Sequence record: PQ356295.1 | Length of the DNA stretch: 64,000 nucleotides | Source: Escherichia phage KKE7M | Reading direction: 5' to 3' (one strand) | In this document: piece by piece, positions 1 through 64,000 of the stretch | Layout: every line of letters starts with the position of its first letter | How positions within the stretch are numbered: position 1 is the first letter of the stretch | Translations under genes and position numbers: made by a program | Notes under the pieces: generated by a model | Database searches by the model: none | Seen by the model: the letters and a program-made list of their open reading frames with translations, nothing else | What the model was told of the DNA's origin: nothing

Positions 1-14
1 CACAAGAAAAAGTA

Positions 15-43
15 TTGACAGTCTCTGAAAAACTTGATAAAGT
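15..43 (+). promoter_or_regulatory. sigma70-like promoter (TTGACA-17 nt-TAAAGT)
   Basis: TTGACA at 15-20, 17-nt spacer, TAAAGT at 38-43, about 55 nt upstream of first ORF. Confidence 0.45.
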
Positions 44-99
44 ATCCTCTGATAATTAATCTATCATAAACCCCCTCAAGGGGGTTATTAGGAGGAGAT

Positions 100-528
100 A
101 TGTTACCAGTACCTGTAATATTTGTAGAAAAAGCCTACTACTCTTTAGAACAAAACTGTAAAAGAGCTAAAAATTTTATTGAAAGTTTAGCAGAACAACG
201 TTACACTGTATCTAAAAAGGGATGGTTTAGAAATTCACAATATTTAGTCAACCCTTTCGGAGAAGTTCGTGTGTTGTACGGCAACACAGAAAACATCTTA
301 GAAAGAATGTTAGAACTAGATAGGATCTCCTCCTGTGATTATCAACTGTTGAAATTTTACGATGTGTCAGAAAACATTAAAAACTTTCTTGACGATTTGT
401 CTAAACGAAAAACAGAAGAAGATACAATACCAGTATCTATGGAAGAATTAACGTTCTTAAGAGATATTATGGTTTTTGAAGAAAACCCTGAAATTACAAA
501 AGAGGAGATTTTAAGTAGTGGCAAATAA
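100..528 (+). CDS. hypothetical protein (142 aa)
   Basis: ORF with AGGAGG RBS 6 nt upstream of ATG; no recognisable motif. Confidence 0.6.
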   Translation: MLPVPVIFVEKAYYSLEQNCKRAKNFIESLAEQRYTVSKKGWFRNSQYLVNPFGEVRVLYGNTENILERMLELDRISSCDYQLLKFYDVSENIKNFLDDLSKRKTEEDTIPVSMEELTFLRDIMVFEENPEITKEEILSSGK

Positions 529-1027
529 GTATGATCGTCCACCAACTGATTACTATCCTACTCCACAAAAATGTATAAATGCATTATTTAGTGTAATAGA
601 TTTTAATAACCTTAAAGAAGAAGGTTTTATTTTTGCAGAACCGTGTAAAGGCGCTGCTGCTGCAATTTATCAACATTTTCCAGAAGGATCAGAATATTGT
701 GAGTTAGAAGAAGGGAAGGATTATTTTAACCACGAATGGCATACTAAGCCGGATATTATAATCACAAATCCACCATTCAGACTTGCACTTGAGTTCTTGC
801 AAAAGAGCTTAAAAGAAGCAGACGTTTGCATATACTTGTTGCGTCTTGGGTTCCTAGAGTCTATTAAACGAAGGGAATTCCATAAACAGAATCCACCAAC
901 AAATTTGATTGTTCTCTCTGAACGACCATCTTTTGTTGCAGGTGGCACTGACAAGACAGCATATGCTTGGTACGTCTACGACCCAAAAAACAGGCTGGGT
1001 TTAACTCAACCTTTCTATTTTGTTTAA
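518..1027 (+). CDS. putative phage DNA N6-adenine methyltransferase (small Dam-like)
   Basis: GTG start overlapping upstream stop with GAGGAG RBS; DYYPTP near N-terminus and IIITNPPF (motif IV-like NPPF) preceded by EPCKGAAAA. Confidence 0.5.
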   Translation: MANKYDRPPTDYYPTPQKCINALFSVIDFNNLKEEGFIFAEPCKGAAAAIYQHFPEGSEYCELEEGKDYFNHEWHTKPDIIITNPPFRLALEFLQKSLKEADVCIYLLRLGFLESIKRREFHKQNPPTNLIVLSERPSFVAGGTDKTAYAWYVYDPKNRLGLTQPFYFV

Positions 1028-1040
1028 GAGGAGCATTTTT

Positions 1041-1271
1041 ATGACCGAGAAATTTATTGTTACTATGGAACTCACCTTTGATGAAGAAGATTTTGATCTT
1101 CACGTATCAACTAAAGCAGATAACATTCACACAACACAGAGTGTTGCAATCGCTATGTTCTTTAAACAAGCAATTGCAAAACAAGCTGAAGTGTGTGCTG
1201 GTTTAGCTGTAGAGTATGCAGAAGTTGTCAAGGTTCTTGAAAATGCTCGTAACAACGATTGGGAAGAATAA
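1041..1271 (+). CDS. hypothetical protein (76 aa)
   Basis: ATG 21 nt inside listed ORF, preceded by AGAGGAG RBS. Confidence 0.55.
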   Translation: MTEKFIVTMELTFDEEDFDLHVSTKADNIHTTQSVAIAMFFKQAIAKQAEVCAGLAVEYAEVVKVLENARNNDWEE

Positions 1272-1474
1272 TGGCATACAATTACTATCTGGTATATTTT
1301 AACGAAACTAAGAAAAAAGACACAGGGACTAATGTTTATGCGGAATCCGAAGAACACGCAAAAGCTATTGGTTCAGTGCTTCTTTCTAGAATAGCAGGTG
1401 AAGAAATTCCTGTAGAAGCTATCTTTGCAGAAGTTGATCCTGGTATTCAAGAAGATGATATTACCACTACTTAA
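1271..1474 (+). CDS. hypothetical protein (67 aa)
   Basis: ATG overlapping upstream stop (TAATGG); coupled translation. Confidence 0.5.
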   Translation: MAYNYYLVYFNETKKKDTGTNVYAESEEHAKAIGSVLLSRIAGEEIPVEAIFAEVDPGIQEDDITTT

Positions 1475-1531
1475 CTGTTGACTTTAACGTTAAGGTAGTG
1501 CATACTTCCTGTAACAGAACAGGAGGGTATT

Positions 1532-2194
1532 ATGAAGTTTGTACTGTATCATCGACTTTCTAAGAAGAAACAACAAGGCAACCAGTATGGTATAGAATCA
1601 CAGGAAGCAGATATCCAACGCTTCCTGGATTCACAAGAAAATTATACTATTGTAGGTAGCTTTGCAGAGTTTTATTCTGGTAAAGGCGATTGGAAGCAAC
1701 GTAGAGAGCTTGTAAAAGCTGTTAATCTTTGCAAAGAAACAGGTGCTACACTTGTTGTTGCTAAGGTTGACCGTCTTGGACGTAACACAGCTTCTGTTGC
1801 AACCTTGTTAGAGATGATTAATGTACGAATAGCAACGATGCCCTCCGCTGAAAATATGATAATAAATATTTTAGCAGTTCTGGCAGAAGAAGAGGCTCGT
1901 GCAATATCGGATCGTGTTAAGAAGAGCCTTAAGGTAGCAAAAGCGAAGGGAACGCTTCTTGGTGCAGCAAACCCTAAATACAAAAGAACAGATTATACGA
2001 AAACGGAAGAAGCAAAACGCTCAAAAGAGTTTGCGCTTTCTTTAAAAGATTCTTTAGTTGCATACAGGGCTTGTAAAACGCCATATATGACGATTGCAAA
2101 GCATCTGAATGAATCAGGAAAGAGAACTATTCGTGGGAGTTTGTTCGATGCCAAAGCGGTACAACGTCTTTGTGCAAAATTGAATATTAAATAA
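1532..2194 (+). CDS. small serine recombinase (resolvase/invertase family)
   Basis: N-terminal YHRLSKKKQ with candidate catalytic Ser, VVAKVDRLGRN resolvase core motif, C-terminal HTH-like segment; AGGAGG RBS. Confidence 0.75.
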   Translation: MKFVLYHRLSKKKQQGNQYGIESQEADIQRFLDSQENYTIVGSFAEFYSGKGDWKQRRELVKAVNLCKETGATLVVAKVDRLGRNTASVATLLEMINVRIATMPSAENMIINILAVLAEEEARAISDRVKKSLKVAKAKGTLLGAANPKYKRTDYTKTEEAKRSKEFALSLKDSLVAYRACKTPYMTIAKHLNESGKRTIRGSLFDAKAVQRLCAKLNIK

Positions 2195-2203
2195 GGAGGA
2201 AAC

Positions 2204-2407
2204 ATGGCAGTTCAATCTTTTGAGGAGACTGTTAAAAAACAATTCCTATCGAAGCGAGCGATGGTTGAATTTTTGCATTTTCTCGAAGTAGATAGGGTAC
2301 TTATTGAGACTACACCAGATGGTAACTGGCAAGTCTCGTATATTGCCACCAGGCATATCGTAGACAGTACGAAAGAAGAAATTTCGGAAGTTACGGTTGC
2401 TAGTTAA
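2204..2407 (+). CDS. hypothetical protein (67 aa)
   Basis: AAGGAGG RBS 5 nt upstream. Confidence 0.55.
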   Translation: MAVQSFEETVKKQFLSKRAMVEFLHFLEVDRVLIETTPDGNWQVSYIATRHIVDSTKEEISEVTVAS

Positions 2408-2418
2408 AGGAGTTAAAT

Positions 2419-2991
2419 ATGCGTTTAGCTTTTAACGGGAAGATAAGCACAGCAAACATATTATCAGCAATAGGATTATTAGGTAAAAAATTCACACCTT
2501 TCAGTTTACCCGTTTGTGTAGATTTTGATCATGTATTTGATATTAATAATCCTTCACGTTGTATCGCCAGAAGTAATATTGATAACCCAAGTGAAAATCT
2601 GTTTTATATTACTAAACCATCCCAAGCAATTTTGAATCAATGGGAAGCAGGTCTGATTAAACCAGGTAAATATTTTGCATTACTACCTTGTAAATCATTG
2701 GCTATAGAGGACAGTCTAAACTATGCAAACAATCTTATTGTTACAGCATTCATTGTCTCAGAAAAAGAAGAAACTGCGGCACTTGCAAACACTGTTAAAT
2801 CTTTGTATGATTCTTTGGGTGTTACTTACACTACATTCGTTTGTGAAGATATTCCTCATTGCGTTGAATTTGTAGTAAATGGTGTAACTGTATGTCGTGT
2901 AGAAACAACGCAAGATGAGGACGTTTTTATTACTGTAGCCGATGTAATATCTGAACCTGTGTTTAGTTACGCAGTTTCATTAACACATTAA
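2419..2991 (+). CDS. hypothetical protein (190 aa)
   Basis: AAAGGAG RBS; no motif recognised. Confidence 0.6.
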   Translation: MRLAFNGKISTANILSAIGLLGKKFTPFSLPVCVDFDHVFDINNPSRCIARSNIDNPSENLFYITKPSQAILNQWEAGLIKPGKYFALLPCKSLAIEDSLNYANNLIVTAFIVSEKEETAALANTVKSLYDSLGVTYTTFVCEDIPHCVEFVVNGVTVCRVETTQDEDVFITVADVISEPVFSYAVSLTH

Positions 2992-3001
2992 GGAGAAGGG
3001 G

Positions 3002-3328
3002 ATGAAAATAACGACAGAACAGGCTTTAATAGACAAAGGAAGGGAAATCTTAGAAAGTCATTTGGAGGATATTCAAAGGACTCCAGGGTATCTCGGCTGG
3101 CGTATACAAGAAGCCGTCGATTTTCTACCCCGAAAAAATAAAGAGATTGAGGTAAGATCTCTATTCCTCCTTGTTAAAGTAGATGGTGACGCTATATACA
3201 AAGATGTAGCGTCTCACATTGAACAAATAGAAGAAAAAGCCTACAAAGAATTTGCAGATCTTGTTGTAGAACATAATATAGAAGGTAAAGTTAATATCTT
3301 TATACTTATGGATTTTGAGGAGAATTGA
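3002..3328 (+). CDS. hypothetical protein (108 aa)
   Basis: AAGGAGAAGGGG RBS directly upstream. Confidence 0.6.
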   Translation: MKITTEQALIDKGREILESHLEDIQRTPGYLGWRIQEAVDFLPRKNKEIEVRSLFLLVKVDGDAIYKDVASHIEQIEEKAYKEFADLVVEHNIEGKVNIFILMDFEEN

Positions 3329-4071
3329 TGCTAGTATATCAAGAAATTAGTGTAAAAGATGATCAAGACCTGTTTATTATTGGTGATTTACATGGTTGCT
3401 TTGATTTGTACCAGAAAGGTGTTAATACTTTAGGTATCCGAGATCAAGATGTTGTTGTATCTTTAGGAGATCTTACAGATCGCGGCAAGCAGAATTTTCG
3501 TTGTACCGTTGAATTCACCAGAAAGCTAAATCGCTATGGTATTCGTGGAAATCACGAAGATATGATGATTAAAGGGTTGCTAGAAGGTGATAGACGATAT
3601 TACGAATGTTGGTTTCAGAACGGAGGCCATACAGTTCTAAATGAGTGTGGAGAAGAAGGTGCAACTGCTCTTGCTTTGATGCTAGAAGACTTACCTGTTG
3701 TACTTGTTGTCAATTATCGTAATATGAAACTAGGCTTTATTCACGGAGGATATCCTTCAGTTTTGGAACATCTGCCAGTGACGGAAGTTTTGCCATTTTG
3801 TTCGAATATGAATAAAGAACAAGTATCTCGATTCACAGAATCTTTAATGTGGGATCGTGATATGATAGATTGCGCCCTTGAAGGGATTCTTCTTCCTAGA
3901 GTTTCAGGAGTAGATTATGTATTTCACGGGCATTCTTATGTTCCTAAACCTGTGATTAGCAGTAATAGGGTATATATGGATACAGGATCTTGCTTCAATG
4001 GTAATTTAACCTTTGCATATTTTGATGATTCAAATACGTTACAATTTTATTCTACTTTAGAGGAGGACTAA
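3328..4071 (+). CDS. calcineurin-like metallophosphoesterase (Ser/Thr phosphatase-like)
   Basis: GDLHG, GDLTDRG and GNHE motifs in canonical order; GAGGAG RBS. Confidence 0.8.
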   Translation: MLVYQEISVKDDQDLFIIGDLHGCFDLYQKGVNTLGIRDQDVVVSLGDLTDRGKQNFRCTVEFTRKLNRYGIRGNHEDMMIKGLLEGDRRYYECWFQNGGHTVLNECGEEGATALALMLEDLPVVLVVNYRNMKLGFIHGGYPSVLEHLPVTEVLPFCSNMNKEQVSRFTESLMWDRDMIDCALEGILLPRVSGVDYVFHGHSYVPKPVISSNRVYMDTGSCFNGNLTFAYFDDSNTLQFYSTLEED

Positions 4072-4391
4072 TGTATAAAGTCACAATTAAAGAGACGGTA
4101 GGGAATATTACGAAAGAAACTACTATTGAAACAGAAGATGTTGAGTTAGTCAAAGAGCTTTTATTTCCAAAACCAGAAATAAAAGATAATGACGAACAGT
4201 TGGATGAAGATAATGAGACAGCAAGGGATAAATGGAAGAAACAACTAGCGGAGATTTGGAAAAAGCCTCAAGTAACGCCTCCATTTGATCCTCGTACACC
4301 TTATAATCCCTGGGAAATTGGAAGCCCTTGGTATACGTATCCTATTACTCCAATTGTTACTCCTAATATTATTCCCAATATTACTTGTTAA
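4071..4391 (+). CDS. hypothetical protein, Pro-rich C-terminus (106 aa)
   Basis: ATG overlaps upstream stop (TAATG); GGAGGA RBS. Confidence 0.55.
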   Translation: MYKVTIKETVGNITKETTIETEDVELVKELLFPKPEIKDNDEQLDEDNETARDKWKKQLAEIWKKPQVTPPFDPRTPYNPWEIGSPWYTYPITPIVTPNIIPNITC

Positions 4392-4401
4392 GGAGAAAAC
4401 C

Positions 4402-4980
4402 ATGAGCGATTTATTCTACACAGGTGTTGGTAGCAGAGACATTACAGACGAAGAATGGGACACTATGGTAGCTGTTGCAAAATGGTTATCTACATGGTTC
4501 ATTTTGCGATCTGGTAAAGCAGAAGGTGCAGATTCCGCATTTGAATGCGGGGTATATGATAGTGGAAACAATACAAAGAAAGAAATATACATTCCTTGGC
4601 CTTCGTTTAAAGGTAATGAGATAGAGGGAGAGGTTATTGTTCTTGACAGACCCGATAGTGTAAACTATGCTCTAACTTTGCAATATGCAAAAGAATTGCA
4701 TCCAGCTTGGGACAGATTATCTCAAGGTGCTAAAAAATTACATCAAAGAAATATCCACCAAGTTCTTGGCAGAGATCTTGAGAATCCAAAACCATCTTGT
4801 TTTCTTTTAGCTTGTGCAAATACAGATAAGAATGGAGATCCTTTAGGTGGTACAAGAACAGCTTGGATGTTGGCTAAAAAGTTTAATGTTCCTTGTTTTA
4901 ATATTCGAGGTAAAAGTAAAAAACAAATCTTCGAATTTATTAAACCTATTTTAGAGGAGAATGGTCTTGTCCAGAAATAA
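4402..4980 (+). CDS. SLOG-superfamily (DprA/Smf-like Rossmann fold) protein
   Basis: GVGSRDIT ... LRSGKAEGADSAFE resembles the DprA/SLOG nucleotide-binding motif; AAGGAGAA RBS; start trimmed from listed ORF to internal ATG. Confidence 0.5.
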   Translation: MSDLFYTGVGSRDITDEEWDTMVAVAKWLSTWFILRSGKAEGADSAFECGVYDSGNNTKKEIYIPWPSFKGNEIEGEVIVLDRPDSVNYALTLQYAKELHPAWDRLSQGAKKLHQRNIHQVLGRDLENPKPSCFLLACANTDKNGDPLGGTRTAWMLAKKFNVPCFNIRGKSKKQIFEFIKPILEENGLVQK

Positions 4981-5485
4981 TATAAGTGTCATTAAAGATA
5001 GCTTTATTGATGTAACAAACGATATTGTACCTACAATACAATATATAGTTGAGGCACAAGGTTTAAACTTCATACGTGATAAAGTTAAGATTGTTTTTCA
5101 TAACACTCCAGGTTTTGTAATAGTAGGTTCAACAGAAACGATGTATCCTACAGATCTGATCACTTTAGACAAAAACTTAACACAAGAAGAAGTAGAAATT
5201 CTTAACCTCTATTGGTTAGGTTTTAAAAGATATGAGGATACAGCTTTATCCCGAATGTCAACTATTTTAGCTAATATTCTGGTGCGGAAAATTTCTAAAA
5301 TATGGGATGAAGAAAACCCAGATGAAATAATTTTACACTTTGCTAAACCGGAAGACGGGGCATATGATATAGACACATCTGAAATGGCTTATGGGTTTAT
5401 TATTTCTGGTAATGTATTACAGATGGAATCTTTATTGTATGTTGAGACAGTAAAACACAATAACAATTACGAGGAGGTTGTATGA
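4961..5485 (+). CDS. hypothetical protein (174 aa)
   Basis: ORF overlapping upstream 3-prime end; GAGGAGAA upstream. Confidence 0.55.
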   Translation: MVLSRNNISVIKDSFIDVTNDIVPTIQYIVEAQGLNFIRDKVKIVFHNTPGFVIVGSTETMYPTDLITLDKNLTQEEVEILNLYWLGFKRYEDTALSRMSTILANILVRKISKIWDEENPDEIILHFAKPEDGAYDIDTSEMAYGFIISGNVLQMESLLYVETVKHNNNYEEVV

Positions 5486-5739
5486 AAGGTTTAGAGTTTA
5501 ACTTTGTAGATGCGTGGGAAGGATGGGATGAACTAGGAGTAGGGGATTTATGTTTTTATGATGTTACCTTGAAGGAAGAATACAAACATCTAGCTCCTAG
5601 TGAAGATTGCGATGTGATTCTATCTATTCTATTAAGTCAGTCTATAGTGCAATTCGATTTCTTAAAAGGTAGTGAATGTATTGAAAGTAAAGCATTCCGT
5701 TTGGAAGTTTCTCTTGGTGAAGAAATTCCTGTAGAATAA
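5482..5739 (+). CDS. hypothetical protein (85 aa)
   Basis: GAGGAGG RBS; ATGA overlap with upstream gene. Confidence 0.55.
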   Translation: MKGLEFNFVDAWEGWDELGVGDLCFYDVTLKEEYKHLAPSEDCDVILSILLSQSIVQFDFLKGSECIESKAFRLEVSLGEEIPVE

Positions 5740-5743
5740 TATA

Positions 5744-5766
5744 AACCCGCTTCGGCGGGTTTTTTG
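5744..5766 (+). terminator. rho-independent terminator
   Basis: ACCCGC-TTCG-GCGGGT hairpin followed by TTTTTG. Confidence 0.7.
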
Positions 5767-5795
5767 TTGACAACACCAGTTTTTTCGAATAAACT
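5767..5795 (+). promoter_or_regulatory. sigma70-like promoter (TTGACA-17-TAAACT)
   Basis: TTGACA immediately after terminator, 17-nt spacer, TAAACT; 26 nt upstream of next RBS. Confidence 0.5.
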
Positions 5796-5821
5796 ACAGA
5801 AAAACAGAAGAGGAGATTAGC

Positions 5822-6235
5822 ATGTACTATAGTGACTATTTTGTAAACCCAACAAAAGAACAACTTCAATCGGCAGTGGATAAGATGCAGATTGTAGTTA
5901 AAGAATGTGAGAAAATAAGAAAACAACTACAAGAAGAAACTGTTGTTGTTAATAAATGGTTTGGTCTTAGAAAGAAGGTTGTTAGTAAACACAATATCAT
6001 CCTTGAAAAAGCAAAAACGACAGGGACTAGTTACGCCTTACAAGGCTTGTTGCTAAATTACATTGATATAGAACAACATTCTCTTCTGCACTGTTGGCTT
6101 CACAGTCCTAGTATTGAGGATCTCTTGTTCTGGTTGTCGTGTGAATCTGTACTTTTAAACGAAAATGAGGCTTACCGTTTAAACTTCTGCCTTAAGGCAG
6201 AGTTACCAGCTAGTGTTAAGGAGAAGAAGCAATAA
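5822..6235 (+). CDS. hypothetical protein (137 aa)
   Basis: AGAGGAG RBS 6 nt upstream. Confidence 0.6.
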   Translation: MYYSDYFVNPTKEQLQSAVDKMQIVVKECEKIRKQLQEETVVVNKWFGLRKKVVSKHNIILEKAKTTGTSYALQGLLLNYIDIEQHSLLHCWLHSPSIEDLLFWLSCESVLLNENEAYRLNFCLKAELPASVKEKKQ

Positions 6236-7224
6236 TGAAAGTTTTAAGTCTTTTTGATGGTATGTCAGGAGGAATGCTTGCACTAAAAAGCGCAGGTATT
6301 GAAGTAGATAAGTATTATGCCTCAGAATTGGACAAATTTGCCATAGCTGAAAGCCAAGCCAATTTTCCAGATATTATTCAATTAGGTGATGTTACAAAAT
6401 GGAGAGAATGGGATATCCCGTGGGGAGAAATTGATCTTTTGTTAGGTGGTAGCCCGTGCCAAGGCTTCTCTTCTTCTGGTAAGGGTTTGAACTTTCAAGA
6501 TCCGCGATCTAAACTGTTCTTTGAATATGTTGAAATTCTTGAACATATTAAAAAGTTTAACCCTAATGTTAAGTTCATGCTTGAAAACGTTAAGATGAAG
6601 GTGGAGTGGGAAAACGTGATCACAAGTTACTTAGGTGTTGATCCCGTATTCATTAACTCCGCAGATTTCACGGCACAGAATAGGCAACGTTTATACTGGT
6701 GCAATTGGGAAATAAAACCTTGGGATATTACCAATGAAGTGTTGCAAGATATCATTGAAGATGATAGTATCGTAGACAGAGATAAGGCTTATTGCATAGA
6801 TGCAAATTATGCCAAAGGTGGTAATATAGAACAGTATTTTGAAAAGAGTCGCAGACAACTGGTTTTTTATCCGGCAGCAATATATGGGCGTAGAATTAAT
6901 GAAAATGGCAAACGTAGTACATCTAAAACTGATCGTTTGGTACATTGTTTGGAAGTTCAGGACAGTGAAAAAACTCGTTGCCTCACGACTGTGCCTAAAG
7001 ACGTACTACTAGCTTACATTCCACCTGGAAGATATCTAGATGCCTTTGAAAAATTGAGTGAAGGCGTACATTATAGAAAGTTAACGGTTAAAGAGTGTTG
7101 CCGCTTACAAGGTGTTCCAGATGATTACTTTAAAGTGAGTAGTAACACACAAGCATATAAGATGTTAGGCAATGGTTGGACTATACCTGTCATTGCGCAT
7201 ATTCTTAAATCTATGGAGGAATAA
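6235..7224 (+). CDS. DNA (cytosine-5)-methyltransferase
   Basis: Motif I LFDGMSGG, motif IV GGSPCQGFS, motif VI FMLENVK in canonical order; AAGGAGAAG RBS. Confidence 0.9.
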   Translation: MKVLSLFDGMSGGMLALKSAGIEVDKYYASELDKFAIAESQANFPDIIQLGDVTKWREWDIPWGEIDLLLGGSPCQGFSSSGKGLNFQDPRSKLFFEYVEILEHIKKFNPNVKFMLENVKMKVEWENVITSYLGVDPVFINSADFTAQNRQRLYWCNWEIKPWDITNEVLQDIIEDDSIVDRDKAYCIDANYAKGGNIEQYFEKSRRQLVFYPAAIYGRRINENGKRSTSKTDRLVHCLEVQDSEKTRCLTTVPKDVLLAYIPPGRYLDAFEKLSEGVHYRKLTVKECCRLQGVPDDYFKVSSNTQAYKMLGNGWTIPVIAHILKSMEE

Positions 7225-7346
7225 TGGAAACATTGTGGAAAGGCTGGAAGACTGCTCTGATAGCTTTTATAATTCCATTAACTTTTCTTGGTTGGTGTTT
7301 TTGGGAATTTATCTTTTGGGTAATTTCCCATATACATTGGGGGTAA
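7224..7346 (+). CDS. small hydrophobic protein (40 aa)
   Basis: ATG overlapping the methyltransferase stop (TAATGG), single predicted TM helix, stop 1 nt before next ATG; not in ORF track (<60 aa). Confidence 0.35.
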   Translation: METLWKGWKTALIAFIIPLTFLGWCFWEFIFWVISHIHWG

Positions 7347-7347
7347 T

Positions 7348-7959
7348 ATGACTCAAAAAGTTGCATATCAAGTAGATCGTGAAGATGGTGAAGGTAGCGT
7401 TGTAGTTTTTGATACACATGGTCTTGCAGCAAGACGCAGAGGCGCTTGTCTATTGGACATTGGTGGTGAAGATGAATACTGCACTGTACGTAGAGTAAAA
7501 GAATTTGATCAATACGCTGAAAAAGGTTTTGTACCTGCAAAAGCACTATTAGAAGCTGGATGGTGGATACCTAGTGCACATGATTATGATATTTTGGAAT
7601 CAGATACAGACGAGTTTAACAGTGAAAATTTTGTTTTCTCTCTGGATGAAAAATGCGTTTGGAAAGATTGGGATGAAATGGAACGCCATGCTTATTTTAT
7701 AAACGAAGCATTAGATCGTAAAACTTGGTTTGAAAATACAGTTAAAGCAGCGTATCCTCAATTTACTTTTACAGAGTTTTGGGGTGGCCCACACCATATT
7801 ACTCATGTGGCATACTTCGAGTTCCCAGGCTCACGCTATAAAGGTACTGTCTACTGGGATTGGGACGAGGACAAAGAACCTTCTGCTCAAGACTTCCGTT
7901 GCTATGTTTGTCAAGGTGATCAAGAAGCCCTTGACAAGTACCTTAAAAGTCTGGTATAA
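7348..7959 (+). CDS. hypothetical protein (203 aa)
   Basis: ORF tightly packed after upstream gene; no motif recognised. Confidence 0.6.
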   Translation: MTQKVAYQVDREDGEGSVVVFDTHGLAARRRGACLLDIGGEDEYCTVRRVKEFDQYAEKGFVPAKALLEAGWWIPSAHDYDILESDTDEFNSENFVFSLDEKCVWKDWDEMERHAYFINEALDRKTWFENTVKAAYPQFTFTEFWGGPHHITHVAYFEFPGSRYKGTVYWDWDEDKEPSAQDFRCYVCQGDQEALDKYLKSLV

Positions 7960-7976
7960 TCCGTAAAACTTAACCA

Positions 7977-8000
7977 AAGCCCCAAGCAGGGGCTTTATTT
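7977..8000 (+). terminator. rho-independent terminator
   Basis: AGCCCC-AAGC-AGGGGCT hairpin followed by TTATTT. Confidence 0.65.
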
Positions 8001-8013
8001 GTCTGGAGGATAT

Positions 8014-8547
8014 ATGGGTTTTGATGACATGTTATTATATGAGGAGGCTTGTGTGAAAGAAGCTATGGCTTTACCAGTTTTATCTATTGATATTACAACA
8101 GTAGACACTTTTTCAGATTGTGAAACGTGTGGATCGTATTCATCTATTGTACATGAAGTCAGTGGGGATTTAGGCACTTACGAAGATGGAGATTATGCAA
8201 GTTGTTTAGGTGATAATCGAGATGGTGAAGTGGCGAATGTTGCAAACTGGATCGCTTCTAAGTTAAAAGAAAGAAATCGTCCGTTCCCTAATCTTCTTAC
8301 ACCAGAATCTATGCTTAAAGCTGAACAAGAGATGGATGACTATGGTTATAAAGTAGATTATGACTATAATGATCCTACTTATAAAAAATTGAGTGACAAG
8401 TATTGGGAACTAGCTAATGCTTATGATAAATACTACTCTACAGAAAACATTGTTAAATTATTTTTAGATTTTGGAGTAGAAATTAATTGGGATTTCGAAG
8501 AGGAAGAGCGTTACGATGCATCTTATTGGGAGGACGAGGGTGAATGA
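8014..8547 (+). CDS. hypothetical acidic protein (177 aa)
   Basis: GGAGGA RBS before internal ATG of listed ORF. Confidence 0.55.
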   Translation: MGFDDMLLYEEACVKEAMALPVLSIDITTVDTFSDCETCGSYSSIVHEVSGDLGTYEDGDYASCLGDNRDGEVANVANWIASKLKERNRPFPNLLTPESMLKAEQEMDDYGYKVDYDYNDPTYKKLSDKYWELANAYDKYYSTENIVKLFLDFGVEINWDFEEEERYDASYWEDEGE

Positions 8548-9284
8548 TAGAACGAAAACCCTTACCAGATAGAGATTACTTGTTATCAAGGTTTAGTGTG
8601 GAGAATGGTCGTCTTGTTTGGAAACCTAAACCTTCTACAACAAAAGAGAACAAAAGGTGGAATAGCAGATACGCAGGGAAGATTGCAGGGACTATTGATA
8701 AAGTTGGTTACTCTCATGTCAAAATAGATGGTATTGTATATTTGGAGCACAGAATTTGTTTTAAAATGTATCATAATTACTGTCCAGATGTTATAGACCA
8801 TGACGACGGCAATAAACTTAATAATGCGGAAAGTAATTTATTGGATAGTAACTATTTATTAAATAATAACAATAGACACGTAGATGGGTTAGAAGGTATT
8901 TATGAAAAGGATGGTGTTTTTCTTTGGGTTATAAACTACAACCAAGAAACTTTCTCTGTTTCAGGTTTCAAAACTAAAGAGGAAGCTACTGTAGCTAGAG
9001 CTTTAGCAAAACAAGAAATTTTGAAAGGATCTTATATCAAAAAAGAAAAGAAGCGTATAGATAACACTTCAGGATTAAGTTGTGTGTTTGTGGCAACAAG
9101 AGAGAGAACATTCTTTTTCAAGTTTGTGTTTGACAAGACCGCTTATTGCAAATATGGTTTCAACGATCCAGAGAGATGTGCTATAGCTCTGGAGAAGTTA
9201 AGGTTGAAGGTGATGAAAGAAAAATATAAACCTGCAAATAAAAGCATTTGCGAAAAATATAAGGAGGAGATTTATGCCGCGTAG
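8544..9284 (+). CDS. HNH homing endonuclease-like protein
   Basis: YLEHRICFKMYHNYCPDVIDHDDGNKLNN matches the HNH_3-type motif (H..DH.DGNK.NN) typical of phage homing endonucleases. Confidence 0.7.
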   Translation: MIERKPLPDRDYLLSRFSVENGRLVWKPKPSTTKENKRWNSRYAGKIAGTIDKVGYSHVKIDGIVYLEHRICFKMYHNYCPDVIDHDDGNKLNNAESNLLDSNYLLNNNNRHVDGLEGIYEKDGVFLWVINYNQETFSVSGFKTKEEATVARALAKQEILKGSYIKKEKKRIDNTSGLSCVFVATRERTFFFKFVFDKTAYCKYGFNDPERCAIALEKLRLKVMKEKYKPANKSICEKYKEEIYAA

Positions 9285-10089
9285 AGTCATATTCATAACT
9301 GGCGCAGGACTATCTGTGGATAGCGGTATCCCAGCTTTTAGAACAGATACTTCTTCAGGGGAGGCGTTATGGTCTTCTTATGATCTTTCTGAGGTCTGTG
9401 ACATTTTCAACTTCCGTGATGGTTATCAGCAAGAACAAGGTGTTCTTGATGCTATGGGTGGTTTAGATGCGGAAGGATATAACCTCTACCGTAAAACTCA
9501 CGACTTTTACAATAAACGTCGCGTGGAATTAGCGAAAGTTGACCCGAATCCAGCACATCTTCAGATTGGAGAATGGTTCAAAAAATATGGCCCAGAACGA
9601 ATTCTTAACATTACTACTAACGTGGATGACCTCCTTGAACGAGCAGGAGTAAATAGGGAAGAAGTGCTACATGTGCACGGTTTTCTTCCTGAAATTACTT
9701 TTCAAAGAAAAGCTGGACAACCTACAATTGTAAAAGATGTTGGTTATCAAGCCATAGATGTAGATGACTACCATTATGTAAAACCTAATGTAATTTTCTT
9801 TGGAGAAGCTGCTCCACTTTACACAGATATGTATCATATTCTTGATACACTAACGGCTCAAGATATGGTTGTAGTAGTAGGATGTTCAAACCAAGTTATC
9901 AATTTTAATTGGGAATTATTCCCTGCACTTAATATGGGTACAAAAATGATCGTTGTTAACCCAGGAATTAATTACGAAGAAACTCTTCTTTACGAAGATA
10001 GAGGAGTCTTTGTTTATCGAGAAAAGGCCGCAGATGCTTTTAGCAATCCTGCTTTCATAAAAATGATAGAAGATCATTTGACTAAATAA
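9274..10089 (+). CDS. Sir2-family NAD-binding protein
   Basis: FITGAGLSVDSGIPAFR Rossmann motif (GAGxSxxSGIPxFR) and downstream HVHG catalytic His; AAGGAGGAG RBS. Confidence 0.8.
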   Translation: MPRRVIFITGAGLSVDSGIPAFRTDTSSGEALWSSYDLSEVCDIFNFRDGYQQEQGVLDAMGGLDAEGYNLYRKTHDFYNKRRVELAKVDPNPAHLQIGEWFKKYGPERILNITTNVDDLLERAGVNREEVLHVHGFLPEITFQRKAGQPTIVKDVGYQAIDVDDYHYVKPNVIFFGEAAPLYTDMYHILDTLTAQDMVVVVGCSNQVINFNWELFPALNMGTKMIVVNPGINYEETLLYEDRGVFVYREKAADAFSNPAFIKMIEDHLTK

Positions 10090-10097
10090 CTTAACCA

Positions 10098-10121
10098 AGG
10101 GGGCGAAAGCCCCTTTTCTTA
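10098..10121 (+). terminator. rho-independent terminator
   Basis: GGGGGC-GAAA-GCCCC hairpin followed by TTTTCTT. Confidence 0.65.
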
Positions 10122-10133
10122 TAGGAGAATATT

Positions 10134-10391
10134 ATGACCACAGAACAAATCGTTAAAGACCATTTTATGATGCACTACGTTTATTACTTCAATAATAATC
10201 AGCAGAAAGGTGAGGGATTTTGTTATCTATCCGCACAACAAGGTTTTGGTATCCGTCAAGCAGATATTAACGGGGCAGTAGCTGGGATTACAAAAGGCTT
10301 GGTTGCAAACCTTAAAGATAATGTTGTTGTTGTCCCAACGTGCATTTCTTATCTCTCAACCTGTCCTGAAGAAGATTTTATGCATTCCTAA
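10134..10391 (+). CDS. hypothetical protein (85 aa)
   Basis: AGGAGAA RBS; last gene of forward block. Confidence 0.5.
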   Translation: MTTEQIVKDHFMMHYVYYFNNNQQKGEGFCYLSAQQGFGIRQADINGAVAGITKGLVANLKDNVVVVPTCISYLSTCPEEDFMHS

Positions 10392-10461
10392 AACCTCCTG
10401 TAACGCATTCTAACGCACTTTTTATTTTAGTAATACGTTTCCCTACCTTATGCAAACAAAA

Positions 10462-10493
10462 GCCCCTAGAAGCGATTCTAGGGGCTTTATTTT
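10462..10493. terminator. bidirectional rho-independent terminator at convergent junction
   Basis: GCCCCTAGA-AGCGAT-TCTAGGGGC hairpin flanked by A-run and T-run, between converging blocks. Confidence 0.7.
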
Positions 10494-10566
10494 AGTCTTC
10501 TGTAAAATATCCTATGACAACAATGATAAAGATGATTAACACTACAATACTCTCTAATAAAGTCAT

Positions 10567-10788
10567 CTATAGATCTCGTTCATATAGTTCAATTATCAAT
10601 TCATCCTCTGCTGTTATCGTACCAATTTGCCAAGTGTGAAGATAAACCTCTGTATAAGAGTGTATCTTACTATCTAACAAGCACAGCCACGTATTGTTGC
10701 TTACCTTTTCTTGAATATGAACCTTAACCACGAAAGGGTGAGGGTTATCTACTAAGAAACCAATACTACCTTCTACAACTACAGACAT
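10567..10788 (-). CDS. hypothetical protein (73 aa)
   Basis: GGAGG RBS upstream on minus strand. Confidence 0.55.
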   Translation of the reverse strand: MSVVVEGSIGFLVDNPHPFVVKVHIQEKVSNNTWLCLLDSKIHSYTEVYLHTWQIGTITAEDELIIELYERDL

Positions 10789-10848
10789 AATACCTCCTAT
10801 TGTTTATGCTAAAAGTGTTTATAACATATAAAGAGCATATATACAAGA

Positions 10849-10872
10849 AAACCCGCCGAAGCGGGTTTATGC
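10849..10872 (-). terminator. rho-independent terminator (minus strand)
   Basis: ACCCGC-TTCG-GCGGGT hairpin with T-run on minus strand after upstream gene stop. Confidence 0.6.
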
Positions 10873-10873
10873 G

Positions 10874-11197
10874 TCATACAATGTGTTTTGTTTTAACGTG
10901 CGAAGATTTAAAAATCTTGTTATGTAATGAAATACGATTATCACGGAACACATAATAGTTAGCAACATCTGGTTTATCAACACAGAGTGTAGCCACAACT
11001 TTCATAGGTATAGATACATTCTCACGAAGAGTAACACTACCTTTCAAACGTTCAGATGAAATGTGAATCAAACCTTCTTTTTCATCAATGATGACTTCTT
11101 TAACATTTTTGAAATTATAACAAGAGTTATCAATATAAGACACCCTTGCTTTTGTTTGCTTCTGTTTAGGACGAGAACCAGTGTTTATTTTTTGCAT
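10874..11197 (-). CDS. hypothetical protein (107 aa)
   Basis: AAGGAAAA RBS upstream. Confidence 0.55.
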   Translation of the reverse strand: MQKINTGSRPKQKQTKARVSYIDNSCYNFKNVKEVIIDEKEGLIHISSERLKGSVTLRENVSIPMKVVATLCVDKPDVANYYVFRDNRISLHNKIFKSSHVKTKHIV

Positions 11198-11205
11198 AGT
11201 TTTCC

Positions 11206-11493
11206 TTATTTGCTTTCACGAGCAAAATAATAATTTTCATATTCATTACGTGTAACGATTTCTGGATGATCAGGTTCACCGTAACTAAGTTTAACTTCAG
11301 GATACACTTTGGTGTTGAATAGACACGTAACACCTCTCATATAATATCCTGTAGGACTTAAAACAACATCATCTTCACTTACACTTGAGAATTTTATTTC
11401 ACCATTAGTATCTTTGACGACAATAAGAGCATGTTCAGGCCAATCAAGATTCTCTTCTTTTAGTTTTTCATAAACTTCTTGTACTAGTTCCAT
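11206..11493 (-). CDS. hypothetical protein (95 aa)
   Basis: GAGGAGG RBS upstream. Confidence 0.6.
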   Translation of the reverse strand: MELVQEVYEKLKEENLDWPEHALIVVKDTNGEIKFSSVSEDDVVLSPTGYYMRGVTCLFNTKVYPEVKLSYGEPDHPEIVTRNEYENYYFARESK

Positions 11494-11503
11494 ATTGCCT
11501 CCT

Positions 11504-11675
11504 CAGATTACAAATTTTTCTTCTTCTGGTTTCTCGTAGTTGGGAGAATAAACGTGGGATGGATTAAAACCTTTAAAGCTACCTCGCCCTTTTCGTGGAC
11601 AATTGAACGTCTTAGCTTGGTGATCACCAAAAGATTTACCACAATGTACACATTTATAATTGGTATCTTTGAACA
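11504..11675 (-). CDS. small Cys-containing (zinc-ribbon-like) protein, about 57 aa
   Basis: Alternative frame to listed ORF 11508..11705; AAAGGAGAG RBS, CVHC...C...C pattern; coordinates approximate. Confidence 0.4.
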
Positions 11676-11724
11676 TTTTACTCTCCTTTGAAAGATAGGC
11701 TGCACAATAGTACAGCCTTTTAGA

Positions 11725-11832
11725 AAATTAGTGTTTAAATTTTTCGATTACTTCGTCAACTTTAGCGATGATAACATCCTGATACTTGTGACCAAAATAA
11801 CCAACAACAACACCAACAATAAACGTCATCAT
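11725..11832 (-). CDS. tiny hydrophobic protein, about 35 aa
   Basis: AAAAGGAGAAG RBS then ATGATG; not in ORF track; coordinates approximate. Confidence 0.3.
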
Positions 11833-12432
11833 TTACTTCTCCTTTTTAACTATAATGGCTTCTTCATTCAGAGTAAACAGCAAGGAAGATGTATCACCAA
11901 CACACCTTGCACCTGGAATGAGTTCTAAAATTTTAGAGGATATAGCAATAGTAGTGTCATCCAGTACGTATTCCCCAGGTAACAATCTTAATGTTATTGG
12001 AAAATCTACAGATGCCAGACCAGAGAACATCCCATCATTCAGAAGAATAACTTCTAAACCGCTATCTTCTTGTTGTGCATTATGCACTTTTTCAGGTAAG
12101 AAGTCAATACATTGATTTAAAATTTCTACATCTAATTCTACACCAGTCCTAGCCTTATAAACTCTAGCCAAATCTATGATCCGAGAATCAATGCTGGCGT
12201 AAGGAGATTCCAAGTGTTTTGGGTCAATAGGAGCAACGCGTAATTTACTATCGAGAGATATCCACGTTACAATCCACATTTCACCAACCCCAGGTTGATC
12301 TCGCGCAGTAAGGAATTCTACTAATGCTCCAGGATTAGGCATTATGTAATCTTGTGTGATCAACATGTTCTTTACTCGCAAAAGCATTCCTGGCTTTAGC
12401 AAGCCCTTCTCACCACTCCAATATTCTTTCAT
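11833..12432 (-). CDS. hypothetical protein (about 199 aa)
   Basis: Internal ATG preceded by AGGAGTAAAA RBS chosen over upstream alternative start. Confidence 0.6.
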   Translation of the reverse strand: MKEYWSGEKGLLKPGMLLRVKNMLITQDYIMPNPGALVEFLTARDQPGVGEMWIVTWISLDSKLRVAPIDPKHLESPYASIDSRIIDLARVYKARTGVELDVEILNQCIDFLPEKVHNAQQEDSGLEVILLNDGMFSGLASVDFPITLRLLPGEYVLDDTTIAISSKILELIPGARCVGDTSSLLFTLNEEAIIVKKEK

Positions 12433-12445
12433 TTTTACTCCTGAT

Positions 12446-12718
12446 TTAATGTCGTAGTTCACTAAACTTACAAACAAAGTGAACGTTAAGAAAAGTTAGT
12501 TTTCGATCTGGTGTAAACTCTGTTACTGTTTTATACACCTGTGCAATACCGAACCTGTTGACAGCAGGTACTGACAATTGGCTTATACACTTTATAGCTG
12601 ATAGTTTTGCCTCTTCTTCAGATGCAAAATAAGTAAACATACCTTCTTCGTCAACTATAATTTCTTGTGTAACGCAATCTACAAAACAAAAGAAAACGTT
12701 AGGTAATTTTTCCGACAT
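12446..12718 (-). CDS. hypothetical protein (about 90 aa)
   Basis: Start trimmed to internal ATG adjacent to upstream gene stop. Confidence 0.5.
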   Translation of the reverse strand: MSEKLPNVFFCFVDCVTQEIIVDEEGMFTYFASEEEAKLSAIKCISQLSVPAVNRFGIAQVYKTVTEFTPDRKLTFLNVHFVCKFSELRH

Positions 12719-12719
12719 A

Positions 12720-12932
12720 TTAGTTGTTCCTGTACTTAGAGAACAAAGTATTGACCAACCAATCAGCAAACAGTAGTCCAAGTGTACCAATACCGTAACC
12801 AATAAGCATAATGTAAGGCACGGCTTTATTTTCATTACCTGTCATTACTTCAGGAAAAATCAAAAATACGATACCGTTACCAACGATAATCCAGAACATA
12901 AGAAACACAAAAATACGAAGCAACATTGTCAT
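12720..12932 (-). CDS. small membrane protein (70 aa, 2 predicted TM)
   Basis: GGAGGAAG RBS; hydrophobic segments. Confidence 0.55.
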   Translation of the reverse strand: MTMLLRIFVFLMFWIIVGNGIVFLIFPEVMTGNENKAVPYIMLIGYGIGTLGLLFADWLVNTLFSKYRNN

Positions 12933-12933
12933 A

Positions 12934-13116
12934 TTATTCTTCCTCCTTCACTTCTTCAACTTTACGAAGCATACGTTTATCAAATGTAGCTTTCTGTAGT
13001 TGCTCATTAACATCAAACCACACTACTTCGCAAGTATCATAAGTAGATACCATTACAGTCATTAACATTTCTTCACTGGCAAGACGTACAATATCACCTG
13101 TTTTAATATTTACCAT
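12934..13116 (-). CDS. hypothetical protein (60 aa)
   Basis: GGAGGAG RBS upstream. Confidence 0.5.
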   Translation of the reverse strand: MVNIKTGDIVRLASEEMLMTVMVSTYDTCEVVWFDVNEQLQKATFDKRMLRKVEEVKEEE

Positions 13117-13520
13117 AACTCCTCCAGAAGTTTACCAAGTTTAGTTTTAAATTCATTATCCCACGCTGTGCTAACTATGTCAAGATTACCTTGTGAATTA
13201 CGTTTTGTCTCTAAATAGTAACCACCACGCTCATAGCGATGTTTTATATGCTCGATCAGACGTTCTTTATCACTCTTAGATAAATAATCATCAAACTCCC
13301 CATTGAAAAGATCTAAGATTGTTTGTCTATTATCTCCTAATTGAGTGATTCTAAAACTAATCAAACATCCCTGTAAACCTATATCTGTTTGTTTAAGGGA
13401 AAACCCATGACCAAAGCCGCCTGTAACTATAACAAGCGGTTTTCCTGTGATAGAGCTTTTAATAACATCTTGCTTAGGTTCTGCCAAAGATGTTAGAAAC
13501 CCTTTTAACCATTTGAACAT
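13110..13520 (-). CDS. hypothetical protein (136 aa)
   Basis: AGGAGAG RBS upstream. Confidence 0.6.
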   Translation of the reverse strand: MFKWLKGFLTSLAEPKQDVIKSSITGKPLVIVTGGFGHGFSLKQTDIGLQGCLISFRITQLGDNRQTILDLFNGEFDDYLSKSDKERLIEHIKHRYERGGYYLETKRNSQGNLDIVSTAWDNEFKTKLGKLLEELW

Positions 13521-13625
13521 AAACTCTCCTATGTGGCGTGGCTTTGCCTAAGCGCCGAAGGCGCGGATCAAATATAAGCTGAATTTATTACGCCCAGGTA
13601 GCCAGGGCGCATAAATATCAGAAAT

Positions 13626-13874
13626 TTACCATCGAATAACTATTCGAGTAAAGTTTTCATCGTAGTGGGATGTTTCTGTATCAATAAAAGTTGAAAAACC
13701 TTCAGCATCCAAGCTAACTTTTACAAAAGTTGGATAAAGCGTGTAGATAGCAACTTCTCTGTCCCCGTCTTTAGCTGCTCTCTCAATATACGCGTAGATA
13801 TTTTGTAAACTCTCCTTTGCTTTGTTAAGTTCTGCGTTTTCTGCCAGTTCTCTCATTTTATCTGCTACAGTCAT
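13626..13874 (-). CDS. hypothetical protein (82 aa)
   Basis: ATGA overlap with upstream gene; AAAGGATA upstream. Confidence 0.55.
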   Translation of the reverse strand: MTVADKMRELAENAELNKAKESLQNIYAYIERAAKDGDREVAIYTLYPTFVKVSLDAEGFSTFIDTETSHYDENFTRIVIRW

Positions 13875-14134
13875 TTGTCAGTATCCTTTTCAATAAAGCC
13901 TGTGGTTTTACAAGGTACACATTCATACATTTGTCCAACATCTGCAACCACCCAACCCATTCCACTGCAATAAGGACATATTGTTTTGTTCTCTTTAGCA
14001 TACACAGCCAGAAGTCTTTCTTCTAGCTTATTGTAATCAGCAAGAAGAACATAATCCCCTTCTGGATCTGGTACAATATCACATTGACCAGCAGCACCTT
14101 GGCTGTACACCTCTAAACCATATCGTGTAACCAT
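13871..14134 (-). CDS. hypothetical Cys-containing protein (about 87 aa)
   Basis: Start trimmed to ATG with GGAGTGGGAATA upstream; CPYC...CVPC pairs suggest a zinc ribbon. Confidence 0.55.
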   Translation of the reverse strand: MVTRYGLEVYSQGAAGQCDIVPDPEGDYVLLADYNKLEERLLAVYAKENKTICPYCSGMGWVVADVGQMYECVPCKTTGFIEKDTDK

Positions 14135-14352
14135 TATTCCCACTCCGCAATCAGTTTTGGATTTTCTGCACGAGAATAGAATGTTGTAATGTCACCGTAA
14201 GTGTACTCTTGTTCTGACAGCTTTACAAGAGAGATCATTTCACGATCTGGAGTACCAGAGATCCAATCAAATACAGCAACACCTCGTGGTGTTACATAGA
14301 AACCAGATGTATTACCCGTAAACTTATCTTTTGCTTTATATAATTTGTACAC
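14134..14352 (-). CDS. hypothetical protein (72 aa), GTG start
   Basis: GAGGAGTAGAAA RBS then GTG. Confidence 0.5.
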   Translation of the reverse strand: MYKLYKAKDKFTGNTSGFYVTPRGVAVFDWISGTPDREMISLVKLSEQEYTYGDITTFYSRAENPKLIAEWE

Positions 14353-14410
14353 TTTCTACTCCTCATAGATAAAATCTATTAAAAACCTGCTATCAATCAG
14401 TATAAACAGT

Positions 14411-14478
14411 TTTACTTTTCGTAAAAAACATGCTACCCTAATCTTATATACCGAGCGATAGCGAGGTAGAGAATATTC
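14411..14478 (+). repeat. copy A of a ~65-bp element (AAAAACATGCTACCCTAA ... GAGCGA-AGCGAG-TAG)
   Basis: Near-identical to copy B at 42238..42306; lies in a 200-bp gene-free gap. Confidence 0.4.
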
Positions 14479-14559
14479 CATGTTATACATGGAAAGAGTA
14501 TATGTAATGTTACTAACTCTATAACTAACTATATACTCTTTATATCTTACTTACTACTC

Positions 14560-14802
14560 TTATTGCAGTTCAAAGATATCCCCATCTCCATCATATCCAT
14601 ACTCTAACTCTCCTGTATCATATAATACAATAAAGTCTGTATCATCTTCAATAAAAGATTTAGCATAATCTACTAACTCTTCATTATCTTCATAACCTTC
14701 CAGGTACTCAATACGACCATTGATACACTTAGCTGCAACAATTCCTGGGCCATTGCTTGGAGTCCACTCACTGTATACTCGCATCCCTAATTCTTTAATC
14801 AT
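14560..14802 (-). CDS. hypothetical protein (about 80 aa)
   Basis: Start trimmed to ATG with GAGGAGACAAACA RBS. Confidence 0.55.
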   Translation of the reverse strand: MIKELGMRVYSEWTPSNGPGIVAAKCINGRIEYLEGYEDNEELVDYAKSFIEDDTDFIVLYDTGELEYGYDGDGDIFELQ

Positions 14803-15019
14803 TGTTTGTCTCCTCATAATCAATGTAATTGTAACACTTATTCTTTAAGAAATCTTCTGCTTGTTTATTGTGTTTTAGAATGGTGCACTTCTCTATATTG
14901 TGTTCTACATTATTATGTAGCTTGTATAAGTTAGATGCACCATACAGAATACCAATTAACAAAAGCAAAAAGATTGCTGTTGATAACAAAAATTGTTGCA
15001 ACTTGTTTACAGACTTCAT
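14795..15019 (-). CDS. small membrane-anchored protein (74 aa), paralog family B
   Basis: AAGGAGGG RBS; N-terminal TM helix; C-terminal motif shared with 19514..19732. Confidence 0.55.
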   Translation of the reverse strand: MKSVNKLQQFLLSTAIFLLLLIGILYGASNLYKLHNNVEHNIEKCTILKHNKQAEDFLKNKCYNYIDYEETNND

Positions 15020-15072
15020 AAACCCTCCTTATCGTTAGTACATACTGATACTAACAAGAAGTTAAGATCGTG

Positions 15073-15246
15073 TCAACATCTTTGTGTTAATTTTATCCAC
15101 TGTTCACATTCCTCTTTTGTGTCATACTCTACAGGCTTCCCTGTATCATTTCCACAACCATCTCCGAACGTAGCCCACCAGGAGAATAGAAAACAAGTTT
15201 CTCTTACTCTCCACTTATTGGCATAGGGTACAACATAATAACTCAT
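15073..15246 (-). CDS. small Cys-rich protein, about 57 aa
   Basis: ATGA overlap with upstream stop; not in ORF track; coordinates approximate. Confidence 0.4.
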   Translation of the reverse strand: MSYYVVPYANKWRVRETCFLFSWWATFGDGCGNDTGKPVEYDTKEECEQWIKLTQRC

Positions 15247-15494
15247 AAGATTGTGATCCTTAGCTCATTTTCTAAGGTATGTCTCACACACTCTTTGAAA
15301 TTGTTATCAATATACACCACACGTACTCCATGAGGTGTGTCTTTACATTCAAACACATTATATACAGTATCAGATAAGACATGTTGTACGTTTACTTGTC
15401 CAATGCCATCTTTAACCACAACCATTACTTTCAGTAAACTTGTATGGTTTTTAACTTCATCTTCTACGTATGCTACAACATCTTTGATATTCAT
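15243..15494 (-). CDS. hypothetical protein (83 aa)
   Basis: CAGGAGAA RBS upstream. Confidence 0.6.
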   Translation of the reverse strand: MNIKDVVAYVEDEVKNHTSLLKVMVVVKDGIGQVNVQHVLSDTVYNVFECKDTPHGVRVVYIDNNFKECVRHTLENELRITIL

Positions 15495-15790
15495 GGTTTC
15501 TCCTGTTTAAGTACGATATAAGATTGACGAGATTTCCATCGCCCTATCTTAACAAGGCAAATAATGCCTCTCTTTAACAAATATTTCATATCTTCGTCAT
15601 AAGCTGTTTGCAATTGCCACTTACTGTTAACAGGAAGCGAACCATGTACCCTTAAATGAGCTAACAAATACTTTCTTCGCTCTTTTCCATAAGGCAGGTA
15701 TTGCCATTCTTTCTTTGATACAGGTTCATGTACTTTGCGATGCCAGTAAGTAAGGTGTCTTCTTTTATGTAAACCCCTATTCCTTACCAT
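15491..15790 (-). CDS. basic His-rich protein (99 aa)
   Basis: GGAGGTAGAGG RBS; highly basic, His/Arg rich. Confidence 0.55.
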   Translation of the reverse strand: MVRNRGLHKRRHLTYWHRKVHEPVSKKEWQYLPYGKERRKYLLAHLRVHGSLPVNSKWQLQTAYDEDMKYLLKRGIICLVKIGRWKSRQSYIVLKQEKP

Positions 15791-16029
15791 TATACCTCTA
15801 CCTCCGTTACCCCAGGATCTCTAGTCCAGGTGTAGTAGAGCATACCATCTTCTTTCAGTGCAATGCGATCACTTTCGTCTCGAAGATATAGGTCACAAAC
15901 CACACGCAGTTGCGGATCTGATCCTAGTAGTTCGGAAACAATAAAGTCATCACCACTCATACGAGCAACAATCACTGCATATTGACCAGTATCTTCATCA
16001 AAAATTGGTTGTCCGATGTTTAATTGCAT
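15790..16029 (-). CDS. hypothetical protein (79 aa)
   Basis: AAGGAGACAA RBS upstream. Confidence 0.6.
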   Translation of the reverse strand: MQLNIGQPIFDEDTGQYAVIVARMSGDDFIVSELLGSDPQLRVVCDLYLRDESDRIALKEDGMLYYTWTRDPGVTEVEV

Positions 16030-16077
16030 TGTGTTGTCTCCTTATTCAGTACGTTGTTTTGTGCTGCGCACCAGCAC

Positions 16078-16215
16078 TCATAAAAACCTTGGGTTAATGG
16101 CATAGTGTAGTTTCCAGAAGGATCTCTTTCGAGATCCCCCATCTGCATAACAACCACTACCTAAGAACCATTTTTCAAAATCGGATAAATCATCCCAATC
16201 TACACTATGTTTCAT
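16078..16215 (-). CDS. small protein, about 45 aa
   Basis: Internal ATG 1 nt after upstream stop; weak RBS. Confidence 0.3.
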   Translation of the reverse strand: MKHSVDWDDLSDFEKWFLGSGCYADGGSRKRSFWKLHYAINPRFL

Positions 16216-16216
16216 A

Positions 16217-16675
16217 TTATACAGTCTTATACCCGACAATAGCAACCTGATTCGTAGGCTTCCAACGACCAATAATCTCACCAGAAATCTCTGTGCTACT
16301 GTTTATGTATTGGTAATGGGTATCATCATGATTAACCCACGCCATAATGTCAAGGGTAGGGGTTTTCACGTGTACCAGTAGTGTAGCCCATTCTGGGGCT
16401 TCTTTAATATCCACAGAATCTTGCCAATCTTCTTCGATGTGCCAAGTAGGTTCACCATCAACATCTGTAACGAAGAAACGAGCTTTCATACGTTTAAAGA
16501 ACATTGGTGTATACCCATGATCGCACTCTGGGATAAAATCATCCATCGTCTCGTCATAGGTGAAATATTGTCCATCTTTGTAATGAAAAGATGCACAAAA
16601 CAGTTCATTACGAGCAGGAACATGCCATACAGCTACAAAACTACGACCATGTGGATAATGTTTAACCTCTTGCAT
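16217..16675 (-). CDS. hypothetical protein (about 152 aa)
   Basis: Start trimmed to ATG with AAGGAGAAAA RBS. Confidence 0.6.
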   Translation of the reverse strand: MQEVKHYPHGRSFVAVWHVPARNELFCASFHYKDGQYFTYDETMDDFIPECDHGYTPMFFKRMKARFFVTDVDGEPTWHIEEDWQDSVDIKEAPEWATLLVHVKTPTLDIMAWVNHDDTHYQYINSSTEISGEIIGRWKPTNQVAIVGYKTV

Positions 16676-16691
16676 AGTTTTCTCCTTATTT

Positions 16692-17036
16692 TTATTCAAA
16701 AGAATCAATTCGATTTTGTTCTATGTCAATTGCAGCATCTAGGATAAGTTTTAATGCTTCAAATTGCAAGTGTTCTTCTAAAGAGAAGACATATAAAACA
16801 ACGGATTCCAAGTAAGACAGCACCCCAAGACTAAGAGTTGCAATTTCTACTCCTGCATCGGAGAAGCCTGTTTGCAAAACTTCTTTGAAGAAACGTTGTT
16901 TATCAACAATAGCAGATAAAATAAGCGTTTTACGCTCCTCTGCTGATCGTACTGTGCAGTATATGTTGCTAAAAGAGTCCAGCCACATTTTGATCATACC
17001 TTGTCGGTACATAAGGATTTCAATATCAGCCAACAT
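16692..17036 (-). CDS. hypothetical protein (about 114 aa)
   Basis: Start trimmed to ATG with GAGGAGAAATAAT RBS. Confidence 0.55.
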   Translation of the reverse strand: MLADIEILMYRQGMIKMWLDSFSNIYCTVRSAEERKTLILSAIVDKQRFFKEVLQTGFSDAGVEIATLSLGVLSYLESVVLYVFSLEEHLQFEALKLILDAAIDIEQNRIDSFE

Positions 17037-17037
17037 A

Positions 17038-17205
17038 TTATTTCTCCTCTGGAGAGAGATTCGAATTGATTTGATAGTAAAAATCAAAATCCTTGTGTTG
17101 ATTGCACCATTCTTGAGCTTCTTTAAACGACGCAAATTGCATAGTGAATGTTGCCATCCACGTGTTCATATTTTTATTGAACTTGTCGATAAAAAATGTT
17201 TGCAT
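17038..17205 (-). CDS. small protein, about 55 aa
   Basis: GGGAGGAATA RBS before internal ATG. Confidence 0.45.
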   Translation of the reverse strand: MQTFFIDKFNKNMNTWMATFTMQFASFKEAQEWCNQHKDFDFYYQINSNLSPEEK

Positions 17206-17423
17206 TATTCCTCCCATTTTATCCAAAGGCAGTATTCTGGAACATAAACCTCTTTCCCTTTGTTATTCACAAAGGTGTACTCCACAAATTCTGCTTTATA
17301 TGTTTTGTTATATTCCTGTGCTGCTGGCACAGGACATTTTGTAATGCGCGTTTCAGTCCAACGGCGGTGTATAACCGCCTTGTTCTTTGGATCAAACGGA
17401 TGTATAAAGTGTGTTTTACTCAT
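17205..17423 (-). CDS. hypothetical protein (about 72 aa)
   Basis: Internal ATG overlapping upstream gene end by 8 nt. Confidence 0.45.
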   Translation of the reverse strand: MSKTHFIHPFDPKNKAVIHRRWTETRITKCPVPAAQEYNKTYKAEFVEYTFVNNKGKEVYVPEYCLWIKWEE

Positions 17424-17820
17424 GTGCCATTTCCACAAGATTTTTAATCATAGTTTCTCGACAGAGATTCCACATATCTGAAGCAACCATAGAGGCATAT
17501 TCATCGGGGTTGGATTCTGGTAAAATCTCTTTGACTGCTTCTGGTGTCGGATTGCACATAGCAGGTAGTGCTTTAAGTGCATCTTCAATAGAGAGCTTCT
17601 TACCTTCACTGTAAATAATCTCGTAATCATAGTCATTTACATCTTCCGAAATATCCCGATCCAGGTAACGTACAGTGGAGTTATGCATTTTGTTCATAGA
17701 TTCACTAACACCAGCACCACAAAGCTGTGCAACTTCTTTAGAGATACAGTCACAAATAACAACTTCGTAAGGCTTTCCACCATAATACTGCGCATTATAT
17801 TTGATTTTAACAGACCACAT
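17416..17820 (-). CDS. hypothetical protein (134 aa)
   Basis: AAGGAGAG RBS upstream. Confidence 0.6.
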   Translation of the reverse strand: MWSVKIKYNAQYYGGKPYEVVICDCISKEVAQLCGAGVSESMNKMHNSTVRYLDRDISEDVNDYDYEIIYSEGKKLSIEDALKALPAMCNPTPEAVKEILPESNPDEYASMVASDMWNLCRETMIKNLVEMAHE

Positions 17821-17830
17821 ATTACTCTCC

Positions 17831-18517
17831 TTATTTAACGTGTTTTAGCAATTCAATGTTAGCAGAATAGTTTTCACCACAATTAGTAACGCTCAACAGT
17901 GACCATTTACAAGAGAATACACCTTTTAGATGATCTGGAATACACATCAACGGAACATAAACTGTTTCTGAATCTTCTGTTTGCTCTGTTTTGTTAACAT
18001 TGCAACAAAATGGCAATACATCATCATGAATCATTTTACATTCACTCAAATTGTCTAACATATGTGAAACTTGTTCTGAAGTTTCAAACATTTCTGCTTC
18101 ACAAGCCAGTGCACCAACCACTTGATAAGCCTCTCCACACAAATCTTCTAGTTCTAAAATACGTTCAGACATAGTTTCGATGATTGCTGATCGTGCTTTC
18201 ACTTTAGTTTCTGCTTCTTTAATTTTATTCTCAAGTTCGGCAATGTACTTCAGTAGTGCACTAACAACATCTTGAGTATTTTCTTGATCATCTTGGGAAA
18301 TTTTTACCAAAGAAGAAGCTGCTTTGCAGCGCACTTTAGGCTCTACGTAGCCAAAAGTCATATTTTCCGAAGAAGATTGTTGTGAAAACCAGTGTTTGTT
18401 CGAAGAAAACACAGGTTCATCTTCAAACCAGAACACATCCCCAGTAATATCACGAGCCATGAAGTTTGCATTATCTGGAACTTCGTAACGATGCCCTTCA
18501 AACATAATCTCTTTCAT
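17831..18517 (-). CDS. hypothetical protein with coiled-coil segment (228 aa)
   Basis: GGAGGATG RBS upstream. Confidence 0.65.
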   Translation of the reverse strand: MKEIMFEGHRYEVPDNANFMARDITGDVFWFEDEPVFSSNKHWFSQQSSSENMTFGYVEPKVRCKAASSLVKISQDDQENTQDVVSALLKYIAELENKIKEAETKVKARSAIIETMSERILELEDLCGEAYQVVGALACEAEMFETSEQVSHMLDNLSECKMIHDDVLPFCCNVNKTEQTEDSETVYVPLMCIPDHLKGVFSCKWSLLSVTNCGENYSANIELLKHVK

Positions 18518-19101
18518 TACACATCCTCCATTTGGAACATCTCTTTGTGGTTAGAATAGATCTGTTTGAAAATCTTGTCAAGGCGTTCATATGATTCTTT
18601 ATGCTCTTGTTTCCATCCGTGATTTCGGATTTTATCTGCCAGGTCATAAACCTCGCATAAAACTTTGGCAAAGTTGGTATTATTTATAGCACAAGCCTCA
18701 AAACCTTGAACTAAACCCTCTACATCGTACCACGTATAGTCAGAGTCACTAGGAGGCTTTCCTGCATCGGCTAAACGTTGCCTTACCCATTCAATACGTT
18801 TTTCATTCAAATGGCACTTACCTTCTCTGCACTCTTGTTCTAATTCTTCTTTAGATTCATTGAATGGGTGAAGGACAGGAAGTTCTGCTTTTTGCAATTG
18901 CTCCAGGTATTCACCTACAATGCGCATAGCTTCACTGTGTGTACACTTTCTGCCTGTGTGCCAGTAACGGAAGATACTTTCTGTTAAACAGATGTTTTTA
19001 CTAAACATCGCATTGTCTTTAACATTCGATCTAGTAACCCAGTCTATATAATATACATAAAACTGCAATAATTCATAACTGCTTGGTATAATTTTACTCA
19101 T
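18517..19101 (-). CDS. hypothetical protein (194 aa), paralog family A
   Basis: AAGGAGAAG RBS; shares LLQFY ... LHPFN ... motif set with 19725..20093 and 22021..22386. Confidence 0.65.
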   Translation of the reverse strand: MSKIIPSSYELLQFYVYYIDWVTRSNVKDNAMFSKNICLTESIFRYWHTGRKCTHSEAMRIVGEYLEQLQKAELPVLHPFNESKEELEQECREGKCHLNEKRIEWVRQRLADAGKPPSDSDYTWYDVEGLVQGFEACAINNTNFAKVLCEVYDLADKIRNHGWKQEHKESYERLDKIFKQIYSNHKEMFQMEDV

Positions 19102-19110
19102 GACTTCTCC

Positions 19111-19278
19111 TTAGTTGTGCAAAATGTTATCGATCAGTATGACTAGTAGTACGAGGATAGAAGGGAGCAGGAATAGAAATCTTAACATTATGTGATGCGT
19201 GTGAGAAGCGGCTTTAGCTCCAGCCGCCAATAAGCCTACTAGTCCTACAATAAAGAGGAGTTGTTCAGGGACACCCAT
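19111..19278 (-). CDS. small membrane protein, about 55 aa
   Basis: ATG adjacent to upstream stop; hydrophobic; not in ORF track; coordinates approximate. Confidence 0.35.
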   Translation of the reverse strand: MGVPEQLLFIVGLVGLLAAGAKAASHTHHIMLRFLFLLPSILVLLVILIDNILHN

Positions 19279-19279
19279 A

Positions 19280-19504
19280 TTATGGAACACTTGGATACTC
19301 CGTAAGTTTAGCTAACAGTTGAATATGTGGACACGTAAATTGTTGTCCTGGATAGCGTGAGCTAATATCCTCCAGTAAAGCGATCACAGCATTGTGCAAT
19401 GCTTCGTAATCTTCATAATACACCATTTCTCCATTAGGATCTTCAACAATATCGCAGTGACAAGCGTGAGCAGTACACGCATCCCATTCCAGACGTTTTA
19501 CCAT
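19280..19504 (-). CDS. hypothetical Cys/His-containing protein (74 aa)
   Basis: AAGGAGGA RBS upstream. Confidence 0.55.
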   Translation of the reverse strand: MVKRLEWDACTAHACHCDIVEDPNGEMVYYEDYEALHNAVIALLEDISSRYPGQQFTCPHIQLLAKLTEYPSVP

Positions 19505-19513
19505 AAATCCTCC

Positions 19514-19732
19514 TTACTTATACATTTGATATGATACATAACGATTGCAATCAAGTGCGAGAAACTTTTCAGCATCCCTTTGATGCTTGAACACAATACA
19601 CTGTTCTTTTTTAGCTTCACTTTCACGAGCTTCTCTTGCCATATAATCACCTAAACGAACGATATTAGAGAACAATACGTATGCAAGAATAAGACAAACA
19701 GTAATTGCACAGAAAATTTTAAACTTAACCAT
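19514..19732 (-). CDS. small membrane-anchored protein (about 72 aa), paralog family B
   Basis: Start trimmed to ATG with GGAGGGATACA RBS; TM helix plus C...FKH..AE.FL...C..Y motif shared with 14795..15019. Confidence 0.5.
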   Translation of the reverse strand: MVKFKIFCAITVCLILAYVLFSNIVRLGDYMAREARESEAKKEQCIVFKHQRDAEKFLALDCNRYVSYQMYK

Positions 19733-20093
19733 TGTATCCCTCCATATCACGAATACGATCAATCACCCATTGTACACGTTCTTTGTTAAGGTGTGCAGTG
19801 CCTAGCTCTGTTTCCGTAAAGTAATGTGAGAAATCTGTATTAAATGGATGTAAATGGTTCAAACCCGCTTTCTTAAACTGTTCCTTCATTTCCTCTCGTA
19901 CAGAGGATTGGAGTTTTGATACATTTTCAACATCTTTTATCCAAGCGATGTTATATAAGAAGTCTACAAGACACGTGCAAAGACCATAGTGCTTTTTGCT
20001 AAAGTTTGTATCTTCTTGTTCCAACCACCACTCATAAAATTGTAGCAAATAGGGGCTGCTTTTCATGTTACACACTTTATTATTCTCTTGCAT
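19725..20093 (-). CDS. hypothetical protein (122 aa), paralog family A
   Basis: AAGGAGAAG RBS; LLQFYEWW ... GLCTCL ... LHPFN ... QWVIDRI motifs. Confidence 0.6.
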   Translation of the reverse strand: MQENNKVCNMKSSPYLLQFYEWWLEQEDTNFSKKHYGLCTCLVDFLYNIAWIKDVENVSKLQSSVREEMKEQFKKAGLNHLHPFNTDFSHYFTETELGTAHLNKERVQWVIDRIRDMEGYNG

Positions 20094-20102
20094 GGCTTCT
20101 CC

Positions 20103-20402
20103 TTAATGCCAGTCTACGATCACTGAATCTACAAAACCCTCTTTGGTGTTTAAAGCATACACCTTACTAAGTCCACGCTCTCGTAGTGCTTCCATAGCAA
20201 GATCAATCAAATCAACTTGGCGTTTCCTTGCTTGTTCATTTGTCGGGTAGTCATCCAAACCGAAAACAGATGGTTTAAATGCTTTGGAGTATTTACCAGT
20301 CTTAGCCTGATCATAACAGTCCTGAATGACTTCATCAATAGGAAACCACAAGCCTTCTCCACTTTGTTTTGCAATACAACGCAGTTTTTCTGTAACAGTC
20401 AT
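20103..20402 (-). CDS. hypothetical protein (99 aa)
   Basis: AAAGGAGAGGAAG RBS. Confidence 0.6.
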   Translation of the reverse strand: MTVTEKLRCIAKQSGEGLWFPIDEVIQDCYDQAKTGKYSKAFKPSVFGLDDYPTNEQARKRQVDLIDLAMEALRERGLSKVYALNTKEGFVDSVIVDWH

Positions 20403-20611
20403 TCTTCCTCTCCTTTCAATTTACACTCAAAGATACCATTCTTAATGTTATCTGTCAAATAAAGGCTATCTTCTATCTCTTCTTTTGTATACACATAAGC
20501 CTCCTTTTCCACGTCAGTCAGACCTTGCATCGGAGCTAGTAGCCACCAGCCCCGCCAGTCAAACATAGGAGACTTATCAGATACACGAAGAATGTATCTG
20601 TCATTACACAT
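20399..20611 (-). CDS. hypothetical protein (about 70 aa)
   Basis: ATG close to upstream stop; weak RBS. Confidence 0.45.
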   Translation of the reverse strand: MCNDRYILRVSDKSPMFDWRGWWLLAPMQGLTDVEKEAYVYTKEEIEDSLYLTDNIKNGIFECKLKGEEE

Positions 20612-20612
20612 A

Positions 20613-21065
20613 TTATACAATGTTCACATGAACATCTGCAACACCAATAAGAGAATAGACTTCAACTACACTCTGTGTACGATCCAGCTTGTAACGTTTT
20701 GCCTCTTTTTCAACTTCCTCACGGTAGATGGTTTCCACGATTGGAACTCCATCCACTACAAGCAGGTATTTCTCTTCATGCTTACTTTTTGGTGCTTCTT
20801 CTAATACCTCTACAAAGTATTCAAACTCACTCTCTACAAGCAATGTGTAACACTGAAGAAAATCTCCTTCATTTTGAGTGATAATTTCTTGCTCTCCTGC
20901 TAAGGATTGCAAAGAAGTGACACCATACCAGTCATCAATATCTAATACACGAAAATAGGAATCACCTAAGAAAGAAGCAATCCTGCTATTGAACTCAGAC
21001 ACATTAGCAAACTTACGGATATAAGATTCGTTCTTAAAACGATACACTTTACCAATTTCAAACAT
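20613..21065 (-). CDS. hypothetical protein (150 aa)
   Basis: AAGGAG RBS upstream. Confidence 0.6.
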   Translation of the reverse strand: MFEIGKVYRFKNESYIRKFANVSEFNSRIASFLGDSYFRVLDIDDWYGVTSLQSLAGEQEIITQNEGDFLQCYTLLVESEFEYFVEVLEEAPKSKHEEKYLLVVDGVPIVETIYREEVEKEAKRYKLDRTQSVVEVYSLIGVADVHVNIV

Positions 21066-21076
21066 TACACAACTCC

Positions 21077-21259
21077 TTATTGTTCAATAGTAAAAGGAAT
21101 GATTTCACCATAACTGTGTTGCATTTGCATGGCATCCACTTCTGCTTCTGCGCGTTGTGCTAGTTCTAATGTTGCACAGATCTTGTAAGGGACAGTGCTG
21201 CATTGGTTCCAGTCTAGGGTATTCTTTGTTACTAAGTACACAGTAGTTTGTTTATCCAT
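21077..21259 (-). CDS. hypothetical protein (60 aa)
   Basis: AGAGAGGAAAAG RBS. Confidence 0.5.
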   Translation of the reverse strand: MDKQTTVYLVTKNTLDWNQCSTVPYKICATLELAQRAEAEVDAMQMQHSYGEIIPFTIEQ

Positions 21260-21274
21260 CTTCTTTTCCTCTCT

Positions 21275-21490
21275 TTAAACAGTATATTCGTGTGGAAGGA
21301 AAACATAGTCTTCTCCTTCAACAACATCAACTACTTCCCAATTCCAGCCAGGTACTTGGCTCATTGTCTTGAATGACACATAAGCAACTCCGCTGTAAGC
21401 TATATCGGCATCCAATATAAGAGGGAAAGCAACGTGTGTCAACCCCAGATAGCCACAATTATTCTCGATACACACCCTAATGCTTTTCAT
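21275..21490 (-). CDS. hypothetical protein (about 71 aa)
   Basis: Start trimmed to ATG with GGAGCATAAC RBS, 1 nt after upstream stop. Confidence 0.5.
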   Translation of the reverse strand: MKSIRVCIENNCGYLGLTHVAFPLILDADIAYSGVAYVSFKTMSQVPGWNWEVVDVVEGEDYVFLPHEYTV

Positions 21491-21491
21491 G

Positions 21492-21950
21492 TTATGCTCC
21501 ATTAAAGACGGGGCGTGTAGCGTTACGTTCATCATTCACTGTAATAAGGTTTTTCATAACCATAACACCCTGAATATAGCCTAGCCAACGATGGCGTTTG
21601 GTTTCAGACATACCATTACACCCATCCTGAATTTCATTCAACATCCACAGCAAGTGGGAAGCACCTGTTTCACTAGTATCTGGATCTTCTACAGAACTAA
21701 GAATCGTTTCATAGCGTTCACAAATTTCTGGGTAGAATTCATAATCCTGTAGTACATCTCGCATTTCTTGAATGAAGTGACGAGCAATAGGTTTTCCACG
21801 AAAATATTCATTGAGGAAATCAATAACACACATCTCACTGCCTGTCACCACGGAAGGCTTTCCTATGTTAAATTGAACACTCACACCGCATTCTTTTACA
21901 AGATTATGTACACGCTCCGTGTTAGCAAGATACAAAGATACAGTTTTCAT
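21492..21950 (-). CDS. hypothetical protein (152 aa)
   Basis: GAGAGGTG RBS upstream. Confidence 0.6.
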   Translation of the reverse strand: MKTVSLYLANTERVHNLVKECGVSVQFNIGKPSVVTGSEMCVIDFLNEYFRGKPIARHFIQEMRDVLQDYEFYPEICERYETILSSVEDPDTSETGASHLLWMLNEIQDGCNGMSETKRHRWLGYIQGVMVMKNLITVNDERNATRPVFNGA

Positions 21951-22020
21951 TTACACCTCTCATTAGTAGTTTGTTATGCGCGATATTGTATATCTTATGG
22001 AACACAGTGTACAGACATTT

Positions 22021-22386
22021 CTATTCAATGCAAGCATTATTTGCATCTTCGATTCTGTCTTTCACCCACTGCAATCTCTTTGGGTTGGTATGGCAAGAAT
22101 GTGTCTTACCTTCATCTTCATAACACAGAAGATCATAATTAAAGGGTAGGAAGGAGGATAGCCCAGCACACGTGAATTGCAGTTTCATCTCTTCCAGTGT
22201 TTTACTACGAACCATCTTGAAATATTCTATATCTTCTTCCGTAGGTTTTTTCTTTGACATAGTGGTTGCCAGGTAATCCATAAGGCAATTACACAAACCA
22301 ACATTCTCACGATGCATTGAGGAATGATCTTCCATCCATGCTTTGTAAAATTCTAACAGCAGAGGACTGCTAAGAGGAACACACAT
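22021..22386 (-). CDS. hypothetical protein (about 121 aa), paralog family A
   Basis: Start trimmed to ATG with AAAGGAGTC RBS; LLLEFY ... GLCNCL ... LPFN ... LQWVKDRI motifs. Confidence 0.55.
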   Translation of the reverse strand: MCVPLSSPLLLEFYKAWMEDHSSMHRENVGLCNCLMDYLATTMSKKKPTEEDIEYFKMVRSKTLEEMKLQFTCAGLSSFLPFNYDLLCYEDEGKTHSCHTNPKRLQWVKDRIEDANNACIE

Positions 22387-22747
22387 ATCAGACTCCTTTA
22401 TAAATTTACGTTTCATGCTACACATCATACAGCGTCTTTTCATCTATTACAAGAACAGCAACCTAGAAACATCATTAATAGAGGAATTAGTATAGGATTT
22501 CCCTATCAATTATTCTATATATACCTAATATTTTTAACACACCCCTTTGTACATAATATAGACAAATAAATATCTATGCCACAAAAATTTTCCGGTATAC
22601 CCGATTTATTTCGACACACCCCCTTTTCATAAGCGTAAAGCCAATAATATCAATAACTTGCCGCAAAATACTGCTCGCTTGCGAGAGGTGCTTAACGCGA
22701 TTTTTAGCGCCCCCGATTTCTGCCGACCGTCCCCCTCAAATATCAAT

Positions 22748-22776
22748 GAGAATTATTATCATTTGCATTATCATTC
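22748..22776. promoter_or_regulatory. Fur-box-like AT-rich palindrome
   Basis: GAGAATTATTATCATTTGCATTATCATTC resembles GATAATGATAATCATTATC. Confidence 0.3.
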
Positions 22777-22942
22777 AATGACTTATAAGACTTTTGATTA
22801 TTTTCTGAGCAAGAAAGGCACTACTCACAACAAAACAGATAAATTATAAGTAAATCAATGACTTGGCAAGTCTAAACATCTATATACACCTTGCCAAATG
22901 AAATGATCCTGCGTGAAATAGTGCTACCCGTGGAAGATAGCT

Positions 22943-22963
22943 GATAATGATTATCATTTGCAT
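22943..22963. promoter_or_regulatory. Fur-box-like AT-rich palindrome
   Basis: GATAATGATTATCATTTGCAT. Confidence 0.3.
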
Positions 22964-23272
22964 ATTTTCTATACTATAAAACTACCTAAAAATCAAGATA
23001 ATTCTGATTTATTGCGCTTTTAAGAGAATAGGCTCAACAAATAGGCTATAACTATGCTCAACAAATGATAGGTTATATGGGGCAATAGTATGAAAAACCA
23101 TCTATTCAGATATAAATAATTTTGCGCAATAATGGTGATATTTTTCTTGACAAGAAAGATTTCTTTGTGTTCACATAGCGTCCCCTGGAAGGTGGCGCAT
23201 TATGATCATCAATGTCATTGTTCACGATGTTTATTATTGAATAGCTTATTATATGTAGCTTATATTATAGCC

Positions 23273-23456
23273 AATGTTCCAAACATTAGCTAATAATAAC
23301 GCACCGCAACAATGTAAGGGATACAATATACCATGTATATTGTTGCGCTTGCAATTGTTGCAAGCTACATAAGCACAAATAATAACTATCGGTGATGGTT
23401 ATTATGTGGGGTGTGTAGTTGCGTTATTATTAGCCGCCTATGTGTCCGGCATAGGC
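23273..23456. other. nested inverted-repeat (multi-hairpin) structure in gene-free region
   Basis: 15-bp perfect inverted repeat GCTAATAATAACGCA / TGCGTTATTATTAGC encloses three internal hairpins; a fourth GCCTATG / CATAGGC hairpin follows. Confidence 0.5.
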
Positions 23457-23499
23457 TGCTAATGATACGCTTGCTAATTATATTTCTTGTTATAATTAT

Positions 23500-23826
23500 T
23501 GTATGAAATGATTACGGTATGAAATGATTATTTAGGTAATAGATAGTAAGGTAAAGATTAGATCATAAATAGATAGGATATTAATTATTTAGTAATGTTA
23601 CTAACAATTTAATAGTTACTTTGTGCAACAATTCGATAGATTATAGTTATAGTTTTAAAGGTTAGATAGATTATATTTAGCTTGGTAATGATTTATATTA
23701 GTTATTGTTGTTTAATATAAGGTTATCAATGAGATAGTAACAGTAAGTTATAAATAAAGGTGAAATAATTAGCTTTAATTTAGTTAGATAACTTATTATT
23801 TTATAGGTTAGATGGTCATAAGTTAA
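23500..23826. repeat. AT-rich iteron-like short repeats
   Basis: Dense reiteration of TAGATAG / GGTTAGAT / GATTATA words in about 330 bp without ORFs. Confidence 0.35.
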
Positions 23827-23899
23827 GAATGATTATCATTATTGCATTATGCAGTTTATTGCATAAATAATCAGCTATAAATGAGAATGATTATTATTT
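23827..23899. promoter_or_regulatory. pair of Fur-box-like palindromes
   Basis: GAATGATTATCATTATTGCATTATGC and GAGAATGATTATTATTT. Confidence 0.3.
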
Positions 23900-24104
23900 A
23901 AGAGGAAAGACAAGAAAAAGGCTGTTTTTGCCAGATAGTTACATGGAGAAATTAAAAATAAGCGGTCTAAAACACGTTGTAAGCGCCTTATGATCTTCAT
24001 GGTATGGTTGTTCATCTGCTCCTTGATTAGCTCGATACCGCGATCTATTCACTTTTTTCGGTGAACGTTTTTGATAGGTAAAAGCTATCATCTTTATTTA
24101 GGTA

Positions 24105-24130
24105 AAAAGAAAGGGCGCTTTGTGCGCCCT
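24105..24130 (-). terminator. rho-independent terminator (minus strand)
   Basis: GGGCGC-ACAAA-GCGCCC hairpin followed by TTTCTTTTT on minus strand after gene stop. Confidence 0.6.
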
Positions 24131-24145
24131 GGTGTGAAATGTTAT

Positions 24146-24529
24146 TTACTGATAAGCTGGATCGTTTGTTATATCAATCCAATGAGCTAAATTAATTTTA
24201 TTTTTTGCTTTCATTTTCTCGATCAAACGTTCGGCTAATGTCTCGGAACGAATATAAACATGCTCGCTAAAATCTTGCCCCGTTTCCTCGTCGATCATCT
24301 CGCGATATTCAATTTTCCCGATAAACGCATGATTCAGCGCATAAGTTTTACCCGTGTACCAGTTGTGCAAATGAATCTCACATTTATAATCATCGCTATA
24401 ACCTTCGGTTGTTCTAACTTCAACCAGATCGCCTTTAAACACTGATAAGCACCACATAGGATCACGATCTACAGCGCCGTTAAAGTCTTTACCGTTTACA
24501 GTAGCCGCCAGGTTGATGATATTGCTCAT
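24146..24529 (-). CDS. hypothetical protein (about 127 aa)
   Basis: Start trimmed to ATG with CGAGGAAT RBS downstream of a sigma70-like promoter. Confidence 0.6.
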   Translation of the reverse strand: MSNIINLAATVNGKDFNGAVDRDPMWCLSVFKGDLVEVRTTEGYSDDYKCEIHLHNWYTGKTYALNHAFIGKIEYREMIDEETGQDFSEHVYIRSETLAERLIEKMKAKNKINLAHWIDITNDPAYQ

Positions 24530-24575
24530 GGTGATTCCTCGTTTACCGTTTAAAATGATTTGCCCTACGTGATAA

Positions 24576-24604
24576 ATAATAATGTAAGCGCGATCCGGTG
24601 TCAA
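24576..24604 (-). promoter_or_regulatory. sigma70-like promoter (TTGACA-17-TATTAT), minus strand
   Basis: Consensus -35 and good -10 about 45 nt upstream of start codon. Confidence 0.5.
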
Positions 24605-24616
24605 TAAGAAAGTTAA

Positions 24617-24853
24617 TTATTTTGCATAATCAATAACAGCGCAGATTTTATCATTTACATCTTGTAAATCAAAAGCATAGGCGATCTTACCTTGCAATTT
24701 CCCACGGGTGAAACAGATACGATAAACGCCGTTTTTACTATCCTCTTCTGATTTTAGTATTTTTGCAACCGTTGCAATTAACAGATCATCAGAGTAAGCG
24801 ATAAAGCCACCACGTAAAATAGGTGATTTTTTGAGGATCATGACTTCTTTCAT
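24617..24853 (-). CDS. hypothetical protein (78 aa)
   Basis: AGGAAAAAG RBS upstream. Confidence 0.55.
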   Translation of the reverse strand: MKEVMILKKSPILRGGFIAYSDDLLIATVAKILKSEEDSKNGVYRICFTRGKLQGKIAYAFDLQDVNDKICAVIDYAK

Positions 24854-24901
24854 TTTCTTTTTCCTGTTTTCGTTTTGGGTATGTTCTACCCTCTAAAAAC
24901 A

Positions 24902-24930
24902 ATATTAAACTGCTATGATTTATCGGTCAA
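24902..24930 (-). promoter_or_regulatory. sigma70-like promoter (TTGACC-17-TAATAT), minus strand
   Basis: -35/-10 pair about 50 nt upstream of 24853 start. Confidence 0.45.
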
Positions 24931-25275
24931 TAGATGAGATTGTAAAGATTTGATAGTTTATTCCTTTGATGTTTTGTTGTTTGATAGTTATTAGCTATCA
25001 ATATATAGCGGGATCTTCCGGTGATTATCTTCCCCTGTCCCCAGGTGCCGCCCGTTCCATAATAATAATCAAAAGCAGGGTAAAAGGCAAGATAAAAAGC
25101 AAATTATTTCCTATGTGCTTTAAACGCTCTAAACAGCTTTATAACAGCTTTTTCATCCTGGTAAGGGGATTAATCATCCCTACCTTGTTTAAGCGGTTAC
25201 AGTCGGTTTTAGATGGTTTTACGCCACCTTTACGCCTATTCTTTACGTGTTGTTTCCATCGTGAAAAAAGAATAC

Positions 25276-25308
25276 AAAAAAGGGCGCTTAGTGCGCCCCT
25301 TTCTTTTA
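25276..25308. terminator. bidirectional rho-independent terminator
   Basis: GGGCGC-TTAGT-GCGCCC hairpin flanked by A-run and T-run. Confidence 0.6.
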
Positions 25309-25315
25309 CCGTGTA

Positions 25316-25705
25316 TTAATATTCGTTATAATACATCGCTAATTTTTCATCAAAAGCCGATTGACGATCAGCATACTCCCAAAACATTTCCTGATCCTGT
25401 TGGTCATCTTCATCCATCATGTTAAACTGTGCTACTTCCTGGTAAGTGATCGCCATATTATAACGATAGGTGATCTCTTCTGCGATGTTTTCCGGTAAAG
25501 ATGATTCTACACTGTCTAACAGCATATTTAACATCATTTCAGCCGCTTTTTCATCATTATCAAAGCAGTAAGCAGACCATGCCGCATGATGCTTATTCTT
25601 CATCTTTGCAATCAAGCCATTGACTAAAAAAGGCGCTACGTTGTTAACGATACCCTGTAAAGATTGGAATTTTTCAACGTTAGAAACAGAAACCAGGTTG
25701 CGCAT
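25316..25705 (-). CDS. hypothetical protein (about 129 aa)
   Basis: Start trimmed to ATG downstream of promoter-hairpin cassette; AAAAAGG RBS. Confidence 0.6.
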   Translation of the reverse strand: MRNLVSVSNVEKFQSLQGIVNNVAPFLVNGLIAKMKNKHHAAWSAYCFDNDEKAAEMMLNMLLDSVESSLPENIAEEITYRYNMAITYQEVAQFNMMDEDDQQDQEMFWEYADRQSAFDEKLAMYYNEY

Positions 25706-25728
25706 AGTATTTACCTTTTTGATTACCT

Positions 25729-25787
25729 GGCGGGAAACCATTTCCCGCCTACGTGGTAAATAATACCATACTGGGGATCGGTGTCAA
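25729..25787 (-). promoter_or_regulatory. promoter + leader-hairpin cassette 1 (TTGACA-17-ATTATT then GGCGGGAAA-TGG-TTTCCCGCC)
   Basis: On minus strand: consensus -35, -10, then perfect 9-bp GC-rich hairpin, then RBS and ATG. Confidence 0.6.
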
Positions 25788-25793
25788 TACTTT

Positions 25794-26180
25794 TTATTCA
25801 ATATAAATCAAATTATCTTCACCAATGTAAGCATGCACCGATGGCATTAATTTAGCGGCATTTGTTAGGCGGTTCGCCGTGTTAGTGGTGTATATTTCAG
25901 GGCGATCCCAAAAGCCTACGCCGTGACCGTTACGGGTAAAATGTAAATCATTCCCGATCTGGTTTGCTGTAGCGCCGTCGCTCATTGCCTCAGAGATAGC
26001 TGCAACATTGGCATTACAAAAGGCGGTCACATCGCTGGTAATACGTTTCAGGGCGCTAGAAGAAAAATCATAATCGTCTAGATTCTCAATATATTCCCCA
26101 TTGTGATCCGTCGCTGGTTCGGCAAAAATAAAGGCTTCTTTATAGCCGTTGATCATTTCGTTAATGATTTCTGTTTTCAT
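25794..26180 (-). CDS. hypothetical protein (128 aa)
   Basis: ATGA overlap with upstream gene. Confidence 0.6.
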   Translation of the reverse strand: MKTEIINEMINGYKEAFIFAEPATDHNGEYIENLDDYDFSSSALKRITSDVTAFCNANVAAISEAMSDGATANQIGNDLHFTRNGHGVGFWDRPEIYTTNTANRLTNAAKLMPSVHAYIGEDNLIYIE

Positions 26181-26392
26181 GCTGTACGCTCAACAATAAT
26201 AATGGTTTGCGGGATCTCGTTTTCTACTACTATCAAGGCTTTTTTCTGCGTGATAGATATCTTTACCCGCTTCAGCGTGGCGGTAAAGTCTTTCATTTCG
26301 TCACGTGGTGTTTTAGTGCAATACCAGATCTCAGGTTTACCTATTTGCAAGCCGCGTAAAAATTCCGTTTTACCTGTCTTATTCGTGATCAT
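26177..26392 (-). CDS. hypothetical protein (about 71 aa)
   Basis: ATG with AAGGTGA RBS. Confidence 0.5.
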   Translation of the reverse strand: MITNKTGKTEFLRGLQIGKPEIWYCTKTPRDEMKDFTATLKRVKISITQKKALIVVENEIPQTIIIVERTA

Positions 26393-26402
26393 TTGTTTCA
26401 CC

Positions 26403-26507
26403 TTATCCAATACCGTGGGAAGATAGGATCATGTTAGCCATAGTTGCAATCACTCCAACCGATAACGCCAGGCCCACTATTACAACCGTGAAAATTTTCT
26501 CTAACAT
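26403..26507 (-). CDS. tiny hydrophobic peptide, about 34 aa
   Basis: GAGGGTAGC RBS directly downstream of cassette 2; one TM helix; not in ORF track. Confidence 0.35.
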   Translation of the reverse strand: MLEKIFTVVIVGLALSVGVIATMANMILSSHGIG

Positions 26508-26525
26508 GATGCTACCCTCATTAGT

Positions 26526-26587
26526 GGGCGTTGCCTTATTGCCCCGCCCTATGTGATACATATTATCAGCTTATTAGCCGTTGTCAA
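26526..26587 (-). promoter_or_regulatory. promoter + leader-hairpin cassette 2 (TTGACA-16-TAATAT, variant hairpin)
   Basis: Same architecture as cassette 1; hairpin variant GGGCGGGGCAA...GCAACGCCC. Confidence 0.55.
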
Positions 26588-26692
26588 TTACTTTTTTAAA
26601 CTTCTTTCAAAGAGAAGATCATCGATCTCAGAAACAATAAGCGTTATCAAAGGAATAATAACCGCCGCGCACATCATGGTAAGAATAATCAT
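26588..26692 (-). CDS. tiny hydrophobic peptide, about 34 aa
   Basis: ATG downstream of cassette 3; AGAGAGAA ribosome site; not in ORF track. Confidence 0.35.
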   Translation of the reverse strand: MIILTMMCAAVIIPLITLIVSEIDDLLFERSLKK

Positions 26693-26709
26693 TTTAGTTC
26701 TCTCTATTC

Positions 26710-26769
26710 TGGCGGGAAACCATTTCCCGCCCTACGTGGTACACTTTACCAGATAACCGCATATTGTCA
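26710..26769 (-). promoter_or_regulatory. promoter + leader-hairpin cassette 3 (TTGACA-16-TAAAGT + GGCGGGAAA-TGG-TTTCCCGCC)
   Basis: Identical hairpin to cassette 1. Confidence 0.6.
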
Positions 26770-26771
26770 AA

Positions 26772-26966
26772 CTATTTTTTACAAGGGATCAGTAAACTTC
26801 TCGCTACTGCTTCACGAAAACCTTTACTTTTTATTAGATCTATTGTTGCAGGGTGACAAGTAAAAGCCTTTGACCATTTTTGATCACCTGGTTTACGGGC
26901 GAAAATGTATACTTCCCCGTCAATTTCATCCCAACGAGTATTGCTTGTTAGTTTTTTAAGCGCCAT
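26772..26966 (-). CDS. hypothetical protein (about 64 aa)
   Basis: Start trimmed to ATG preceded by AAAGAGAAATC leader downstream of cassette 4. Confidence 0.5.
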   Translation of the reverse strand: MALKKLTSNTRWDEIDGEVYIFARKPGDQKWSKAFTCHPATIDLIKSKGFREAVARSLLIPCKK

Positions 26967-26987
26967 GATGATTTCTCTTTTAGTTGT

Positions 26988-27045
26988 GAGCGGCACTATT
27001 GCCGCCCTACGCAATACATTCTACCCTATTTATAATTGTTGTCAA
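26988..27045 (-). promoter_or_regulatory. promoter + leader-hairpin cassette 4 (TTGACA-16-TAGAAT + GCGGCA-ATAG-TGCCGC)
   Basis: Hairpin variant retains pairing via compensatory changes. Confidence 0.55.
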
Positions 27046-27046
27046 A

Positions 27047-27316
27047 CTATTTTTTCAAGCTCGCCCAGTCAAAACACGGCGGGATCTCGTTAAAACTTGT
27101 GCCCTGTAAAGCACATAATTTTTTAGCAATAGCCGCCGTGACCTGGCGCTGTACGCGCGGATCTGCTACTGATTGGAGAAAGTAGGCGGCTTTATATGTG
27201 ATCATGCTTTCGCCTGTTTCCTTGTTAACATGATGCACTATTTTAGCCTTATCATCTTTTACCAGGGTGTAACCGGATTCGATGGCCTTGATTGCAACGT
27301 CCAATGATATTTTCAT
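27047..27316 (-). CDS. hypothetical protein (89 aa)
   Basis: AAAGAGATAAATC leader then ATG, directly after hairpin. Confidence 0.6.
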   Translation of the reverse strand: MKISLDVAIKAIESGYTLVKDDKAKIVHHVNKETGESMITYKAAYFLQSVADPRVQRQVTAAIAKKLCALQGTSFNEIPPCFDWASLKK

Positions 27317-27335
27317 GATTTATCTCTTTATTGAT

Positions 27336-27355
27336 GGCGGGGAATACTCCCCGCC
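27336..27355 (-). promoter_or_regulatory. intergenic leader hairpin without own promoter (GGCGGGG-AGTATT-CCCCGCC)
   Basis: GC-rich hairpin between two same-operon genes; no U-tract. Confidence 0.4.
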
Positions 27356-27362
27356 TTATTAA

Positions 27363-27533
27363 TTACTCTTCATCGTCGCCGTTGTAGTATTCAATGCCGT
27401 TTTCATCGGTTACGGTAATATTAACGCCACCGATAGCAACACGATCACGGGCAAACGTCATGGCTTCATTTAAATCTTCAGACCAAAAAATATTGTGACC
27501 TTTGCGCGATACGTAAAACATAGTCGGGATCAT
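27363..27533 (-). CDS. small protein, about 56 aa
   Basis: AGAAGAGAAACAAATC leader then ATG downstream of cassette 6; not in ORF track. Confidence 0.5.
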   Translation of the reverse strand: MIPTMFYVSRKGHNIFWSEDLNEAMTFARDRVAIGGVNITVTDENGIEYYNGDDEE

Positions 27534-27557
27534 GATTTGTTTCTCTTCTGCTGTGAG

Positions 27558-27616
27558 CGGGAAACCATTTCCCGCCCTATGTGATAAACTTTACTACGTT
27601 GTTTGCCTACTGTCAA
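27558..27616 (-). promoter_or_regulatory. promoter + leader-hairpin cassette 6 (TTGACA-17-TAAAGT + GCGGGAAA-TGG-TTTCCCGC)
   Basis: Same architecture. Confidence 0.6.
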
Positions 27617-27617
27617 A

Positions 27618-27902
27618 TTATTTTTTAATGTTTTGCCCTACAAAATTGATCACATCTTTAAGCTGTTTCTCAGTCATGATCGTGCCTGGTAGTTCCTCTT
27701 TGATTTCTTGCGGTAAATAGATATTACCGCGCCAGGTTAATAAACAACCGTTTTGATCTTCGCAGATAGAATAAGAGAAGATCCACTCATTATCATTCTC
27801 AAGCTCCCAAAAGCACAAAAAATCTTCTTTCCCTAAGTTTTCAACGGTTAAGCATAAGCCGCGACGTGCTGCATAGTTGGAAAGTGCTTTTGTGATCTTC
27901 AT
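27618..27902 (-). CDS. hypothetical protein (94 aa)
   Basis: AGAAGAGATAAGAT leader then ATG downstream of cassette 7. Confidence 0.6.
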   Translation of the reverse strand: MKITKALSNYAARRGLCLTVENLGKEDFLCFWELENDNEWIFSYSICEDQNGCLLTWRGNIYLPQEIKEELPGTIMTEKQLKDVINFVGQNIKK

Positions 27903-27921
27903 ATCTTATCTCTTCTGTTAA

Positions 27922-27985
27922 GGCGGGAAAACCATTTCCCCGCTCTATGAGATACAATATACCCCTTATCAGGTGTGCTGTCAAT
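27922..27985 (-). promoter_or_regulatory. promoter + leader-hairpin cassette 7 (TTGACA-17-TATATT + GCGGGGAAA-TGG-TTTTCCCGCC)
   Basis: Same architecture, 1-nt hairpin variant. Confidence 0.6.
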
Positions 27986-28308
27986 CAATAATCTTTAATA
28001 TTTTCCACATTTACAAAAGTGTGTTTATTTTCTAAGTTTTCGCCGTACCATTGCCCAATGTTGATTTCTGCGGTGCGCAACCAGGACATGCCGCGTTCTA
28101 TCTTTTTGCTTGCAATGTCGATCCGGCTTTTACATAGTGCTTTCGCTTGCAATGTAAAAACACTATTGCCCTGTAATGCTTCCAGGTCATCATGTGCAAG
28201 GCGATACTCTTTAAAGCCTGATTCTATCATTTCAATAGCATCAAGTAAACGCGCGCGATGATAGAAAAAATCAGAGTTATCCAAATAAACACCGATCACA
28301 GATTTCAT
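27985..28308 (-). CDS. hypothetical protein (about 107 aa)
   Basis: Start trimmed to ATG with AAAAGGG RBS. Confidence 0.6.
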   Translation of the reverse strand: MKSVIGVYLDNSDFFYHRARLLDAIEMIESGFKEYRLAHDDLEALQGNSVFTLQAKALCKSRIDIASKKIERGMSWLRTAEINIGQWYGENLENKHTFVNVENIKDY

Positions 28309-28329
28309 AATTTTACCCTTTTGTTTGCG

Positions 28330-28379
28330 GCCTTTGCCGTTTTCAAGATATAGTTTAAAGCATAACAAAAAATTGTCAA
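28330..28379 (-). promoter_or_regulatory. sigma70-like promoter (TTGACA ... TAAACT), minus strand
   Basis: Consensus -35 with plausible -10 upstream of 28308 start; no GGCGGG hairpin. Confidence 0.4.
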
Positions 28380-28408
28380 GCCTTTAAAGCGTACAACTAT
28401 AAAACCTA

Positions 28409-28528
28409 TTAAAACACAATGTATAACAACATGGCTATAGTAGCAATACAACATAAAGCCATGCTTGTTTTCCTTCCTTCCTCGTATGCTGGATTTATTA
28501 CGCTATATTGTACGGGAATAATTTTCAT
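28409..28528 (-). CDS. tiny hydrophobic peptide, about 39 aa
   Basis: AAGGAAACAGC RBS; not in ORF track. Confidence 0.3.
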   Translation of the reverse strand: MKIIPVQYSVINPAYEEGRKTSMALCCIATIAMLLYIVF

Positions 28529-28537
28529 GCTGTTTCC

Positions 28538-28633
28538 TTAATGTCTTAAAACGTGGTTTACAATAGAAACAAGTATACAGAAGAAAAAAGATCCTGACAA
28601 TAAGATCCCGAAAAATAAATGTAAATAGGGCAT
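28538..28633 (-). CDS. tiny hydrophobic peptide, 31 aa
   Basis: AAGGAGTAAAACC RBS 2 nt after upstream stop; codon-by-codon check gives MPYLHLFFGILLSGSFFFCILVSIVNHVLRH. Confidence 0.35.
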   Translation of the reverse strand: MPYLHLFFGILLSGSFFFCILVSIVNHVLRH

Positions 28634-28637
28634 GGTT

Positions 28638-28940
28638 TTACTCCTTAAAAAAATCATTGACAATTAAACTGATAACGCCCAGCACCAGATCACCAGGTAG
28701 CGCCGCGCTTTCGTTGTTGCTTGTTTGCACTTCCTCACTAGTACCAGCATGATAGATTGCATGGTAAGCAATAGTATAATAACCTTTCGTTATTTCTTTA
28801 AGATTAATGATTAGCACGTTATTTGTTTCATCTTGAAACAATTTAGCGGTGATAGTATTGTTTTCTTTTACACTATCGACTTTTATTGATGGATCATTTA
28901 CACCAGAAAAAAGAAAAAACGTTTTAGCTATGCCGTTCAT
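28638..28940 (-). CDS. hypothetical protein (100 aa)
   Basis: AAAGGAGAAC RBS. Confidence 0.6.
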   Translation of the reverse strand: MNGIAKTFFLFSGVNDPSIKVDSVKENNTITAKLFQDETNNVLIINLKEITKGYYTIAYHAIYHAGTSEEVQTSNNESAALPGDLVLGVISLIVNDFFKE

Positions 28941-28962
28941 GTAGTTCTCCTTTGTTGTGTGT

Positions 28963-28991
28963 ATCTTATAACGTGCTTTCTATGTTGTCAA
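28963..28991 (-). promoter_or_regulatory. sigma70-like promoter (TTGACA-17-TAAGAT), minus strand
   Basis: -35 overlaps stop codon of upstream gene. Confidence 0.45.
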
Positions 28992-29389
28992 TCTTTTATT
29001 TCGGTGCATTTTGCTAGGGTATACGTTGCAAGTGCTGACACTAGTTTTTCATTGTTACGATCTGCGGCTGTACTGTGTACTTTTTGGATACTTTTTAACC
29101 ACGGTGTAAAATTTTGAGTAGTGAGCACACTGGTAATAATTTCACATGGCACGTTTTCATTTAAGCCATTAACAATAGATTTATCTATTTTTGCCGTTAA
29201 TTGTGTAACAGCACCATAAGCGATCATGTGTGAATCCTCCATGATTTCATCGGGGATCGCATTATTAATGATCATGACGTTTTCCATTGCATCAACGGCG
29301 CTTAATTCTGCTACTGTGGAGGATATCGCCGCGTGAGATGTTCCAACCATGCCAAAAGAGATTAAACCAGCGATCAATAATTTTTTCAT
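28988..29389 (-). CDS. putative secreted/periplasmic protein with signal peptide (about 133 aa)
   Basis: MKKLLIAGLISFGMVGTSHA signal-peptide-like N-terminus; GAGGCAAGAA RBS. Confidence 0.6.
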   Translation of the reverse strand: MKKLLIAGLISFGMVGTSHAAISSTVAELSAVDAMENVMIINNAIPDEIMEDSHMIAYGAVTQLTAKIDKSIVNGLNENVPCEIITSVLTTQNFTPWLKSIQKVHSTAADRNNEKLVSALATYTLAKCTEIKD

Positions 29390-29397
29390 TTCTTGCC

Positions 29398-29580
29398 TCA
29401 TATATGTTTTATTGAGATTATATTGTCACTATATACAACGTTTTTCAACGTGTCAATAAAAATTTTATTGTCTTCAATCCCCAGGATCACGCCGCTAGTT
29501 ATAAAGCCATATTGATCACGATATCTGGCGCATAACCTTTGCCCCTGGGCTAGTGCCTTGCTTATTTCGTCTAATTTCAT
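29398..29580 (-). CDS. hypothetical protein (about 60 aa)
   Basis: Internal ATG preceded by CAGGAGC RBS. Confidence 0.5.
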   Translation of the reverse strand: MKLDEISKALAQGQRLCARYRDQYGFITSGVILGIEDNKIFIDTLKNVVYSDNIISIKHI

Positions 29581-29667
29581 TTTTAAAGCTCCTGTAAAGC
29601 CGTCTAACGTTGATTTATAGGCTTGCCCTGGCGTTACCATTGCCTATGGGTAACAAGCCTCTATATA

Positions 29668-29700
29668 AGCTAAAAGGGCGCTTATTGCGCCCTTTTTGTT
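29668..29700. terminator. bidirectional rho-independent terminator
   Basis: AGGGCGC-TTATT-GCGCCCT hairpin flanked by A-run and T-run. Confidence 0.55.
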
Positions 29701-29836
29701 ATTCGTTCCAGTGTCTTTTTGTGCTGCGATCTCTTTTTGTTTTGTTCCGCTTATCGCCTTTCTTGGTAATCTCTTCGTTCCAATTTTTACGCGCCTTGCT
29801 GCGGTTGAATTTTTCGATCTGCTGTGATGCGTTCAT
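29699..29836 (-). CDS. small highly basic protein, about 45 aa
   Basis: AAGAGGAAAAAAC RBS; K/R-rich; not in ORF track. Confidence 0.4.
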   Translation of the reverse strand: MNASQQIEKFNRSKARKNWNEEITKKGDKRNKTKRDRSTKRHWNE

Positions 29837-29851
29837 GTTTTTTCCTCTTAA

Positions 29852-30211
29852 TTACGCAACGTTATGCTGTTTTGCCAGGGTTACAATCATGCTTGCAATA
29901 TATAACCAATAATTTTCCCTCTCACGGGTAACGGTTGTTTCTTTGCTTGTTTCTTTTATGTACTTCCATTCAATTAACAAGTGATCGATCTCGTTATAAT
30001 CAAAAGCAATATTGACTTCTGACGGTAAACCTTGTAACCATGAGGCTATTGCCTTGATCACGTTATAATTGTAACGTTTTTGATTATCGGGATACCAGTA
30101 TTCAGAGTTAAAACGGCGCATCAGTTCGGTGATCTTTTCTTTTTCGGTTGTAGTACCATCAAAAGAAATAGCCGACACAATGTAAGTTTTAATTGCTTTT
30201 ACTGATTTCAT
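29852..30211 (-). CDS. hypothetical protein (119 aa)
   Basis: AAAGAGATAAGATT leader then ATG downstream of cassette 8. Confidence 0.6.
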   Translation of the reverse strand: MKSVKAIKTYIVSAISFDGTTTEKEKITELMRRFNSEYWYPDNQKRYNYNVIKAIASWLQGLPSEVNIAFDYNEIDHLLIEWKYIKETSKETTVTRERENYWLYIASMIVTLAKQHNVA

Positions 30212-30231
30212 AATCTTATCTCTTTATTGAT

Positions 30232-30290
30232 GGCGGGAAACCATTTCCCGCCGTTGTTGTTACTTTACTTATAAATGATGCTACTGTCAA
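30232..30290 (-). promoter_or_regulatory. promoter + leader-hairpin cassette 8 (TTGACA-17-TAAAGT + GGCGGGAAA-TGG-TTTCCCGCC)
   Basis: Identical hairpin. Confidence 0.6.
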
Positions 30291-30297
30291 GCGAATA

Positions 30298-30468
30298 TTA
30301 TTTATTTTTTAACGTTAATGTTCCCAGCTTATCAGCGTGACGCAGACCAGGAAAGATCCATTTTCCTGATTCATCTTTCACCGGGGCTTTAAGCGTAGCG
30401 CCCAGGTTGGCGGCGTTAACTTTACGTGCAACGTTGCGAGCGGCTTCACGGGTGGCGAAAGTGATCAT
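30298..30468 (-). CDS. small protein, about 56 aa
   Basis: AGAAGAGGAAACATC leader then ATG downstream of cassette 9; not in ORF track. Confidence 0.45.
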   Translation of the reverse strand: MITFATREAARNVARKVNAANLGATLKAPVKDESGKWIFPGLRHADKLGTLTLKNK

Positions 30469-30491
30469 GATGTTTCCTCTTCTCTTTGTTA

Positions 30492-30554
30492 GGCGGTGGG
30501 CTATTCCACCGCCTTAATGAATATAATTTACTTTATTGATGGCCCTGGAGTCAA
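30492..30554 (-). promoter_or_regulatory. promoter + leader-hairpin cassette 9 (TTGACT-18-TAAATT + GGCGGTGG-AATAGC-CCACCGCC)
   Basis: Variant hairpin with compensatory substitutions; -35 embedded in a second short palindrome. Confidence 0.5.
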
Positions 30555-30572
30555 GGCCATCTAAAAATAAAT

Positions 30573-30914
30573 TTACTCGTTTTCTTCCAGCTCTGAAAGA
30601 TCTTCTTTCACTTCTTCGAGCTCTGTCTGCAATTCTTGGTACTCTTCATCGTCCTCAATATCCAGGCTGCCGATGTAGTCGCTAAATCCGCAGCGGTAAG
30701 CGATAGGATCTAACTCCTTGAGGATACGCGACGGAAGAAAAGAAATGTCTCCGATCATAATTTCGCCGTAGATCTCGTCTAACCATTCATCATAGTTTTC
30801 GTCGTACTTGTCCTCGTCGATTTCAAAGTTATCGATCTTGTTCTCAAGGTCTGCGATCTGTTTTTTCAGCGCGGCGATCTGCATAGCTTTTTCTGCGGCG
30901 GTCATAGTAGTCAT
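30573..30914 (-). CDS. acidic coiled-coil protein (113 aa)
   Basis: AAAGGAGAAAAC RBS; Asp/Glu-rich with heptad-like pattern. Confidence 0.6.
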   Translation of the reverse strand: MTTMTAAEKAMQIAALKKQIADLENKIDNFEIDEDKYDENYDEWLDEIYGEIMIGDISFLPSRILKELDPIAYRCGFSDYIGSLDIEDDEEYQELQTELEEVKEDLSELEENE

Positions 30915-30939
30915 GGTGTTTTCTCCTTTTGTGTATTCT

Positions 30940-30994
30940 GGGAAGTTTTCCCGTTTACGTGTTTAAGTATATCGATTTTAGTTATCTTGTCAAT
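30940..30994 (-). promoter_or_regulatory. sigma70-like promoter (TTGACA-16-TATACT) with degenerate leader hairpin
   Basis: GGGAA-AAC-TTCCC mini-hairpin downstream of -10. Confidence 0.45.
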
Positions 30995-31001
30995 ATTATT
31001 T

Positions 31002-31229
31002 TTAGTTTAACTGATCCAGGCACAACAAGCGATCAACATTTAGATCGGTTAGGCTAATCGTTGGCACTTGGTAGGCTTCGATGTACTCAACGCTCGACCA
31101 TTGCCCAAAGTTAGCGACCGCCCAGCTATTCAAGGAGGAGTGAAGATCATCCCCTTTCTTCTCGGTGATAACTGCTACTACCTGGGATATTCCAACCGTG
31201 CCGGATACGCGAACAATAACGATAGCCAT
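31002..31229 (-). CDS. hypothetical protein (75 aa)
   Basis: AAAGAAAGG leader then ATG downstream of cassette 10. Confidence 0.55.
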   Translation of the reverse strand: MAIVIVRVSGTVGISQVVAVITEKKGDDLHSSLNSWAVANFGQWSSVEYIEAYQVPTISLTDLNVDRLLCLDQLN

Positions 31230-31251
31230 AATGTTAACCTTTCTTTGATTT

Positions 31252-31311
31252 GGCGGGAAACCATTTCCCGCCCTATGCGATAAACTATACCAGATTAAAA
31301 AACGTTGTCAA
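31252..31311 (-). promoter_or_regulatory. promoter + leader-hairpin cassette 10 (TTGACA-16-TATAGT + GGCGGGAAA-TGG-TTTCCCGCC)
   Basis: Identical hairpin. Confidence 0.6.
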
Positions 31312-31320
31312 CTGCTTTTA

Positions 31321-31560
31321 TTACATTCCTACCATAGCGGCGCGGATACTGGTTTTACTGAATTTATAGCCATCTGGCGTAGTATTTTGGCCCATTTCGT
31401 TAAGTAGTGACATCATTTCACGCGCGGCGTTATCTTTATTGTTGTTCACGGCTATAAATTCTTTTGCCATATTATAAAAACCTGGATCGTTATTAATCCA
31501 AAGGCTTACATTCCAATGAGTTTTATTTTTGTGACCGTTGTACATTTTAGATTTAGCCAT
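31321..31560 (-). CDS. hypothetical protein (79 aa)
   Basis: AAAAGAGATTAACATC leader then ATG downstream of cassette 11. Confidence 0.6.
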   Translation of the reverse strand: MAKSKMYNGHKNKTHWNVSLWINNDPGFYNMAKEFIAVNNNKDNAAREMMSLLNEMGQNTTPDGYKFSKTSIRAAMVGM

Positions 31561-31585
31561 GATGTTAATCTCTTTTTCAGTGAGG

Positions 31586-31642
31586 CGGGAACTATTCCCG
31601 CTCTCGATATAAGTATTATATGCTTTTTATTCGTGCTGTCAA
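31586..31642 (-). promoter_or_regulatory. promoter + leader-hairpin cassette 11 (TTGACA-16-TATAAT + GCGGGAA-TAGT-TCCCGC)
   Basis: Perfect consensus -35/-10; variant hairpin. Confidence 0.6.
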
Positions 31643-31648
31643 TGCTTT

Positions 31649-32014
31649 TTATAAATCTTTTTTGCGTTTAACATCGCTTGCATGACTGTATACAGCGATC
31701 CCATTGTCACGGCAAAAACGGGAAAGGTAAGCATAATTTGAAAAGTCTTTACCTTCCAGGTTGATAACCTTGCTAAACTCTTCCAGGGCAACGGTATCAA
31801 AATGATCACCATAACCATATTGAAACGGAACGTTAACGACTTCAATCAGTTTACCGCCGATCTCAACGTCAACCATCAAAGAGAAATAAGTATTACCATA
31901 CGACTTTTGAAACCAGCGACGGGCGCTAATATGTACCGCTTCAATGCTGGATAGCTCAATTTTAGCAGTGTTAGCCAGGGTAGCATAAGCAGAAACATTG
32001 ATATTTTTAGCCAT
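31649..32014 (-). CDS. hypothetical protein (121 aa)
   Basis: AAAAGAGATTAAAGAC leader then ATG. Confidence 0.6.
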   Translation of the reverse strand: MAKNINVSAYATLANTAKIELSSIEAVHISARRWFQKSYGNTYFSLMVDVEIGGKLIEVVNVPFQYGYGDHFDTVALEEFSKVINLEGKDFSNYAYLSRFCRDNGIAVYSHASDVKRKKDL

Positions 32015-32040
32015 AGTCTTTAATCTCTTTTGATTAGTTA

Positions 32041-32090
32041 GGAGTATTCCCGATAAAAGTTATTATGCTTGTGCTATCGTTCGTTGTCAA
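32041..32090 (-). promoter_or_regulatory. sigma70-like promoter (TTGACA-17-CATAAT)
   Basis: -35/-10 upstream of 32014 start; hairpin degenerate. Confidence 0.45.
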
Positions 32091-32109
32091 TAGCACAAGA
32101 CTAAAACTT

Positions 32110-32289
32110 TTAACGATAATCATCATAGGCTTTATTGACCTGGCGAATATAGCATTCAAAAGCTAGATCAATAGATTTATATTCACGGATATAATCACCA
32201 TAGGAAACCACATACATTTCTATAGCTTCCTCATATGCCAGGATGATAGAATCTAAACCTACGATCTCAGTCTTTGCAATAATAGCCAT
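32110..32289 (-). CDS. small protein, about 59 aa
   Basis: CTAAGGAATAAAAGC RBS; not in ORF track; coordinates approximate. Confidence 0.45.
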   Translation of the reverse strand: MAIIAKTEIVGLDSIILAYEEAIEMYVVSYGDYIREYKSIDLAFECYIRQVNKAYDDYR

Positions 32290-32348
32290 GCTTTTATTCC
32301 TTAGTAATGTTTCAATCTATATAAGCATTATAGCTTACTGATTTCAGG

Positions 32349-32432
32349 TGTCAAGTGATTTTTTATTTCACCTTATGGGGCGTTGCCCCGCTTTATGTGG
32401 TACATATTACGGGGCTTATTTGCATATGTCAA
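32349..32432 (-). promoter_or_regulatory. tandem promoters (TTGACA-17-TAATAT and TTGACA-16-TATAAT) flanking a GGGGC-AAC-GCCCC hairpin
   Basis: Two consensus promoters 70 bp apart on minus strand upstream of 32289 start. Confidence 0.5.
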
Positions 32433-32435
32433 GCC

Positions 32436-32990
32436 TTACACAATGCAATTTTCATAATTTTTTAGGGCTTGTCTTTTTTCCTCTTCTGTCGGCATGTATG
32501 GCTGGATCTCTTCCTCTTCCAGAGTAGGCATGATTTCTTCCTCTTCCTCCTGGTCGCCCTGGTCTTCCTCTTGCGCTATGGTAACAAGTTTATTGATCTT
32601 CTCCTGGGCTTTAATCAATTTTGCATCTAGCACCATTTTAGCGGTGTTGTATACAGTCCAGGCCATGCGCTTTTCTTCGTATGCCTTATCTAGTGCGGCT
32701 AATTTAGCGGGATACTCTTCCAACACCTTAAAAGCCGGATCAATGTTGTACAAGGGATTATTTTTAGCGTCATCGCTTGGATCTGCGGCGCTTGCAATGT
32801 CAGCGTTACCATTCGCCAGCCATCCAGGACGAACGGATCGCGTCCTGGTGTTGCCGTTGCTCTTTGCCGCTCGATTTCCTATCTGCTCCCCGCTATACCC
32901 TACCATGTGATCGATCATGTCATCTGGTATTATGCGCGGATCATTTGCGTCATGCTTTACCCAGGACTGGATCACATATTCACGCCCCAT
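32436..32990 (-). CDS. hypothetical protein with acidic C-terminal region (184 aa)
   Basis: AGAAGAGG RBS upstream. Confidence 0.6.
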   Translation of the reverse strand: MGREYVIQSWVKHDANDPRIIPDDMIDHMVGYSGEQIGNRAAKSNGNTRTRSVRPGWLANGNADIASAADPSDDAKNNPLYNIDPAFKVLEEYPAKLAALDKAYEEKRMAWTVYNTAKMVLDAKLIKAQEKINKLVTIAQEEDQGDQEEEEEIMPTLEEEEIQPYMPTEEEKRQALKNYENCIV

Positions 32991-32991
32991 G

Positions 32992-33252
32992 CTAGTTCGC
33001 CTCTTCTGTTAGTAGTTTACATACCTTAAACATGCTTGCAGCGTCTTTTGACGGTAGCCAGCCTATTCGATACACTCCAGGATCTGGATTAGTTACATCA
33101 GTCAGTTGCGCGTTGCGATGATTAAAAATAGTGTAACCGCCGCCAGCACGGGGATAAACATTATCTTTAAACCTGATAGCGTATCTCGCCAGGTCGAACG
33201 TTGTAGCATGTTCAAAAGCGATCACATTATCAAAAACTTTTAGAAAAAACAA
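32992..33252 (-). CDS. hypothetical protein (86 aa), TTG start
   Basis: GGGGAGGA RBS 5 nt before TTG. Confidence 0.5.
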   Translation of the reverse strand: MFFLKVFDNVIAFEHATTFDLARYAIRFKDNVYPRAGGGYTIFNHRNAQLTDVTNPDPGVYRIGWLPSKDAASMFKVCKLLTEEAN

Positions 33253-33254
33253 GA

Positions 33255-33401
33255 TTATCCTCCCCAGCGTTTAAAGCCCGTTGCACGGTTATTTTTTAGC
33301 TCTCGTTTTAGTCTCTTGCAACGGTTTACAAGTGCAAACCGTGCCGGAGTCGTAACAGTAGCGCCGTTTTTGGTATGAATACTCATTACATATTGTTTCA
33401 T
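33255..33401 (-). CDS. small basic protein, about 48 aa
   Basis: AGGATAAAACTTT then ATG downstream of cassette 13; not in ORF track. Confidence 0.4.
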   Translation of the reverse strand: MKQYVMSIHTKNGATVTTPARFALVNRCKRLKRELKNNRATGFKRWGG

Positions 33402-33420
33402 AAAGTTTTATCCTATATAA

Positions 33421-33473
33421 GCGGGAACAATTCCCGCTTTAAGATAGCTTATCAGGTTTTAGTGCAATGTCAA
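33421..33473 (-). promoter_or_regulatory. promoter + leader-hairpin cassette 13 (TTGACA-16-TAAGCT + GCGGGAA-TTGT-TCCCGC)
   Basis: Same architecture, variant loop. Confidence 0.55.
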
Positions 33474-33479
33474 CCGTTT

Positions 33480-33842
33480 TTATTCGTAAATTTTACCGCT
33501 TTCTACCCATACCATAACACGGCGCATGTTATCCCATGCATCTTGTTGCAGATTTAAGGCATGCAATTCTTCCGTGGTGCTCATACCTAGAACGGGCTTG
33601 CTATATGTTACAAAGAGATCGCCAGCATATTCATAAGCCAGGGTAAGATCACATTGAATCATCTTTTTAATCATAGCATCAAGCATCATATTAGCGGCAT
33701 GTTGATCACGTTTCAGCGGTAACGTTGCGATCTGTGTGCGATAGCTTTCGATCCGTGCATCCACTGCATCACGCGAAAGGTTTTTCACGTCATCGCGGAA
33801 AGATACCAGATTAAACATGATAGTATTGATTTGCTTGCTCAT
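33480..33842 (-). CDS. hypothetical protein (120 aa)
   Basis: AAAGAAAGGGTAACACA leader then ATG downstream of cassette 14. Confidence 0.6.
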   Translation of the reverse strand: MSKQINTIMFNLVSFRDDVKNLSRDAVDARIESYRTQIATLPLKRDQHAANMMLDAMIKKMIQCDLTLAYEYAGDLFVTYSKPVLGMSTTEELHALNLQQDAWDNMRRVMVWVESGKIYE

Positions 33843-33864
33843 TGTGTTACCCTTTCTTTGATTT

Positions 33865-33924
33865 GGCGGGAAACCATTTCCCGCCTTATGTGGTATATAT
33901 TACCAGATTATTTTTCAGTGTCAA
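33865..33924 (-). promoter_or_regulatory. promoter + leader-hairpin cassette 14 (TTGACA-16-TAATAT + GGCGGGAAA-TGG-TTTCCCGCC)
   Basis: Identical hairpin. Confidence 0.6.
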
Positions 33925-33927
33925 GCC

Positions 33928-34200
33928 TTAAAACAAAAATGCTATATCTTGCGCTTTTAGTGTAGTGTCGATCATTTTCGGGCTTTTATAATCGACAAAG
34001 CGCGCGGTTTTTTCAATAACGAAGCCGAGGTAATCTTGTTTATTGAAATCACATTCTTTTTTAAATGTTTCCCGTGCCACTGTGATCGCTGCGTCCAGGG
34101 ATAAACGTCCATCAATATTGATGTTAGCGAAAGATCCGCCACCGCGCATAGGTTTACCAGTGATACCCTTTACGATCATTGATGCGCTATATGATGCCAT
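33928..34200 (-). CDS. hypothetical protein (90 aa)
   Basis: AGAAGAGAGAAATAATC leader then ATG downstream of cassette 15. Confidence 0.6.
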   Translation of the reverse strand: MASYSASMIVKGITGKPMRGGGSFANINIDGRLSLDAAITVARETFKKECDFNKQDYLGFVIEKTARFVDYKSPKMIDTTLKAQDIAFLF

Positions 34201-34224
34201 GATTATTTCTCTCTTCTGTTATGA

Positions 34225-34280
34225 GCGGCACTATTGCCGCCCTATGTGATACATCTTATCAGATTAAAAAACGTTGTCAA
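34225..34280 (-). promoter_or_regulatory. promoter + leader-hairpin cassette 15 (TTGACA + GCGGCA-ATAG-TGCCGC)
   Basis: Same variant hairpin as cassette 4. Confidence 0.55.
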
Positions 34281-34289
34281 GAATATTTT

Positions 34290-34385
34290 TTAGAAAATAA
34301 CAACCGCTACTACAATCCAAAATGGAACGGCTAGAATGATAGCGTTAATCGTTCCAACCGTCAAGCTGTTTTCTTTCTTGATCAT
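34290..34385 (-). CDS. tiny hydrophobic peptide, 31 aa
   Basis: First ORF after the outermost promoter of the array; weak RBS; not in ORF track. Confidence 0.25.
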   Translation of the reverse strand: MIKKENSLTVGTINAIILAVPFWIVVAVVIF

Positions 34386-34512
34386 CGTTATCAACCTTTT
34401 ATAAGTAATGTTATTGTGACGGTGGATTGTGGAGATCCTCACCTTTGCCCGTCCTGCATTGCACCCGCCTTTTATTTATTGTCGTTGTGCCTTGCCCCCC
34501 TCGACAAGATGA

Positions 34513-34541
34513 ATAATATGTTATTACCCTGGTAACGTCAA
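34513..34541 (-). promoter_or_regulatory. sigma70-like promoter (TTGACG-17-TATTAT), outermost promoter of reverse array
   Basis: -35/-10 pair followed by about 120-nt GC-rich leader. Confidence 0.4.
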
Positions 34542-34651
34542 CCATTTTTTTAATCTTTTTTCATTTCTTTTTTGCTTGCTATCTATAAAGGAAACGGCTA
34601 TTATCTTTCTACCGCGCCAACCAGGGCGCACATCAAAGAAAGGGCGATACC

Positions 34652-34918
34652 ATGACAAATACTCCTTTACATCTCATGCACTCATTGGGCTGGCAAGGCG
34701 GCACGGTGCACCAGGTAGCAAGCGCAACGGGCTTAAAGGTTGAAACCGTTCTCAACCTGGGCGATCATAAGGTGGAAGAGATAGATCATTTTGATACGTT
34801 CGCAAATGGTTATCTATGGGCTTGCAGTGGCGGCGGGGAAAGCAAGATCCCACCAGGGGCGCGGGGCGACATGTATTTTTGGTTAGGTGTCCTATCCTGG
34901 CAAGAAAACAAAAAATAA
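34652..34918 (+). CDS. hypothetical protein (88 aa), GC-rich codon usage
   Basis: Forward ORF in otherwise gene-free region; weak RBS; composition differs from neighbours. Confidence 0.4.
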   Translation: MTNTPLHLMHSLGWQGGTVHQVASATGLKVETVLNLGDHKVEEIDHFDTFANGYLWACSGGGESKIPPGARGDMYFWLGVLSWQENKK

Positions 34919-34921
34919 TCT

Positions 34922-34950
34922 TGACAAGCCCAGGGATCGGGCTTATACTG
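34922..34950 (+). promoter_or_regulatory. sigma70-like promoter (TTGACA-17-TATACT) driving GC-rich non-coding transcript
   Basis: Consensus -35/-10 with no credible ORF downstream for more than 700 nt. Confidence 0.45.
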
Positions 34951-35180
34951 TTTTACATACAGAAGAGGAAGCGCCACCCCCACGGCGTAAAGGCGGGGCT
35001 AACATACCAGGGGGGCACTGGTTGGAAGGTTGATCGCCGGTAGCTCGTCTAAAATAAATTTGTAAAGAAATGTAAAGATAAAAATAATCGCTTGCTTTTG
35101 TTGTTGGTTATGCTATTCTTATTGTATGGCGAGGGGACACGGGAGCGCGAGACAAACACCACCCCTGCGCGTTATTCTCT

Positions 35181-35292
35181 AAATGAGAAAAATTCTCATT
35201 TGCTAACGATTCTCATTCTCTTACTGAGAATGATTATCACTTACATAATTAAATGATAATGATTCTCATTTACAAATGAGAATGATTATCAT
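35181..35292. promoter_or_regulatory. cluster of Fur-box-like palindromes
   Basis: AAATGAGAAAAATTCTCATTT, GAGAATGATTATCAC and AAATGATAATGATTCTCATTTACAAATGAGAATGATTATCAT. Confidence 0.35.
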
Positions 35293-35313
35293 ACGCACAC
35301 CTATAAAAACACG

Positions 35314-35520
35314 AAATTGAACTTTTCATTTTTGATTTTTCTACGGAAAAAGGCAAAAAAACTTTAAATAAACTGGGGAATTTTTAAAAAATTGAAGTTT
35401 TCATTTTCAAAATCTGGATAGAAATACATACAAAAACTTTAAATAATTTTGACCAAACTTGAACTTTTCATTTTCTAAATTTGTACCCAAAAATCTGTAA
35501 AAACTTTAAATAATTTTGTA
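35314..35520. repeat. three tandem direct repeats of about 67 bp
   Basis: Units start at about 35314, 35387 and 35455; each is AAAtTGAAcTTTTCATTTT ... AAAAACTTTAAATAA. Confidence 0.6.
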
Positions 35521-35732
35521 CTTTTTATAAAAATGATTTTACTGTTCTGTTATAAGTAGTAGTTAAGAGATAGTATGTCTTTTAAAGATCAGATACCATA
35601 GTCCAACAAACAAATTAAATACTTTATTAACAGGGTATAGAATACTACTTACTCTGGATATATTATTCAGAGGGTGAATTTCCGTACATGAAACCCACAC
35701 CCCTTTTTATAAAAATAAAAATTTTCAAAATA

Positions 35733-36284
35733 TCAGGAAATATCAGATTGTGCTTTTAGATAAACAGCAAGGTCTGTATGCCATTTTCCTAAAAGATTTT
35801 GTCCTTTCCAACAATCCTTATTTTCCACGTCACGATCCCACATCCCCATTTTGATACCATAAATAGAATCATAAGGGCTTGCCTCTACGAACTCCTTATC
35901 TGCGTAAGCGATAAGTTTATTTTTGAGATCTTCATTTTGTGTGTATTTAAGATACAAACCACGCTTGACAATCTTCTCCCGTAAAGAAGCCCAAGTATCT
36001 TCATCGTAATCTTTAACTAATCTACCTAGTCGCTTATAATATGCCTGTTCTTTTTCTCCTGTATATCTTAGATCTCCGGTTAAAATAGAAGATGCAATGT
36101 TGTAATCATAAAACAAACATGCTTTTCTCCACATCATATATTGTTCCACACAAGTAAATTCAACAGAACTTGTAATAGAATTATTATACTTGGGTGCTAA
36201 AGGTTCAATAAAAGATGATAGATACCAGTTGCTAAATTCATCTTTTGCTGAAAAGAAGAACACATACTTATCAGTAATCCGCAT
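35733..36284 (-). CDS. NADAR (YbiA-like, DUF1768) domain protein
   Basis: FFF...FSNWY.S.F ... EQYMMWRKA.LFYD pattern of the NADAR family; AAGGAG RBS. Confidence 0.7.
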   Translation of the reverse strand: MRITDKYVFFFSAKDEFSNWYLSSFIEPLAPKYNNSITSSVEFTCVEQYMMWRKACLFYDYNIASSILTGDLRYTGEKEQAYYKRLGRLVKDYDEDTWASLREKIVKRGLYLKYTQNEDLKNKLIAYADKEFVEASPYDSIYGIKMGMWDRDVENKDCWKGQNLLGKWHTDLAVYLKAQSDIS

Positions 36285-37274
36285 TTACATCTCCTTACTG
36301 TATACTAATTTGCCACCATATTGTGTAATAATTTTTTGAAGATTTTCCAAATCAGAAACACTTACTGTTTCTGTATAACCGTCTTTCAACTCTCTTTCCG
36401 TTAAAATACCAGTTTTTAATTTTTTCTTTATAGCTCTTTCAGCAGCCTTACATTGTTTTACTGTGCTAAAATCATATAAACAAATACGCTCCATAGGAAA
36501 CATATTACGGCTATTTTGAATTTTTAATCGTCTATCACTATCTTTAGCTATACCAAACTTAAGAGCAACTATAATATTATCATCCTTAACAATATTAATA
36601 TATAACTGCTGCTGACTATGACCAGCACACATAGGACAACCTCGACCGAGGCTTAATAAATTATGAGCACTCCCTATCTGCTCACCATGCACAAGACAAA
36701 AATATTTAAACTTACCTATAGAAGAGGGTTTGGTAATCCAATCTACCCAGACATACCCTTTCCCTTCTACTTCCTTTTTTACCCTATAGGTGATCTGGTC
36801 TTCTGTATACCGATAGTTCCCACAACGACACGGAATATACCCTCGTTTAAGGTTATCTCCTTCAGAGTAAAATTTACCATCACAAACACCTGCTTGAACA
36901 TATTCATCATGAGAGCAAACAGGACATTCAACCATCCAGATAATATTCCTACATCCTTTACCCCGTGTTCCTGTGTTAGTGAAGATAGTGCCTTCCTTAA
37001 ATTCCCCTGTAGAAAAGAAATCTGCAATATGTTGATCGTCGGACATTGTTTGTGACTTCCTTATATTCTTCCTCCTACATTGTGGACAACCGCTACCACA
37101 TTTAAAACTGTTAATACTTGTAGTATCCCATTTATAACCACAATGGCACAACAAATCAAGTTTTGTGTGGACCCCTTTCCATTGTCCCGTCCATCCTAAG
37201 ATTTGGATTTGCTTACTCTCTGCTATTGGTATACACTCTTCTTTATATTGTTCCCATGATTTTGGTGCTGCCAT
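36285..37274 (-). CDS. Cys-rich zinc-ribbon repeat protein with C-terminal T5orf172/GIY-YIG-like domain
   Basis: Four or more CxxC pairs (GSGCPQC, ECPVCSHDEY, IPCRCGNY, GRGCPMCAG) then KFGIAKDSDRRLKIQNS ... AERAIKKKL ... DGYTETV; AAGAGGAG RBS. Confidence 0.55.
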   Translation of the reverse strand: MAAPKSWEQYKEECIPIAESKQIQILGWTGQWKGVHTKLDLLCHCGYKWDTTSINSFKCGSGCPQCRRKNIRKSQTMSDDQHIADFFSTGEFKEGTIFTNTGTRGKGCRNIIWMVECPVCSHDEYVQAGVCDGKFYSEGDNLKRGYIPCRCGNYRYTEDQITYRVKKEVEGKGYVWVDWITKPSSIGKFKYFCLVHGEQIGSAHNLLSLGRGCPMCAGHSQQQLYINIVKDDNIIVALKFGIAKDSDRRLKIQNSRNMFPMERICLYDFSTVKQCKAAERAIKKKLKTGILTERELKDGYTETVSVSDLENLQKIITQYGGKLVYSKEM

Positions 37275-37313
37275 CTACTACTCCTCTTATTAAATCTGGC
37301 ATTAATGCAAGAA

Positions 37314-37337
37314 AACCCGCCGAAGCGGGTTTTTATT
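37314..37337 (-). terminator. rho-independent terminator (bidirectional-capable)
   Basis: ACCCGC-CGAA-GCGGGT hairpin with flanking T/A runs after AAA ATPase gene. Confidence 0.65.
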
Positions 37338-37348
37338 TGCTGGCTTAC

Positions 37349-38476
37349 TTAAAACACACTTGCCAAAGTTGCACCATTGGTGATAGTTGGTTCCAGAACA
37401 ATACGGAAAGAATCTTCTGGATCATCACTAAACACAACGATTTTACCGCCTGTGATAAGATCTGCTTTCATTTTTGTCGCATTCAATGGAATTCGAGCAT
37501 CGCCTTCATCATCAAAAACCACGTAAGAGCTATTAGCAAGGGCTTCTTTAGAGTCTGCATCACTTGGAGATGACAAGTACACGTCTAGTGTGCACGAACC
37601 ACCTAAAAAGATTGCAGGTGTAAAGTTATGCCAACTAGATACCCAGCTAACTTTCTGAAGTTTTCCATTAATAACAACGCTGCTGATATCCCATTTATTA
37701 CCACCACCTAAAGAAACGCCCATCATAGAGATGCATTCTTTAAAGGATAAATCAGGGTAGAAATTAAGTTCTTCTACTATACCTTGGATCACATCAAAGG
37801 ACAACTCTAAACTTACATCCCAAAGTCTTTGGAAATTATCAAAGTGTGCTTTGTTATCCAGGTTTTTATCTAAATAGTCAATCATAGTTTCTAGTGAGAT
37901 TTTATCATAATTAAAATTATAAAACACACGACTAGGACGATTTAAAAAGAATTCAGAGATAAAACCACTGTTTTTAGTCAGAATAAACAGTTTATTACCA
38001 CTGCCAGTACCATCTAACAAAGTGAGAAGTGCTTCTTGATCTTGTTTCTTCTCATATACTTTATCAAACTCGTCAAAAATAATCACTGCTTTGTCGGTGA
38101 TCTTGCTAATAAGTTCAATGAAATTAGCATCACTGTAGGCTTGAGTAACCATAATAGTTGGAATACCTTCTTCTACAAGATCACGACTAATGAGTTTGGC
38201 TAACATAGTTTTACCACTACCCTTAGTTCCTGTCAGAAGCAAGCCTGTATTTTTACCTTGTGCACTCCGGCGATGGAATGTACGGATAACGTGATTTGCT
38301 CGTTTTTCTGTTTCACCATACAGAACATCCGGTACACCTGTTAGATTACCACGGCTTAAAAAATAATTGCCAAGGGGATCACGACTAACAGTATAGAATC
38401 CAGGTGGAAGATAGTTAGATTCCACGCCCATATCTTTATTTACACTTACAATATCACCATAAATCGTGTATTTCAT
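37349..38476 (-). CDS. AAA-family ATPase (paralog 1)
   Basis: Walker A GTKGSGKT, Walker B IIFDEFDK, downstream LLTLLDG ... LFILTKN; about 45 percent identical to 52455..53615. Confidence 0.8.
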   Translation of the reverse strand: MKYTIYGDIVSVNKDMGVESNYLPPGFYTVSRDPLGNYFLSRGNLTGVPDVLYGETEKRANHVIRTFHRRSAQGKNTGLLLTGTKGSGKTMLAKLISRDLVEEGIPTIMVTQAYSDANFIELISKITDKAVIIFDEFDKVYEKKQDQEALLTLLDGTGSGNKLFILTKNSGFISEFFLNRPSRVFYNFNYDKISLETMIDYLDKNLDNKAHFDNFQRLWDVSLELSFDVIQGIVEELNFYPDLSFKECISMMGVSLGGGNKWDISSVVINGKLQKVSWVSSWHNFTPAIFLGGSCTLDVYLSSPSDADSKEALANSSYVVFDDEGDARIPLNATKMKADLITGGKIVVFSDDPEDSFRIVLEPTITNGATLASVF

Positions 38477-38487
38477 TTTAACCCCTT

Positions 38488-38925
38488 TTATTTTTGTTGA
38501 GATGAACGAATTAAATCAGCAGCAAATTCAATCAGATACACTTTTGGTGCAATAATGATTTTTAGCCAATCAAAATTCGAAAAGAAAATAACAAATCCTA
38601 AAAAGAAAAAGAAAGCACAGACAACAAGACCAACAATAGGTAAAGCAGATACTTCACCATAACGATCTCGTGACCACAGGCATTCTTTATCTTTAATTGC
38701 TTTTACGATGTTCCGCACAGCAATAAAAGTAATAAACATAAAGCAAATACTAAAAAGTTGCCATAAACCTGCGGATACTGCTTTCCACACTAATAATTGA
38801 TGGATTACTTCTGGAATTTGTTGTTTTCCAAACTCTACAACATCACTCATTGTTTGAATAGTGACGTTAACCATGTTCAGAAGTACATCCGTTGCTTTAT
38901 CTGCGATTACGTTTGTTTTACTCAT
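38488..38925 (-). CDS. membrane protein (145 aa)
   Basis: GAGGAATAAAGA RBS; several hydrophobic helices. Confidence 0.6.
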   Translation of the reverse strand: MSKTNVIADKATDVLLNMVNVTIQTMSDVVEFGKQQIPEVIHQLLVWKAVSAGLWQLFSICFMFITFIAVRNIVKAIKDKECLWSRDRYGEVSALPIVGLVVCAFFFFLGFVIFFSNFDWLKIIIAPKVYLIEFAADLIRSSQQK

Positions 38926-38940
38926 TCTTTATTCCTCACT

Positions 38941-39113
38941 TACCTTTTAAGGAAACCAATCATAATGAAGAACCACATCCAGGCAGGAGAGATAATAAAG
39001 CCAAAGAAACCGCAAATAACCGCTTTCTTAATCTCTTCCAGACAACCCACTAGGAAAAGAACGAGTGAGACTACAATCCAAATAGCCATAAATACTGTAA
39101 CAAAGAAACTCAT
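38941..39113 (-). CDS. small membrane protein, about 57 aa
   Basis: ACGGGAGAAAGGT RBS; hydrophobic; not in ORF track; coordinates approximate. Confidence 0.35.
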
Positions 39114-39133
39114 ACCTTTCTCCCGTCTGTATT

Positions 39134-39385
39134 TTAAAATTCAACCACCACTTTATCGAGGTGCTCTGCTTCAACTTGATCTAATGTTAACACCTCAACT
39201 AAACCCTTGTCAATACCTAATTTAATAACATCAACATATTGTCCAAACAGATCCTGGATAGATATCTTGTGTTCGACAACAACAACCACTTCATTCCCTT
39301 TTGTGAATTCTCTCCATACACGTCCACATTTGAAAATAAAGTCTGCTTCATCTGCTGTTATCATTTTAGGTTTGATACTTAACAT
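39134..39385 (-). CDS. hypothetical protein (83 aa)
   Basis: ATGA overlap with upstream gene. Confidence 0.55.
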   Translation of the reverse strand: MLSIKPKMITADEADFIFKCGRVWREFTKGNEVVVVVEHKISIQDLFGQYVDVIKLGIDKGLVEVLTLDQVEAEHLDKVVVEF

Positions 39386-39936
39386 TATAAAACTCCGTAT
39401 TCCGGCTCAAAATCATATTTTTCACAAATCATGTCCCAGCGTTCGTTACCGAAGCTGCGACCACAAATTGCATCGTAAGCATAATGCTCTGCTAACCATT
39501 TTACAACAGTGTCTACATCATTATCAAGTGGTAATCTGAATTCTTTGCCATAGCGCATACGAAGAACAAATTCACCCCCTTCTTCAAACAAGTGCATATG
39601 GCTTTTTGCATAAGAAGCCAGGTTGAAAAAAGATACCTCTTCCCAGCATTCTTTTTCCACTGCAATCCCGTGATCAACAACTAAAGCACCGATGACGCGA
39701 TACATAATAGGGCTAAACAGTGCGCTTGAGTTAGGCTGATCTTCAACTATAGACCAACCTGTTCCCTGCCAAATTTCATTTTTGAACCATTGTTCCATGT
39801 TATTTCCTTTTTCGTCTACAAGGGATTGGTTACGCATTTCAAACCATTCCCCTTCGCAAAAGTATGTATGTTTAACACGTTTGCCTTTTAACATTGCTTC
39901 TTTGGCTTCTACCCAAGTCAGATCGGTGTTTTGCAT
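39385..39936 (-). CDS. hypothetical protein (about 183 aa)
   Basis: Start trimmed to ATG with GAGGAGATAAACGA RBS downstream of promoter. Confidence 0.6.
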   Translation of the reverse strand: MQNTDLTWVEAKEAMLKGKRVKHTYFCEGEWFEMRNQSLVDEKGNNMEQWFKNEIWQGTGWSIVEDQPNSSALFSPIMYRVIGALVVDHGIAVEKECWEEVSFFNLASYAKSHMHLFEEGGEFVLRMRYGKEFRLPLDNDVDTVVKWLAEHYAYDAICGRSFGNERWDMICEKYDFEPEYGVL

Positions 39937-39968
39937 TCGTTTATCTCCTCTCATTTGTGTATGCATTA

Positions 39969-39996
39969 AGATTAGCACAATAAAACAGTATGTCAA
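39969..39996 (-). promoter_or_regulatory. sigma70-like promoter (TTGACA-16-TAATCT) at divergent junction
   Basis: -35/-10 pair about 30 nt upstream of first gene of reverse operon. Confidence 0.45.
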
Positions 39997-40052
39997 TACT
40001 TGATCTGAAATTAGTTTCTGGTACTCTGTGTGTATCGTAACAAAAGAGGTAG

Positions 40053-40346
40053 ATGATGAACATTACTTTAGCAACTAAGAATATTTCTGAAACAATTAAC
40101 GGTTTTGGTGTGATTGTAGCCTTGCACGGTAACAATGAGAAATGGTTGGCTTCTTTTGAAGAGGATCGTCAGCACAACATCATTTTAGATGCTCCTATAA
40201 AAGTTATGCATATTGTTGGTGAAAGCAAAGTGCTCACTTCCTCCCGTTCAAGGGAACAAATTACAAATGAATTAGTAAAACTGCTTGACAATGTTCTTAA
40301 CATGTTTGATGATGCTCCCATCAACACAAAACGTGTCTTAATGTGA
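40053..40346 (+). CDS. hypothetical protein (97 aa)
   Basis: AAAGAGGTAGATG RBS; first gene of forward block. Confidence 0.6.
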   Translation: MMNITLATKNISETINGFGVIVALHGNNEKWLASFEEDRQHNIILDAPIKVMHIVGESKVLTSSRSREQITNELVKLLDNVLNMFDDAPINTKRVLM

Positions 40347-40358
40347 GAGGAGAACCAA

Positions 40359-40646
40359 ATGTATTATTCACAAGACGAAGTAGCAAACATTAAACTGGCA
40401 GTGGGCGATCTTATTGTGTCACCTAACTACTATTGGGATAACACAGACTTGGTTGAAGTAGTAACCTATGTTGGAGTTGAAGGTATTGTGCTCTACACAC
40501 TAGGTGGAGGTGTTGTTGGGGAAATGGAACGTTATACGACAACGAAGAAACTGGTAAGCTCTTATCACATGTTTTTACACCAAGGTTCGGAAGAGTATAC
40601 AGATTTCTTGTTGAAATTAGATGCAGATCGGGAGAAGGCACGATGA
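40359..40646 (+). CDS. hypothetical protein (95 aa)
   Basis: GAGAGGAGAACC RBS. Confidence 0.6.
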   Translation: MYYSQDEVANIKLAVGDLIVSPNYYWDNTDLVEVVTYVGVEGIVLYTLGGGVVGEMERYTTTKKLVSSYHMFLHQGSEEYTDFLLKLDADREKAR

Positions 40647-40996
40647 AAATTGTACACGATGAAATTCAATTTGAAGAGAGTGATCTTCTTGATCTGGATG
40701 TGACACTAAGTAAACTGATCTACAATGCACTTTCTGCGTATCGTGCAAAAGTGATAGCCACAAACAATGTTAAAATTCCTAGTGGGTTACTTCGTCGGAT
40801 GTACCCACACGCTAAAGGTGACTATCTACCTTATATGGAAGAACGAGCAGCAGAACACTGGTTAGAAATTCTTGAAAAAATGGAGTCTTCTTTTAAGGAC
40901 TCAACTCCACCAGAAGAAGTTAATGAAAAACAACGGCAAGATCGTTTAGAAGGTCGTATTTTGTTTGCTAAGTATTTTCATAACCTGTGGATGTAA
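40643..40996 (+). CDS. hypothetical protein (117 aa)
   Basis: ATGA overlap; GGAGAAGG upstream. Confidence 0.6.
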   Translation: MKIVHDEIQFEESDLLDLDVTLSKLIYNALSAYRAKVIATNNVKIPSGLLRRMYPHAKGDYLPYMEERAAEHWLEILEKMESSFKDSTPPEEVNEKQRQDRLEGRILFAKYFHNLWM

Positions 40997-41008
40997 CAAG
41001 GAGTAAAG

Positions 41009-41164
41009 ATGGTTATCTACAAAAATAAGTTCACTGGCTGTCTGCGTAAATTTATTGACAAAAAAGGGTATGTTTCTGTTGACAATGGTGTTACGTGGGT
41101 GCAAAATGGCACTTCAGAACAACTGATCAGGGCTTTACCTTACTACGAGGAGTCTACAAAATGA
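41009..41164 (+). CDS. small protein, 51 aa
   Basis: ACAAGGAGTAAAG RBS; stop overlaps next ATG; not in ORF track. Confidence 0.5.
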   Translation: MVIYKNKFTGCLRKFIDKKGYVSVDNGVTWVQNGTSEQLIRALPYYEESTK

Positions 41165-41361
41165 CAGAATGGGTAAAAGTAGAAGATCCATACGATATCC
41201 CACTAGGTGAGTATGTGGTGGTAATGGAAGATGGTGGAAAAGGGTATTGTGAAGTGCATAAAAGTATGTCTGGTAAGATTATTGTGGTGAACCATCATTT
41301 TCACTTTGATTACCCTCCCATTGTGGCATATATGCCTTTACCTAAATATGAAGGGGATTAA
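41161..41361 (+). CDS. hypothetical protein (66 aa)
   Basis: CGAGGAG RBS before internal ATG of listed ORF. Confidence 0.55.
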   Translation: MTEWVKVEDPYDIPLGEYVVVMEDGGKGYCEVHKSMSGKIIVVNHHFHFDYPPIVAYMPLPKYEGD

Positions 41362-41508
41362 ATGTTATTCTTTAGACTTAATATTGCTTTTTGTTTGTTT
41401 GCAAATATTGCATTCTGGGTATTGGGTAGTGTAAAATTAGGCTACTTCTTTATTGTACTACAAGCTATTTGTTTAGCTGGTCAAATAATCACTAAGGGGC
41501 GAGTATGA
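41362..41508 (+). CDS. small membrane peptide, 48 aa
   Basis: AAGGGGATTAA then ATG; hydrophobic; stop overlaps next start; not in ORF track. Confidence 0.4.
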   Translation: MLFFRLNIAFCLFANIAFWVLGSVKLGYFFIVLQAICLAGQIITKGRV

Positions 41509-41933
41509 CACAACAAATCCAAGACAAGTTTAATGAACTCTATCCAGCAAGCGAAAGCGGCACTCATAACGTGCGTAAATCGCTCTATAACGTCTTTAAA
41601 GCAGGATGGGAGGCTTGCCTTCAGGCTCAAGAGGAACCAGCGTCAGGGACGCGTAACGGCTTTTATATCCCGATTGTTGAAAGTGAGGAAGGATGGGGTA
41701 GCAAACATGATGGTTATATGGTAGGATTCACCATAGAAGATCTTGAAGAACGCCGTAAAGTCTTTGAGGCAGCTAATACAGAAAAGTATGGCTACTATTA
41801 TGAACGACCTGTTCGTTACATTCCTGTTGTGCTTAGTCCTAAAGCTGTTGAAACAATGTCTGCAACAGAAAAAGAAAGGACTCGCCATTGTGTATGGTTT
41901 GATGATATTGACGATTTTCGATTTGGAGAATAA
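41505..41933 (+). CDS. hypothetical protein (142 aa)
   Basis: AAGGGGCGAGT RBS. Confidence 0.6.
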   Translation: MTQQIQDKFNELYPASESGTHNVRKSLYNVFKAGWEACLQAQEEPASGTRNGFYIPIVESEEGWGSKHDGYMVGFTIEDLEERRKVFEAANTEKYGYYYERPVRYIPVVLSPKAVETMSATEKERTRHCVWFDDIDDFRFGE

Positions 41934-41936
41934 ATT

Positions 41937-42209
41937 ATGAAAAATAAACACCCTTACTATAAATTATTGCATGTACTGCGCCGATTGCGCAATAAACAGA
42001 TTGAAGATTTCCGTCACTTCAAGCGTGATCGTGTGAATCGTCAATGGATGGATCATCGTTTCTTCTCTCTAACTATACGTAAGTTCCGTGAAGAGATTAA
42101 GAAGACAGACCAGGTAATTGCAGGTGCTAAACGTGCAATCTCTATGTCAAAGATCACAGGTGTAAATCATATGTACGACTTCAAAACAGACTCTGTTGTA
42201 CCTATGTAA
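41937..42209 (+). CDS. hypothetical basic protein (90 aa)
   Basis: GGAGAATAAATT upstream. Confidence 0.55.
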   Translation: MKNKHPYYKLLHVLRRLRNKQIEDFRHFKRDRVNRQWMDHRFFSLTIRKFREEIKKTDQVIAGAKRAISMSKITGVNHMYDFKTDSVVPM

Positions 42210-42237
42210 AAGTATTTTGTAAAGTTTTGTGGAGAGT

Positions 42238-42306
42238 ATTGACTTTTTCAGAAAAACATGCTACCCTAAACCTGAAAGGTGACGAGCGAAGCGAGTTAGT
42301 ATTCTC
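42238..42306 (+). repeat. copy B of the ~65-bp element (TTGACTTTTTCAGAAAAACATGCTACCCTAA ... GAGCGAAGCGAGTTAG)
   Basis: Matches copy A at 14411..14478; here begins with TTGACT and precedes a forward gene. Confidence 0.4.
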
Positions 42307-42373
42307 TATAGATATTGTTCCTGTCACTCATGGAGGGGCAGGAACAGAGTATATTACTGTATAGGAGAATACT

Positions 42374-42640
42374 ATGGATGTTACTACACTAAGGTTTATA
42401 CTTCTCTTCTTACTTATAGTTATAGGATTAATTGTTATACCCTATCTATATGTCTACATGTTATCTTGTAAGTATGGTTATGATCGTATACCATTTTACT
42501 ATTTAATACCTGTCTTAATTATCTATCTATTTCTCTTTTGTAGATATTGCCCTGAATTAGTCCCTGAACACTGGAAGTTAGAACCTGTTGAAGTTTACTA
42601 TTGTGAATGGAAGACAGAATACAGATCTAACAGTAATTAG
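42374..42640 (+). CDS. membrane protein (88 aa)
   Basis: ATAGGAGAATACT RBS; two hydrophobic helices. Confidence 0.55.
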   Translation: MDVTTLRFILLFLLIVIGLIVIPYLYVYMLSCKYGYDRIPFYYLIPVLIIYLFLFCRYCPELVPEHWKLEPVEVYYCEWKTEYRSNSN

Positions 42641-42700
42641 TTATTGACTCTATCTACTAAATAATCTAGACTCTATGTAAAATTTACTAAGGAGACTACT

Positions 42701-42865
42701 ATGCAAAACATTTCTATCACTAAAACAAAAAGATCTGTACCTAAACTTACTCACTCTACATATCCTGTTATCATCCGTAAAGGAAAAGAATGGATTAAAG
42801 ATGATCATGGTGGTTATGTAGAAGTGTCAAAGCTGAAAGAAGCAGAAGTTAACTTTGTACGCTAA
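42701..42865 (+). CDS. small protein, 54 aa
   Basis: CTAAGGAGACTACT RBS; not in ORF track. Confidence 0.5.
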   Translation: MQNISITKTKRSVPKLTHSTYPVIIRKGKEWIKDDHGGYVEVSKLKEAEVNFVR

Positions 42866-42875
42866 GGAGTAGACT

Positions 42876-43157
42876 ATGACTGAAGAATTTAAGCAATGGT
42901 TTGATAAAACCTTCCCACCACATATGTGGCCTAACGAAGAAGAACGTCAAGAAGTGATGATCTACACTTGGCTTGCCTGGCGGGATGGTATCCGTAGCAA
43001 AGAAGCACAGGAAGAGGAACCTATTGCCTACATCTTTAAACATCCAGCAGGTAAGTTGTTTTGGGCTTTAACAGATGAAAGTAATAAAGATCAACACGAT
43101 GTTATTCCTGTGTATACCAAGAGCAATGTAAAGGATCAATCAGATGACAAGGTATAG
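42876..43157 (+). CDS. hypothetical protein (93 aa)
   Basis: GCTAAGGAGTAGACT RBS. Confidence 0.6.
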   Translation: MTEEFKQWFDKTFPPHMWPNEEERQEVMIYTWLAWRDGIRSKEAQEEEPIAYIFKHPAGKLFWALTDESNKDQHDVIPVYTKSNVKDQSDDKV

Positions 43158-43626
43158 CATATGGGGTAGAATGGGCGAAGACCATGATTACTATTGCTTG
43201 AAAAGTAATGTTGAACAGGCAGATGTTGATAAAATTATAAAGCACTACCTAAAAACATGGCGTGAAGTGGAGTTTAGAGAGTTCGCTATCCTCCATAGTC
43301 AAGAAGGAGAAAAGGAGATAGACATGAGTACACTAACTAAAGCAGTACAAACGCATAAGGAGTATGAGGAAGCAGTTAAAGATGAAGTGAACCCTACTTC
43401 ACTGACGTTCGAAAACCTCACCCCTTTGTTTTGGTCATATGATGGTAATGAAATTTTTACACATGATACACCAGAGGCTGTTAAAAATTGGGAAGGCTGT
43501 TGTAATTCCTATGAGGTGTTATATGTTGTAGAAGAAGATGATACGTACATTATGTTCCGCATAGATAACGGTTGTGGTGATCAGTGGGATATTGTTCTTT
43601 CTAAACATTTGCAATTGGGTGGTTAA
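43144..43626 (+). CDS. hypothetical protein (160 aa)
   Basis: ORF overlapping upstream gene end. Confidence 0.6.
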   Translation: MTRYSIWGRMGEDHDYYCLKSNVEQADVDKIIKHYLKTWREVEFREFAILHSQEGEKEIDMSTLTKAVQTHKEYEEAVKDEVNPTSLTFENLTPLFWSYDGNEIFTHDTPEAVKNWEGCCNSYEVLYVVEEDDTYIMFRIDNGCGDQWDIVLSKHLQLGG

Positions 43627-43627
43627 A

Positions 43628-43990
43628 ATGCTAAAGTACCTGATGATCACTTGGTTATGTTTACTTTCATTTGCGGGGCATGCAACAGAAGGTTTTAAAC
43701 TTGGTGCTGACGGTACTAAATTCTTTACATATTGGGGTGGGAAAGCCTTATACCAAGAAGAAAAGAATAGCATAGAATGTACGGTTAGTAAGAAGATTAA
43801 ATCAGTAGATCAATATGGGGATGCCTATACTGGTGTAGGTTTTAACTGTGGAAAAGATTTATTTCTATTTGTTAAGAAGTATTTAGATGTTAACCTTGTA
43901 TTGCTTATTGTTATAGATCCTGCTAAGTTTGAAGAGCGTAAAGCATATCGTGCAGATATGTTCCTAGAATATGATGATAAGGAGAAATAA
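43628..43990 (+). CDS. putative secreted protein with signal peptide (about 120 aa)
   Basis: Start trimmed to MLKYLMITWLCLLSFAGHA signal-peptide-like N-terminus. Confidence 0.55.
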   Translation: MLKYLMITWLCLLSFAGHATEGFKLGADGTKFFTYWGGKALYQEEKNSIECTVSKKIKSVDQYGDAYTGVGFNCGKDLFLFVKKYLDVNLVLLIVIDPAKFEERKAYRADMFLEYDDKEK

Positions 43991-44341
43991 ATGCTTGATG
44001 TAACTATTAATGGTGTTAAATATATTCCTTATGTAGAGAAAAGCAATCCTGATGCCCTGGATGTTATGTTTGAGGATTCAGACCTTGGTACTGTCACTGT
44101 ACGGGAATATTTCCGACAACTACTCTCTACGTTATGGAGAGAAGAAGAGTGTTTTAATGGTAAACGTCCATTTGGTAATTCATGCTGGCAATTTGATATG
44201 ATCCGTGCCTTAATTGAGGCAGGGTATATTGAAGGTACAGTTGTGTACGATGAAGATGGATATCCAGAAGAAACTGATTACGACAGTAAAGAAGCTAATA
44301 AATTTATACAGGGCTTGATTGCACAGATGTGTTTGGGTTAA
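43991..44341 (+). CDS. hypothetical protein (116 aa)
   Basis: AAGGAGAAATAA RBS. Confidence 0.6.
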   Translation: MLDVTINGVKYIPYVEKSNPDALDVMFEDSDLGTVTVREYFRQLLSTLWREEECFNGKRPFGNSCWQFDMIRALIEAGYIEGTVVYDEDGYPEETDYDSKEANKFIQGLIAQMCLG

Positions 44342-44342
44342 T

Positions 44343-44729
44343 ATGAAAGTATTAAATTTCTACCATTTAGGTAAAGTAATACCTGAAGGTGCAGTGTACA
44401 TTGGCAGAGCTATGCCTCATATGGGGTTAAAAGCCTCAAAGTTTGCAAATCCTTTTAAGTTAAAGGATGATGAGCCACGAGGATCAACTATACAAAGATA
44501 TAAAGAGTGGTTGTGGGAGCAAATTCGTTGTGGTAAAATCACTCTTGAAGATTTGTTAGAATTAGAAGGGAAAGACTTAGTTTGCTTCTGCTCACCTCAA
44601 CCTTGTCATGGTGATGTGTTGGTAGCAGCGGTTGCTTGGGCTAGAACAGAGTGGGATAAAAGGCATCCTACTTACACAGATGATTATTGGATTTGGGAGG
44701 ATATTTATGAAGACTACACAAGAAATTAA
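44343..44729 (+). CDS. DUF4326-like protein
   Basis: GRAMPHMGLKASKFANPF ... YKEWLWEQI ... LVCFCSPQPCHGDVL pattern. Confidence 0.5.
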   Translation: MKVLNFYHLGKVIPEGAVYIGRAMPHMGLKASKFANPFKLKDDEPRGSTIQRYKEWLWEQIRCGKITLEDLLELEGKDLVCFCSPQPCHGDVLVAAVAWARTEWDKRHPTYTDDYWIWEDIYEDYTRN

Positions 44730-45072
44730 CGTATTTGATCTGTCAGGTTTAGATATGGAAAAAGCAACCCTGTATCATCACGATAAAGATAACATTACGT
44801 ACATCTACATCGGAGCAGATAAATATAACATTCCTGAAAACTCCCTGGCAGTAATGAAGGAAGGGGATATGCCTTTGCAAGAGAAGATGATTGGTTTTTC
44901 CTTTCGTCAAGATGTTAAGATGGATGGTGTTATTGCTGTCTTCCAGGTGGACGAGTTTTATATGGTTACTTTTGTCACACCAAATTTCACCAATATTAAT
45001 GGGGAAGAGGCAGCAAACGATGTTATTGTTTTAACGTTGGGTAATGCCTTAAAAGATTTAGAAAACGTTTAA
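44707..45072 (+). CDS. hypothetical protein (about 121 aa)
   Basis: GGAGGATATTT RBS before internal ATG. Confidence 0.5.
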   Translation: MKTTQEINVFDLSGLDMEKATLYHHDKDNITYIYIGADKYNIPENSLAVMKEGDMPLQEKMIGFSFRQDVKMDGVIAVFQVDEFYMVTFVTPNFTNINGEEAANDVIVLTLGNALKDLENV

Positions 45073-45093
45073 CAAACCAATAAGGAAAATATA

Positions 45094-45609
45094 ATGTTTT
45101 TTGATGCTCAATCTCCACTTGTTGACTCTGTAAGCAGGGCGGTAATATATCCAGACTTTGATGAAAGAGAAATATGGCTTAAGGAACACCACTATGATCC
45201 AGAAAATGTCAACTGGTGCAATCTGGATGTTGGTAAATATCCGCGAGATAAGGGCATCTTGAAATATTATGCTTGCTATACGGTGGATAACATCTATGAA
45301 TATTATGTGTTTCGTAGTTTGATTATCCATCTAAATAAATTGGGTGCTCTAACAGGGGATTCTCAATTCACTCTAGGCCACTATAAACCATTTAAGAAAG
45401 GTGGAGAGCACTTTCCAAGTAATTGGATTATACAAACATTAAAAGATAATTCTCGTGCTAGTGATGTTATCCCGGACAAAAAAGAAAAGTGGACATGGCA
45501 TGAGCAAATGGAGTATATTATACAACATATGCCACAACGTGTATTGTACGATGAAAAGTTGGTCAACCGTTGTGCCGAGTTAATACAAATTGTTAAGGGG
45601 TTTTACTAG
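45094..45609 (+). CDS. hypothetical protein (171 aa)
   Basis: ATAAGGAAAATATA RBS. Confidence 0.6.
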   Translation: MFFDAQSPLVDSVSRAVIYPDFDEREIWLKEHHYDPENVNWCNLDVGKYPRDKGILKYYACYTVDNIYEYYVFRSLIIHLNKLGALTGDSQFTLGHYKPFKKGGEHFPSNWIIQTLKDNSRASDVIPDKKEKWTWHEQMEYIIQHMPQRVLYDEKLVNRCAELIQIVKGFY

Positions 45610-45617
45610 GGGGAAAT

Positions 45618-46094
45618 ATGTCTAAACGTTTTGGTCGTAATCAAAAAAGAAAGTTAAGTGCTCAACTAGCAGCTTTGCAAAAAGAGGTTAACACTTTACA
45701 AAAAAGTGTTTGTGAACTCAAGGAACAAAACCAGCTTGAAAAAGAGTGTATTCAGCTTACACAGGAAGTTATTGGGGAGTATTTCCCTTCATTAGTGCCT
45801 AAGAAGGTGGCTCTTAGGGAAAATCTACCTTTTGCCTTATCCTTGATGCAAACAAGGGATAGATTCCAAACTGAAACTGATGATTTGATGTTTGCAATGC
45901 ATCAATTACGTGGTTTAGAATATACAGCACGAGTGGATAAACTTCGTAACATGTTATATGTGCGGGTAGAAACACCTAAAGGTGAGACAGTAGCATTTAA
46001 TTATAATTTCCAACAGCTACCTGATCACATTATTGAACAAATTTTAAAACGAGATTTTGTTCCTATGCTTGTTAAACAAATTAAGAGAGGTTGA
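45618..46094 (+). CDS. hypothetical protein (158 aa)
   Basis: GGGGGAAAT RBS. Confidence 0.6.
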   Translation: MSKRFGRNQKRKLSAQLAALQKEVNTLQKSVCELKEQNQLEKECIQLTQEVIGEYFPSLVPKKVALRENLPFALSLMQTRDRFQTETDDLMFAMHQLRGLEYTARVDKLRNMLYVRVETPKGETVAFNYNFQQLPDHIIEQILKRDFVPMLVKQIKRG

Positions 46095-46095
46095 A

Positions 46096-47832
46096 ATGGC
46101 TAAGAAAGAGTTGAGTTTTACTCCAACAGAAGAGCAAACAGCTATTAAGGAGGCTTTTCCAGATCATCGGTTTTTAACTATCCAAGCTAAATCTGGATCA
46201 GGAAAAACGTCAACACTTTATTTGCTGGCTAACAGTACAGAAGATCGCATTCTTTACTTAGCTTTCAATAAAAGCATGGCAGAAGAAGCACGGCGTAAGA
46301 TGCCACCAAATGTAGAATGCCGTACATTGCATTCCATTTGCTATCAATTCCTGGATCATCGTTTACGTGCAAAACTGTCACGACCAGAAGGACAGTATGT
46401 TAACGTTGCAGGTACAGGTAGTGAGATAGCAAAGAAATTTAAGATTAATAATCTTATTGATAAACGAGGGAAAACACTTTTAACTCGTGCTATGATTGGT
46501 TTAATGATCAAGCAAACCGTAGGTAAGTTTGAATTTTCGGATGATCCTTTTATCAGCCGTAAACATTTTCCTGGTGTACATCTTGCAGATATTAAAAGAA
46601 AAGGTATTAACGAACACAAACTAATTACAGAAGTAGTTAAGTATGCAAAACAATTGTGGCGAGAGCGCATTGACCCTAACACAGATACTTTGATGACGCA
46701 CGACACCTATGTAAAATTGTTTGAATTGTCTGGTGCTGACCTTGGTTATGACATTATTTTTGGGGATGAATTCCAGGATGTTAACCCTGCATTCTTGTCT
46801 ATTCTGCGGAATGCTAAATCTGCAAAACAAGTAGTGGTGGTGGGAGATGAATATCAGAGCATCTACCAGTTCCGTGGAAGCCAAAATATGATGAAGGAAA
46901 CCTCTACATATGGGGCAGAGCTTCCATTAACTGCTTGCTTCCGTTTTGGCCCCAAAGTGGCAAATATTGCGAATATGATTTTAAGTGATAAAGAACCTTT
47001 GCGTCATCCTTTGGTTGGTAAAGGCTTTGATACTGTAGTAGGTAGCTACAAATCAGATGTTGTAGACTATACAAAACCTTACACTATCATCTTTCGCAAG
47101 AATTTAACCTTGCTTATGGAGGCAATGGATCGTATTGCAGATGGGGAAGAAATTATTATTAACGTAGATACCAGGGATTTTATCTCTATGGTAGATAGTG
47201 TTAATGCTCTTCGGAGAGGAGATATTGAGAAAGTAAAACATGAAACTGTATTACCTTACGCAGACTGGAATGAATTTGTTGAGTGTGCAGAGGCTGATCC
47301 AGATGCTAAACGCTTGTTAAACATTGTAGTTTCTGGTAAGGCAAACACTATAGCACATACACTTAGAACGCATAGAAATTCTCCTACAGCAAAAGTCACA
47401 CTGACTACAGCACATAAGTCTAAAGGTTTGGAGTGGGATCAGGTTATTGTTGCTAATGATTTTCCTTCCAACTATGATAAAAAGACTGGTGAATGGGTAG
47501 GACTAGAAGAGGCAGAGCGAAACCTACTGTATGTAGCGCATACCCGTTGTGTTAAATGCTTACAATGGAACACAACCGTACAGGAGATTATAGATATCAA
47601 CCGTGTTGCAACAGAGAAAGTACCAACAAGCCCTACTTTACCGATCAATGGTATTAAACTTGGTGTATTTGGCGCTGGCACATCTCGAAAAACTGTAGAA
47701 AAATTTGTTGCAGATTCTTTTGATGGTAACTATAATCATGCACAAGCATATGAGAGTTGGCTAGAGGAAGGTGAAGGTGATTTCTTAGGTGAAATAAATC
47801 TTTTACCAGATATAAATAAACTGGTAAACTAA
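46096..47832 (+). CDS. UvrD/Rep-like superfamily 1 DNA helicase
   Basis: TEEQ then Walker A AKSGSGKTST, Walker B IIFGDEFQD, VVVVGDEYQSIYQFRG helicase motif; AAGAGAGG RBS. Confidence 0.8.
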   Translation: MAKKELSFTPTEEQTAIKEAFPDHRFLTIQAKSGSGKTSTLYLLANSTEDRILYLAFNKSMAEEARRKMPPNVECRTLHSICYQFLDHRLRAKLSRPEGQYVNVAGTGSEIAKKFKINNLIDKRGKTLLTRAMIGLMIKQTVGKFEFSDDPFISRKHFPGVHLADIKRKGINEHKLITEVVKYAKQLWRERIDPNTDTLMTHDTYVKLFELSGADLGYDIIFGDEFQDVNPAFLSILRNAKSAKQVVVVGDEYQSIYQFRGSQNMMKETSTYGAELPLTACFRFGPKVANIANMILSDKEPLRHPLVGKGFDTVVGSYKSDVVDYTKPYTIIFRKNLTLLMEAMDRIADGEEIIINVDTRDFISMVDSVNALRRGDIEKVKHETVLPYADWNEFVECAEADPDAKRLLNIVVSGKANTIAHTLRTHRNSPTAKVTLTTAHKSKGLEWDQVIVANDFPSNYDKKTGEWVGLEEAERNLLYVAHTRCVKCLQWNTTVQEIIDINRVATEKVPTSPTLPINGIKLGVFGAGTSRKTVEKFVADSFDGNYNHAQAYESWLEEGEGDFLGEINLLPDINKLVN

Positions 47833-47842
47833 GGGGGTTAAA

Positions 47843-48094
47843 GTGGCAGGGTATCATTTGAAGGAGATTAGCAAAGAGGAATATGGTTCTGTTGCTAAGA
47901 TTCAAGAAGAGCTTTATGAACTTCAAGATGCTATTGATCAAGATTGCAAGCTGATGCAACTTATTGAGTTATCAGATATTGTAGGCGCTGTTGAAGGTGT
48001 TCTTGAACAGCATTTTCCTGAGATGACGCTTCAAGATTTGATCACTATGTCAAACATTACTAAACGTGCATTCCGCAGCGGAGGTCGATCATGA
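47843..48094 (+). CDS. hypothetical protein (83 aa), GTG start
   Basis: AAGGGGGTTAAA then GTG. Confidence 0.5.
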   Translation: MAGYHLKEISKEEYGSVAKIQEELYELQDAIDQDCKLMQLIELSDIVGAVEGVLEQHFPEMTLQDLITMSNITKRAFRSGGRS

Positions 48095-48663
48095 ATGTTG
48101 CAGTAATAGCTCAAGCTATTGCTTACTATGGTCGGTTTGCACAAATGTTGGAAGTTCCATATCTCGTGGATGCTGATATACTGGCGTACACACTACCAGA
48201 AAATAAAGAGGATCGCCCGTTAGGGCATCCTAACGGTAAATACTATGTAGCTAGTGCAGAACAATCTTTCCTGCAAATGGAGAAGGATGGTTTTGAATTT
48301 GCAGCAGGTAATCCATATATGGCACTAACGCCATGTTACCGTACAGAAGAAAATTTAGATGATACCCATTTTAATATTTTCTTGAAATTGGAGTTGATTG
48401 AGTTCTACCCTGATGCTACAATTGAAGAGTATGCTAACGCTATGCGTTGTTTCTTCTCTACTTATTATGGAGTTAAAACATATTTAGTACCCACTAATAT
48501 TGGGGTTGACGTAGAGGATGAATATGGTTTAGAATTAGGTTCATTCGGTATGAGGGAGTCTCCAAAAGGTCATCCTTATATCTATGCAACAGGTATTGCA
48601 GAGCCTAGGGCTTCACTGGCAATAAACCGTGTTGTAAATAACATTCAAAGCATTAGCAAATAA
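48091..48663 (+). CDS. hypothetical protein (190 aa)
   Basis: GGAGGTCGATC RBS; no confident family assignment. Confidence 0.6.
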   Translation: MNVAVIAQAIAYYGRFAQMLEVPYLVDADILAYTLPENKEDRPLGHPNGKYYVASAEQSFLQMEKDGFEFAAGNPYMALTPCYRTEENLDDTHFNIFLKLELIEFYPDATIEEYANAMRCFFSTYYGVKTYLVPTNIGVDVEDEYGLELGSFGMRESPKGHPYIYATGIAEPRASLAINRVVNNIQSISK

Positions 48664-48675
48664 GAGGAGAATAGA

Positions 48676-49110
48676 ATGTCTATTGTGACACAAATGAAAG
48701 CAGATCGTATCTTAGCACGTACAACCGATAAAGGTGCTTTTGCTTTGTTAACTAATATTATTGGTGAGTTTGACCTTGCTCGTACTCAAAAGGCAAATCT
48801 AAACAAATCAGAAGACGATATTATGATTAACATTGTTAAGATTGGTATTGCACACGCTAAAGAGGAACTAGACTCGCTTAAGAAAGTTAATGCCTCCATT
48901 AGCAAATGTGAGCGAGCTATGCGTGATATCACCACTCTGGAAAAATATTTACCAGAAATGCTATCTGAAGATGATCTTCGCGCTATTGCTGAAGAATTTG
49001 CCTTGACAGGCAAGAAAATGCCAGATATGATGAAACACCTTAAAGCAGAGTATCCGAATCAATATGATGGAAAACTTGCTTCTACCATTGCAAAAGAAAT
49101 TTTAAACTAA
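48676..49110 (+). CDS. GatB/YqeY-domain protein
   Basis: Length and pattern (KADRIL ... EKYLPEMLSEDDLRAIAEE ... MMKHLK) match YqeY-like helical domain. Confidence 0.55.
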   Translation: MSIVTQMKADRILARTTDKGAFALLTNIIGEFDLARTQKANLNKSEDDIMINIVKIGIAHAKEELDSLKKVNASISKCERAMRDITTLEKYLPEMLSEDDLRAIAEEFALTGKKMPDMMKHLKAEYPNQYDGKLASTIAKEILN

Positions 49111-49127
49111 TTTAGAAGGAGAACATA

Positions 49128-50078
49128 ATGATTGCATTTTACGCTAATAAACTGGAAGTTAAAAAAGCAGCAGAAGAGATGGGTATCCTGCATATTCTTA
49201 ACGAAGCAATTCACAAAAGTTTTGGTTACACGTCTGAAGCAGAAATCAATGATCTGATTCACAGTGTTAATGACTTGTTCTTCTACCCTAACTTTCTACA
49301 GCAATTAGATGGTTGTGGATTTGAATATATGGAGCTTCATCCTGAATATACATTTATGGAAGTAACACCTGAAAATTTTCTGGAGATTATTCGTACTGAA
49401 TATCTTGCTAAAGAGGATAAAGAAAAAGATATGGCTGAAAAAGTACAACTGACTGTGCATAATACGTGTTTCCTGGATACTGATGCCACGGAAGAAGATA
49501 TTAGTTATCTGCTTTCCGTTTGTAATCCTCGTTGTCCACAACCACATTGGAAAAATGCAGATCATTATCTAATGTATTCAACTGAAGAAAACATTACTTT
49601 CTTCGATGAAAACAGTGGTATTAATGGTGCACATAAGAATTCTCCATATCGGAAAGATCGGTTTGTAGTTGATGTAAAAACATTTACTAAACTGTTTGAG
49701 GAGTATTATTCAAAAGATGAAAGTAAAACTGAATCTTCACCAAAACCACGTTTTCGCCGACCGCGTAAACCTGTGCCTACTCGTTCTGTAAGTTATGTTC
49801 GTATCATTTACACTACACAGCAGGTATATACTCTTAAGAACGTAAGTGTTCTTACTGTACAAGAAGATGCAATTAATATTGTGCGCAATAATGTTATTAC
49901 AGAGGGTATTGAGGAAAAGATTATGTCTGTTATCGATCCTAAACTTGTTATGGCAATCATTATTAATGAACCAAAAGGTGTAACAACATTGTTCCGAAAT
50001 ATTCACGGTACTTGGGAAACTCAAGTTGACGGTTTGACTTCTGACGGTTGTACACGTATTACCAAAAACCTTGACTAA
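49128..50078 (+). CDS. hypothetical protein (316 aa)
   Basis: GAAGGAGAACATA RBS. Confidence 0.6.
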   Translation: MIAFYANKLEVKKAAEEMGILHILNEAIHKSFGYTSEAEINDLIHSVNDLFFYPNFLQQLDGCGFEYMELHPEYTFMEVTPENFLEIIRTEYLAKEDKEKDMAEKVQLTVHNTCFLDTDATEEDISYLLSVCNPRCPQPHWKNADHYLMYSTEENITFFDENSGINGAHKNSPYRKDRFVVDVKTFTKLFEEYYSKDESKTESSPKPRFRRPRKPVPTRSVSYVRIIYTTQQVYTLKNVSVLTVQEDAINIVRNNVITEGIEEKIMSVIDPKLVMAIIINEPKGVTTLFRNIHGTWETQVDGLTSDGCTRITKNLD

Positions 50079-50126
50079 GATCAAGGACAATCTTACGAAA
50101 AAGATTTAAAATAAAGATCCACCCTA

Positions 50127-50155
50127 AAGCCAGCTTAATGCTGGCTTTTATTTTC
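50127..50155 (+). terminator. rho-independent terminator
   Basis: AAGCCAGC-TTAAT-GCTGGCTT hairpin followed by TTATTTT. Confidence 0.65.
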
Positions 50156-50167
50156 CACGGAGGATTA

Positions 50168-51967
50168 ATGACCCAAAAACTATATGAGGATGTAATCGGA
50201 TTCCTCGAACAAACATCCGAAGAATTTACTCGTGAAAATGCAAACAAACCTGCAATGATTGTTAATACTCACCGAGACTTACTAGCAGGTATCCTAAGCA
50301 AGCACATGGCAATGACCCATATTTTACCGGAAGATCTGGCAGAATGGCATAAAAGTGGGTATGGTCACATTCACGATTTAGATTATTTACTCTCACCTCT
50401 AACTAATTGTTGCCTGGTAAATTACCAAGATATGCTTGAGAATGGTTTCCGTATTGGTAATGCACATATTGAAAAACCAAAATCTATTGGTGTAGCAACT
50501 ACTGTTCTAACTCAAATTATTCAAGCAGTAGCTTCTAGCCAATATGGTGGACAAACTTGTGCACATATTGATACTGGGCTTAGTCAATACGTTAAAGCAA
50601 GTTTTAATAAAATATATGCCGATGTTGGCGATTATGATATTGCTATGCGTATGGTAGATAAACAGGTTTACGATGCAATGCAAACTTTAATCTACCAGGT
50701 GAACACCCTAATGAGTGTAAATGGTCAGTCACCTTTTATAACAATTAGTTTAGGTTTGGATACCTCTGCTTTTGGTAGAATGATCACTAAAAACTACCTA
50801 ATGGTGCACAAACAAGGATTAGGAAAAGATAGGGTAACTCCTGTGTTTCCTAAAGTTATCTTCTTCTTAGAAGATGGTGTTAACATGAAAGCTGGCGATC
50901 CAAACTATGATTTGAAGCAACTGGCAATGGAGTGTTGTGCTGAACGCATTTATCCTGATTTTATCTCTGTACCTTTAAACAAAGAAGTTACAGGATCTTC
51001 AGATGGTCGCGTCACAAGCATGGGTTGCCGTAGTTTCTTGTCATACTATGCAACAGAGCAAGGTGAAAAATATGATGGTCGTTTCAACTTAGGCGTAGTT
51101 TCTTTAAACTTACCTATCATTGCAGCGGAGTCCCGTGAAAAGGGCATCTTATTTACTGAACTGTTGGAACAACATATGGAGATGGCGTATAAGGCACATA
51201 TGCTACGTGTTAACCGTATTAGACATACCAAAGCATCTCAAAACCCTACATTGTTTATGGAAGGGGCTTTAGCTCGACTAGAAGCTAATGAAGAGATTGG
51301 TAAACTATTTGAAGGTGGTTATGCCTCTATTAGTATCGGTTATGTAGGTTTAGCAGAAGCTATGGAGATTTTATACCCAAATAACACCAATCCAAAAGCT
51401 ATGGGTAAAAACATCCTTCAATATATGAAGGATATCTGTTGCACATTTAAAGAACGTTCTGGTTTAGCTTTTAGTTTGTATGGCACACCAGCAGAATCCT
51501 TGTGTTATAAATTTGCCAAAGCATTAAATGATCGCTATCCTGGTTCTATTGATCGTGACTACTTGACAAACTCTTTCCATCAACCTGTATGGATGCACAC
51601 TACCCCGTTCCAAAAGTGGGATTATGAGGAAGGTTTTGCACAAATTAGTAATGGTGGGAACATAGGTTATGTAGAAACACCAAACCTTAAAAATAACTTG
51701 CAAGCACTGGAAACTCTTGTAGATTATGCCTACAATAAAATTCCTTATTTTGGCGTGAACCAACCTGTAGATCAGTGTTTCAAATGTGGTTTTCATGGTG
51801 AATTTAAAGCAACGGCTAAAGGCTTCGAGTGTCCAAGTTGCGGTAATCATGAAGAAGAATCCATATCTGTGATCAGAAGAGTGTCAGGATACCTTTCTGC
51901 CCCTAACTCTCGCCCTTATAATAAAGGTAAAATGCAAGAGGTACTAGAAAGGGAGAAACATTTTTGA
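50168..51967 (+). CDS. nrdD: anaerobic ribonucleoside-triphosphate reductase NrdD
   Basis: Length about 600 aa, C-terminal CxxC ... CPSC zinc site and glycyl-radical motif RRVSGYLS; immediately followed by NrdG. Confidence 0.9.
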   Translation: MTQKLYEDVIGFLEQTSEEFTRENANKPAMIVNTHRDLLAGILSKHMAMTHILPEDLAEWHKSGYGHIHDLDYLLSPLTNCCLVNYQDMLENGFRIGNAHIEKPKSIGVATTVLTQIIQAVASSQYGGQTCAHIDTGLSQYVKASFNKIYADVGDYDIAMRMVDKQVYDAMQTLIYQVNTLMSVNGQSPFITISLGLDTSAFGRMITKNYLMVHKQGLGKDRVTPVFPKVIFFLEDGVNMKAGDPNYDLKQLAMECCAERIYPDFISVPLNKEVTGSSDGRVTSMGCRSFLSYYATEQGEKYDGRFNLGVVSLNLPIIAAESREKGILFTELLEQHMEMAYKAHMLRVNRIRHTKASQNPTLFMEGALARLEANEEIGKLFEGGYASISIGYVGLAEAMEILYPNNTNPKAMGKNILQYMKDICCTFKERSGLAFSLYGTPAESLCYKFAKALNDRYPGSIDRDYLTNSFHQPVWMHTTPFQKWDYEEGFAQISNGGNIGYVETPNLKNNLQALETLVDYAYNKIPYFGVNQPVDQCFKCGFHGEFKATAKGFECPSCGNHEEESISVIRRVSGYLSAPNSRPYNKGKMQEVLEREKHF

Positions 51968-52434
51968 ATTACGCCGGATATGAACCTGTTGACATGCTCA
52001 ACGGTGACGGTGTAAGATGCTCTTTGTGGGTGAGCGGTTGTAGCCACGGCTGTCGTGGCTGCTTTAACCAGAAAGCCTGGTCGTATAACTACGGACAAGA
52101 GTTCACTGCTGAAACATTAGATCTTATCTTGGAAGATTTATCTCGACCTTTCATTAAAGGATTAACAGTTTTAGGTGGTGAACCTCTTGACAAAGAGAAC
52201 ATTGATACTGTAGAGTATGTTCTTGAGAAGGTAAGAGATTGTTTTGGAAACAAAAAAGATATTGTCTTATATACAGGATATCTTTTTGAAGAAATTCCAG
52301 ATAAAATTAAAAAACTGGTTGACATAGTGATAGATGGTAAGTATGATATGAATCAACCAACAACGAAACGTTATAGAGGTTCAGATAATCAACGAATGTG
52401 GGTTAAGAAAGACAACATTTGGGAATCTGACTAA
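51964..52434 (+). CDS. nrdG: anaerobic ribonucleotide reductase activating protein NrdG (radical SAM)
   Basis: MNYAGYEPVDMLNGDGVRCSLWVSGCSHGCRGCFN parallels the NrdG N-terminus including the radical-SAM Cys cluster; TTG start overlapping nrdD stop. Confidence 0.85.
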   Translation: MNYAGYEPVDMLNGDGVRCSLWVSGCSHGCRGCFNQKAWSYNYGQEFTAETLDLILEDLSRPFIKGLTVLGGEPLDKENIDTVEYVLEKVRDCFGNKKDIVLYTGYLFEEIPDKIKKLVDIVIDGKYDMNQPTTKRYRGSDNQRMWVKKDNIWESD

Positions 52435-52454
52435 ATTAAATAGAGGAGAAAACT

Positions 52455-53615
52455 ATGTTTACAGTATTCGGCAATCAAATCTTCCTGCGTCAGAAATCTG
52501 GTACAGATATTGAAGAAATTCCAGCAGGAACTTTTGGTGTAGGTGTTACTCAAAGTGGTGAGTTCTTCTTGTATCCTAAAAACGATATGGAAGTCCCTTC
52601 AGTAACATACGGTGATACTGATGATAAATCAGAACGTATTATCAAAACGTTCCTTAGCCGCAAAGGTAAAAACACAGGTGTTCTCCTTGAAGGTACGAAA
52701 GGTAGCGGTAAAACTTTGCAAGCTAAAATGCTGTCTTCTGCTCTTCGTGAAATGGGTATTCCTACTATTTCTATCGGTAGTGCTTTTAATGGTGAAGGCT
52801 TTATCAATTTTATGTCTAAAACCACACAACCTGTGATGATTATGATCGATGAATTTGATAAACTGTATGCTGAAAAAGATGCACAAGATGGTTTGCTTAC
52901 CCTGCTGGATGGTGTTGGTGGCTACGACAAACTGTTTGTATTGACTAAAAATGATGGTTATGTATCAGAATTTTTGCGTAATCGTCCTAGCCGTATTTTC
53001 TACAGTTTTAGCTATAAGAAACTACCTAAAGCTACTATGGATGATTATCTGGCTAAAAATCTGGAGAACAAAGCCTTCTTACCAGATTTTGAAACGCTTT
53101 ATAATCTCTCCGTGGATTTGAACTTTGATATTGTTCAGTCATTAGTAGAAGAACTTAACCGTTACCCTAATGACAAATTCTCTGATGCACTTGCATTGAT
53201 GGGTATCAGTATTACTGAACACCGCTATGCTGCAAAAGAGGTTAAACTTCTGAAAGTTAACGGTGTAGATCGTACAGGAGATGTTTCGGCAGATACCGAT
53301 ATTGACGGTATGACAGCACAAGGTTTGTTTAGCGGTAATCGTTATGTTGTAGCTGTAGACCATAAACTAGGTGAAGAGCATCTTCCTGAAATGGAAGGGA
53401 TCGTTACCGTAGAAGATAAAGATGAAGAAGGTGACTACTACTGGGGTGTAGACCGTATCTTGCTGACGTATGATGAAAAACACATTCGTACAATGGGTGG
53501 TGACGGTTATCACTTTATGTTCACCGATGATAAAGGTAACAACATTGAAGTTGTTATTAAAAACAAAGAACGTAAAAATTACACAGAGTATGTGTTTGGT
53601 GGTCGTTCTTACTAA
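52455..53615 (+). CDS. AAA-family ATPase (paralog 2)
   Basis: Walker A GTKGSGKT, Walker B IMIDEFDK, LLTLLDG ... LFVLTKN; paralog of 37349..38476. Confidence 0.8.
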   Translation: MFTVFGNQIFLRQKSGTDIEEIPAGTFGVGVTQSGEFFLYPKNDMEVPSVTYGDTDDKSERIIKTFLSRKGKNTGVLLEGTKGSGKTLQAKMLSSALREMGIPTISIGSAFNGEGFINFMSKTTQPVMIMIDEFDKLYAEKDAQDGLLTLLDGVGGYDKLFVLTKNDGYVSEFLRNRPSRIFYSFSYKKLPKATMDDYLAKNLENKAFLPDFETLYNLSVDLNFDIVQSLVEELNRYPNDKFSDALALMGISITEHRYAAKEVKLLKVNGVDRTGDVSADTDIDGMTAQGLFSGNRYVVAVDHKLGEEHLPEMEGIVTVEDKDEEGDYYWGVDRILLTYDEKHIRTMGGDGYHFMFTDDKGNNIEVVIKNKERKNYTEYVFGGRSY

Positions 53616-53623
53616 GTGATAAA

Positions 53624-53650
53624 AGGAGGCGAAAGCCTCCTTTATTTATA
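53624..53650 (+). terminator. rho-independent terminator
   Basis: GGAGGC-GAAA-GCCTCC hairpin followed by TTTATTT. Confidence 0.65.
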
Positions 53651-53661
53651 TGGAGGGTATT

Positions 53662-53853
53662 ATGGATCATTATTTTGTTTTTAAAGATAAAGTTGATACC
53701 GCAGGTGGTCACGTTGCTAAAAATGATCGTGACATTAAAGAAGTATTAGGAGATCTGATTAACATTTTAGAACAAAAAGAGTTGCTTTTAGATAAGGATA
53801 TTGCTAGACTTCTTGGTGTGGGGATAAGTGACATACAAAGATTACCATTCTAA
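53662..53853 (+). CDS. hypothetical protein (63 aa)
   Basis: TGGAGGGTATT RBS before internal ATG. Confidence 0.5.
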   Translation: MDHYFVFKDKVDTAGGHVAKNDRDIKEVLGDLINILEQKELLLDKDIARLLGVGISDIQRLPF

Positions 53854-53864
53854 AGGGGAAGAAA

Positions 53865-54020
53865 ATGCTTACAGATGATGAATATAAAGCTATCCAAGAA
53901 AAACTGACGGAGCTTGAAATTCTTGCTGTCAATATTAAAGATCAATCACATGCTGGAAAGTTACTACGTCAAGAGATTAATAAAATTAAGCAGATGATAT
54001 TCTTTTGGACGGAGGATTAA
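53865..54020 (+). CDS. small protein, 51 aa
   Basis: AAAGGGGAAGAAA RBS; stop 1 nt before next ATG; not in ORF track. Confidence 0.45.
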   Translation: MLTDDEYKAIQEKLTELEILAVNIKDQSHAGKLLRQEINKIKQMIFFWTED

Positions 54021-54021
54021 A

Positions 54022-54678
54022 ATGACTGTTAAGCATATTTCTTTTGATGTATGGAATACTCTTATTACTGCTAACCCTTTGTATGCAGAAGAGCGCAACA
54101 AGGTTATTGCCGAGTATGCCTCTTGTTCTGAGGTAGAAGCAGCTACCGTATATAAAGAGGTAAAAACTCTCCTGGATTTAAAAGCAGAAAAAGGCATTTG
54201 TGGAACATCTAGAAATGCTTGGGAAACACTTTCTGCTCATTTGAACATTGAGCTTGATAAAGTAGATGGGTTAAAAAGAGACTGTTTAGCAATGTTTATA
54301 AAACATCCTCCAACATTAAACCCTGAACTTTGCAAGAAGTTGGAAGAGCTAAGTTCAACCTATTCTTTGAGTATTAAGAGCAATACTAATTTTGTACCAG
54401 GTAGCTTCTTAGCTGTCTATTCTGGCTTGACAAAATTACCATTTGACTTTATGCATTTTTCTGATGAGTTTTGCTTGTGTAAACCAGATCCTAGGTTTTT
54501 TAAACTCTCTTTTGATGAAATGGTAACGTTTGATCTCGCACCAGAGGAGATCTTACACGTTGGAGATAGTTTGATTTATGATGGAAAAGCTGTTGACATA
54601 GGAATGAAGTTCTGTCATATTATTAATCCAGAAGACTTGTTGGCTAAACTTAAAAAAGAGGAACTTATTAATGCGTAA
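54022..54678 (+). CDS. HAD-superfamily hydrolase
   Basis: N-terminal ISFDVWNTLI (motif I with nucleophile Asp) and C-terminal HVGDSLIYDGKAVD (motif IV); GGAGGATTAAA RBS. Confidence 0.7.
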   Translation: MTVKHISFDVWNTLITANPLYAEERNKVIAEYASCSEVEAATVYKEVKTLLDLKAEKGICGTSRNAWETLSAHLNIELDKVDGLKRDCLAMFIKHPPTLNPELCKKLEELSSTYSLSIKSNTNFVPGSFLAVYSGLTKLPFDFMHFSDEFCLCKPDPRFFKLSFDEMVTFDLAPEEILHVGDSLIYDGKAVDIGMKFCHIINPEDLLAKLKKEELINA

Positions 54679-55528
54679 TCAAATTCAACATTTTGCTAAT
54701 ACTTTTACTAACCTGAAGGAAGCAAAATTTAACATTGCAGATTATTCCAAGCTAAAGTTTGGTAGTAACCAGGCAGCAAAAAGAATGGGGCGCATTCTGG
54801 CTGAAAGTTTCTTTTCTAAGTATGAAGAACGACTGGTAAATGAAAGTTTTGTTGTTATTCCATCTCCATATAACTATGTGAAAAATGCAGCTACAGTGTT
54901 ATCTGAACATTTTGTAGATCACCTCAACTACCTAATCTCTATCAAAGGAGGTAAAGCAGTGGAGTGGGATATCGTTCATCGTAAAGTGAGCTACATTAAT
55001 GATTATGGATTTCTTAGCAAAGAAGATCGTAAGGCTTTGATCGATGGTGACACTTTCTCTATCAATCGTGATTTCTGGGGTAATAAAACTCTGATTTTCA
55101 TTGATGATGTTAATATTACAGGAACACACGAAGAAAAACTTATTGAAATTTTAGACAAAGAAGGTGTTGAAAACGATACGTTTTTCCTGTACTTTGCAAA
55201 GTATGAAGGTACAGAAGCCAATACCGAAGCTGCACTTAACTTCAACTATATCAACAATCTGGCAGCTTTTATTAAAATGATTAAGCAAGAAACTGATGCT
55301 AAATGTTTGGTTCGTCCTATTAAGTATCTAATGAGTCAAAGCGAAGTTGATTTTAAAATTGCACTTTCACAACTTCCTTTGTATTATGTAGAACAACTGT
55401 TCTTTGGTTGCCTTGCAGAAGGTTACAATAACGTTGAAAAATACAAAGAGAACTTTGATTTCCTACGTCAATTTTTTGAAAGCAACATTATCAACAAATC
55501 TAATGTTAAAGGGGATTATTATGTCTAA
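54671..55528 (+). CDS. phosphoribosyltransferase (type I PRT fold) domain protein
   Basis: PRPP-binding loop TLIFIDDVNITGTHEEK; overlaps both neighbours. Confidence 0.7.
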   Translation: MRNQIQHFANTFTNLKEAKFNIADYSKLKFGSNQAAKRMGRILAESFFSKYEERLVNESFVVIPSPYNYVKNAATVLSEHFVDHLNYLISIKGGKAVEWDIVHRKVSYINDYGFLSKEDRKALIDGDTFSINRDFWGNKTLIFIDDVNITGTHEEKLIEILDKEGVENDTFFLYFAKYEGTEANTEAALNFNYINNLAAFIKMIKQETDAKCLVRPIKYLMSQSEVDFKIALSQLPLYYVEQLFFGCLAEGYNNVEKYKENFDFLRQFFESNIINKSNVKGDYYV

Positions 55529-56237
55529 TAAAGTAATGACTTTCGGAGATCCTATCACCAATATTACAGAAAAAGATTTTGGGCGTGTAGCAACAGATAA
55601 AGATGGTGTCTTAAGAATTCGTGTGCAAGGTATTACAGCACAGGATGAATACGCTGTGTATGTTTCAGGTCTTAACTATATTGATGATCGCATTACACAA
55701 AACTTTGCACTGATCGGTGGTGTAGAGAAAATGTACTGGGAAGATGAAATTGTAATAAGTTATCCAGCAGGTATCGTTGAGGTATACGGTGATCTTTTAG
55801 CAGCAGCCGAGAGAGGCGATATAGACGCTATAGCACACTGCTGTAACTGTTTTTGCACTATGGGTAGTGGTATTGCACCAAAAATTAAAAGCAAGTGGCC
55901 TGGTGCGTTTAAAGCAGATTGTGCCACTAAACGTGGTGATTATAAAAAATTAGGTACGTTTACCAAATATACAGAAAACAATTTGACAATTTATAATTTA
56001 TATGGACAATATGGTTATAGTAGTCGTGAGGAAGGTAAGCGTGACCTGAATTATGAAGCTATCTACAATGCGCTAGATAGTATGGGAGACGATGTTGTAT
56101 CTTCAGGCGGTAAAATTGTAGGTTTACCAATGCTTGGTTGTGGTTTGGCTGGAGGTTCTTGGAATATTGTAAAACTTATGATCGAAGAAACTCTAGTAAA
56201 CAAAGGTTTAAATGTAATTGTTTACAAACTGAAATAA
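55521..56237 (+). CDS. macro-domain-like (ADP-ribose binding/processing) protein
   Basis: DAIAHCCNCFCTMGSGIAPKI and later GLPMLGCGLAGGSW resemble the two glycine-rich macro-domain loops; about 80-aa N-terminal extension. Confidence 0.55.
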   Translation: MSNKVMTFGDPITNITEKDFGRVATDKDGVLRIRVQGITAQDEYAVYVSGLNYIDDRITQNFALIGGVEKMYWEDEIVISYPAGIVEVYGDLLAAAERGDIDAIAHCCNCFCTMGSGIAPKIKSKWPGAFKADCATKRGDYKKLGTFTKYTENNLTIYNLYGQYGYSSREEGKRDLNYEAIYNALDSMGDDVVSSGGKIVGLPMLGCGLAGGSWNIVKLMIEETLVNKGLNVIVYKLK

Positions 56238-56246
56238 GGAGAAAGT

Positions 56247-56453
56247 ATGGCAGGTGTTTTAGCAGTATTAGGTTGTTTTATTGTTGTGTTCTTGATTGTG
56301 TTAATCCCTAGTTGGCTACTGCTTTTAGCATACAATTATATGATTGACATTATCGGCTTAGACTGGCATCATGTTCCTGTAACGTTTTGGAGTGTAGTCT
56401 GTGTGACGTTCATTCTTGCGGTACTCCGTGGTATCTTTCAATCTAACAAATAA
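56247..56453 (+). CDS. small membrane protein (68 aa)
   Basis: AAGGAGAAAGT RBS; two TM helices. Confidence 0.55.
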   Translation: MAGVLAVLGCFIVVFLIVLIPSWLLLLAYNYMIDIIGLDWHHVPVTFWSVVCVTFILAVLRGIFQSNK

Positions 56454-56467
56454 GAGAGGATCTTTAT

Positions 56468-56716
56468 ATGCGTAAAGTAAATGTTGAAGTGCTTGAAAAA
56501 TTTATAAACACTCGTGATTGTACTATCGGCAAGGTTTACGAGGCTATTCTCATTGAAGATGGAGATGAAGTTCCTGCTCCGTATCATGCCTTTAATGGTC
56601 AGGTTAGCAAAGTGGAAGGTGGTCTTGCTATTTGCTTTATTGATGATGTAGGTGATGCTGTAGCTTTCCCTATCATTAACAAAGAAGATAAACTTAAAAT
56701 TACAGAACTGAACTAG
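56468..56716 (+). CDS. hypothetical protein (82 aa)
   Basis: AGAGAGGATC RBS. Confidence 0.55.
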   Translation: MRKVNVEVLEKFINTRDCTIGKVYEAILIEDGDEVPAPYHAFNGQVSKVEGGLAICFIDDVGDAVAFPIINKEDKLKITELN

Positions 56717-56793
56717 TTGACTTTCTTTAAAAACAGTTTATAGTATAAGACATAGAGCGGAGGATTGTCCTCCGCATTAAAGAGGAGAAGAGA

Positions 56794-57771
56794 ATGCAAC
56801 TGGGTTTCCCAATTATTGATGTGGTTGTTTTAGTGGGTATTTTAGTGTTGTCGATTTGTATTGATTTCTTTGGACACAGAGAAAACAAAGAGATTTCATT
56901 TAAATCGGCAGTTGGTTGGTCAATTTTCTGGATTGGGGTATCATTAGCCTACTATGGTTTTGTATACTTCCAACACGGTGCTGATTTTGCGAGCTTGTTC
57001 TTGAGTGGATATGTGTTGGAGAAATCTCTTTCTGTAGATAACTTAGTAGTATTTGTGGCAGTATTCGCAAGTTTTGGTATTAAAAGCACACACTTGCAAC
57101 ACAAGATTCTACTTTGGGGTATTGCAGGTGCGATTGTCTTCCGAGGTGTGTTTGTAGCAGTAGGCACTTACTTGTTGAGTTTGGGCTGGTATGTTAATAT
57201 CTTCTTCGGTGCGGTCATCCTTTTCTGTGCAGCTAAAATGGTATTCGCGGGAGATAATGACGCAGAAGTTGATTACTCTAAACACTGGGCTACTCGCATT
57301 GTTCGTAAGCTGTTCCCTGTATCTGATCAGATGGATGGTGAGAAGTTCTTCACAATCAAAAATGGTGTTCGTGTACCAACTCCGGCTCTGGTTTGTGTGT
57401 TTGTAATGGAAATGGTTGACGTAATCTTTGCAGTAGACTCTGTTCCAGCAGTAATTGCAGTGACACAAGAACCTCTGCTTGTATTTTCTTCAATGCTGTG
57501 TGCAATTTTAGGTCTACGTGCTCTGTTCTTTGTCCTTAGTGTTGCACTGAAGTATTTGGTTCATCTGGAGAAAGCAGTTATCGTAGTCCTGGTGTTTGTG
57601 GGTGTAAAACTGATGTATCACCCGTTTGCAGAAACTCTGCACGCAAAAGTCAGTTTCCTGCCAGCACACATTGATCCGACGATCAGTATGTATATTGTGT
57701 TAGGTACTCTTGGGCTGGGTGTTATTGCAAGTTTAATCTTCCCTGAAAAAGAAGACCAGACTGTTGCTTAA
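56794..57771 (+). CDS. terC: TerC-family integral membrane protein
   Basis: Multi-pass membrane protein with EKSLSVDNLVVF and AVDSVPAVIAVTQEPLLVFSSMLCAILGLRALFF TerC signatures; AGAGGAGAAG RBS. Confidence 0.8.
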   Translation: MQLGFPIIDVVVLVGILVLSICIDFFGHRENKEISFKSAVGWSIFWIGVSLAYYGFVYFQHGADFASLFLSGYVLEKSLSVDNLVVFVAVFASFGIKSTHLQHKILLWGIAGAIVFRGVFVAVGTYLLSLGWYVNIFFGAVILFCAAKMVFAGDNDAEVDYSKHWATRIVRKLFPVSDQMDGEKFFTIKNGVRVPTPALVCVFVMEMVDVIFAVDSVPAVIAVTQEPLLVFSSMLCAILGLRALFFVLSVALKYLVHLEKAVIVVLVFVGVKLMYHPFAETLHAKVSFLPAHIDPTISMYIVLGTLGLGVIASLIFPEKEDQTVA

Positions 57772-57777
57772 TTCATT

Positions 57778-57800
57778 AAGCCCCTTCGGGGGCTTTGTTG
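57778..57800 (+). terminator. rho-independent terminator
   Basis: AGCCCC-TTCG-GGGGCT hairpin followed by TTGTTG. Confidence 0.6.
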
Positions 57801-57810
57801 AGGTGATCTG

Positions 57811-58017
57811 ATGGTGGTTTTACGTGTTCTTTGGATTCTGTTTGAAAATATTTGTTTTGCTTTAGGGTTATTTTGTTTGATTTTTATCTTGACAACATAT
57901 ATTGATAACCATACAATTACTATCAACAGGAACGGAGAACAGATGTATTGTTTCTCTAGGGATTTTAAAAATTGTGTTGAGACTTTAAATGAGAGGGTTA
58001 CAAATGAAAAACATTAA
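57811..58017 (+). CDS. small membrane protein (68 aa)
   Basis: GAGGTGATCTG then ATG; hydrophobic N-terminus. Confidence 0.45.
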   Translation: MVVLRVLWILFENICFALGLFCLIFILTTYIDNHTITINRNGEQMYCFSRDFKNCVETLNERVTNEKH

Positions 58018-58594
58018 ATCTTTTATTGTTGCAGTTGTATTAGGTAGTGCATTGCTGGTAGGTTGTGATGATTCTGAAAATGTACAAAATCAACGTTACC
58101 AACAAACACCAAATCAGATGGTAGATGAACAATATGTGAATCAGCCTGCACCTCAAGTTGTTCAAGCAGCACCTGCACAACCTTCAACAGTTGTTGTGCA
58201 AGGAGGCGGCAGTGGTTCTTCTGGTGTAGGTGACTTTGCTACAGGTATGCTTCTTGGTCATATGTTGAGTGGTAACAGTGGCGGTGGTGGTTATAGAGAT
58301 GGTGGTAGCAATACAACCATTATTAATAACAATGCTGCCCCTACAACTAACAGTAAATCATATACAACACAAAAGCGTAGTTTTTATGATAAACCTGTAA
58401 ATACATATACAACCACTAAACAAAACACAATTAAGCAGCAAAGTGTACAAACGTATTCACGCCCATCAACAACAAAAGTGAATAGTGATTACTCTGCTCG
58501 TAAGTCTTACTCAAGTCCTATTAGCTCTTATAGTAAGTCTTCGAAAAGTTATTCTTCGTCGAAACGTAGTTTTAGTAGCTCACGTCGTCGTTAA
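58004..58594 (+). CDS. lipoprotein with glycine-zipper and Ser/Tyr/Lys-rich tail
   Basis: Signal peptide ending in lipobox LLVGC; GGGSGSSGVGDFATGMLLGHMLSGNSGGGG glycine zipper; low-complexity C-terminus. Confidence 0.6.
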   Translation: MKNIKSFIVAVVLGSALLVGCDDSENVQNQRYQQTPNQMVDEQYVNQPAPQVVQAAPAQPSTVVVQGGGSGSSGVGDFATGMLLGHMLSGNSGGGGYRDGGSNTTIINNNAAPTTNSKSYTTQKRSFYDKPVNTYTTTKQNTIKQQSVQTYSRPSTTKVNSDYSARKSYSSPISSYSKSSKSYSSSKRSFSSSRRR

Positions 58595-58629
58595 TAATTT
58601 AATACAGATTAAATAAGAAGGAGAAACAG

Positions 58630-59481
58630 ATGAAACTAGAAGTTGGTAAAGTGTATCGCCTGGAAGGTTGGATCTTTAATCAAGAAATTCTTGAGAAGAA
58701 TAAAGATGGTTTTGAGTTTGTTGGTACTACCAAAGAAAGTATGCACGATGACGAATATTGTAAATTCGTTGGTAAAAATACAGGTCAAGAACAATTTTGC
58801 TTTAAAAGCGCAATCGGTGATTATGCTTCTGTAATGCCAACACCAGAAAAAACTTCGAAGCCATATACTGTCTTTGGTGTAAAACTTGAAGAACTGGTAG
58901 AACACCCACGTTTTGAAGAGTTTAAGGTTGCTGCAATGTGCAAGCATTCTGAAATTAAGATACATAATTTGTTTGATTTAGAAGATCGTTTTGATATCTT
59001 TATGTATGATCGCAGGGGAAAGCATTTTGATGCAACGACTTCAAAATTTGCTGCAACAGAGGATATTAAAATCCTTGATGTTGATACCTTTCTTGATAGT
59101 GTATCGTTTGTATTCATTCCTAAGTACAAAAAACGTAGTGATCATAAACGTGTGAAAGGAACTCCTCGTAAGAAACGTACTGTAAACAAAGCAACTTTGC
59201 ATTTCACTTCTGGTGATAAGTATACTCTCAAAGGGTTTGAAAGTGTTTTGTATGATGCTGGAACGGGTAATATCAAGTTTATTATTAAGGCAACCTACAA
59301 AGGTACGGTATTGCACGAAGAGGCTGTTACACTGCCTGTATTCGATATCTCTCGTGTTGAGGTACGGGGTGTTAAAGAGTCCTTCGATCTGGATTTCTTA
59401 ACCACTAATGCTACTGGTTATGTTAATCTGGAAGCAGATGGAGCATTTATTACTACAAATTATTTAGATATGTTTGTTTAA
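58630..59481 (+). CDS. hypothetical protein (283 aa)
   Basis: AAGAAGGAGAAACAG RBS. Confidence 0.6.
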   Translation: MKLEVGKVYRLEGWIFNQEILEKNKDGFEFVGTTKESMHDDEYCKFVGKNTGQEQFCFKSAIGDYASVMPTPEKTSKPYTVFGVKLEELVEHPRFEEFKVAAMCKHSEIKIHNLFDLEDRFDIFMYDRRGKHFDATTSKFAATEDIKILDVDTFLDSVSFVFIPKYKKRSDHKRVKGTPRKKRTVNKATLHFTSGDKYTLKGFESVLYDAGTGNIKFIIKATYKGTVLHEEAVTLPVFDISRVEVRGVKESFDLDFLTTNATGYVNLEADGAFITTNYLDMFV

Positions 59482-59549
59482 TACTTAATTTGTGTTATGA
59501 TGGTGGTACAGAGGTATCACCATCTACTAAAGAATATGGAGGAAATTGA

Positions 59550-60653
59550 ATGTCCAGTCCTTTTATCAGTGCCGTAAAAAGCAAACCGTCTGAAATGAGT
59601 GTATTCACGGCAACAACAGAAAAAAGTAAGTCTTTGTTTGCTCCAAGTGCTATGGATGCAAGTCCTGTATATGCCCCTGCTGTTGCACGACCTGTACAAA
59701 TGCTGCCTCCAATGTCTCGTGAAGAGATTGAACAGGTTGGTGCTGATGCAGGACTTACTCTTCGTAACCTTAATGCTGAAGTGCTTAAACACCAGCGTTC
59801 ATCTCAGGGAGATGAAATGAGTGAACGTTTAACTGCACTTATTAAGCAAGCAAAGCAACTTGATCCTAATTCTATTAAACAATCTAAAGGTTTAGGTAAG
59901 TTAGTTAAGAAAGTATTAGGTATGAAAGAAGATTTGTTTGGAGAATTTGACACCATCAATAATCGTATTGAAGGTTTGGTAAAGACACTACAAACAGACT
60001 TGAAAAAAGAAGAAGATTCTTTACGATATCTGCAACGTTTAGAAGAGGCTATTGCAAAATATGCTCTTAGCTTAAACAGGGATATAGAGCTTCTAACAGC
60101 TACTTATGAAAAAGAAGAAGTTCGCCTTAATACACTACCTGAAAATGAAGTAGAAGAGCGTCAACGTACTCGTGATACTATGGATCTGCTTGAAATTCGT
60201 ATTGCAGACCTGAAAGCCTTGCGTTTACTGTGTGTTCAGATGGGGCCACGTGTACAAAGTATGCAGAAAGTATCTGCAAGTTTGATGCGATCAGCACGTA
60301 ACATTGTGAATAATGTTATCCCTGCTTACTCTGCAAACTTTTCTATGTATATTGAAAGTCTACGCCAGAAGAAAGCAGCCGATACGCAGAACAATGTACT
60401 GAATGAGTTTAATGCTGCTATTGCAATGGGTAGTGATCTGGCTGCACAAAACCAAATTGAAGCTACGCAACTTGCTAATCGTCAAGTATTGGATATTGAA
60501 ACATTACGTCGCGATCAAGAAAACTTAGTTAAAATGTTGGAAGAAACTAACCGAATCAACACTGAAGCCCGTGCTGCTCGTATTGATTACATTCAAGAAG
60601 TGCAATCTCTTGAAGATGGTATGATTCAAACTGTTAAACGTGGTCTACTTTAA
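59550..60653 (+). CDS. telA: TelA-like (toxic anion resistance family) coiled-coil protein
   Basis: About 370 aa, largely alpha-helical/coiled-coil, length and pattern consistent with TelA/KlaA; sits between TerC and TerD. Confidence 0.55.
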   Translation: MSSPFISAVKSKPSEMSVFTATTEKSKSLFAPSAMDASPVYAPAVARPVQMLPPMSREEIEQVGADAGLTLRNLNAEVLKHQRSSQGDEMSERLTALIKQAKQLDPNSIKQSKGLGKLVKKVLGMKEDLFGEFDTINNRIEGLVKTLQTDLKKEEDSLRYLQRLEEAIAKYALSLNRDIELLTATYEKEEVRLNTLPENEVEERQRTRDTMDLLEIRIADLKALRLLCVQMGPRVQSMQKVSASLMRSARNIVNNVIPAYSANFSMYIESLRQKKAADTQNNVLNEFNAAIAMGSDLAAQNQIEATQLANRQVLDIETLRRDQENLVKMLEETNRINTEARAARIDYIQEVQSLEDGMIQTVKRGLL

Positions 60654-60666
60654 GGAGAAATATATT

Positions 60667-60873
60667 ATGAATATTAAAATTTACAAACTGTCTGGTTCTA
60701 TGATCGCTGTCCAGTACGACAATGAAGATCGTTATGTTCTCCTCCAGGATGCTTGGTTAGATGATCCTAATGTATTTACTGTCCTGCGAGAACTACGTTC
60801 TGTCTATACCTATTCTTCTAAAGATGGTTTTGATAGTTCAACGATGGAATTGGTAAAAGAGGAGAATGTGTAA
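60667..60873 (+). CDS. hypothetical protein (68 aa)
   Basis: TAAGGAGAAATATATT RBS. Confidence 0.5.
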   Translation: MNIKIYKLSGSMIAVQYDNEDRYVLLQDAWLDDPNVFTVLRELRSVYTYSSKDGFDSSTMELVKEENV

Positions 60874-61073
60874 TGAGTAAAGATATTCACTTAACTCGTG
60901 AAGAGTTACAAACCATTATGGAAGATGCTTTCATTGATGGTTGGAAACAAGGTCAAGAGTCAGATTGGTATGATGCCGAAGATTTTTTGTATTATCATAT
61001 GACTGCACCTGTAGATGAGCAAACACACTCTGAAACAACTTTGGCTATAATTGATCTTAAGGCTGGTGTATAA
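60873..61073 (+). CDS. hypothetical acidic protein (66 aa)
   Basis: ATG overlaps upstream stop; GGAGAATG upstream. Confidence 0.5.
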   Translation: MSKDIHLTREELQTIMEDAFIDGWKQGQESDWYDAEDFLYYHMTAPVDEQTHSETTLAIIDLKAGV

Positions 61074-61636
61074 TGGGATGTTTTAGTTTCTTGTGCAAAG
61101 AATCTGGTCATGCTGCTCTTTCTACCTCTTTCGATGGCTCTCCTTGCTACCTATTTCTTTTGAAAGGTGGTAAAGTTGTTGAAGAGATGTATGGCAATTA
61201 TGATAGCTATGGTAGTGTTTTCTCTAACGAAGAAGATAAACATGGCAATCGTAAAAGATTCAAGTGGTCTATGCCTTGGGAAGAAGTTTGTAATTTGATG
61301 TTCTCTTCCGATCTTGGGGATGGTATTGCTATGGTGTTAGAAGAGCACTTTACAGGTGAGATCCCAACAGAAAGATCTGAAGAAGACCCTAACCAGGGCT
61401 GGGGTGATGGAGAAGAAGATCCAGATTGCTTCTTCAGCACTGAAAATAATAAATTTAAACGTGTTGACAATCCTTACCACAAAGTGCATAATACTTGCAT
61501 TGAGACAGAAGAAGACTCAAAGCTAGAAATTGAAGATGATTTAGTTGTAACTATCTCTTTAAACGAGTTGCAAAAGATCACCAGAGAGGCTTTCTATTTA
61601 GGCTTGAGAGCAGGTAAAGGAGAAGACAGTGCTTAA
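61073..61636 (+). CDS. hypothetical acidic protein (187 aa)
   Basis: TAATGG overlap with upstream gene. Confidence 0.55.
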   Translation: MGCFSFLCKESGHAALSTSFDGSPCYLFLLKGGKVVEEMYGNYDSYGSVFSNEEDKHGNRKRFKWSMPWEEVCNLMFSSDLGDGIAMVLEEHFTGEIPTERSEEDPNQGWGDGEEDPDCFFSTENNKFKRVDNPYHKVHNTCIETEEDSKLEIEDDLVVTISLNELQKITREAFYLGLRAGKGEDSA

Positions 61637-61898
61637 ATTTAATATCAAAGACGACAAATCAGATGAACCTAAATGTTTTGGAGAACTTGACGCAGGTGAT
61701 ACATTCGTATATTATGTTGCCTATCAAGATGCTGGTTTAGATACGTTCAGAAACTTAGTGTTTATTAAGGTTAATACAAACCAAGCAATGTGTCTGAATG
61801 GTTCACAAAGAGGTCAACTTAACTGTATTTTATATGATACAGAAGTAGTAGAAGTGGATTTAGAAGTTACTAACATTACACTCAGAAAGGAGAAATAA
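61629..61898 (+). CDS. hypothetical protein (89 aa), GTG start
   Basis: AAAGGAGAAGACA then GTG. Confidence 0.5.
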   Translation: MLKFNIKDDKSDEPKCFGELDAGDTFVYYVAYQDAGLDTFRNLVFIKVNTNQAMCLNGSQRGQLNCILYDTEVVEVDLEVTNITLRKEK

Positions 61899-61899
61899 T

Positions 61900-62694
61900 A
61901 TGTCCAATAAAATCAGTCTTAAAAAACGTCAAGAAACTCTTACTGTATCTCTGCGTAAGAAAAAGATTAACGATGTTGTTCTTCGTGTCGGTAGCGCCTT
62001 AGATATTTCGGGCAGTATGTGTGAACTGTATCGTGATGGCACTGTTAGTGATTTTGTAGGTAAACTGCTGCCGTTTGGTATGAAGTTTGATGATAATGCA
62101 CAGATTGACATGTGGGCTTTCAATAGTTCTTCTTTTGAACTGCCTCCTGCAACGGCTGATGTGTATGATGATTATGTCGGCTCTTGCATGTCTAATGTTT
62201 GCATCAACGGTGGTACAGCTTATGCTCCAGTAATGCAAGAGATTTATGATACATACTTCGGCAGTGTACCTATGAAAAATATTACACGCGAAGTCGTTGA
62301 GTATGAAGAAGTCCCAGCTAAGGGTTTCCTTGCTAAACTAACTGGTAAAAAAGAACTTGTAGAAGTAACACGTACTGTTGTAGAACAGGTTGTAGATACT
62401 GATGCACAAGTTGATCGTACTCCTGCAATGATTTTCTTCCAAACTGACGGGGAAAACATGGATACTTCAGCAGTACGTAGCTTACTGAACAAACACCGCA
62501 ATACGCCTGTTTACTGGTTTATGGTTGGTGTAGGTAATGCAAACTTTAAATTCCTGAAAGACTTGGCAAAAGAATACGATAATGTTGATTTTATCGGTAT
62601 TGCAGATTTGTCCTTGTCTGATGAAGAACTTTACGATAAACTGTTATCCGAAGAGTTTGGCGAGTGGGTTAAAAAATTTGGAGCAAAAGCGTAA
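61900..62694 (+). CDS. von Willebrand factor A (vWA) domain protein, TerY-like
   Basis: MIDAS motif LDISGSM after a TerD-like ISLKK ... VSL N-terminal segment; AGAAAGGAGAAATAAT RBS. Confidence 0.65.
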   Translation: MSNKISLKKRQETLTVSLRKKKINDVVLRVGSALDISGSMCELYRDGTVSDFVGKLLPFGMKFDDNAQIDMWAFNSSSFELPPATADVYDDYVGSCMSNVCINGGTAYAPVMQEIYDTYFGSVPMKNITREVVEYEEVPAKGFLAKLTGKKELVEVTRTVVEQVVDTDAQVDRTPAMIFFQTDGENMDTSAVRSLLNKHRNTPVYWFMVGVGNANFKFLKDLAKEYDNVDFIGIADLSLSDEELYDKLLSEEFGEWVKKFGAKA

Positions 62695-62766
62695 AAAACG
62701 CTTGACTTTGTAGAAAAGATTAGTAAAATAGACAACGTAAATTAACAACAAAGGAGATAATAAATT

Positions 62767-63363
62767 ATGACTCAGAAAATTTCCCTGAAAAAAGGTTCTA
62801 GCGAAAAAGTTTCTCTGAAAAAGATTGCACCAGCACTGAAACGCATTCGTCTGGAATTCTCTTGGAAATCTAACGAAAAACTGGATCTGGATGTTAGTGC
62901 TCTGATTTGCCGACACAACGCATCTGGTCTGCCGGAACTGTTGTCTCCTCGCCACCTGGTGTGCTACGCACAGAAATTTGATCCTGAACGTTCTACTTTT
63001 GCAGGTGAAGATGTTCGTGACGGTGTAGGACAAATGGAGCAGATTGATGTTACACTGGATAATATCTCTGCTGAAGCACAGGAAATTGCATTCGTAATTA
63101 CTATTGATGACGAAACGGGTAAGAAACGCCTTGGTCACGCTACCGAAGGTTTCCTTAAAATCTTCGATGATGAACGTAATGTTGAACTGCTGGACTTTGA
63201 CTTCTTGGCTCCAGAACTTGCAGGTAACACCATTTGCCACGTTGCCTCCCTGGTACGGGAAGATAGTGAATGGAAACTGAAAGCATATGGTGTAGGTAAA
63301 GCTGGGCTTGACATTTACGATGTAGTTAAAGCGTTTGGCGCTGGCGACGATTGGTTCGAGTAA
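62767..63363 (+). CDS. terD: TerD-family stress protein
   Basis: ISLKKG ... VSLKK start, LDLDVSALI, GEDVRDGVGQMEQIDV, LLDFDFL and WKLKAYGVG match TerD domain blocks; AAAGGAGATAATAAATT RBS. Confidence 0.8.
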   Translation: MTQKISLKKGSSEKVSLKKIAPALKRIRLEFSWKSNEKLDLDVSALICRHNASGLPELLSPRHLVCYAQKFDPERSTFAGEDVRDGVGQMEQIDVTLDNISAEAQEIAFVITIDDETGKKRLGHATEGFLKIFDDERNVELLDFDFLAPELAGNTICHVASLVREDSEWKLKAYGVGKAGLDIYDVVKAFGAGDDWFE

Positions 63364-63371
63364 TAAATCAT

Positions 63372-63395
63372 AGCGCCCTTCGGGGCGCATATTTA
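63372..63395 (+). terminator. possible terminator (weak T-tract)
   Basis: GCGCCC-TTCG-GGGCGC hairpin followed by ATATTTAAAA. Confidence 0.4.
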
Positions 63396-63415
63396 AAATA
63401 AAAGAGGAGAAAACA

Positions 63416-64000
63416 ATGAGTATTACTTTAGAAGGTCAAAAACTTATTCGTAGCGGCAATTTTCTTGTAGATATTGACAACAATGAAGATTATGCTTTAG
63501 AAGTTAGTGATGTGCTGTTTGATGCTTTGCAGTCTGGTTTCAATTTTGAAGTTTATGAAGTAATCCGTGGAACTAAACTCAGAGAAACCCTTGGATCATC
63601 TAGTGATGTTTATTCGGCAATCTGGCAATATTTCGGGTTAATGGAGGGTAAGACATATCTTACTGATAGTTATTCTGAAGATGTTGTTTATCTTGATATG
63701 GAAGAGTTTCGTCGTCTGTTCAAAAGTGAAGAAAATGAAGAAGAGGGCGAACTTTTTGAAGGAATTACTCTTGAAGGTAATGTTGAAATTGTGTATAAAG
63801 CAGGGAAAACATTCCATTTGCGCGAAAACGGTAAAGCAAAAGTTGATTTTGTAAACAAGACAGTGACAACTGAACATAATTATCTTAAAGATGGTCAACC
63901 AGCTTTTGAACGTGTAAAAATTAAATTTAAAGTGTTGTCTGCACTAGTTACGGATCAAGAACGTATTGATTTTGTAGAAGATGGTGTAGTAACTCATACA
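63416..64000 (+). CDS. hypothetical protein, 3-prime truncated by window end
   Basis: AAAAGAGGAGAAAACA RBS, ATG at 63416, open to end of window. Confidence 0.5.
   Translation, partial: MSITLEGQKLIRSGNFLVDIDNNEDYALEVSDVLFDALQSGFNFEVYEVIRGTKLRETLGSSSDVYSAIWQYFGLMEGKTYLTDSYSEDVVYLDMEEFRRLFKSEENEEEGELFEGITLEGNVEIVYKAGKTFHLRENGKAKVDFVNKTVTTEHNYLKDGQPAFERVKIKFKVLSALVTDQERIDFVEDGVVTHT

Follow-up and report, generated by a model that had tools for sequence, protein, structure and literature searches.

Candidate host-Fur operators in the non-coding terminus and a second control region of a phi92-like Escherichia phage

The gene-free stretch at 22444–24145 of Escherichia phage KKE7M (sequence record PQ356295.1; the window is the whole 64,000-nucleotide stretch analysed) is best read, with a probability of roughly 0.55, as non-coding DNA at the concatemer junction in a Justusliebigvirus genome of the phi92-like type, in which host Fur would bind operators and gate transcription in this and another control and origin-like region. 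The host-Fur reading is supported because the palindromes exceed background, a matrix built from the phage sites finds Fur operators, and the sites are conserved in position.

Results

The gene-free stretch and the genome terminus

The first gap spans approximately 1.7 kb between two minus-strand genes and is AT-rich (32% GC). Its main landmarks are as follows.

22021–22443, minus strand: gp001-like gene (ATG at 22443), one flank of the gap
24146–24604, minus strand: homolog of phi92 gp248, the other flank
22444–22692, minus strand: unique leader from the terminal repeat to the gp001-like gene, containing a conserved block and two C-rich motifs
22501–22545: the conserved block of the leader
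22538–22545 and 22615–22622: the C-rich motifs, which read GGGGTGTG in the early-gene sense
22689–22699: boundary motif TGCT^TAACGCG of the direct terminal repeat (DTR), invariant across genera
22693–23032: DTR of about 340 bp, a single collapsed copy in the assembly and the concatemer junction
23027–23038: the other DTR boundary motif, AGGCT^CAACAAA; GCT^YAAC is common to both
23055–23066: third motif copy, TGCT^CAACAAAT; the PD06 and PHB05 records each have an end here
23875–24015, minus strand: possible 46-aa micro-ORF with AGGAG-N4-ATG
24003–24077: conserved non-coding block (…TTGATTAGCTCGATACCGCGATCTATTCA…) without a conserved fold

A sequence-only reading had described about 1.7 kb without a credible ORF, and that description holds. 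Careful annotations place no gene in the gap, and a comparison of stop-to-stop frames found no conserved ORF in 22444–24145; the frame matches occur in multiple frames on both strands, which is typical of non-coding conservation. The small ORFs were rejected as coding, with the sole exception of the lineage-specific 46-aa micro-ORF, the 3′ end of which overlaps Fur box D (see below). This ORF is intact in Justusliebigvirus and Ro121c4, lacks its start codon in phiWec179/188, is interrupted by a stop in SF1-1, and is shortened in the Klebsiella phages. Additionally, the longer minus-strand frame of the block at 24003–24077 is broken in Ro121c4 by an in-frame stop.

Based on homology with the termini of relatives, the DTR is at 22693–23032. 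The annotated left and right DTRs of UAB_1 (343 bp) are identical and map to this interval at 95% identity, and the DTR of BME3 is 342 bp by PhageTerm (PMC12210895). The records of BME3 and Klebsiella phage phi1_175008 both begin or end at 22694, an end nucleotide common to three records, and the Klebsiella phage shares it at 75% identity. TGCT^TAACGCG and GGCT^CAACA are invariant in seven taxa, and the former is the probable terminase cleavage site. Two of the Fur boxes described below lie inside the DTR, box A 52 bp from one boundary and box B about 74 bp from the other, and are duplicated with it.

Fur-type palindromes in two gaps

To score the palindromes, three forms of the Fur consensus were used: the 19-bp inverted repeat GATAATGATAATCATTATC (consensus from PMC3528687), the 9-1-9 form AATGATAATNATTATCATT, and the 7-1-7 form TGATAATNATTATCA. 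The sites are listed below.

22745–22769: Fur box A, AATGAGAATTATTATCATT, one mismatch to 9-1-9, with an overlapping dyad at a 6-bp offset
22940–22964: Fur box B, two mismatches to 9-1-9
23822–23843: Fur box C, AAGAATGATTATCATTATT, four mismatches to 9-1-9 and three to the 19-mer
23880–23898: Fur box D, two mismatches to 9-1-9
35182, 35223, 35252 and 35275: four further Fur boxes (cluster 35182–35293) in a second, gene-poor gap at about 34.2–35.7 kb

The four Fur-box-like palindromes that had been proposed for the first gap are all present, at one to four mismatches to the 9-1-9 consensus. Box A occupies the same position in all lineages compared, and box B contains a perfect 7-1-7 dyad, TGATAATGATTATCA, at 22942–22956 and matches the classical Fur box at 17/19 positions on the minus strand. 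Allowing up to three mismatches, the classical 19-mer has 4 matches against 0.04 expected. Moreover, when each AT-rich gap was dinucleotide-shuffled on its own, the observed counts were reached in 0/1000 shuffles, so the sites exceed the expectation of an AT-rich background, and the scoring test by which the sequence-only reading could have been refuted did not refute it. No Fur-type sites occur elsewhere in the genome of about 149 kb, beyond the first gap and the gap at 35.18–35.30 kb. A pattern scan of IMG/VR returned at least 120 loci, which carry no taxonomy.

The fine structure of the sites is also of the Fur type. Overlapping dyads with a 6-bp offset are found at 22745/22751 and 22940/22946, in L006 at 961/967, and in T5 at 9612/9618; the second member of each pair in the window (22751, 22946) is weak, with four mismatches. 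Clusters of overlapping sites at offsets of exactly 3 or 6 bp are a hallmark of Fur (PMC2189734). All phage sites retain the TGA/TCA guanines and the AT-rich core, the features read by Fur (PMC4506495). Most have G in place of T in one of the half-sites, giving TGAGAAT; in one Fur crystal complex, Tyr56 contacts this position (PMC4506495). Consensus matches may nevertheless fail to bind Fur, as reported by Chen et al. (PMC2189734).

A matrix derived from the phage sites only was run over 49 kb of E. coli K-12. Its top four matches are three Fur-repressed ent/fep promoters, namely, fepB/entC (twice), fepD/entS, and fepA/fes, although these promoters make up 1.5% of the sequence. The phage palindromes are therefore equivalent to Fur operators by this reciprocal test, and they are nearer the consensus than native ent/fep operators.

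Conservation across phages points in the same direction. The boxes hold their relative positions across Stephanstirmvirinae, even in genera in which only about 33% of the gap can be aligned. The first box of the second gap (35182) falls in the same alignment column in Stephanstirmvirinae and four rV5-like Vequintavirinae genera, where five further phages of the two subfamilies have it too; the hosts are E. coli, Klebsiella, Pectobacterium, and Erwinia. The corresponding box of 4MG matches the consensus at 18/18 positions, while its flanks have drifted to about 70% identity. The same motif constitutes palindromes E, G, and I of T5, beside the first-step-transfer stop point, and also occurs in Gostya9. 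A TGAGAAT/TGCGAAT variant and a TTTGCAT tail recur in the phage sites; the tail is absent in Phapecoctavirus. Literature searches found no earlier link of Fur to virulent-phage termini or to T5. Collectively, these results provide good computational support for the palindromes as operators with the specificity of host Fur, as the sequence-only reading had suggested among other possibilities, and from this specificity binding by Fur is predicted.

Predicted promoters and terminators around the boxes

22869–22897, minus strand: sigma-70-type promoter TTGGCA-17-TAGACT, pointing toward gp001, a consensus match only
23859–23898, plus strand: promoter-like pair (T/C)TGCAT-N18-GA(G/T)A(A/T)T, weak by consensus
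24112–24130, minus strand: intrinsic terminator of the gp248-homolog transcription unit, convergent
34921–34949, plus strand: strong sigma-70 promoter TTGACA-17-TATACT, followed by a conserved segment to 35080

A position-weight-matrix scan for promoters over seven taxa yielded only one well-conserved candidate in the first gap, TTGGCA-17-TAGACT, which is conserved in position in 6/7 taxa. It lies between boxes A and B within the inverted repeat TTGGCAAG-N20-CTTGCCAA. With boxes A and B at about −90 and +100, this is not the geometry of classical repression. Box D covers −10 to about +8 of the promoter-like pair on the plus strand and is the sole box on a promoter-like element. This spacing is conserved in Justusliebigvirus, Phapecoctavirus, and a Klebsiella phage, and the distance from box D to the terminator, 225 nt away, is fixed within about 2 nt. 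Sigma-70-like matches in the first gap are at shuffle level (16 versus 12.5), a generic terminator scan of it also returned background, and no convincingly conserved promoter was found upstream of the structured element described below. A conserved fold for a putative plus-strand transcript at 23897–24135 was not supported (−18.8 kcal/mol, two compensations, several broken pairs).

The second gap, the box cluster of which is 12 kb from the terminus, runs in the order sigma-70 promoter, conserved transcript segment, Fur boxes, and AT-rich repeats; its boxes are downstream of promoters. The segment after the promoter is conserved at 72–85% in a broad subset of 260 matching phage records from many genera.

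A covarying structured element

23289–23456, plus strand: structured element of about 170 nt, an outer stem with hairpins, supported by covariation

The element is built on a 15-bp stem, P1 (23289–23303 with 23420–23434), which encloses hairpins P2–P4 and is followed by hairpin P5 at 23436–23456; a conserved loop, GGGGTGTGTAGTTG, is single-stranded. RNAalifold assigned 47 pairs, of which 13 are compensatory and none is broken. All 658 of 658 cells pair, compared with 92% in shuffles (0/500), and the single-sequence z is −8.3. The cells include 38 G.U and no A.C pairs, which identifies the plus strand as the folded strand. None of the Rfam 15 covariance models matched at gathering thresholds, with chance-level matches only at E ≤ 5, and ARAGORN found no tRNA or tmRNA. 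These data suggest a previously undescribed RNA-like element, a candidate new RNA family.

The motif CACACCCC, also pointed out by the sequence-only reading, is present at 22538, 22615, and 35696, and in inverted orientation at 23408. Its enrichment alone is weak (4 versus 0.69 expected; 4 reached in 1/100 shuffles), and one copy is conserved in position. Base-pairing of the loop GGGGTGTG with the CACACCCC motifs was considered and rejected: co-variation was only partly supportive, and the pairing is geometrically awkward because the motifs run in the sense of local transcription. We reinterpret the relation as a shared motif, GGGGUGUG, common to the structured element and early-mRNA leaders.

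The AT-rich tract

23480–23830, plus strand: AT-rich tract, 350 bp, 21% GC, directly 3′ of the structured element

The tract is depleted of C on the plus strand (G 59 versus C 15), with a local flip in GC skew; its position and composition are conserved, whereas its sequence is not. The genome terminus, the covarying structured element, and this excess of G over C had gone unremarked in the sequence-only reading. The proposal of a reiterated AT-rich tract survives as to base composition and fails as to reiteration: words of the TAGATAG/GGTTAGAT type are not enriched over a first-order Markov background (top 6-mer 4 versus a simulated mean of 5.1), and TRF found no repeat array across the tract, with two- to three-copy short repeats at its 5′ edge only, the best being a 16-mer in 2.4 copies. 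Neither gap contains DnaA boxes (TTWTNCACA), no initiator gene is adjacent, the first gap has no conserved ORF, and cumulative GC skew tracks gene orientation only. An origin with iterons, which requires at least three regularly spaced direct repeats of about 17–22 bp, is not supported as proposed. Thus, the island, its palindromes, and the AT-rich tract stand, while the iterons do not.

Discussion

In the mechanism that we propose, Fe2+-Fur dimers of the host would bind the near-consensus boxes once phage DNA enters the cell. Box D would occlude the −10 element of a plus-strand promoter, boxes A and B would act as roadblocks or brackets around an early promoter within the repeat, and the cluster in the second gap would form a roadblock between sigma-70 promoters and an AT-rich tract. 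Transcription of the control and origin-like regions would thereby be tied to the iron status of the host. The phage itself needs iron for its class Ia ribonucleotide reductase; its genome encodes class Ia NrdA/NrdB and a glutaredoxin. Activity of the promoters and the direction of the iron effect are likewise predictions of this mechanism, and a phage would not obviously benefit from having its functions repressed when the cell is replete with iron.

Among the alternatives, the one that survives best assigns replication the leading part. The island and the second gap might be a transcription-primed origin of the type of the T7 primary origin, T4 oriF/oriG, or ColE1, with the Fur boxes accessory. 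Host-RNA-polymerase promoters would fire into an AT-rich, G-skewed unwinding tract, and the structured element would serve either as RNA, in a priming or regulatory role, or in DNA as a strand-specific signal for single-strand initiation. The tract directly 3′ of the plus-strand structured element, conserved in place and composition and rich in G over C on the non-template strand, fits this scheme, as does the repetition of the same layout in the second gap with a clear sigma-70 promoter. Moreover, rV5-type phages have a T7-like Pol A, a gp4-type primase-helicase, and sigma-70 promoters throughout, with no mapped origin (PMC3606486). Against it stand the lack of iterons, DnaA boxes, or an adjacent initiator gene, of a convincingly conserved promoter upstream of the structured element, and of any skew signal beyond gene orientation. 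We consider a transcription-primed AT-rich origin plausible in itself but doubtful as the leading explanation; it overlaps with the Fur-operator explanation and does not exclude it.

Alternatively, the boxes could be a decoy. Approximately 10–11 high-affinity sites per genome, multiplied by replication, would titrate Fur and de-repress host iron uptake for the phage reductase, a natural counterpart of the Fur titration assay. Multicopy Fur boxes are known to de-repress chromosomal Fur targets in that assay (cited in PMC2189734). Several features are as a sponge would have them: sites nearer the consensus than native ent/fep operators, clustering in non-coding DNA without convincing promoter overlap, duplication of two boxes through the terminal repeat, and a phage-encoded NrdAB. 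A decoy, however, needs no fixed place, whereas across subfamilies these boxes stay in register with the DTR boundaries, a −35-like hexamer, a terminator, and a conserved transcript module, and the sites would face thousands of Fur molecules in each cell. In T5, which breaks down host DNA early in infection, de-repression of host genes would be pointless. Titration is an unlikely main function.

Even less probable is that the palindromes serve a phage protein, such as a small terminase, a packaging factor, or a repressor, and resemble Fur boxes by coincidence or mimicry. Two boxes 50–75 bp inside the DTR boundaries and the T5 copies in a terminal repeat beside the first-step-transfer stop would suit the biology of DNA ends, and both the TGAGAAT/TGCGAAT variant and the TTTGCAT tail fall outside the Fur consensus. 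However, the motif is common to siphovirus T5-like phages and two myovirus subfamilies, among which no shared DNA-binding protein was identified; it stays at the host consensus while its flanks diverge, and the phage-derived matrix specifically recovers E. coli Fur operators. The cluster in the second gap is far from the terminus, and the tail is missing in Phapecoctavirus. Sites for a phage regulator, another possibility raised by the sequence-only reading, are judged less likely, because T5-like phages, which are unrelated, and Vequintavirinae have the same host-consensus motif. Finally, chance palindromes in intergenic junk DNA, for which the AT-richness of the region and its background level of sigma-70-like matches could be cited, have a negligible probability, being refuted by the shuffles, the cross-subfamily conservation, and the positive reciprocal matrix test.

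A broader form of the Fur-operator explanation can be put forward only tentatively, and we regard it as improbable in its entirety. In at least three groups of large virulent enterobacterial phages, the phi92-, rV5-, and T5-like ones, host Fur may have a conserved role as a cofactor where the DNA ends and in origin-like control regions. It would work as a roadblock gated by iron, or as an architectural protein, when DNA enters, early genes are transcribed, or replication starts; the long-unexplained T5 palindromes at the first-step-transfer stop point would then be Fur operators, and the structured element a new phage RNA or single-stranded DNA signal.

Textbooks present Fur boxes as the operators of iron genes in bacteria. 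The present results suggest that in large lytic phages the control regions read the iron status of the host. If this is true, lytic phages would sense or exploit host iron directly, across two myovirus subfamilies and T5-like siphoviruses. The hypothesis also bears on the “non-coding box” of rV5/phi92-type genomes, on their origin, and on the injection-stop palindromes of T5. It may be relevant to phage therapy, for which phi92-like phages are candidates, since iron is limiting at sites of infection.

Comparison with known systems

The phage sites share with the enterobacterial Fur boxes of fepA-fes, fepB-entC, iucA, and ryhB the 19-bp 9-1-9/7-1-7 repeat at zero to three mismatches, some dyads offset by 6 bp, the AT-rich core, and the conserved guanines. 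Box D over a −10-like element would also resemble classical repression. In contrast to those operators, the phage boxes, for which binding is predicted, belong to a virulent phage, in its non-coding control regions and terminal repeat rather than at iron-uptake genes. Most lie off recognisable promoters; the sites are nearer the consensus than many native operators, and one half-site is often TGAGAAT.

Host-regulator sites are known in other phages, including Fur-regulated stx1, DtxR-regulated tox, and PhoB/NtcA boxes in cyanophages. A Fur box is also present upstream of sitABCD in lambdoid prophages (PMC6969025). As in these cases, the genome studied here has candidate operators for a metal or nutrient sensor of the host. 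What is regulated in the known examples is a cargo or an auxiliary gene, whereas no regulated protein gene is evident here, and the boxes lie at termini and origin-like modules conserved across virulent-phage subfamilies.

A parallel to the terminal repeat is repeat region 3 of T5, the “injection stop signal”, with palindromes E, G, H, and I, DR-C, and DnaA boxes (Davison 10.1101/866236). Binding of a host factor, DnaA, has been proposed for that region, and Fur is not mentioned (Davison 10.1101/866236). In both phages, a long stretch of the terminal repeat is conserved but not translated and contains the same palindromes with the TTTGCAT tail. The phages are unrelated, however, and T5 differs in its 10-kb coding repeat, two-step injection, and DnaA boxes, which this gap lacks.

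The structured element has no sequence or Rfam similarity to ssi signals, G4-type complementary-strand origins, or structured phage ncRNAs, but it resembles them in forming several hairpins on one particular strand, over about 170 nt, next to an AT-rich tract.

Compared with T7-like phages, this phage is a 146-kb myovirus that uses host RNA polymerase, its cut motif GCT^YAAC and repeat content differ, and its origin role is putative. With the T7 concatemer junction, it nevertheless shares a short, exact DTR of about 340 bp, specific cut sites, and non-coding flanks. The succession of promoters and an AT-rich region recalls the T7 primary origin, and its rV5 relatives have a T7-like replisome.

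Identity of the phage and coding content of the gap

The window phage belongs to the phi92-like E. coli myoviruses (Stephanstirmvirinae, Justusliebigvirus). Over 22300-24300, a region of which 46 records span at least 80%, it shares 97.5% identity with phage VivaForever. The gap at 22444-24145 and its surroundings contain the following genes and signals.

Genes and signals at the gap
22021-22443, minus strand: gp001-like gene flanking the gap, followed by homologs of phi92 gp002-gp006
23875-24015, minus strand: 46-aa ORF preceded by a strong Shine-Dalgarno sequence (AGGAG-N4-ATG); its 3' end overlaps box D, one of the palindromes described below
24112-24130: intrinsic terminator ending the gp248 homolog
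24146-24604, minus strand: phi92 gp248 homolog flanking the gap

Since the flanking genes are homologs of gp248 and gp001, the gene numbering of phi92 begins within the gap. The claim of the sequence-only reading that this stretch has no credible ORF holds: manually curated records place no gene there, and 'hypothetical proteins' of 30-45 aa appear across it in automated-pipeline records only. When every stop-to-stop frame of at least 25 aa was compared with six distant relatives, identical conserved nucleotide blocks matched in several frames and on both strands, which is the signature of non-coding conservation. The sole exception is the 46-aa ORF, of which only Justusliebigvirus and Ro121c4 have an intact copy: phiWec179/188 lack its start codon, a stop codon interrupts it in SF1-1, and the Klebsiella phages have a truncated form. 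The apparent conservation of its two ends reflects conserved DNA blocks; Fur box D, when translated, gives the C-terminal NDNH. Separately, several records labelled 'Campylobacter phage' (MG0656xx) share 95% identity with the window phage over the gap, and 'Pseudomonas phage PsgM04F' has a gap of the Phapecoctavirus type; the hosts that these records name seem questionable.

The gap as the genome terminus, by homology

Judged from the records and papers of relatives, the gap is the genome terminus, with a predicted direct terminal repeat (DTR) at 22693-23032. The left and right DTRs annotated in Salmonella phage UAB_1 (343 bp, identical) map to this interval at 95% identity, and the BME3 DTR was determined as 342 bp by PhageTerm (PMC12210895). 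The BME3 record begins at window position 22694, and the record of a Klebsiella phage of only ~75% identity ends at the same nucleotide. Stephanstirmvirinae genomes were also reported in 2025 to terminate in DTRs (PMC12695924). The boundary motifs are invariant, TGCT^TAACGCG at 22693 (22689-22699) and GGCT^CAACA at 23032 (23027-23038), with GCT^YAAC in common. A third GCT^YAAC copy at 23056 (23053-23066) is the start or end of the PD06 and PHB05 records, pointing either to alternative cleavage or to a record-opening convention taken over from phi92.

Fur-type palindromes and their statistics

The four palindromes that had been likened to Fur boxes are present at the positions proposed, and were scored against the enterobacterial 9-1-9 Fur consensus AATGATAATNATTATCATT (PMC3528687).

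Fur-type boxes and the associated promoter candidate
22745: box A, 1 mismatch to 9-1-9
22940: box B, 2 mismatches to 9-1-9
23822: box C, 4 mismatches to 9-1-9 and 3 to the 19-mer
23880: box D, 2 mismatches to 9-1-9
35182, 35223, 35252 and 35275: Fur boxes of gap 2, a second gene-poor gap at ~34.2-35.7 kb
-10 ending at 22869, minus strand: best conserved sigma-70 promoter candidate, TTGGCA-17-TAGACT, inside the DTR

Box B contains a perfect 7-1-7 dyad, TGATAATGATTATCA (22942-22956), and its minus strand matches the classical box at 17/19 positions. The classical 19-mer at no more than 3 mismatches has four matches against 0.04 expected, and the 13-bp core at no more than 1 mismatch has eight against 0.36. 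In the background-controlled scoring that the sequence-only reading had called for, none of 1000 dinucleotide-preserving shuffles of the AT-rich gap reached the observed counts; chance as a source of the palindromes is refuted. Across the window and the other 85 kb of the genome, the latter taken from UAB_1, Fur-type sites are confined to the two gaps.

Boxes A and B lie within the DTR, 52 bp and ~74 bp from its boundaries, so both ends of every virion would carry them. The minus-strand promoter candidate lies between them, is directed at gp001 and is found in 6 of 7 taxa. An inverted repeat, TTGGCAAG-N20-CTTGCCAA (22864-22899), encloses this promoter; it also occurs in Klebsiella phage KP13-26 and is absent from Phapecoctavirus. 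Box D covers the -10 of a plus-strand promoter-like pair conserved in position, (T/C)TGCAT-N18-GA(G/T)A(A/T)T. Its distance to the terminator hairpin is constant within ~2 nt in all lineages, and the intervening 230 nt hold conserved sequence blocks and no convincing fold.

The palindromes as putative Fur operators

Several lines of evidence support identifying the palindromes as Fur operators. First, the sites are near-consensus dyads, some of which overlap as pairs at a 6-bp offset (22745/22751, phiWec179 961/967 and T5 9612/9618); Fur clusters are characteristically spaced by 3 or 6 bp (Chen et al., PMC2189734). Second, a weight matrix built solely from 20 unique phi92-group palindromes was scanned over E. 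coli K-12 590000-639000. Its top four non-overlapping matches fell at fepB/entC (23.0 and 13.6 bits), fepD/entS (14.6) and fepA/fes (13.2), where the 99.9th percentile of the score was 0.1. These three are Fur-repressed bidirectional promoters and together cover 726 bp (1.5%) of the scanned stretch. Third, Fur contacts a conserved G through Arg57, thymines through Tyr56 and the narrow AT-rich minor groove through Lys15, and one 19-bp box is taken up by two Fur dimers (PMC4506495). TGA...TCA and the AT core are kept in every phage site. The main deviation is a frequent T-to-G change in one half-site (TGAGAAT), a variant also present in the classical aerobactin operator.

Finally, about one third of the gap is alignable in Phapecoctavirus, Shigella SF1-1 and Klebsiella KP13-26, with boxes A, B and D still at the same relative places. 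The first box of gap 2 occupies the same alignment column in the window, ESCO13 and four Vequintavirinae genera (Klebsiella KPP-1, Pectobacterium POP15, E. coli 4MG and Erwinia pEp_SNUABM_01 were compared); the 4MG box matches the consensus at 18/18 positions within flanks only ~70% identical.

Structured element, AT-rich tract and C-rich motifs

Between the DTR and box C lies a conserved fold.

23289-23456, plus strand: structured element, a 15-bp outer stem around three hairpins, then a fifth hairpin

RNAalifold, run on 14 sequences that represent three or four lineages, gave 47 pairs, 13 with double compensatory changes and none broken. Paired cells were 658/658 against 92% in shuffles (0/500 shuffles), and covariation was 0.232 against 0.086; sliding the partners by 1-3 columns lowered pairing to 26-51%. 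The 38 G.U cells and absence of A.C cells indicate that the folded strand is the plus strand, antisense to the flanking genes. The single-sequence fold has -85 kcal/mol (z = -8.3), and Rfam returned no match. The element could be either an RNA or a single-stranded DNA element.

Directly after it follows the AT-rich tract noted by the sequence-only reading, which is real (23480-23830, 21% GC) and conserved in position, AT-richness and G>C bias (59 vs 15), not in sequence. The proposed iterons were not borne out: TAGATAG/GGTTAGAT words are no commoner than under a first-order Markov model of the tract, TRF found no repeat array across it beyond short 2-3-copy repeats at its 5' edge (best, a 2.4-copy 16-mer), and neither gap contains a DnaA box. 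The CACACCCC motifs of the same reading do occur, at 22538, 22615 and 35696 and inverted at 23408, but their enrichment is weak. They occur in these two gaps and nowhere in the remaining 85 kb. The conserved single-stranded loop GGGGTGTG (23408-23415, plus strand) is their reverse complement, all four copies read GGGGUGUG in the local transcription sense, and lineage variants of loop and motif co-vary in part (GGGGTGG and CCACCCC in KP13-26). GGGGUGUG may be a common binding motif for a protein, in RNA or DNA.

The gap-2 module

A module at 34921-35300 (plus strand; loci L022 and L145-L148) is common to Stephanstirmvirinae and four Vequintavirinae genera.

Elements of the gap-2 module, in order
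1: sigma-70 promoter TTGACA-17-TATACT
2: conserved segment of ~110 nt, …GCGCCACCCCACGGCGTAAAGGCGGGGCTAACATACCAGG…GATCGCCGGTAGCTCG
3: invariant TTTGTAAAGAnnTGTAAAG
4: second promoter-like pair
5: hairpin with compensating CGCG/CCGG arms
6: Fur box, fixed in position

The module probably represents one or two undescribed phage ncRNAs; Rfam gave chance-level matches only. Its invariant TGTAAAG…TGTAAAG (35060-35080) resembles TGTAAG(C/G)G in the P2 hairpin loop of the structured element (23313-23331 region). Downstream, at 35300-35540, three copies of TTGAA(C/G)TTTTCATTTT are interleaved with three of AAAAACTTTAAATAA, the period being ~60-70 bp. The former resembles a -35 element plus spacer (KPP-1 counterpart, TTGACT-17-GATACT), and the repeats may form an array of plus-strand promoters.

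Discussion

We take the palindromes to function by binding host Fur; the sequence analysis shows their specificity and conservation, and the steps that follow are inferred. Transcription within the non-coding modules would be gated by Fur in an iron-dependent manner: at box D through occlusion, at the early promoter in the terminal repeat through bracketing or blocking, and in gap 2 through a box cluster between the sigma-70 promoters and the AT-rich repeat tract. The rationale for iron gating is that the phage encodes its own class Ia ribonucleotide reductase and glutaredoxin. The weakest points are that just one box lies on a promoter-like element and that this promoter is weak.

Both gaps run from a promoter (a putative one in the first gap) through a predicted structured or conserved transcript to an AT-rich, G-skewed tract, and in rV5-type phages the replisome is T7-like and the origin unmapped (PMC3606486). 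A transcription-primed origin is therefore a serious proposal, and one compatible with Fur gating.

Alternatively, the palindromes might be bound by a protein of the phage, for example a packaging factor. Their location would suit this in T5-like siphoviruses, which are unrelated to the window phage and carry the same palindromes. In Gostya9 (L021 868-1600) they lie in a ~2-kb gene-free part of the terminal-repeat region, adjoining DnaA boxes. In T5 (AY587007, 9473-9637), the annotated palindromes E, G/H and I and the DR-C copies are near-consensus Fur-type dyads at 9473, 9577 (1 mismatch, with a TTTGCAT tail as in the window phage) and 9612/9618, directly left of the 7.9% nick and at Davison's calculated first-step-transfer shear point, ~9618. 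However, this sharing across families and the reciprocal matrix result both argue against a phage protein, and a host protein is favoured by a motif that stays at the host consensus in three phage groups unrelated to one another. A Fur decoy or sponge would need no fixed positions, which the phage boxes have.

Davison's comparative analysis of the T5 region discusses DnaA and does not mention Fur, and the searchable literature contained no paper that connects Fur with these phages or with the termini of virulent phages; the sole match concerned sitABCD, which lambdoid prophages carry as cargo. Annotations of relatives already include the DTR. Judged from that literature, the putative Fur-operator identity of the palindromes, their conservation over Stephanstirmvirinae, Vequintavirinae and T5-like phages, and the structured element are new. 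Host-regulator operators carried by phages are a known kind, to which the window palindromes would belong.

Follow-up and report, generated by a model that had tools for sequence, protein, structure and literature searches.

The gene-free region and the genome end

The window, the whole 64,000-nucleotide stretch of DNA that was analysed, comes from the genome of the Justusliebigvirus (phi92-like) phage KKE7M. As the earlier note had described, a gene-free gap of ~1.7 kb lies here, running from 22444 to about 24111–24145, and it contains the structured element considered below. The features of the gap are as follows, with coordinates of the window.

22693–23034, unstranded: direct terminal repeat (DTR) of the packaged genome, 342 bp, from the phi92 DTR annotation mapped to the window; physical ends at 22693 and 23034
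22748–22766, unstranded: predicted Fur-box-like palindrome inside the DTR, 15/19 to the Fur consensus, in a block conserved in Phapecoctavirus
22943–22961, unstranded: predicted Fur-box-like palindrome inside the DTR, GATAATGATTATCATTTGC, 17/19 on the minus strand, the best match
23029–23066, plus strand: repeated motif (A/T)(G/T)GCTCAACAAAT, two copies 24 nt apart, copy 1 spanning the DTR cut (AGGCT^CAACAAAT)
23150–23185, plus strand: promoter-like box TTGACA-N17-TTCACA (-35 perfect, -10 poor) with an A/T-rich upstream tract, then CACATAGCG and a small hairpin
23289–23303, plus strand: P1 5′ arm of the 15-bp outer stem, GCTAATAATAACGCA, perfect complement of 23420–23434
23306–23361, plus strand: PB, a long irregular hairpin, GCAACAAT and GTAAG with CTTGC and ATTGTTGC, from the minimum-energy fold in 18/18 variants
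23363–23419, plus strand: P4, a long hairpin of P4a (CTACA/TGTAG), P4c and P4b (TAATAACTATC-GGT-GATGGTTATTA), from covariation
23420–23434, plus strand: P1 3′ arm, TGCGTTATTATTAGC, with an alternative partner GCTAATGATA at 23458–23467 in the minimum-energy fold of a longer plus-strand stretch
23436–23456, plus strand: P5, the 3′ hairpin GCCTATG(T)-GTCCG-(G)CATAGGC, paired throughout and covarying
23470–23900, plus strand: AT-rich, C-depleted tract, 430 bp, GC 20–26%, GC skew +0.36 to +0.82
23825–23843, unstranded: predicted Fur-box-like palindrome downstream of the element, 16/19
24112–24130, minus strand: intrinsic terminator closing the early-gene unit from the right, by terminator prediction; annotated in phages Paula and phAPEC8

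A coding role for the element was rejected. The sole plus-strand ORF touching it (23132–23293) loses its frame to a 2-nt indel in phage inny, and the small ORFs annotated at the locus in VivaForever and similar records differ from record to record. Two copies of the T4-type late promoter TATAAATA occur in the gap, the motif not being enriched within the window, and IHF sites are confined to the left part of the gap. The large-scale GC skew tracks gene orientation and is uninformative as an origin marker, as the authors of the rV5 study likewise observed (PMC3606486). Literature searches turned up no work on the transcriptome, origin or pac site of these phages; the apparent matches to 'pacB' were rejected, the term having matched only 'PacBio'.

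The DTR provides the most informative context for the element, one that was lacking in the earlier note. In the phi92 record, DTR-L (1–343) and DTR-R (148270–148612) correspond to 23034–22693 of the window, and the start and end of the VEcB record coincide with this phi92-derived cut. A DTR of 342 bp was also determined for BME3 by PhageTerm (PMC12210895). The element is situated 254 bp into the unique DNA from the inner boundary of the DTR (phi92/BME3/VEcB), the two DTR cuts being 254 and 596 bp away from it. The corresponding distance is 208 bp in Schickermooser and about 310 bp in KPP-1, whose packaging is of the T7 type by PhageTerm. The order of DTR, ~0.2–0.3 kb of intervening DNA and element, with constant polarity, is found in three genera of two subfamilies with experimentally determined ends, and the intervening DNA is unalignable between genera. 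Both side and strand are constant, giving the fixed position and polarity beside the cuts that were looked for in a terminase or DTR-processing site. The folded plus strand has its 5′ end at the nearby genome end and is read inward; in the phi92 orientation, the element occupies the right-end side, immediately before the DTR.

Two other candidate ends were discarded. A physical end inside the P5 hairpin, indicated by a 788-bp end duplication in BME3 with its junction in P5, was rejected: the record contains Ns in this region and displaces the DTR annotation by 73 nt, and both phi92 and VEcB place the ends at 22693/23034. The end of the SalP219 record at the outer stem is not a terminus, its 127-bp end overlap being typical of an assembler artefact.

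Downstream of the element, the first two 200-nt blocks have a GC content of 20–22% (G33/C11 and G33/C10), so that the AT-rich, G-over-C tract sought for a transcription-primed origin is present. The GC skew is negative upstream and positive downstream of the element in 15/15 lineages of both subfamilies, the flanks themselves being unalignable. The 'AT-rich iterons' of the earlier note are AT-rich across 23470–23900, but as tandem repeats they are weak: a 16-nt unit occurs in 2.4 copies at 23495–23532, and only such weak arrays of 2–3 copies were found in the gap. With these weak repeats and zero DnaA boxes in the gap, a DnaA- or iteron-type origin was rejected. The flanking Fur-box-like palindromes, by comparison, are borne out, with 11 matches in the gap against 1.0 expected (19-bp consensus GATAATGATAATCATTATC, 19-mer with up to 5 mismatches); the predicted boxes at 22748, 22943 and 23825 match 15–17 of the 19 positions. 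Boxes equivalent to that at 23825 lie at +376 to +556 in 5/6 other Stephanstirmvirinae loci, the exception being Citrobacter phage Tr1. Such palindromes occur at every Stephanstirmvirinae locus scanned and at 3/4 Vequintavirinae loci.

The promoter-like box at 23150–23185 lies 139–142 nt upstream of the element and reads towards it. A sigma-70 scan of the upstream plus strand returned weak matches only (8–9 of 12) at varying positions, none of them both conserved in position and comparable in quality with the early promoters of the phage, and TTGACA boxes upstream of the element are absent in Phapecoctavirus. The terminator at 24130–24112 on the minus strand is the sole terminator-like site in 22300–24300. 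P5 was rejected as an intrinsic terminator, no T-run following it; no U-run follows any helix of the element on either strand, and no plus-strand terminator was found within 340 nt after P5 in 11 lineages.

A covarying three-way junction and its counterpart

The plus strand at 23289–23456 is a three-way junction, formed by P1, PB and P4, followed by the 3′ hairpin P5. P1 is the perfect 15-bp outer inverted repeat of the earlier note (23289–23303 / 23420–23434; the left arm had been placed at about 23288), and 116 nt separate its arms. The further GCCTATG ... CATAGGC hairpin was likewise recovered, as GCCTATG-TGTCCGG-CATAGGC. The three inner hairpins described earlier all exist as sequence, namely CGCAACAAT/ATTGTTGCG at 23305–23313 / 23339–23347 (P2), GCTTGCAA-TTG-TTGCAAGC at 23347–23365 (P3) and CACAAATAATAAC...GTTATTATGTG at 23374–23408, but as a fold the three-hairpin cloverleaf is less well supported than an alternative. 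PB overlaps the first two of these hairpins, and its pairing uses the 'loop' of P3. The fold with PB is favoured since PB covaries and is the minimum-energy structure in 18/18 variants, while the P2/P3 pairing has no double (compensatory) change and P2 contains mismatches. The inner hairpin of PB at 23323–23343 is specific to Justusliebigvirus.

The RNA fold of 23270–23475 reaches -87 kcal/mol on the plus strand (z -7.5) and -67.7 kcal/mol on the minus strand (z -5.7), and none of 200 shuffles was as stable; with DNA parameters, the values are -47.5 (z -9.8) and -42.7 (z -8.5). In 18/18 variants, the plus-strand fold is better than the minus-strand fold by 11–24 kcal/mol, and in 17 of them by at least 16. 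G.U occurs at 11 pair positions and A.C cells are absent from this fold; the U.G wobble of PB is found in all 16 variants where the position is paired. These G.U/G.T wobbles, including those of P4, belong to the plus strand only. The folded strand is the plus strand, opposite to the neighbouring genes. In addition, two sets of mutually exclusive pairings are both conserved, PB versus P2 and P3, and P1 versus an extended P5; the 5′ arm of P2 and the 3′ arm of P1 each have both of their partners conserved. The segment common to both folds, CGCTTGCAA...TTGCAAGCTAC, is nearly invariant except for 3–4 loop bases.

The element is present as a single copy in 132/132 Stephanstirmvirinae records, and its covariance model gives one match, of 120 bits, over the 64-kb window. 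Across two subfamilies (132 + 63 records), one copy at one locus was found in every record, amid non-coding DNA diverged beyond alignment. No copy was found in bacterial genomes by pattern scan and covariance model; the four pattern-scan matches there are due to chance, as the covariance model recognises none of them, and 7/16 metagenome matches are likewise chance. Among the 60 pairs, 18 have double compensatory changes, and 96.9% of cells are paired. Of 500 shuffles, none came up to the real alignment in percentage paired, in covariation score or in how many pairs or cells carry double changes, and 8/500 reached its number of further pair types; slid controls are 25–50% paired. RNAalifold identifies 12 compensatory pairs.

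Each helix of the favoured fold contributes to this signal. P1 is Watson–Crick in 270/270 cells across 18 variants and covaries at three positions (A-T to C-G; C-G to G-C; G-C to C-G or A-T). PB has three pairs with double changes, P4b is 100% paired with 6/9 pairs covarying, and the combined P4a/P4c helix is 93.6% paired with three covarying pairs. P5 is 100% paired, and its three covarying pairs change from GC to CG twice and from T-A to C-G once. P1, P3 and P5 are 100% Watson–Crick, and several of the changes are pair flips (CG to GC), which template switching in DNA palindromes can yield without selection at the RNA level. Meanwhile, the unpaired junction bases are invariant, and junction and loop sequences are kept, for example TGTAAG, GTGTAGTTG and the P5 loop GT(G/T)TCC. 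The loop of P4b varies (GGT, GGC, ACC, ATC, GCC, AGG) and is reverse-complemented between lineages (GGT/ACC, GGC/GCC); the P5 loop is GTCCG or TTCCC, and the PB loops vary. LNA4, Mydo and SalP219 carry an insertion of ~55 nt with three mini-hairpins, placed in different loops. The conservation of pairing in related phages, which the earlier note had proposed as a check, is strong, and the compensatory changes indicate that selection maintains the P1/PB/P4/P5 pairing across the whole subfamily.

A cloverleaf of different sequence occupies the same locus with the same polarity in Vequintavirinae (4MG, GAP31, PVP-SE1, Mydo, KPP-1). It resembles the window element in lying beside the homologue of the phi92 gp248 gene, with the terminal repeat similarly near, and in having a long perfect outer stem (20–21 bp) around hairpins, compensatory changes and a GC-skew switch. 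It differs in being a four-way rather than a three-way junction and in its much weaker strand asymmetry. Its stems are perfect and 13–21 bp long, and it is located between converging gene blocks. TTGACA boxes with a poor -10 read into it from about -140 and from -256 to -333; in PVP-SE1, where the 5′ arm is duplicated, they are at -233 and -425. The covariance model of the window family scores at most 21 bits against Vequintavirinae (Mydo), with a poor alignment, and the sequences are unalignable.

A covariance-model search of Rfam 15, another check proposed earlier, returned no family overlapping 23270–23470 at E up to 10, phi29 pRNA, 6S, RNase P, ribozymes and riboswitches being among the families covered, and the same threshold gave no match for the element of five other lineages. 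ARAGORN detected no tRNA or tmRNA in the whole window. A tRNA-like cloverleaf was rejected, with no match to the Rfam tRNA clan at E up to 10, an outer stem of 15 bp and arms of 16–25 bp.

Replication, packaging and other readings

The element is best explained as a cis-acting, terminus-proximal structured element of rV5/phi92-like myoviruses, and it probably helps to copy or package the chromosome. Its pairing is kept by compensatory changes and an analogous structure exists in Vequintavirinae; hence, it is functional and not a chance palindrome. The interpretation offered earlier (an origin, a packaging or recombination site, or a structured non-coding RNA) is partly supported, with its three-hairpin fold corrected.

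Our best guess, made tentatively, is an end-proximal replication-initiation element. The plus strand would be exposed by inward transcription or by an inward-moving fork and would fold, whether as RNA (a leader or primer) or as non-template DNA that has been displaced. This structure might then organise or stabilise an RNA–DNA hybrid or priming complex in the easily melted G-over-C tract downstream, after which the T7-type helicase–primase and the DNA polymerase of the phage could take over. The exclusive pairings (PB versus P2 and P3; P1 versus extended P5) could switch the process on or off in the manner of ColE1 RNA II. Because no plus-strand terminator follows P5, any transcript would continue into the AT-rich tract. 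This origin model is favoured by the covarying plus-strand fold, the switch-like pairings, the downstream AT-rich tract, which may be prone to unwinding or R-loops, and the skew switch, and also by the flanking palindromes, the single copy, the Vequintavirinae analogue with its TTGACA boxes and the T7-type replisome. The rV5-like phages possess a T7-type gp4d helicase–primase and a family A polymerase (PMC3606486). It is disfavoured by the lack of a conserved promoter of quality, by TTGACA boxes without a credible -10, and by the absence of DnaA boxes and clear iterons. Moreover, the fixed distance and polarity to the DTR would more naturally reflect a packaging or end-processing role, and the fully Watson–Crick P1, P3 and P5 with their pair flips are producible by template switching.

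Packaging or terminal-repeat processing is the main rival to the origin reading and is possible, if somewhat doubtful. The element would then be a packaging or concatemer-junction signal, either a recognition or timing site for a T7-type terminase or a fold-back sequence that regenerates the second copy of the repeat. Such a role would suit the constant order and polarity of DTR and element in three genera and two subfamilies, the unalignable DNA between them, the single element per genome and the T7-type assignment of KPP-1. The location on the right-end side just before the repeat matches the geometry of the T7 hairpin-forming repeat, and fully Watson–Crick P1 and P5 evolving by pair flips fit a DNA palindrome. 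However, known terminase recognition sites are duplex DNA that needs no intramolecular pairing, whereas covariation in irregular bulged helices and one-strand wobbles point to a single-stranded fold. The element is also farther from the cuts, at 254 and 596 bp, than lambda cosB/cosQ or the T7 repeat are from theirs, and it has no copy in bacterial genomes, though packaging-hijacking satellites might carry one. A free-standing trans-acting RNA of about 115–170 nt, cut from a longer plus-strand transcript at P1, for example by RNase III, is unlikely; RNase III cutting at a long stem is known from the processing stalks of rRNA. Its target would be in the host or phage, with the RNA serving for instance as a regulator, protein sponge or anti-defence decoy. 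The strand-specific fold with conserved G.U pairs, the conserved junction and loop sequences, and an architecture usual in processed stable RNAs, a lengthy closing stem with a stable hairpin 3′ of it, agree with such an RNA, which without an Rfam match would be a new family. Yet no credible promoter or terminator delimits a gene, the fixed site beside the DTR and the compositional switch are left unexplained, and the perfect 13–21 bp stems of Vequintavirinae are unusual for a trans-acting bacterial small RNA.

The remaining readings are less probable still. It is a long shot that the element represents a new class of terminus-linked structured RNA or folded single-stranded DNA that partners the terminase or replisome where concatemer units join. 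Functionally it would then correspond to phi29 pRNA or to the transcription-coupled junction signal of T7 and would contain its own switch between two states, and in Vequintavirinae the converging plus-strand genes beyond the repeat could transcribe it only once ends are joined, so reporting to packaging that a concatemer has formed. A transcription barrier or insulator at the concatemer junction, in which the hairpin cluster would stop or process read-through before the terminal repeat, is very unlikely. Read-through would come from the right-hand early operon and, in Vequintavirinae, also from converging plus-strand genes on the left; the element does lie just downstream of the early-unit terminator at 24112–24130, and in Vequintavirinae between converging gene blocks. 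However, the helices lack a U-run on both strands, a barrier needs neither a conserved junction sequence nor two alternative folds, and the better-folding plus strand is not the one transcribed from the early operon in Stephanstirmvirinae. Least probable of all is a selfish or neutral palindromic DNA, a hairpin cluster kept by template-switch arm conversion with no role for the phage. Hairpin modules do move here, as seen in the ~55-nt insertion that LNA4, Mydo and SalP219 carry in different loops, and the P4b loop is inverted between lineages. This hardly accounts for the retention of the element, once and at one locus, in every one of the 132 + 63 records amid unalignable non-coding DNA, nor for invariant unpaired junction bases and one-strand wobbles in irregular helices.

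The phi92-, phAPEC8-, rV5- and PVP-SE1-like phages rank with the most frequently isolated phages of broad host range on E. coli, Klebsiella and Salmonella and are used in therapy cocktails, and GenBank records either leave their terminal non-coding region of 1.5–2 kb unannotated or give it spurious small ORFs. The element is the one sequence of this region kept by selection, with its fold, strand and relation to the physical ends defined. Mutagenesis and plasmid assays of origin or packaging function can be aimed at it precisely, as can genome engineering, for example in choosing the point at which to open a rebooted or synthetic genome. Should the folded form be RNA, it would make a new and strongly covarying family fit for Rfam; should it be DNA, this would be a rare instance of a single-strand DNA fold under selection in a phage with a double-stranded genome.

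Comparison with known systems

The phi29 pRNA (Rfam RF00044) resembles the element in its size of 120–174 nt, its three-way junction, its long 5′/3′ closing helix and its location a few hundred bp from the genome end. In contrast to the protein-primed phi29-type packaging, the phages of the element use a DTR and terminase, and the element has no match in Rfam. No pair of complementary covarying loops of the pRNA type was found on inspection of the alignments by eye. In the case of T7, Chung, Nardone and Hinkle reportedly described in 1990 an inverted repeat to the left of the right terminal repeat, with a hairpin end forming during concatemer processing. The T7 concatemer-junction repeat and lambda cosQ/cosB share with the element a place in unique DNA on one side of the repeat, a fixed polarity and a single copy. 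However, the inverted repeat of T7 is only a simple palindrome, some 30 bp away from its terminal repeat, and proteins bind cos and pac sites as duplex DNA that lacks covarying hairpins.

The secondary origins of T7, at the promoters phiOL and phiOR, adjoin its 160-bp terminal repeat, phiOL lying about 245 bp from the repeat. They are alike in the short DTR, the T7-type packaging and replisome, and a non-coding site a few hundred bp inside, directed inward and followed by AT-rich DNA. T7 has its own RNA polymerase and a 23-bp promoter and no large branched structure, whereas the window phage has no phage RNA polymerase and no clear promoter, and carries a 170-nt covarying three-way junction. 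In ColE1 RNA II and T4 oriF/oriG, whether a persistent RNA–DNA hybrid forms in a downstream unwinding tract depends on a structured leader RNA and its mutually exclusive pairings, and such hybrids are favoured where the RNA-like strand has more G than C. Compared with these systems, the element has no sequence or Rfam similarity, no defined promoter and no RNA I-like antisense partner in view, but it shows comparable features: two alternative pairings, an AT-rich tract and a G-over-C skew.

Fold and conservation of the element

The region 22400–24200 shares 93–97% identity with approximately 50 Justusliebigvirus genomes (phi92-like; Stephanstirmvirinae), such as VivaForever, JohannJBalmer, and PaulScherrer. 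The conserved folded stretch at ~23289–23456 (the element) is situated in a ~1.7-kb gap flanked on both sides by − strand genes; GenBank records leave the gap unannotated or give it mini-ORFs that disagree between records.

Features of the gap and its borders
start 22443, − strand: first left-flank gene
23289–23303 / 23420–23434: outer stem P1, perfect 15-bp inverted repeat
24130–24112, − strand: intrinsic terminator after the gp248 homologue
24146–24529, − strand: phi92 gp248 homologue, right flank of the gap

A distant-mode search with 23200–23520 retrieves 132 phage records, all Stephanstirmvirinae and each with one copy. In Phapecoctavirus and the Klebsiella/Citrobacter relatives, the element alone is alignable (23343–23466 and beyond, ~76–82% identity), and the remainder of the gap is unalignable. 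Pattern scans add 4 IMG/VR contigs and 9 metagenome contigs carrying the element; 7 other metagenome pattern matches are attributable to chance. Five "Campylobacter phage" records also match (MG065639, MG065645, MG065650, MG065656, and MG065689). Identity to this E. coli phage region is 94.5% in four; the fifth, B15, has a match to the phAPEC8-type element, and all five are probably mislabelled or contaminant genomes.

All the inverted repeats named in the earlier note are present, and on either strand the element folds far more stably than dinucleotide shuffles, against which the z-scores are calculated. RNA folding of 23270–23475 yields −87 kcal/mol (z −7.5) for the + strand and −67.7 kcal/mol (z −5.7) for the − strand; with DNA parameters, 23286–23468 yields −47.5 (z −9.8) and −42.7 kcal/mol (z −8.5), respectively. 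The pairing is conserved in related phages, a point that the earlier note had left to be checked, and compensatory changes accompany it. In an alignment of 18 distinct element variants (A2), a three-way-junction model has 96.9% of cells paired, with double changes at 18 of 60 pairs (13 non-Justusliebigvirus sequences). None of 500 shuffles matches the observed percentage paired, double-change pairs or cells, or covariation score; 8 of 500 match the number of further pair types, and slid controls reach 25–50% pairing.

The cloverleaf proposed earlier stands in its outer stem, P4 (an inner long hairpin), and P5 (the 3' hairpin), all directly supported. In P1, 270/270 cells are Watson–Crick and three positions covary; P4b contains six covarying pairs; in P5, pairing is complete and the substitutions include GC to CG flips and T-A to C-G. 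The left domain, drawn as hairpins P2 and P3, is without covariation support. Several lineages have C.A and A.A mismatches in P2, which shows zero double changes, and the P3 stem (GCTTGCAA/TTGCAAGC) is invariant across the variants. The domain is instead described by the long hairpin PB, in which the 5' arm of P2 and the conserved TGTAAGCG pair with CGCTTGCA and with P3's "loop" and 3' arm. In 18/18 variants PB is the + strand fold of lowest energy; it is 93% paired, with double changes at three pairs, one of which shows four pair types (UA, AU, GU, and GC).

Alternative pairings are possible in every lineage, namely PB versus P2 plus P3, and P1 versus P5 extended by GCTAATGATA (23458–23467). 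The segment common to both alternatives is nearly invariant except for 3–4 loop bases, a pattern that a two-state switch would produce. The alternatives could instead reflect different preferred folds of the two DNA strands, since the − strand adopts the proposed cloverleaf under DNA parameters. In addition, the P4b triloop (A2 columns 109–111; 23391–23393) of some lineages is the reverse complement of that in others (GGT versus ACC, GGC versus GCC), which, read from the alignment, is a signature of hairpin inversion via template switching in DNA.

Wobble pairs are confined to the + strand, with G.U at 11 pair positions. U.G occupies one PB position in all 16 variants where that position is paired, another U.G closes P5, and the three-way-junction fold contains no A.C cells. 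The + strand fold exceeds the − strand fold in stability by 11–24 kcal/mol in 18/18 variants (at least 16 in 17 of them). Therefore, the folded molecule is + sense, opposite to the flanking genes, and may be RNA or single-stranded DNA.

Position beside the genome end

In the phi92 reference record, a 343-bp direct terminal repeat (DTR) is annotated left and right and maps to 23034–22693 on the − strand; the VEcB record starts and stops at the identical cut. PhageTerm gives a 342-bp repeat for BME3 (PMC12210895), and direct terminal repeats are reported to end Stephanstirmvirinae genomes (PMC12695924, 2025). The element therefore begins 254 bp into the unique DNA beside the repeat, and its folded strand is the one with its 5' end at the adjacent terminus. 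In Schickermooser (Phapecoctavirus), a 329-bp repeat (328 bp in its paper) occupies both record ends, and the element lies 208 bp off. The boundaries are kept between the two genera (AGC start, CGCGTTA end, then AGCAC), and the inner cut, facing the element, falls inside the first of two GCTCAACAAAT copies 24 nt apart. Vequintavirinae carry a related motif, ATGCTCAA/TTGAGCAT, close to their repeat. On sequence grounds, this conserved motif is a candidate terminase cut motif.

Repeat-boundary sites
23029–23066
22685–22700
starts of compared phage loci L045, L047, and L049

The BME3 record (PP239276.1) carries a 788-bp exact duplication at both ends and a junction within P5 followed by sequence with Ns, and it places its "DTR-L" feature 73 nt away from where the 342-bp repeat truly lies; faulty assembly or editing probably explains this.

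Composition, palindromes, and promoters around the element

The earlier note's AT-rich iterons are retained as an AT-rich tract, with weak tandem repeats. The 430 bp following the element (23470–23900) are 20–26% GC with a nearly C-free + strand (skew +0.36 to +0.82), and the skew left of the terminal repeat is opposite. GC skew switches sign at the element in 15/15 lineages of both subfamilies (22450–24150 and 14 other loci), from negative upstream to +0.15 to +0.58 across most of the 400 nt downstream, even as these flanks are unalignable between genera. This suggests that the + strand rightward and the − strand leftward are habitually exposed or RNA-like, in which case transcription would diverge, or replication run in both directions, from the element. 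A repeat rich in C (CCCGATTT...GACACACCCCCT) is present three times on the opposite-skew side (22523–22547, 22600–22624, and 22712–22736), between the terminal repeat and the first left gene.

The Fur-box-like palindromes said to flank the region are enriched, with 11 matches in the gap against 1.0 expected (~11-fold). Equivalent boxes flank the element in 7/7 Stephanstirmvirinae loci scanned and occur upstream in 3/4 Vequintavirinae loci. Judged by these matches, the genome-end region may be a binding site for host Fur or for a phage protein. The boxes are also readable as inverted AATGAT pairs, this hexamer being enriched, and the gap contains no DnaA boxes.

Fur-box-like palindromes
22748–22766 and 22943–22961: 15–17/19 matches, both in the terminal repeat
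23825–23843: 15–17/19 matches
23198–23216 and 23883–23901: further near-consensus boxes

Early promoters are easily recognised: approximately 20 on the − strand at 24604–34280 (e.g. 27616, 26770, 33924, and 31311), of strong sigma-70 type (A/T-rich upstream tract, TTGACA, 17 nt, and a TAnnnT −10 hexamer), direct the expression of small genes towards the gap. In six early transcripts the start motif CACATAGG is conserved and leads into a 9-bp hairpin, GGCGGGAAA-TGG-TTTCCCGCC (5' hairpin GGCGGGAAATGGTTTCCCGCC), probably a 5' stabiliser or processing signal. No promoter of this quality upstream of the element reads into it. Justusliebigvirus has a perfect TTGACA 142 nt upstream (23150–23185, +) with a poor −10 and an A-rich upstream tract; comparable boxes lie ~−140 and −256 to −333 from the element in Vequintavirinae and are absent upstream of it in Phapecoctavirus. 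Such boxes may be remnants of early promoters, or may need a phage factor to act as promoters. A loose pattern, TTGACAAG(purine-rich)TTGTGTT, is common to the boxes of Justusliebigvirus and Vequintavirinae. No + strand terminator follows P5. The structured non-coding RNA envisaged earlier matches no Rfam family in the window or five other lineages, and ARAGORN finds no tRNA or tmRNA in the whole window.

TTGACA boxes aimed at the element, with no recognisable −10
locus L054, 2308–2345
also loci L036, L038, L039, L040, L007, L008, and L010

The Vequintavirinae counterpart and possible roles

In 4MG and other Vequintavirinae relatives, located by their gp248 homologue, the element is absent by pattern and covariance model. 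The same locus holds a perfect 20–21-bp inverted repeat around three hairpins, kept in 63 Vequintavirinae records, with a folding energy of −116 kcal/mol (z −11) for the window-+ equivalent strand and −107 for the opposite one. This cloverleaf has 10 compensatory pairs and, on the window-+ equivalent strand, one U.G kept in 6/6 aligned sequences, with little overall strand asymmetry. In KPP-1, whose 514-bp repeat is delimited by PhageTerm and by doubled coverage (PMC9862379), the cloverleaf lies ~310 bp from the repeat, with side and polarity as in the window. Both subfamilies thus conserve the order of terminal repeat, 0.2–0.3 kb, branched element, and − strand early genes, with the genes beyond the repeat oriented oppositely in Stephanstirmvirinae and Vequintavirinae.

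Within the cloverleaf loops, a module of ~55 nt, made up of three mini-hairpins (CCCGTTnnACGGG, a 7–8-bp hairpin, and TCGCTnTGCGA), occupies different hairpins across LNA4, Mydo, and SalP219, and looks like a small mobile hairpin cassette. PVP-SE1 (L040, 1407–1500) has a partial second outer-stem 5' arm (GCGACACTATAACAC) ~90 nt upstream of the full element, with a small GC hairpin between them.

Sites of the ~55-nt module
LNA4 (L037): ~1120–1175
Mydo (L039): ~1650–1705
SalP219 (L042): near the record end

The element is a real, selected, single-copy, + strand-specific fold tied to one genome end, and its role we infer. No paper describing it was found in the literature; the rV5 paper marks only a "non-coding" box, and its skew analysis revealed no origin (PMC3606486). 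It is a genuine undescribed, deeply conserved structure, lies beside the physical genome end in a phage group that is large and of practical importance, and is of more interest than a lone palindrome.

Initiation of replication near the end is tentatively placed first among its possible roles because it covers a fold specific to one strand, its alternative pairings, the tract that follows it, the sign change in skew, and the absent terminator. A signal for packaging or terminal-repeat processing is a possible but doubtful role; it best accounts for the fixed distance and polarity of the element, and its geometry agrees with the hairpin-forming repeat of T7, but it leaves the one-strand wobble pairs unexplained. 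A processed trans-acting RNA is unlikely, a transcription barrier is distinctly improbable, and selfish palindromic DNA more improbable still. In the preferred role of replication initiation, a structured leader RNA, or a displaced + DNA strand, would lie ahead of the easily unwound G-over-C tract, an arrangement that recalls T7 phiOL/phiOR, T4 oriF, and ColE1 RNA II.
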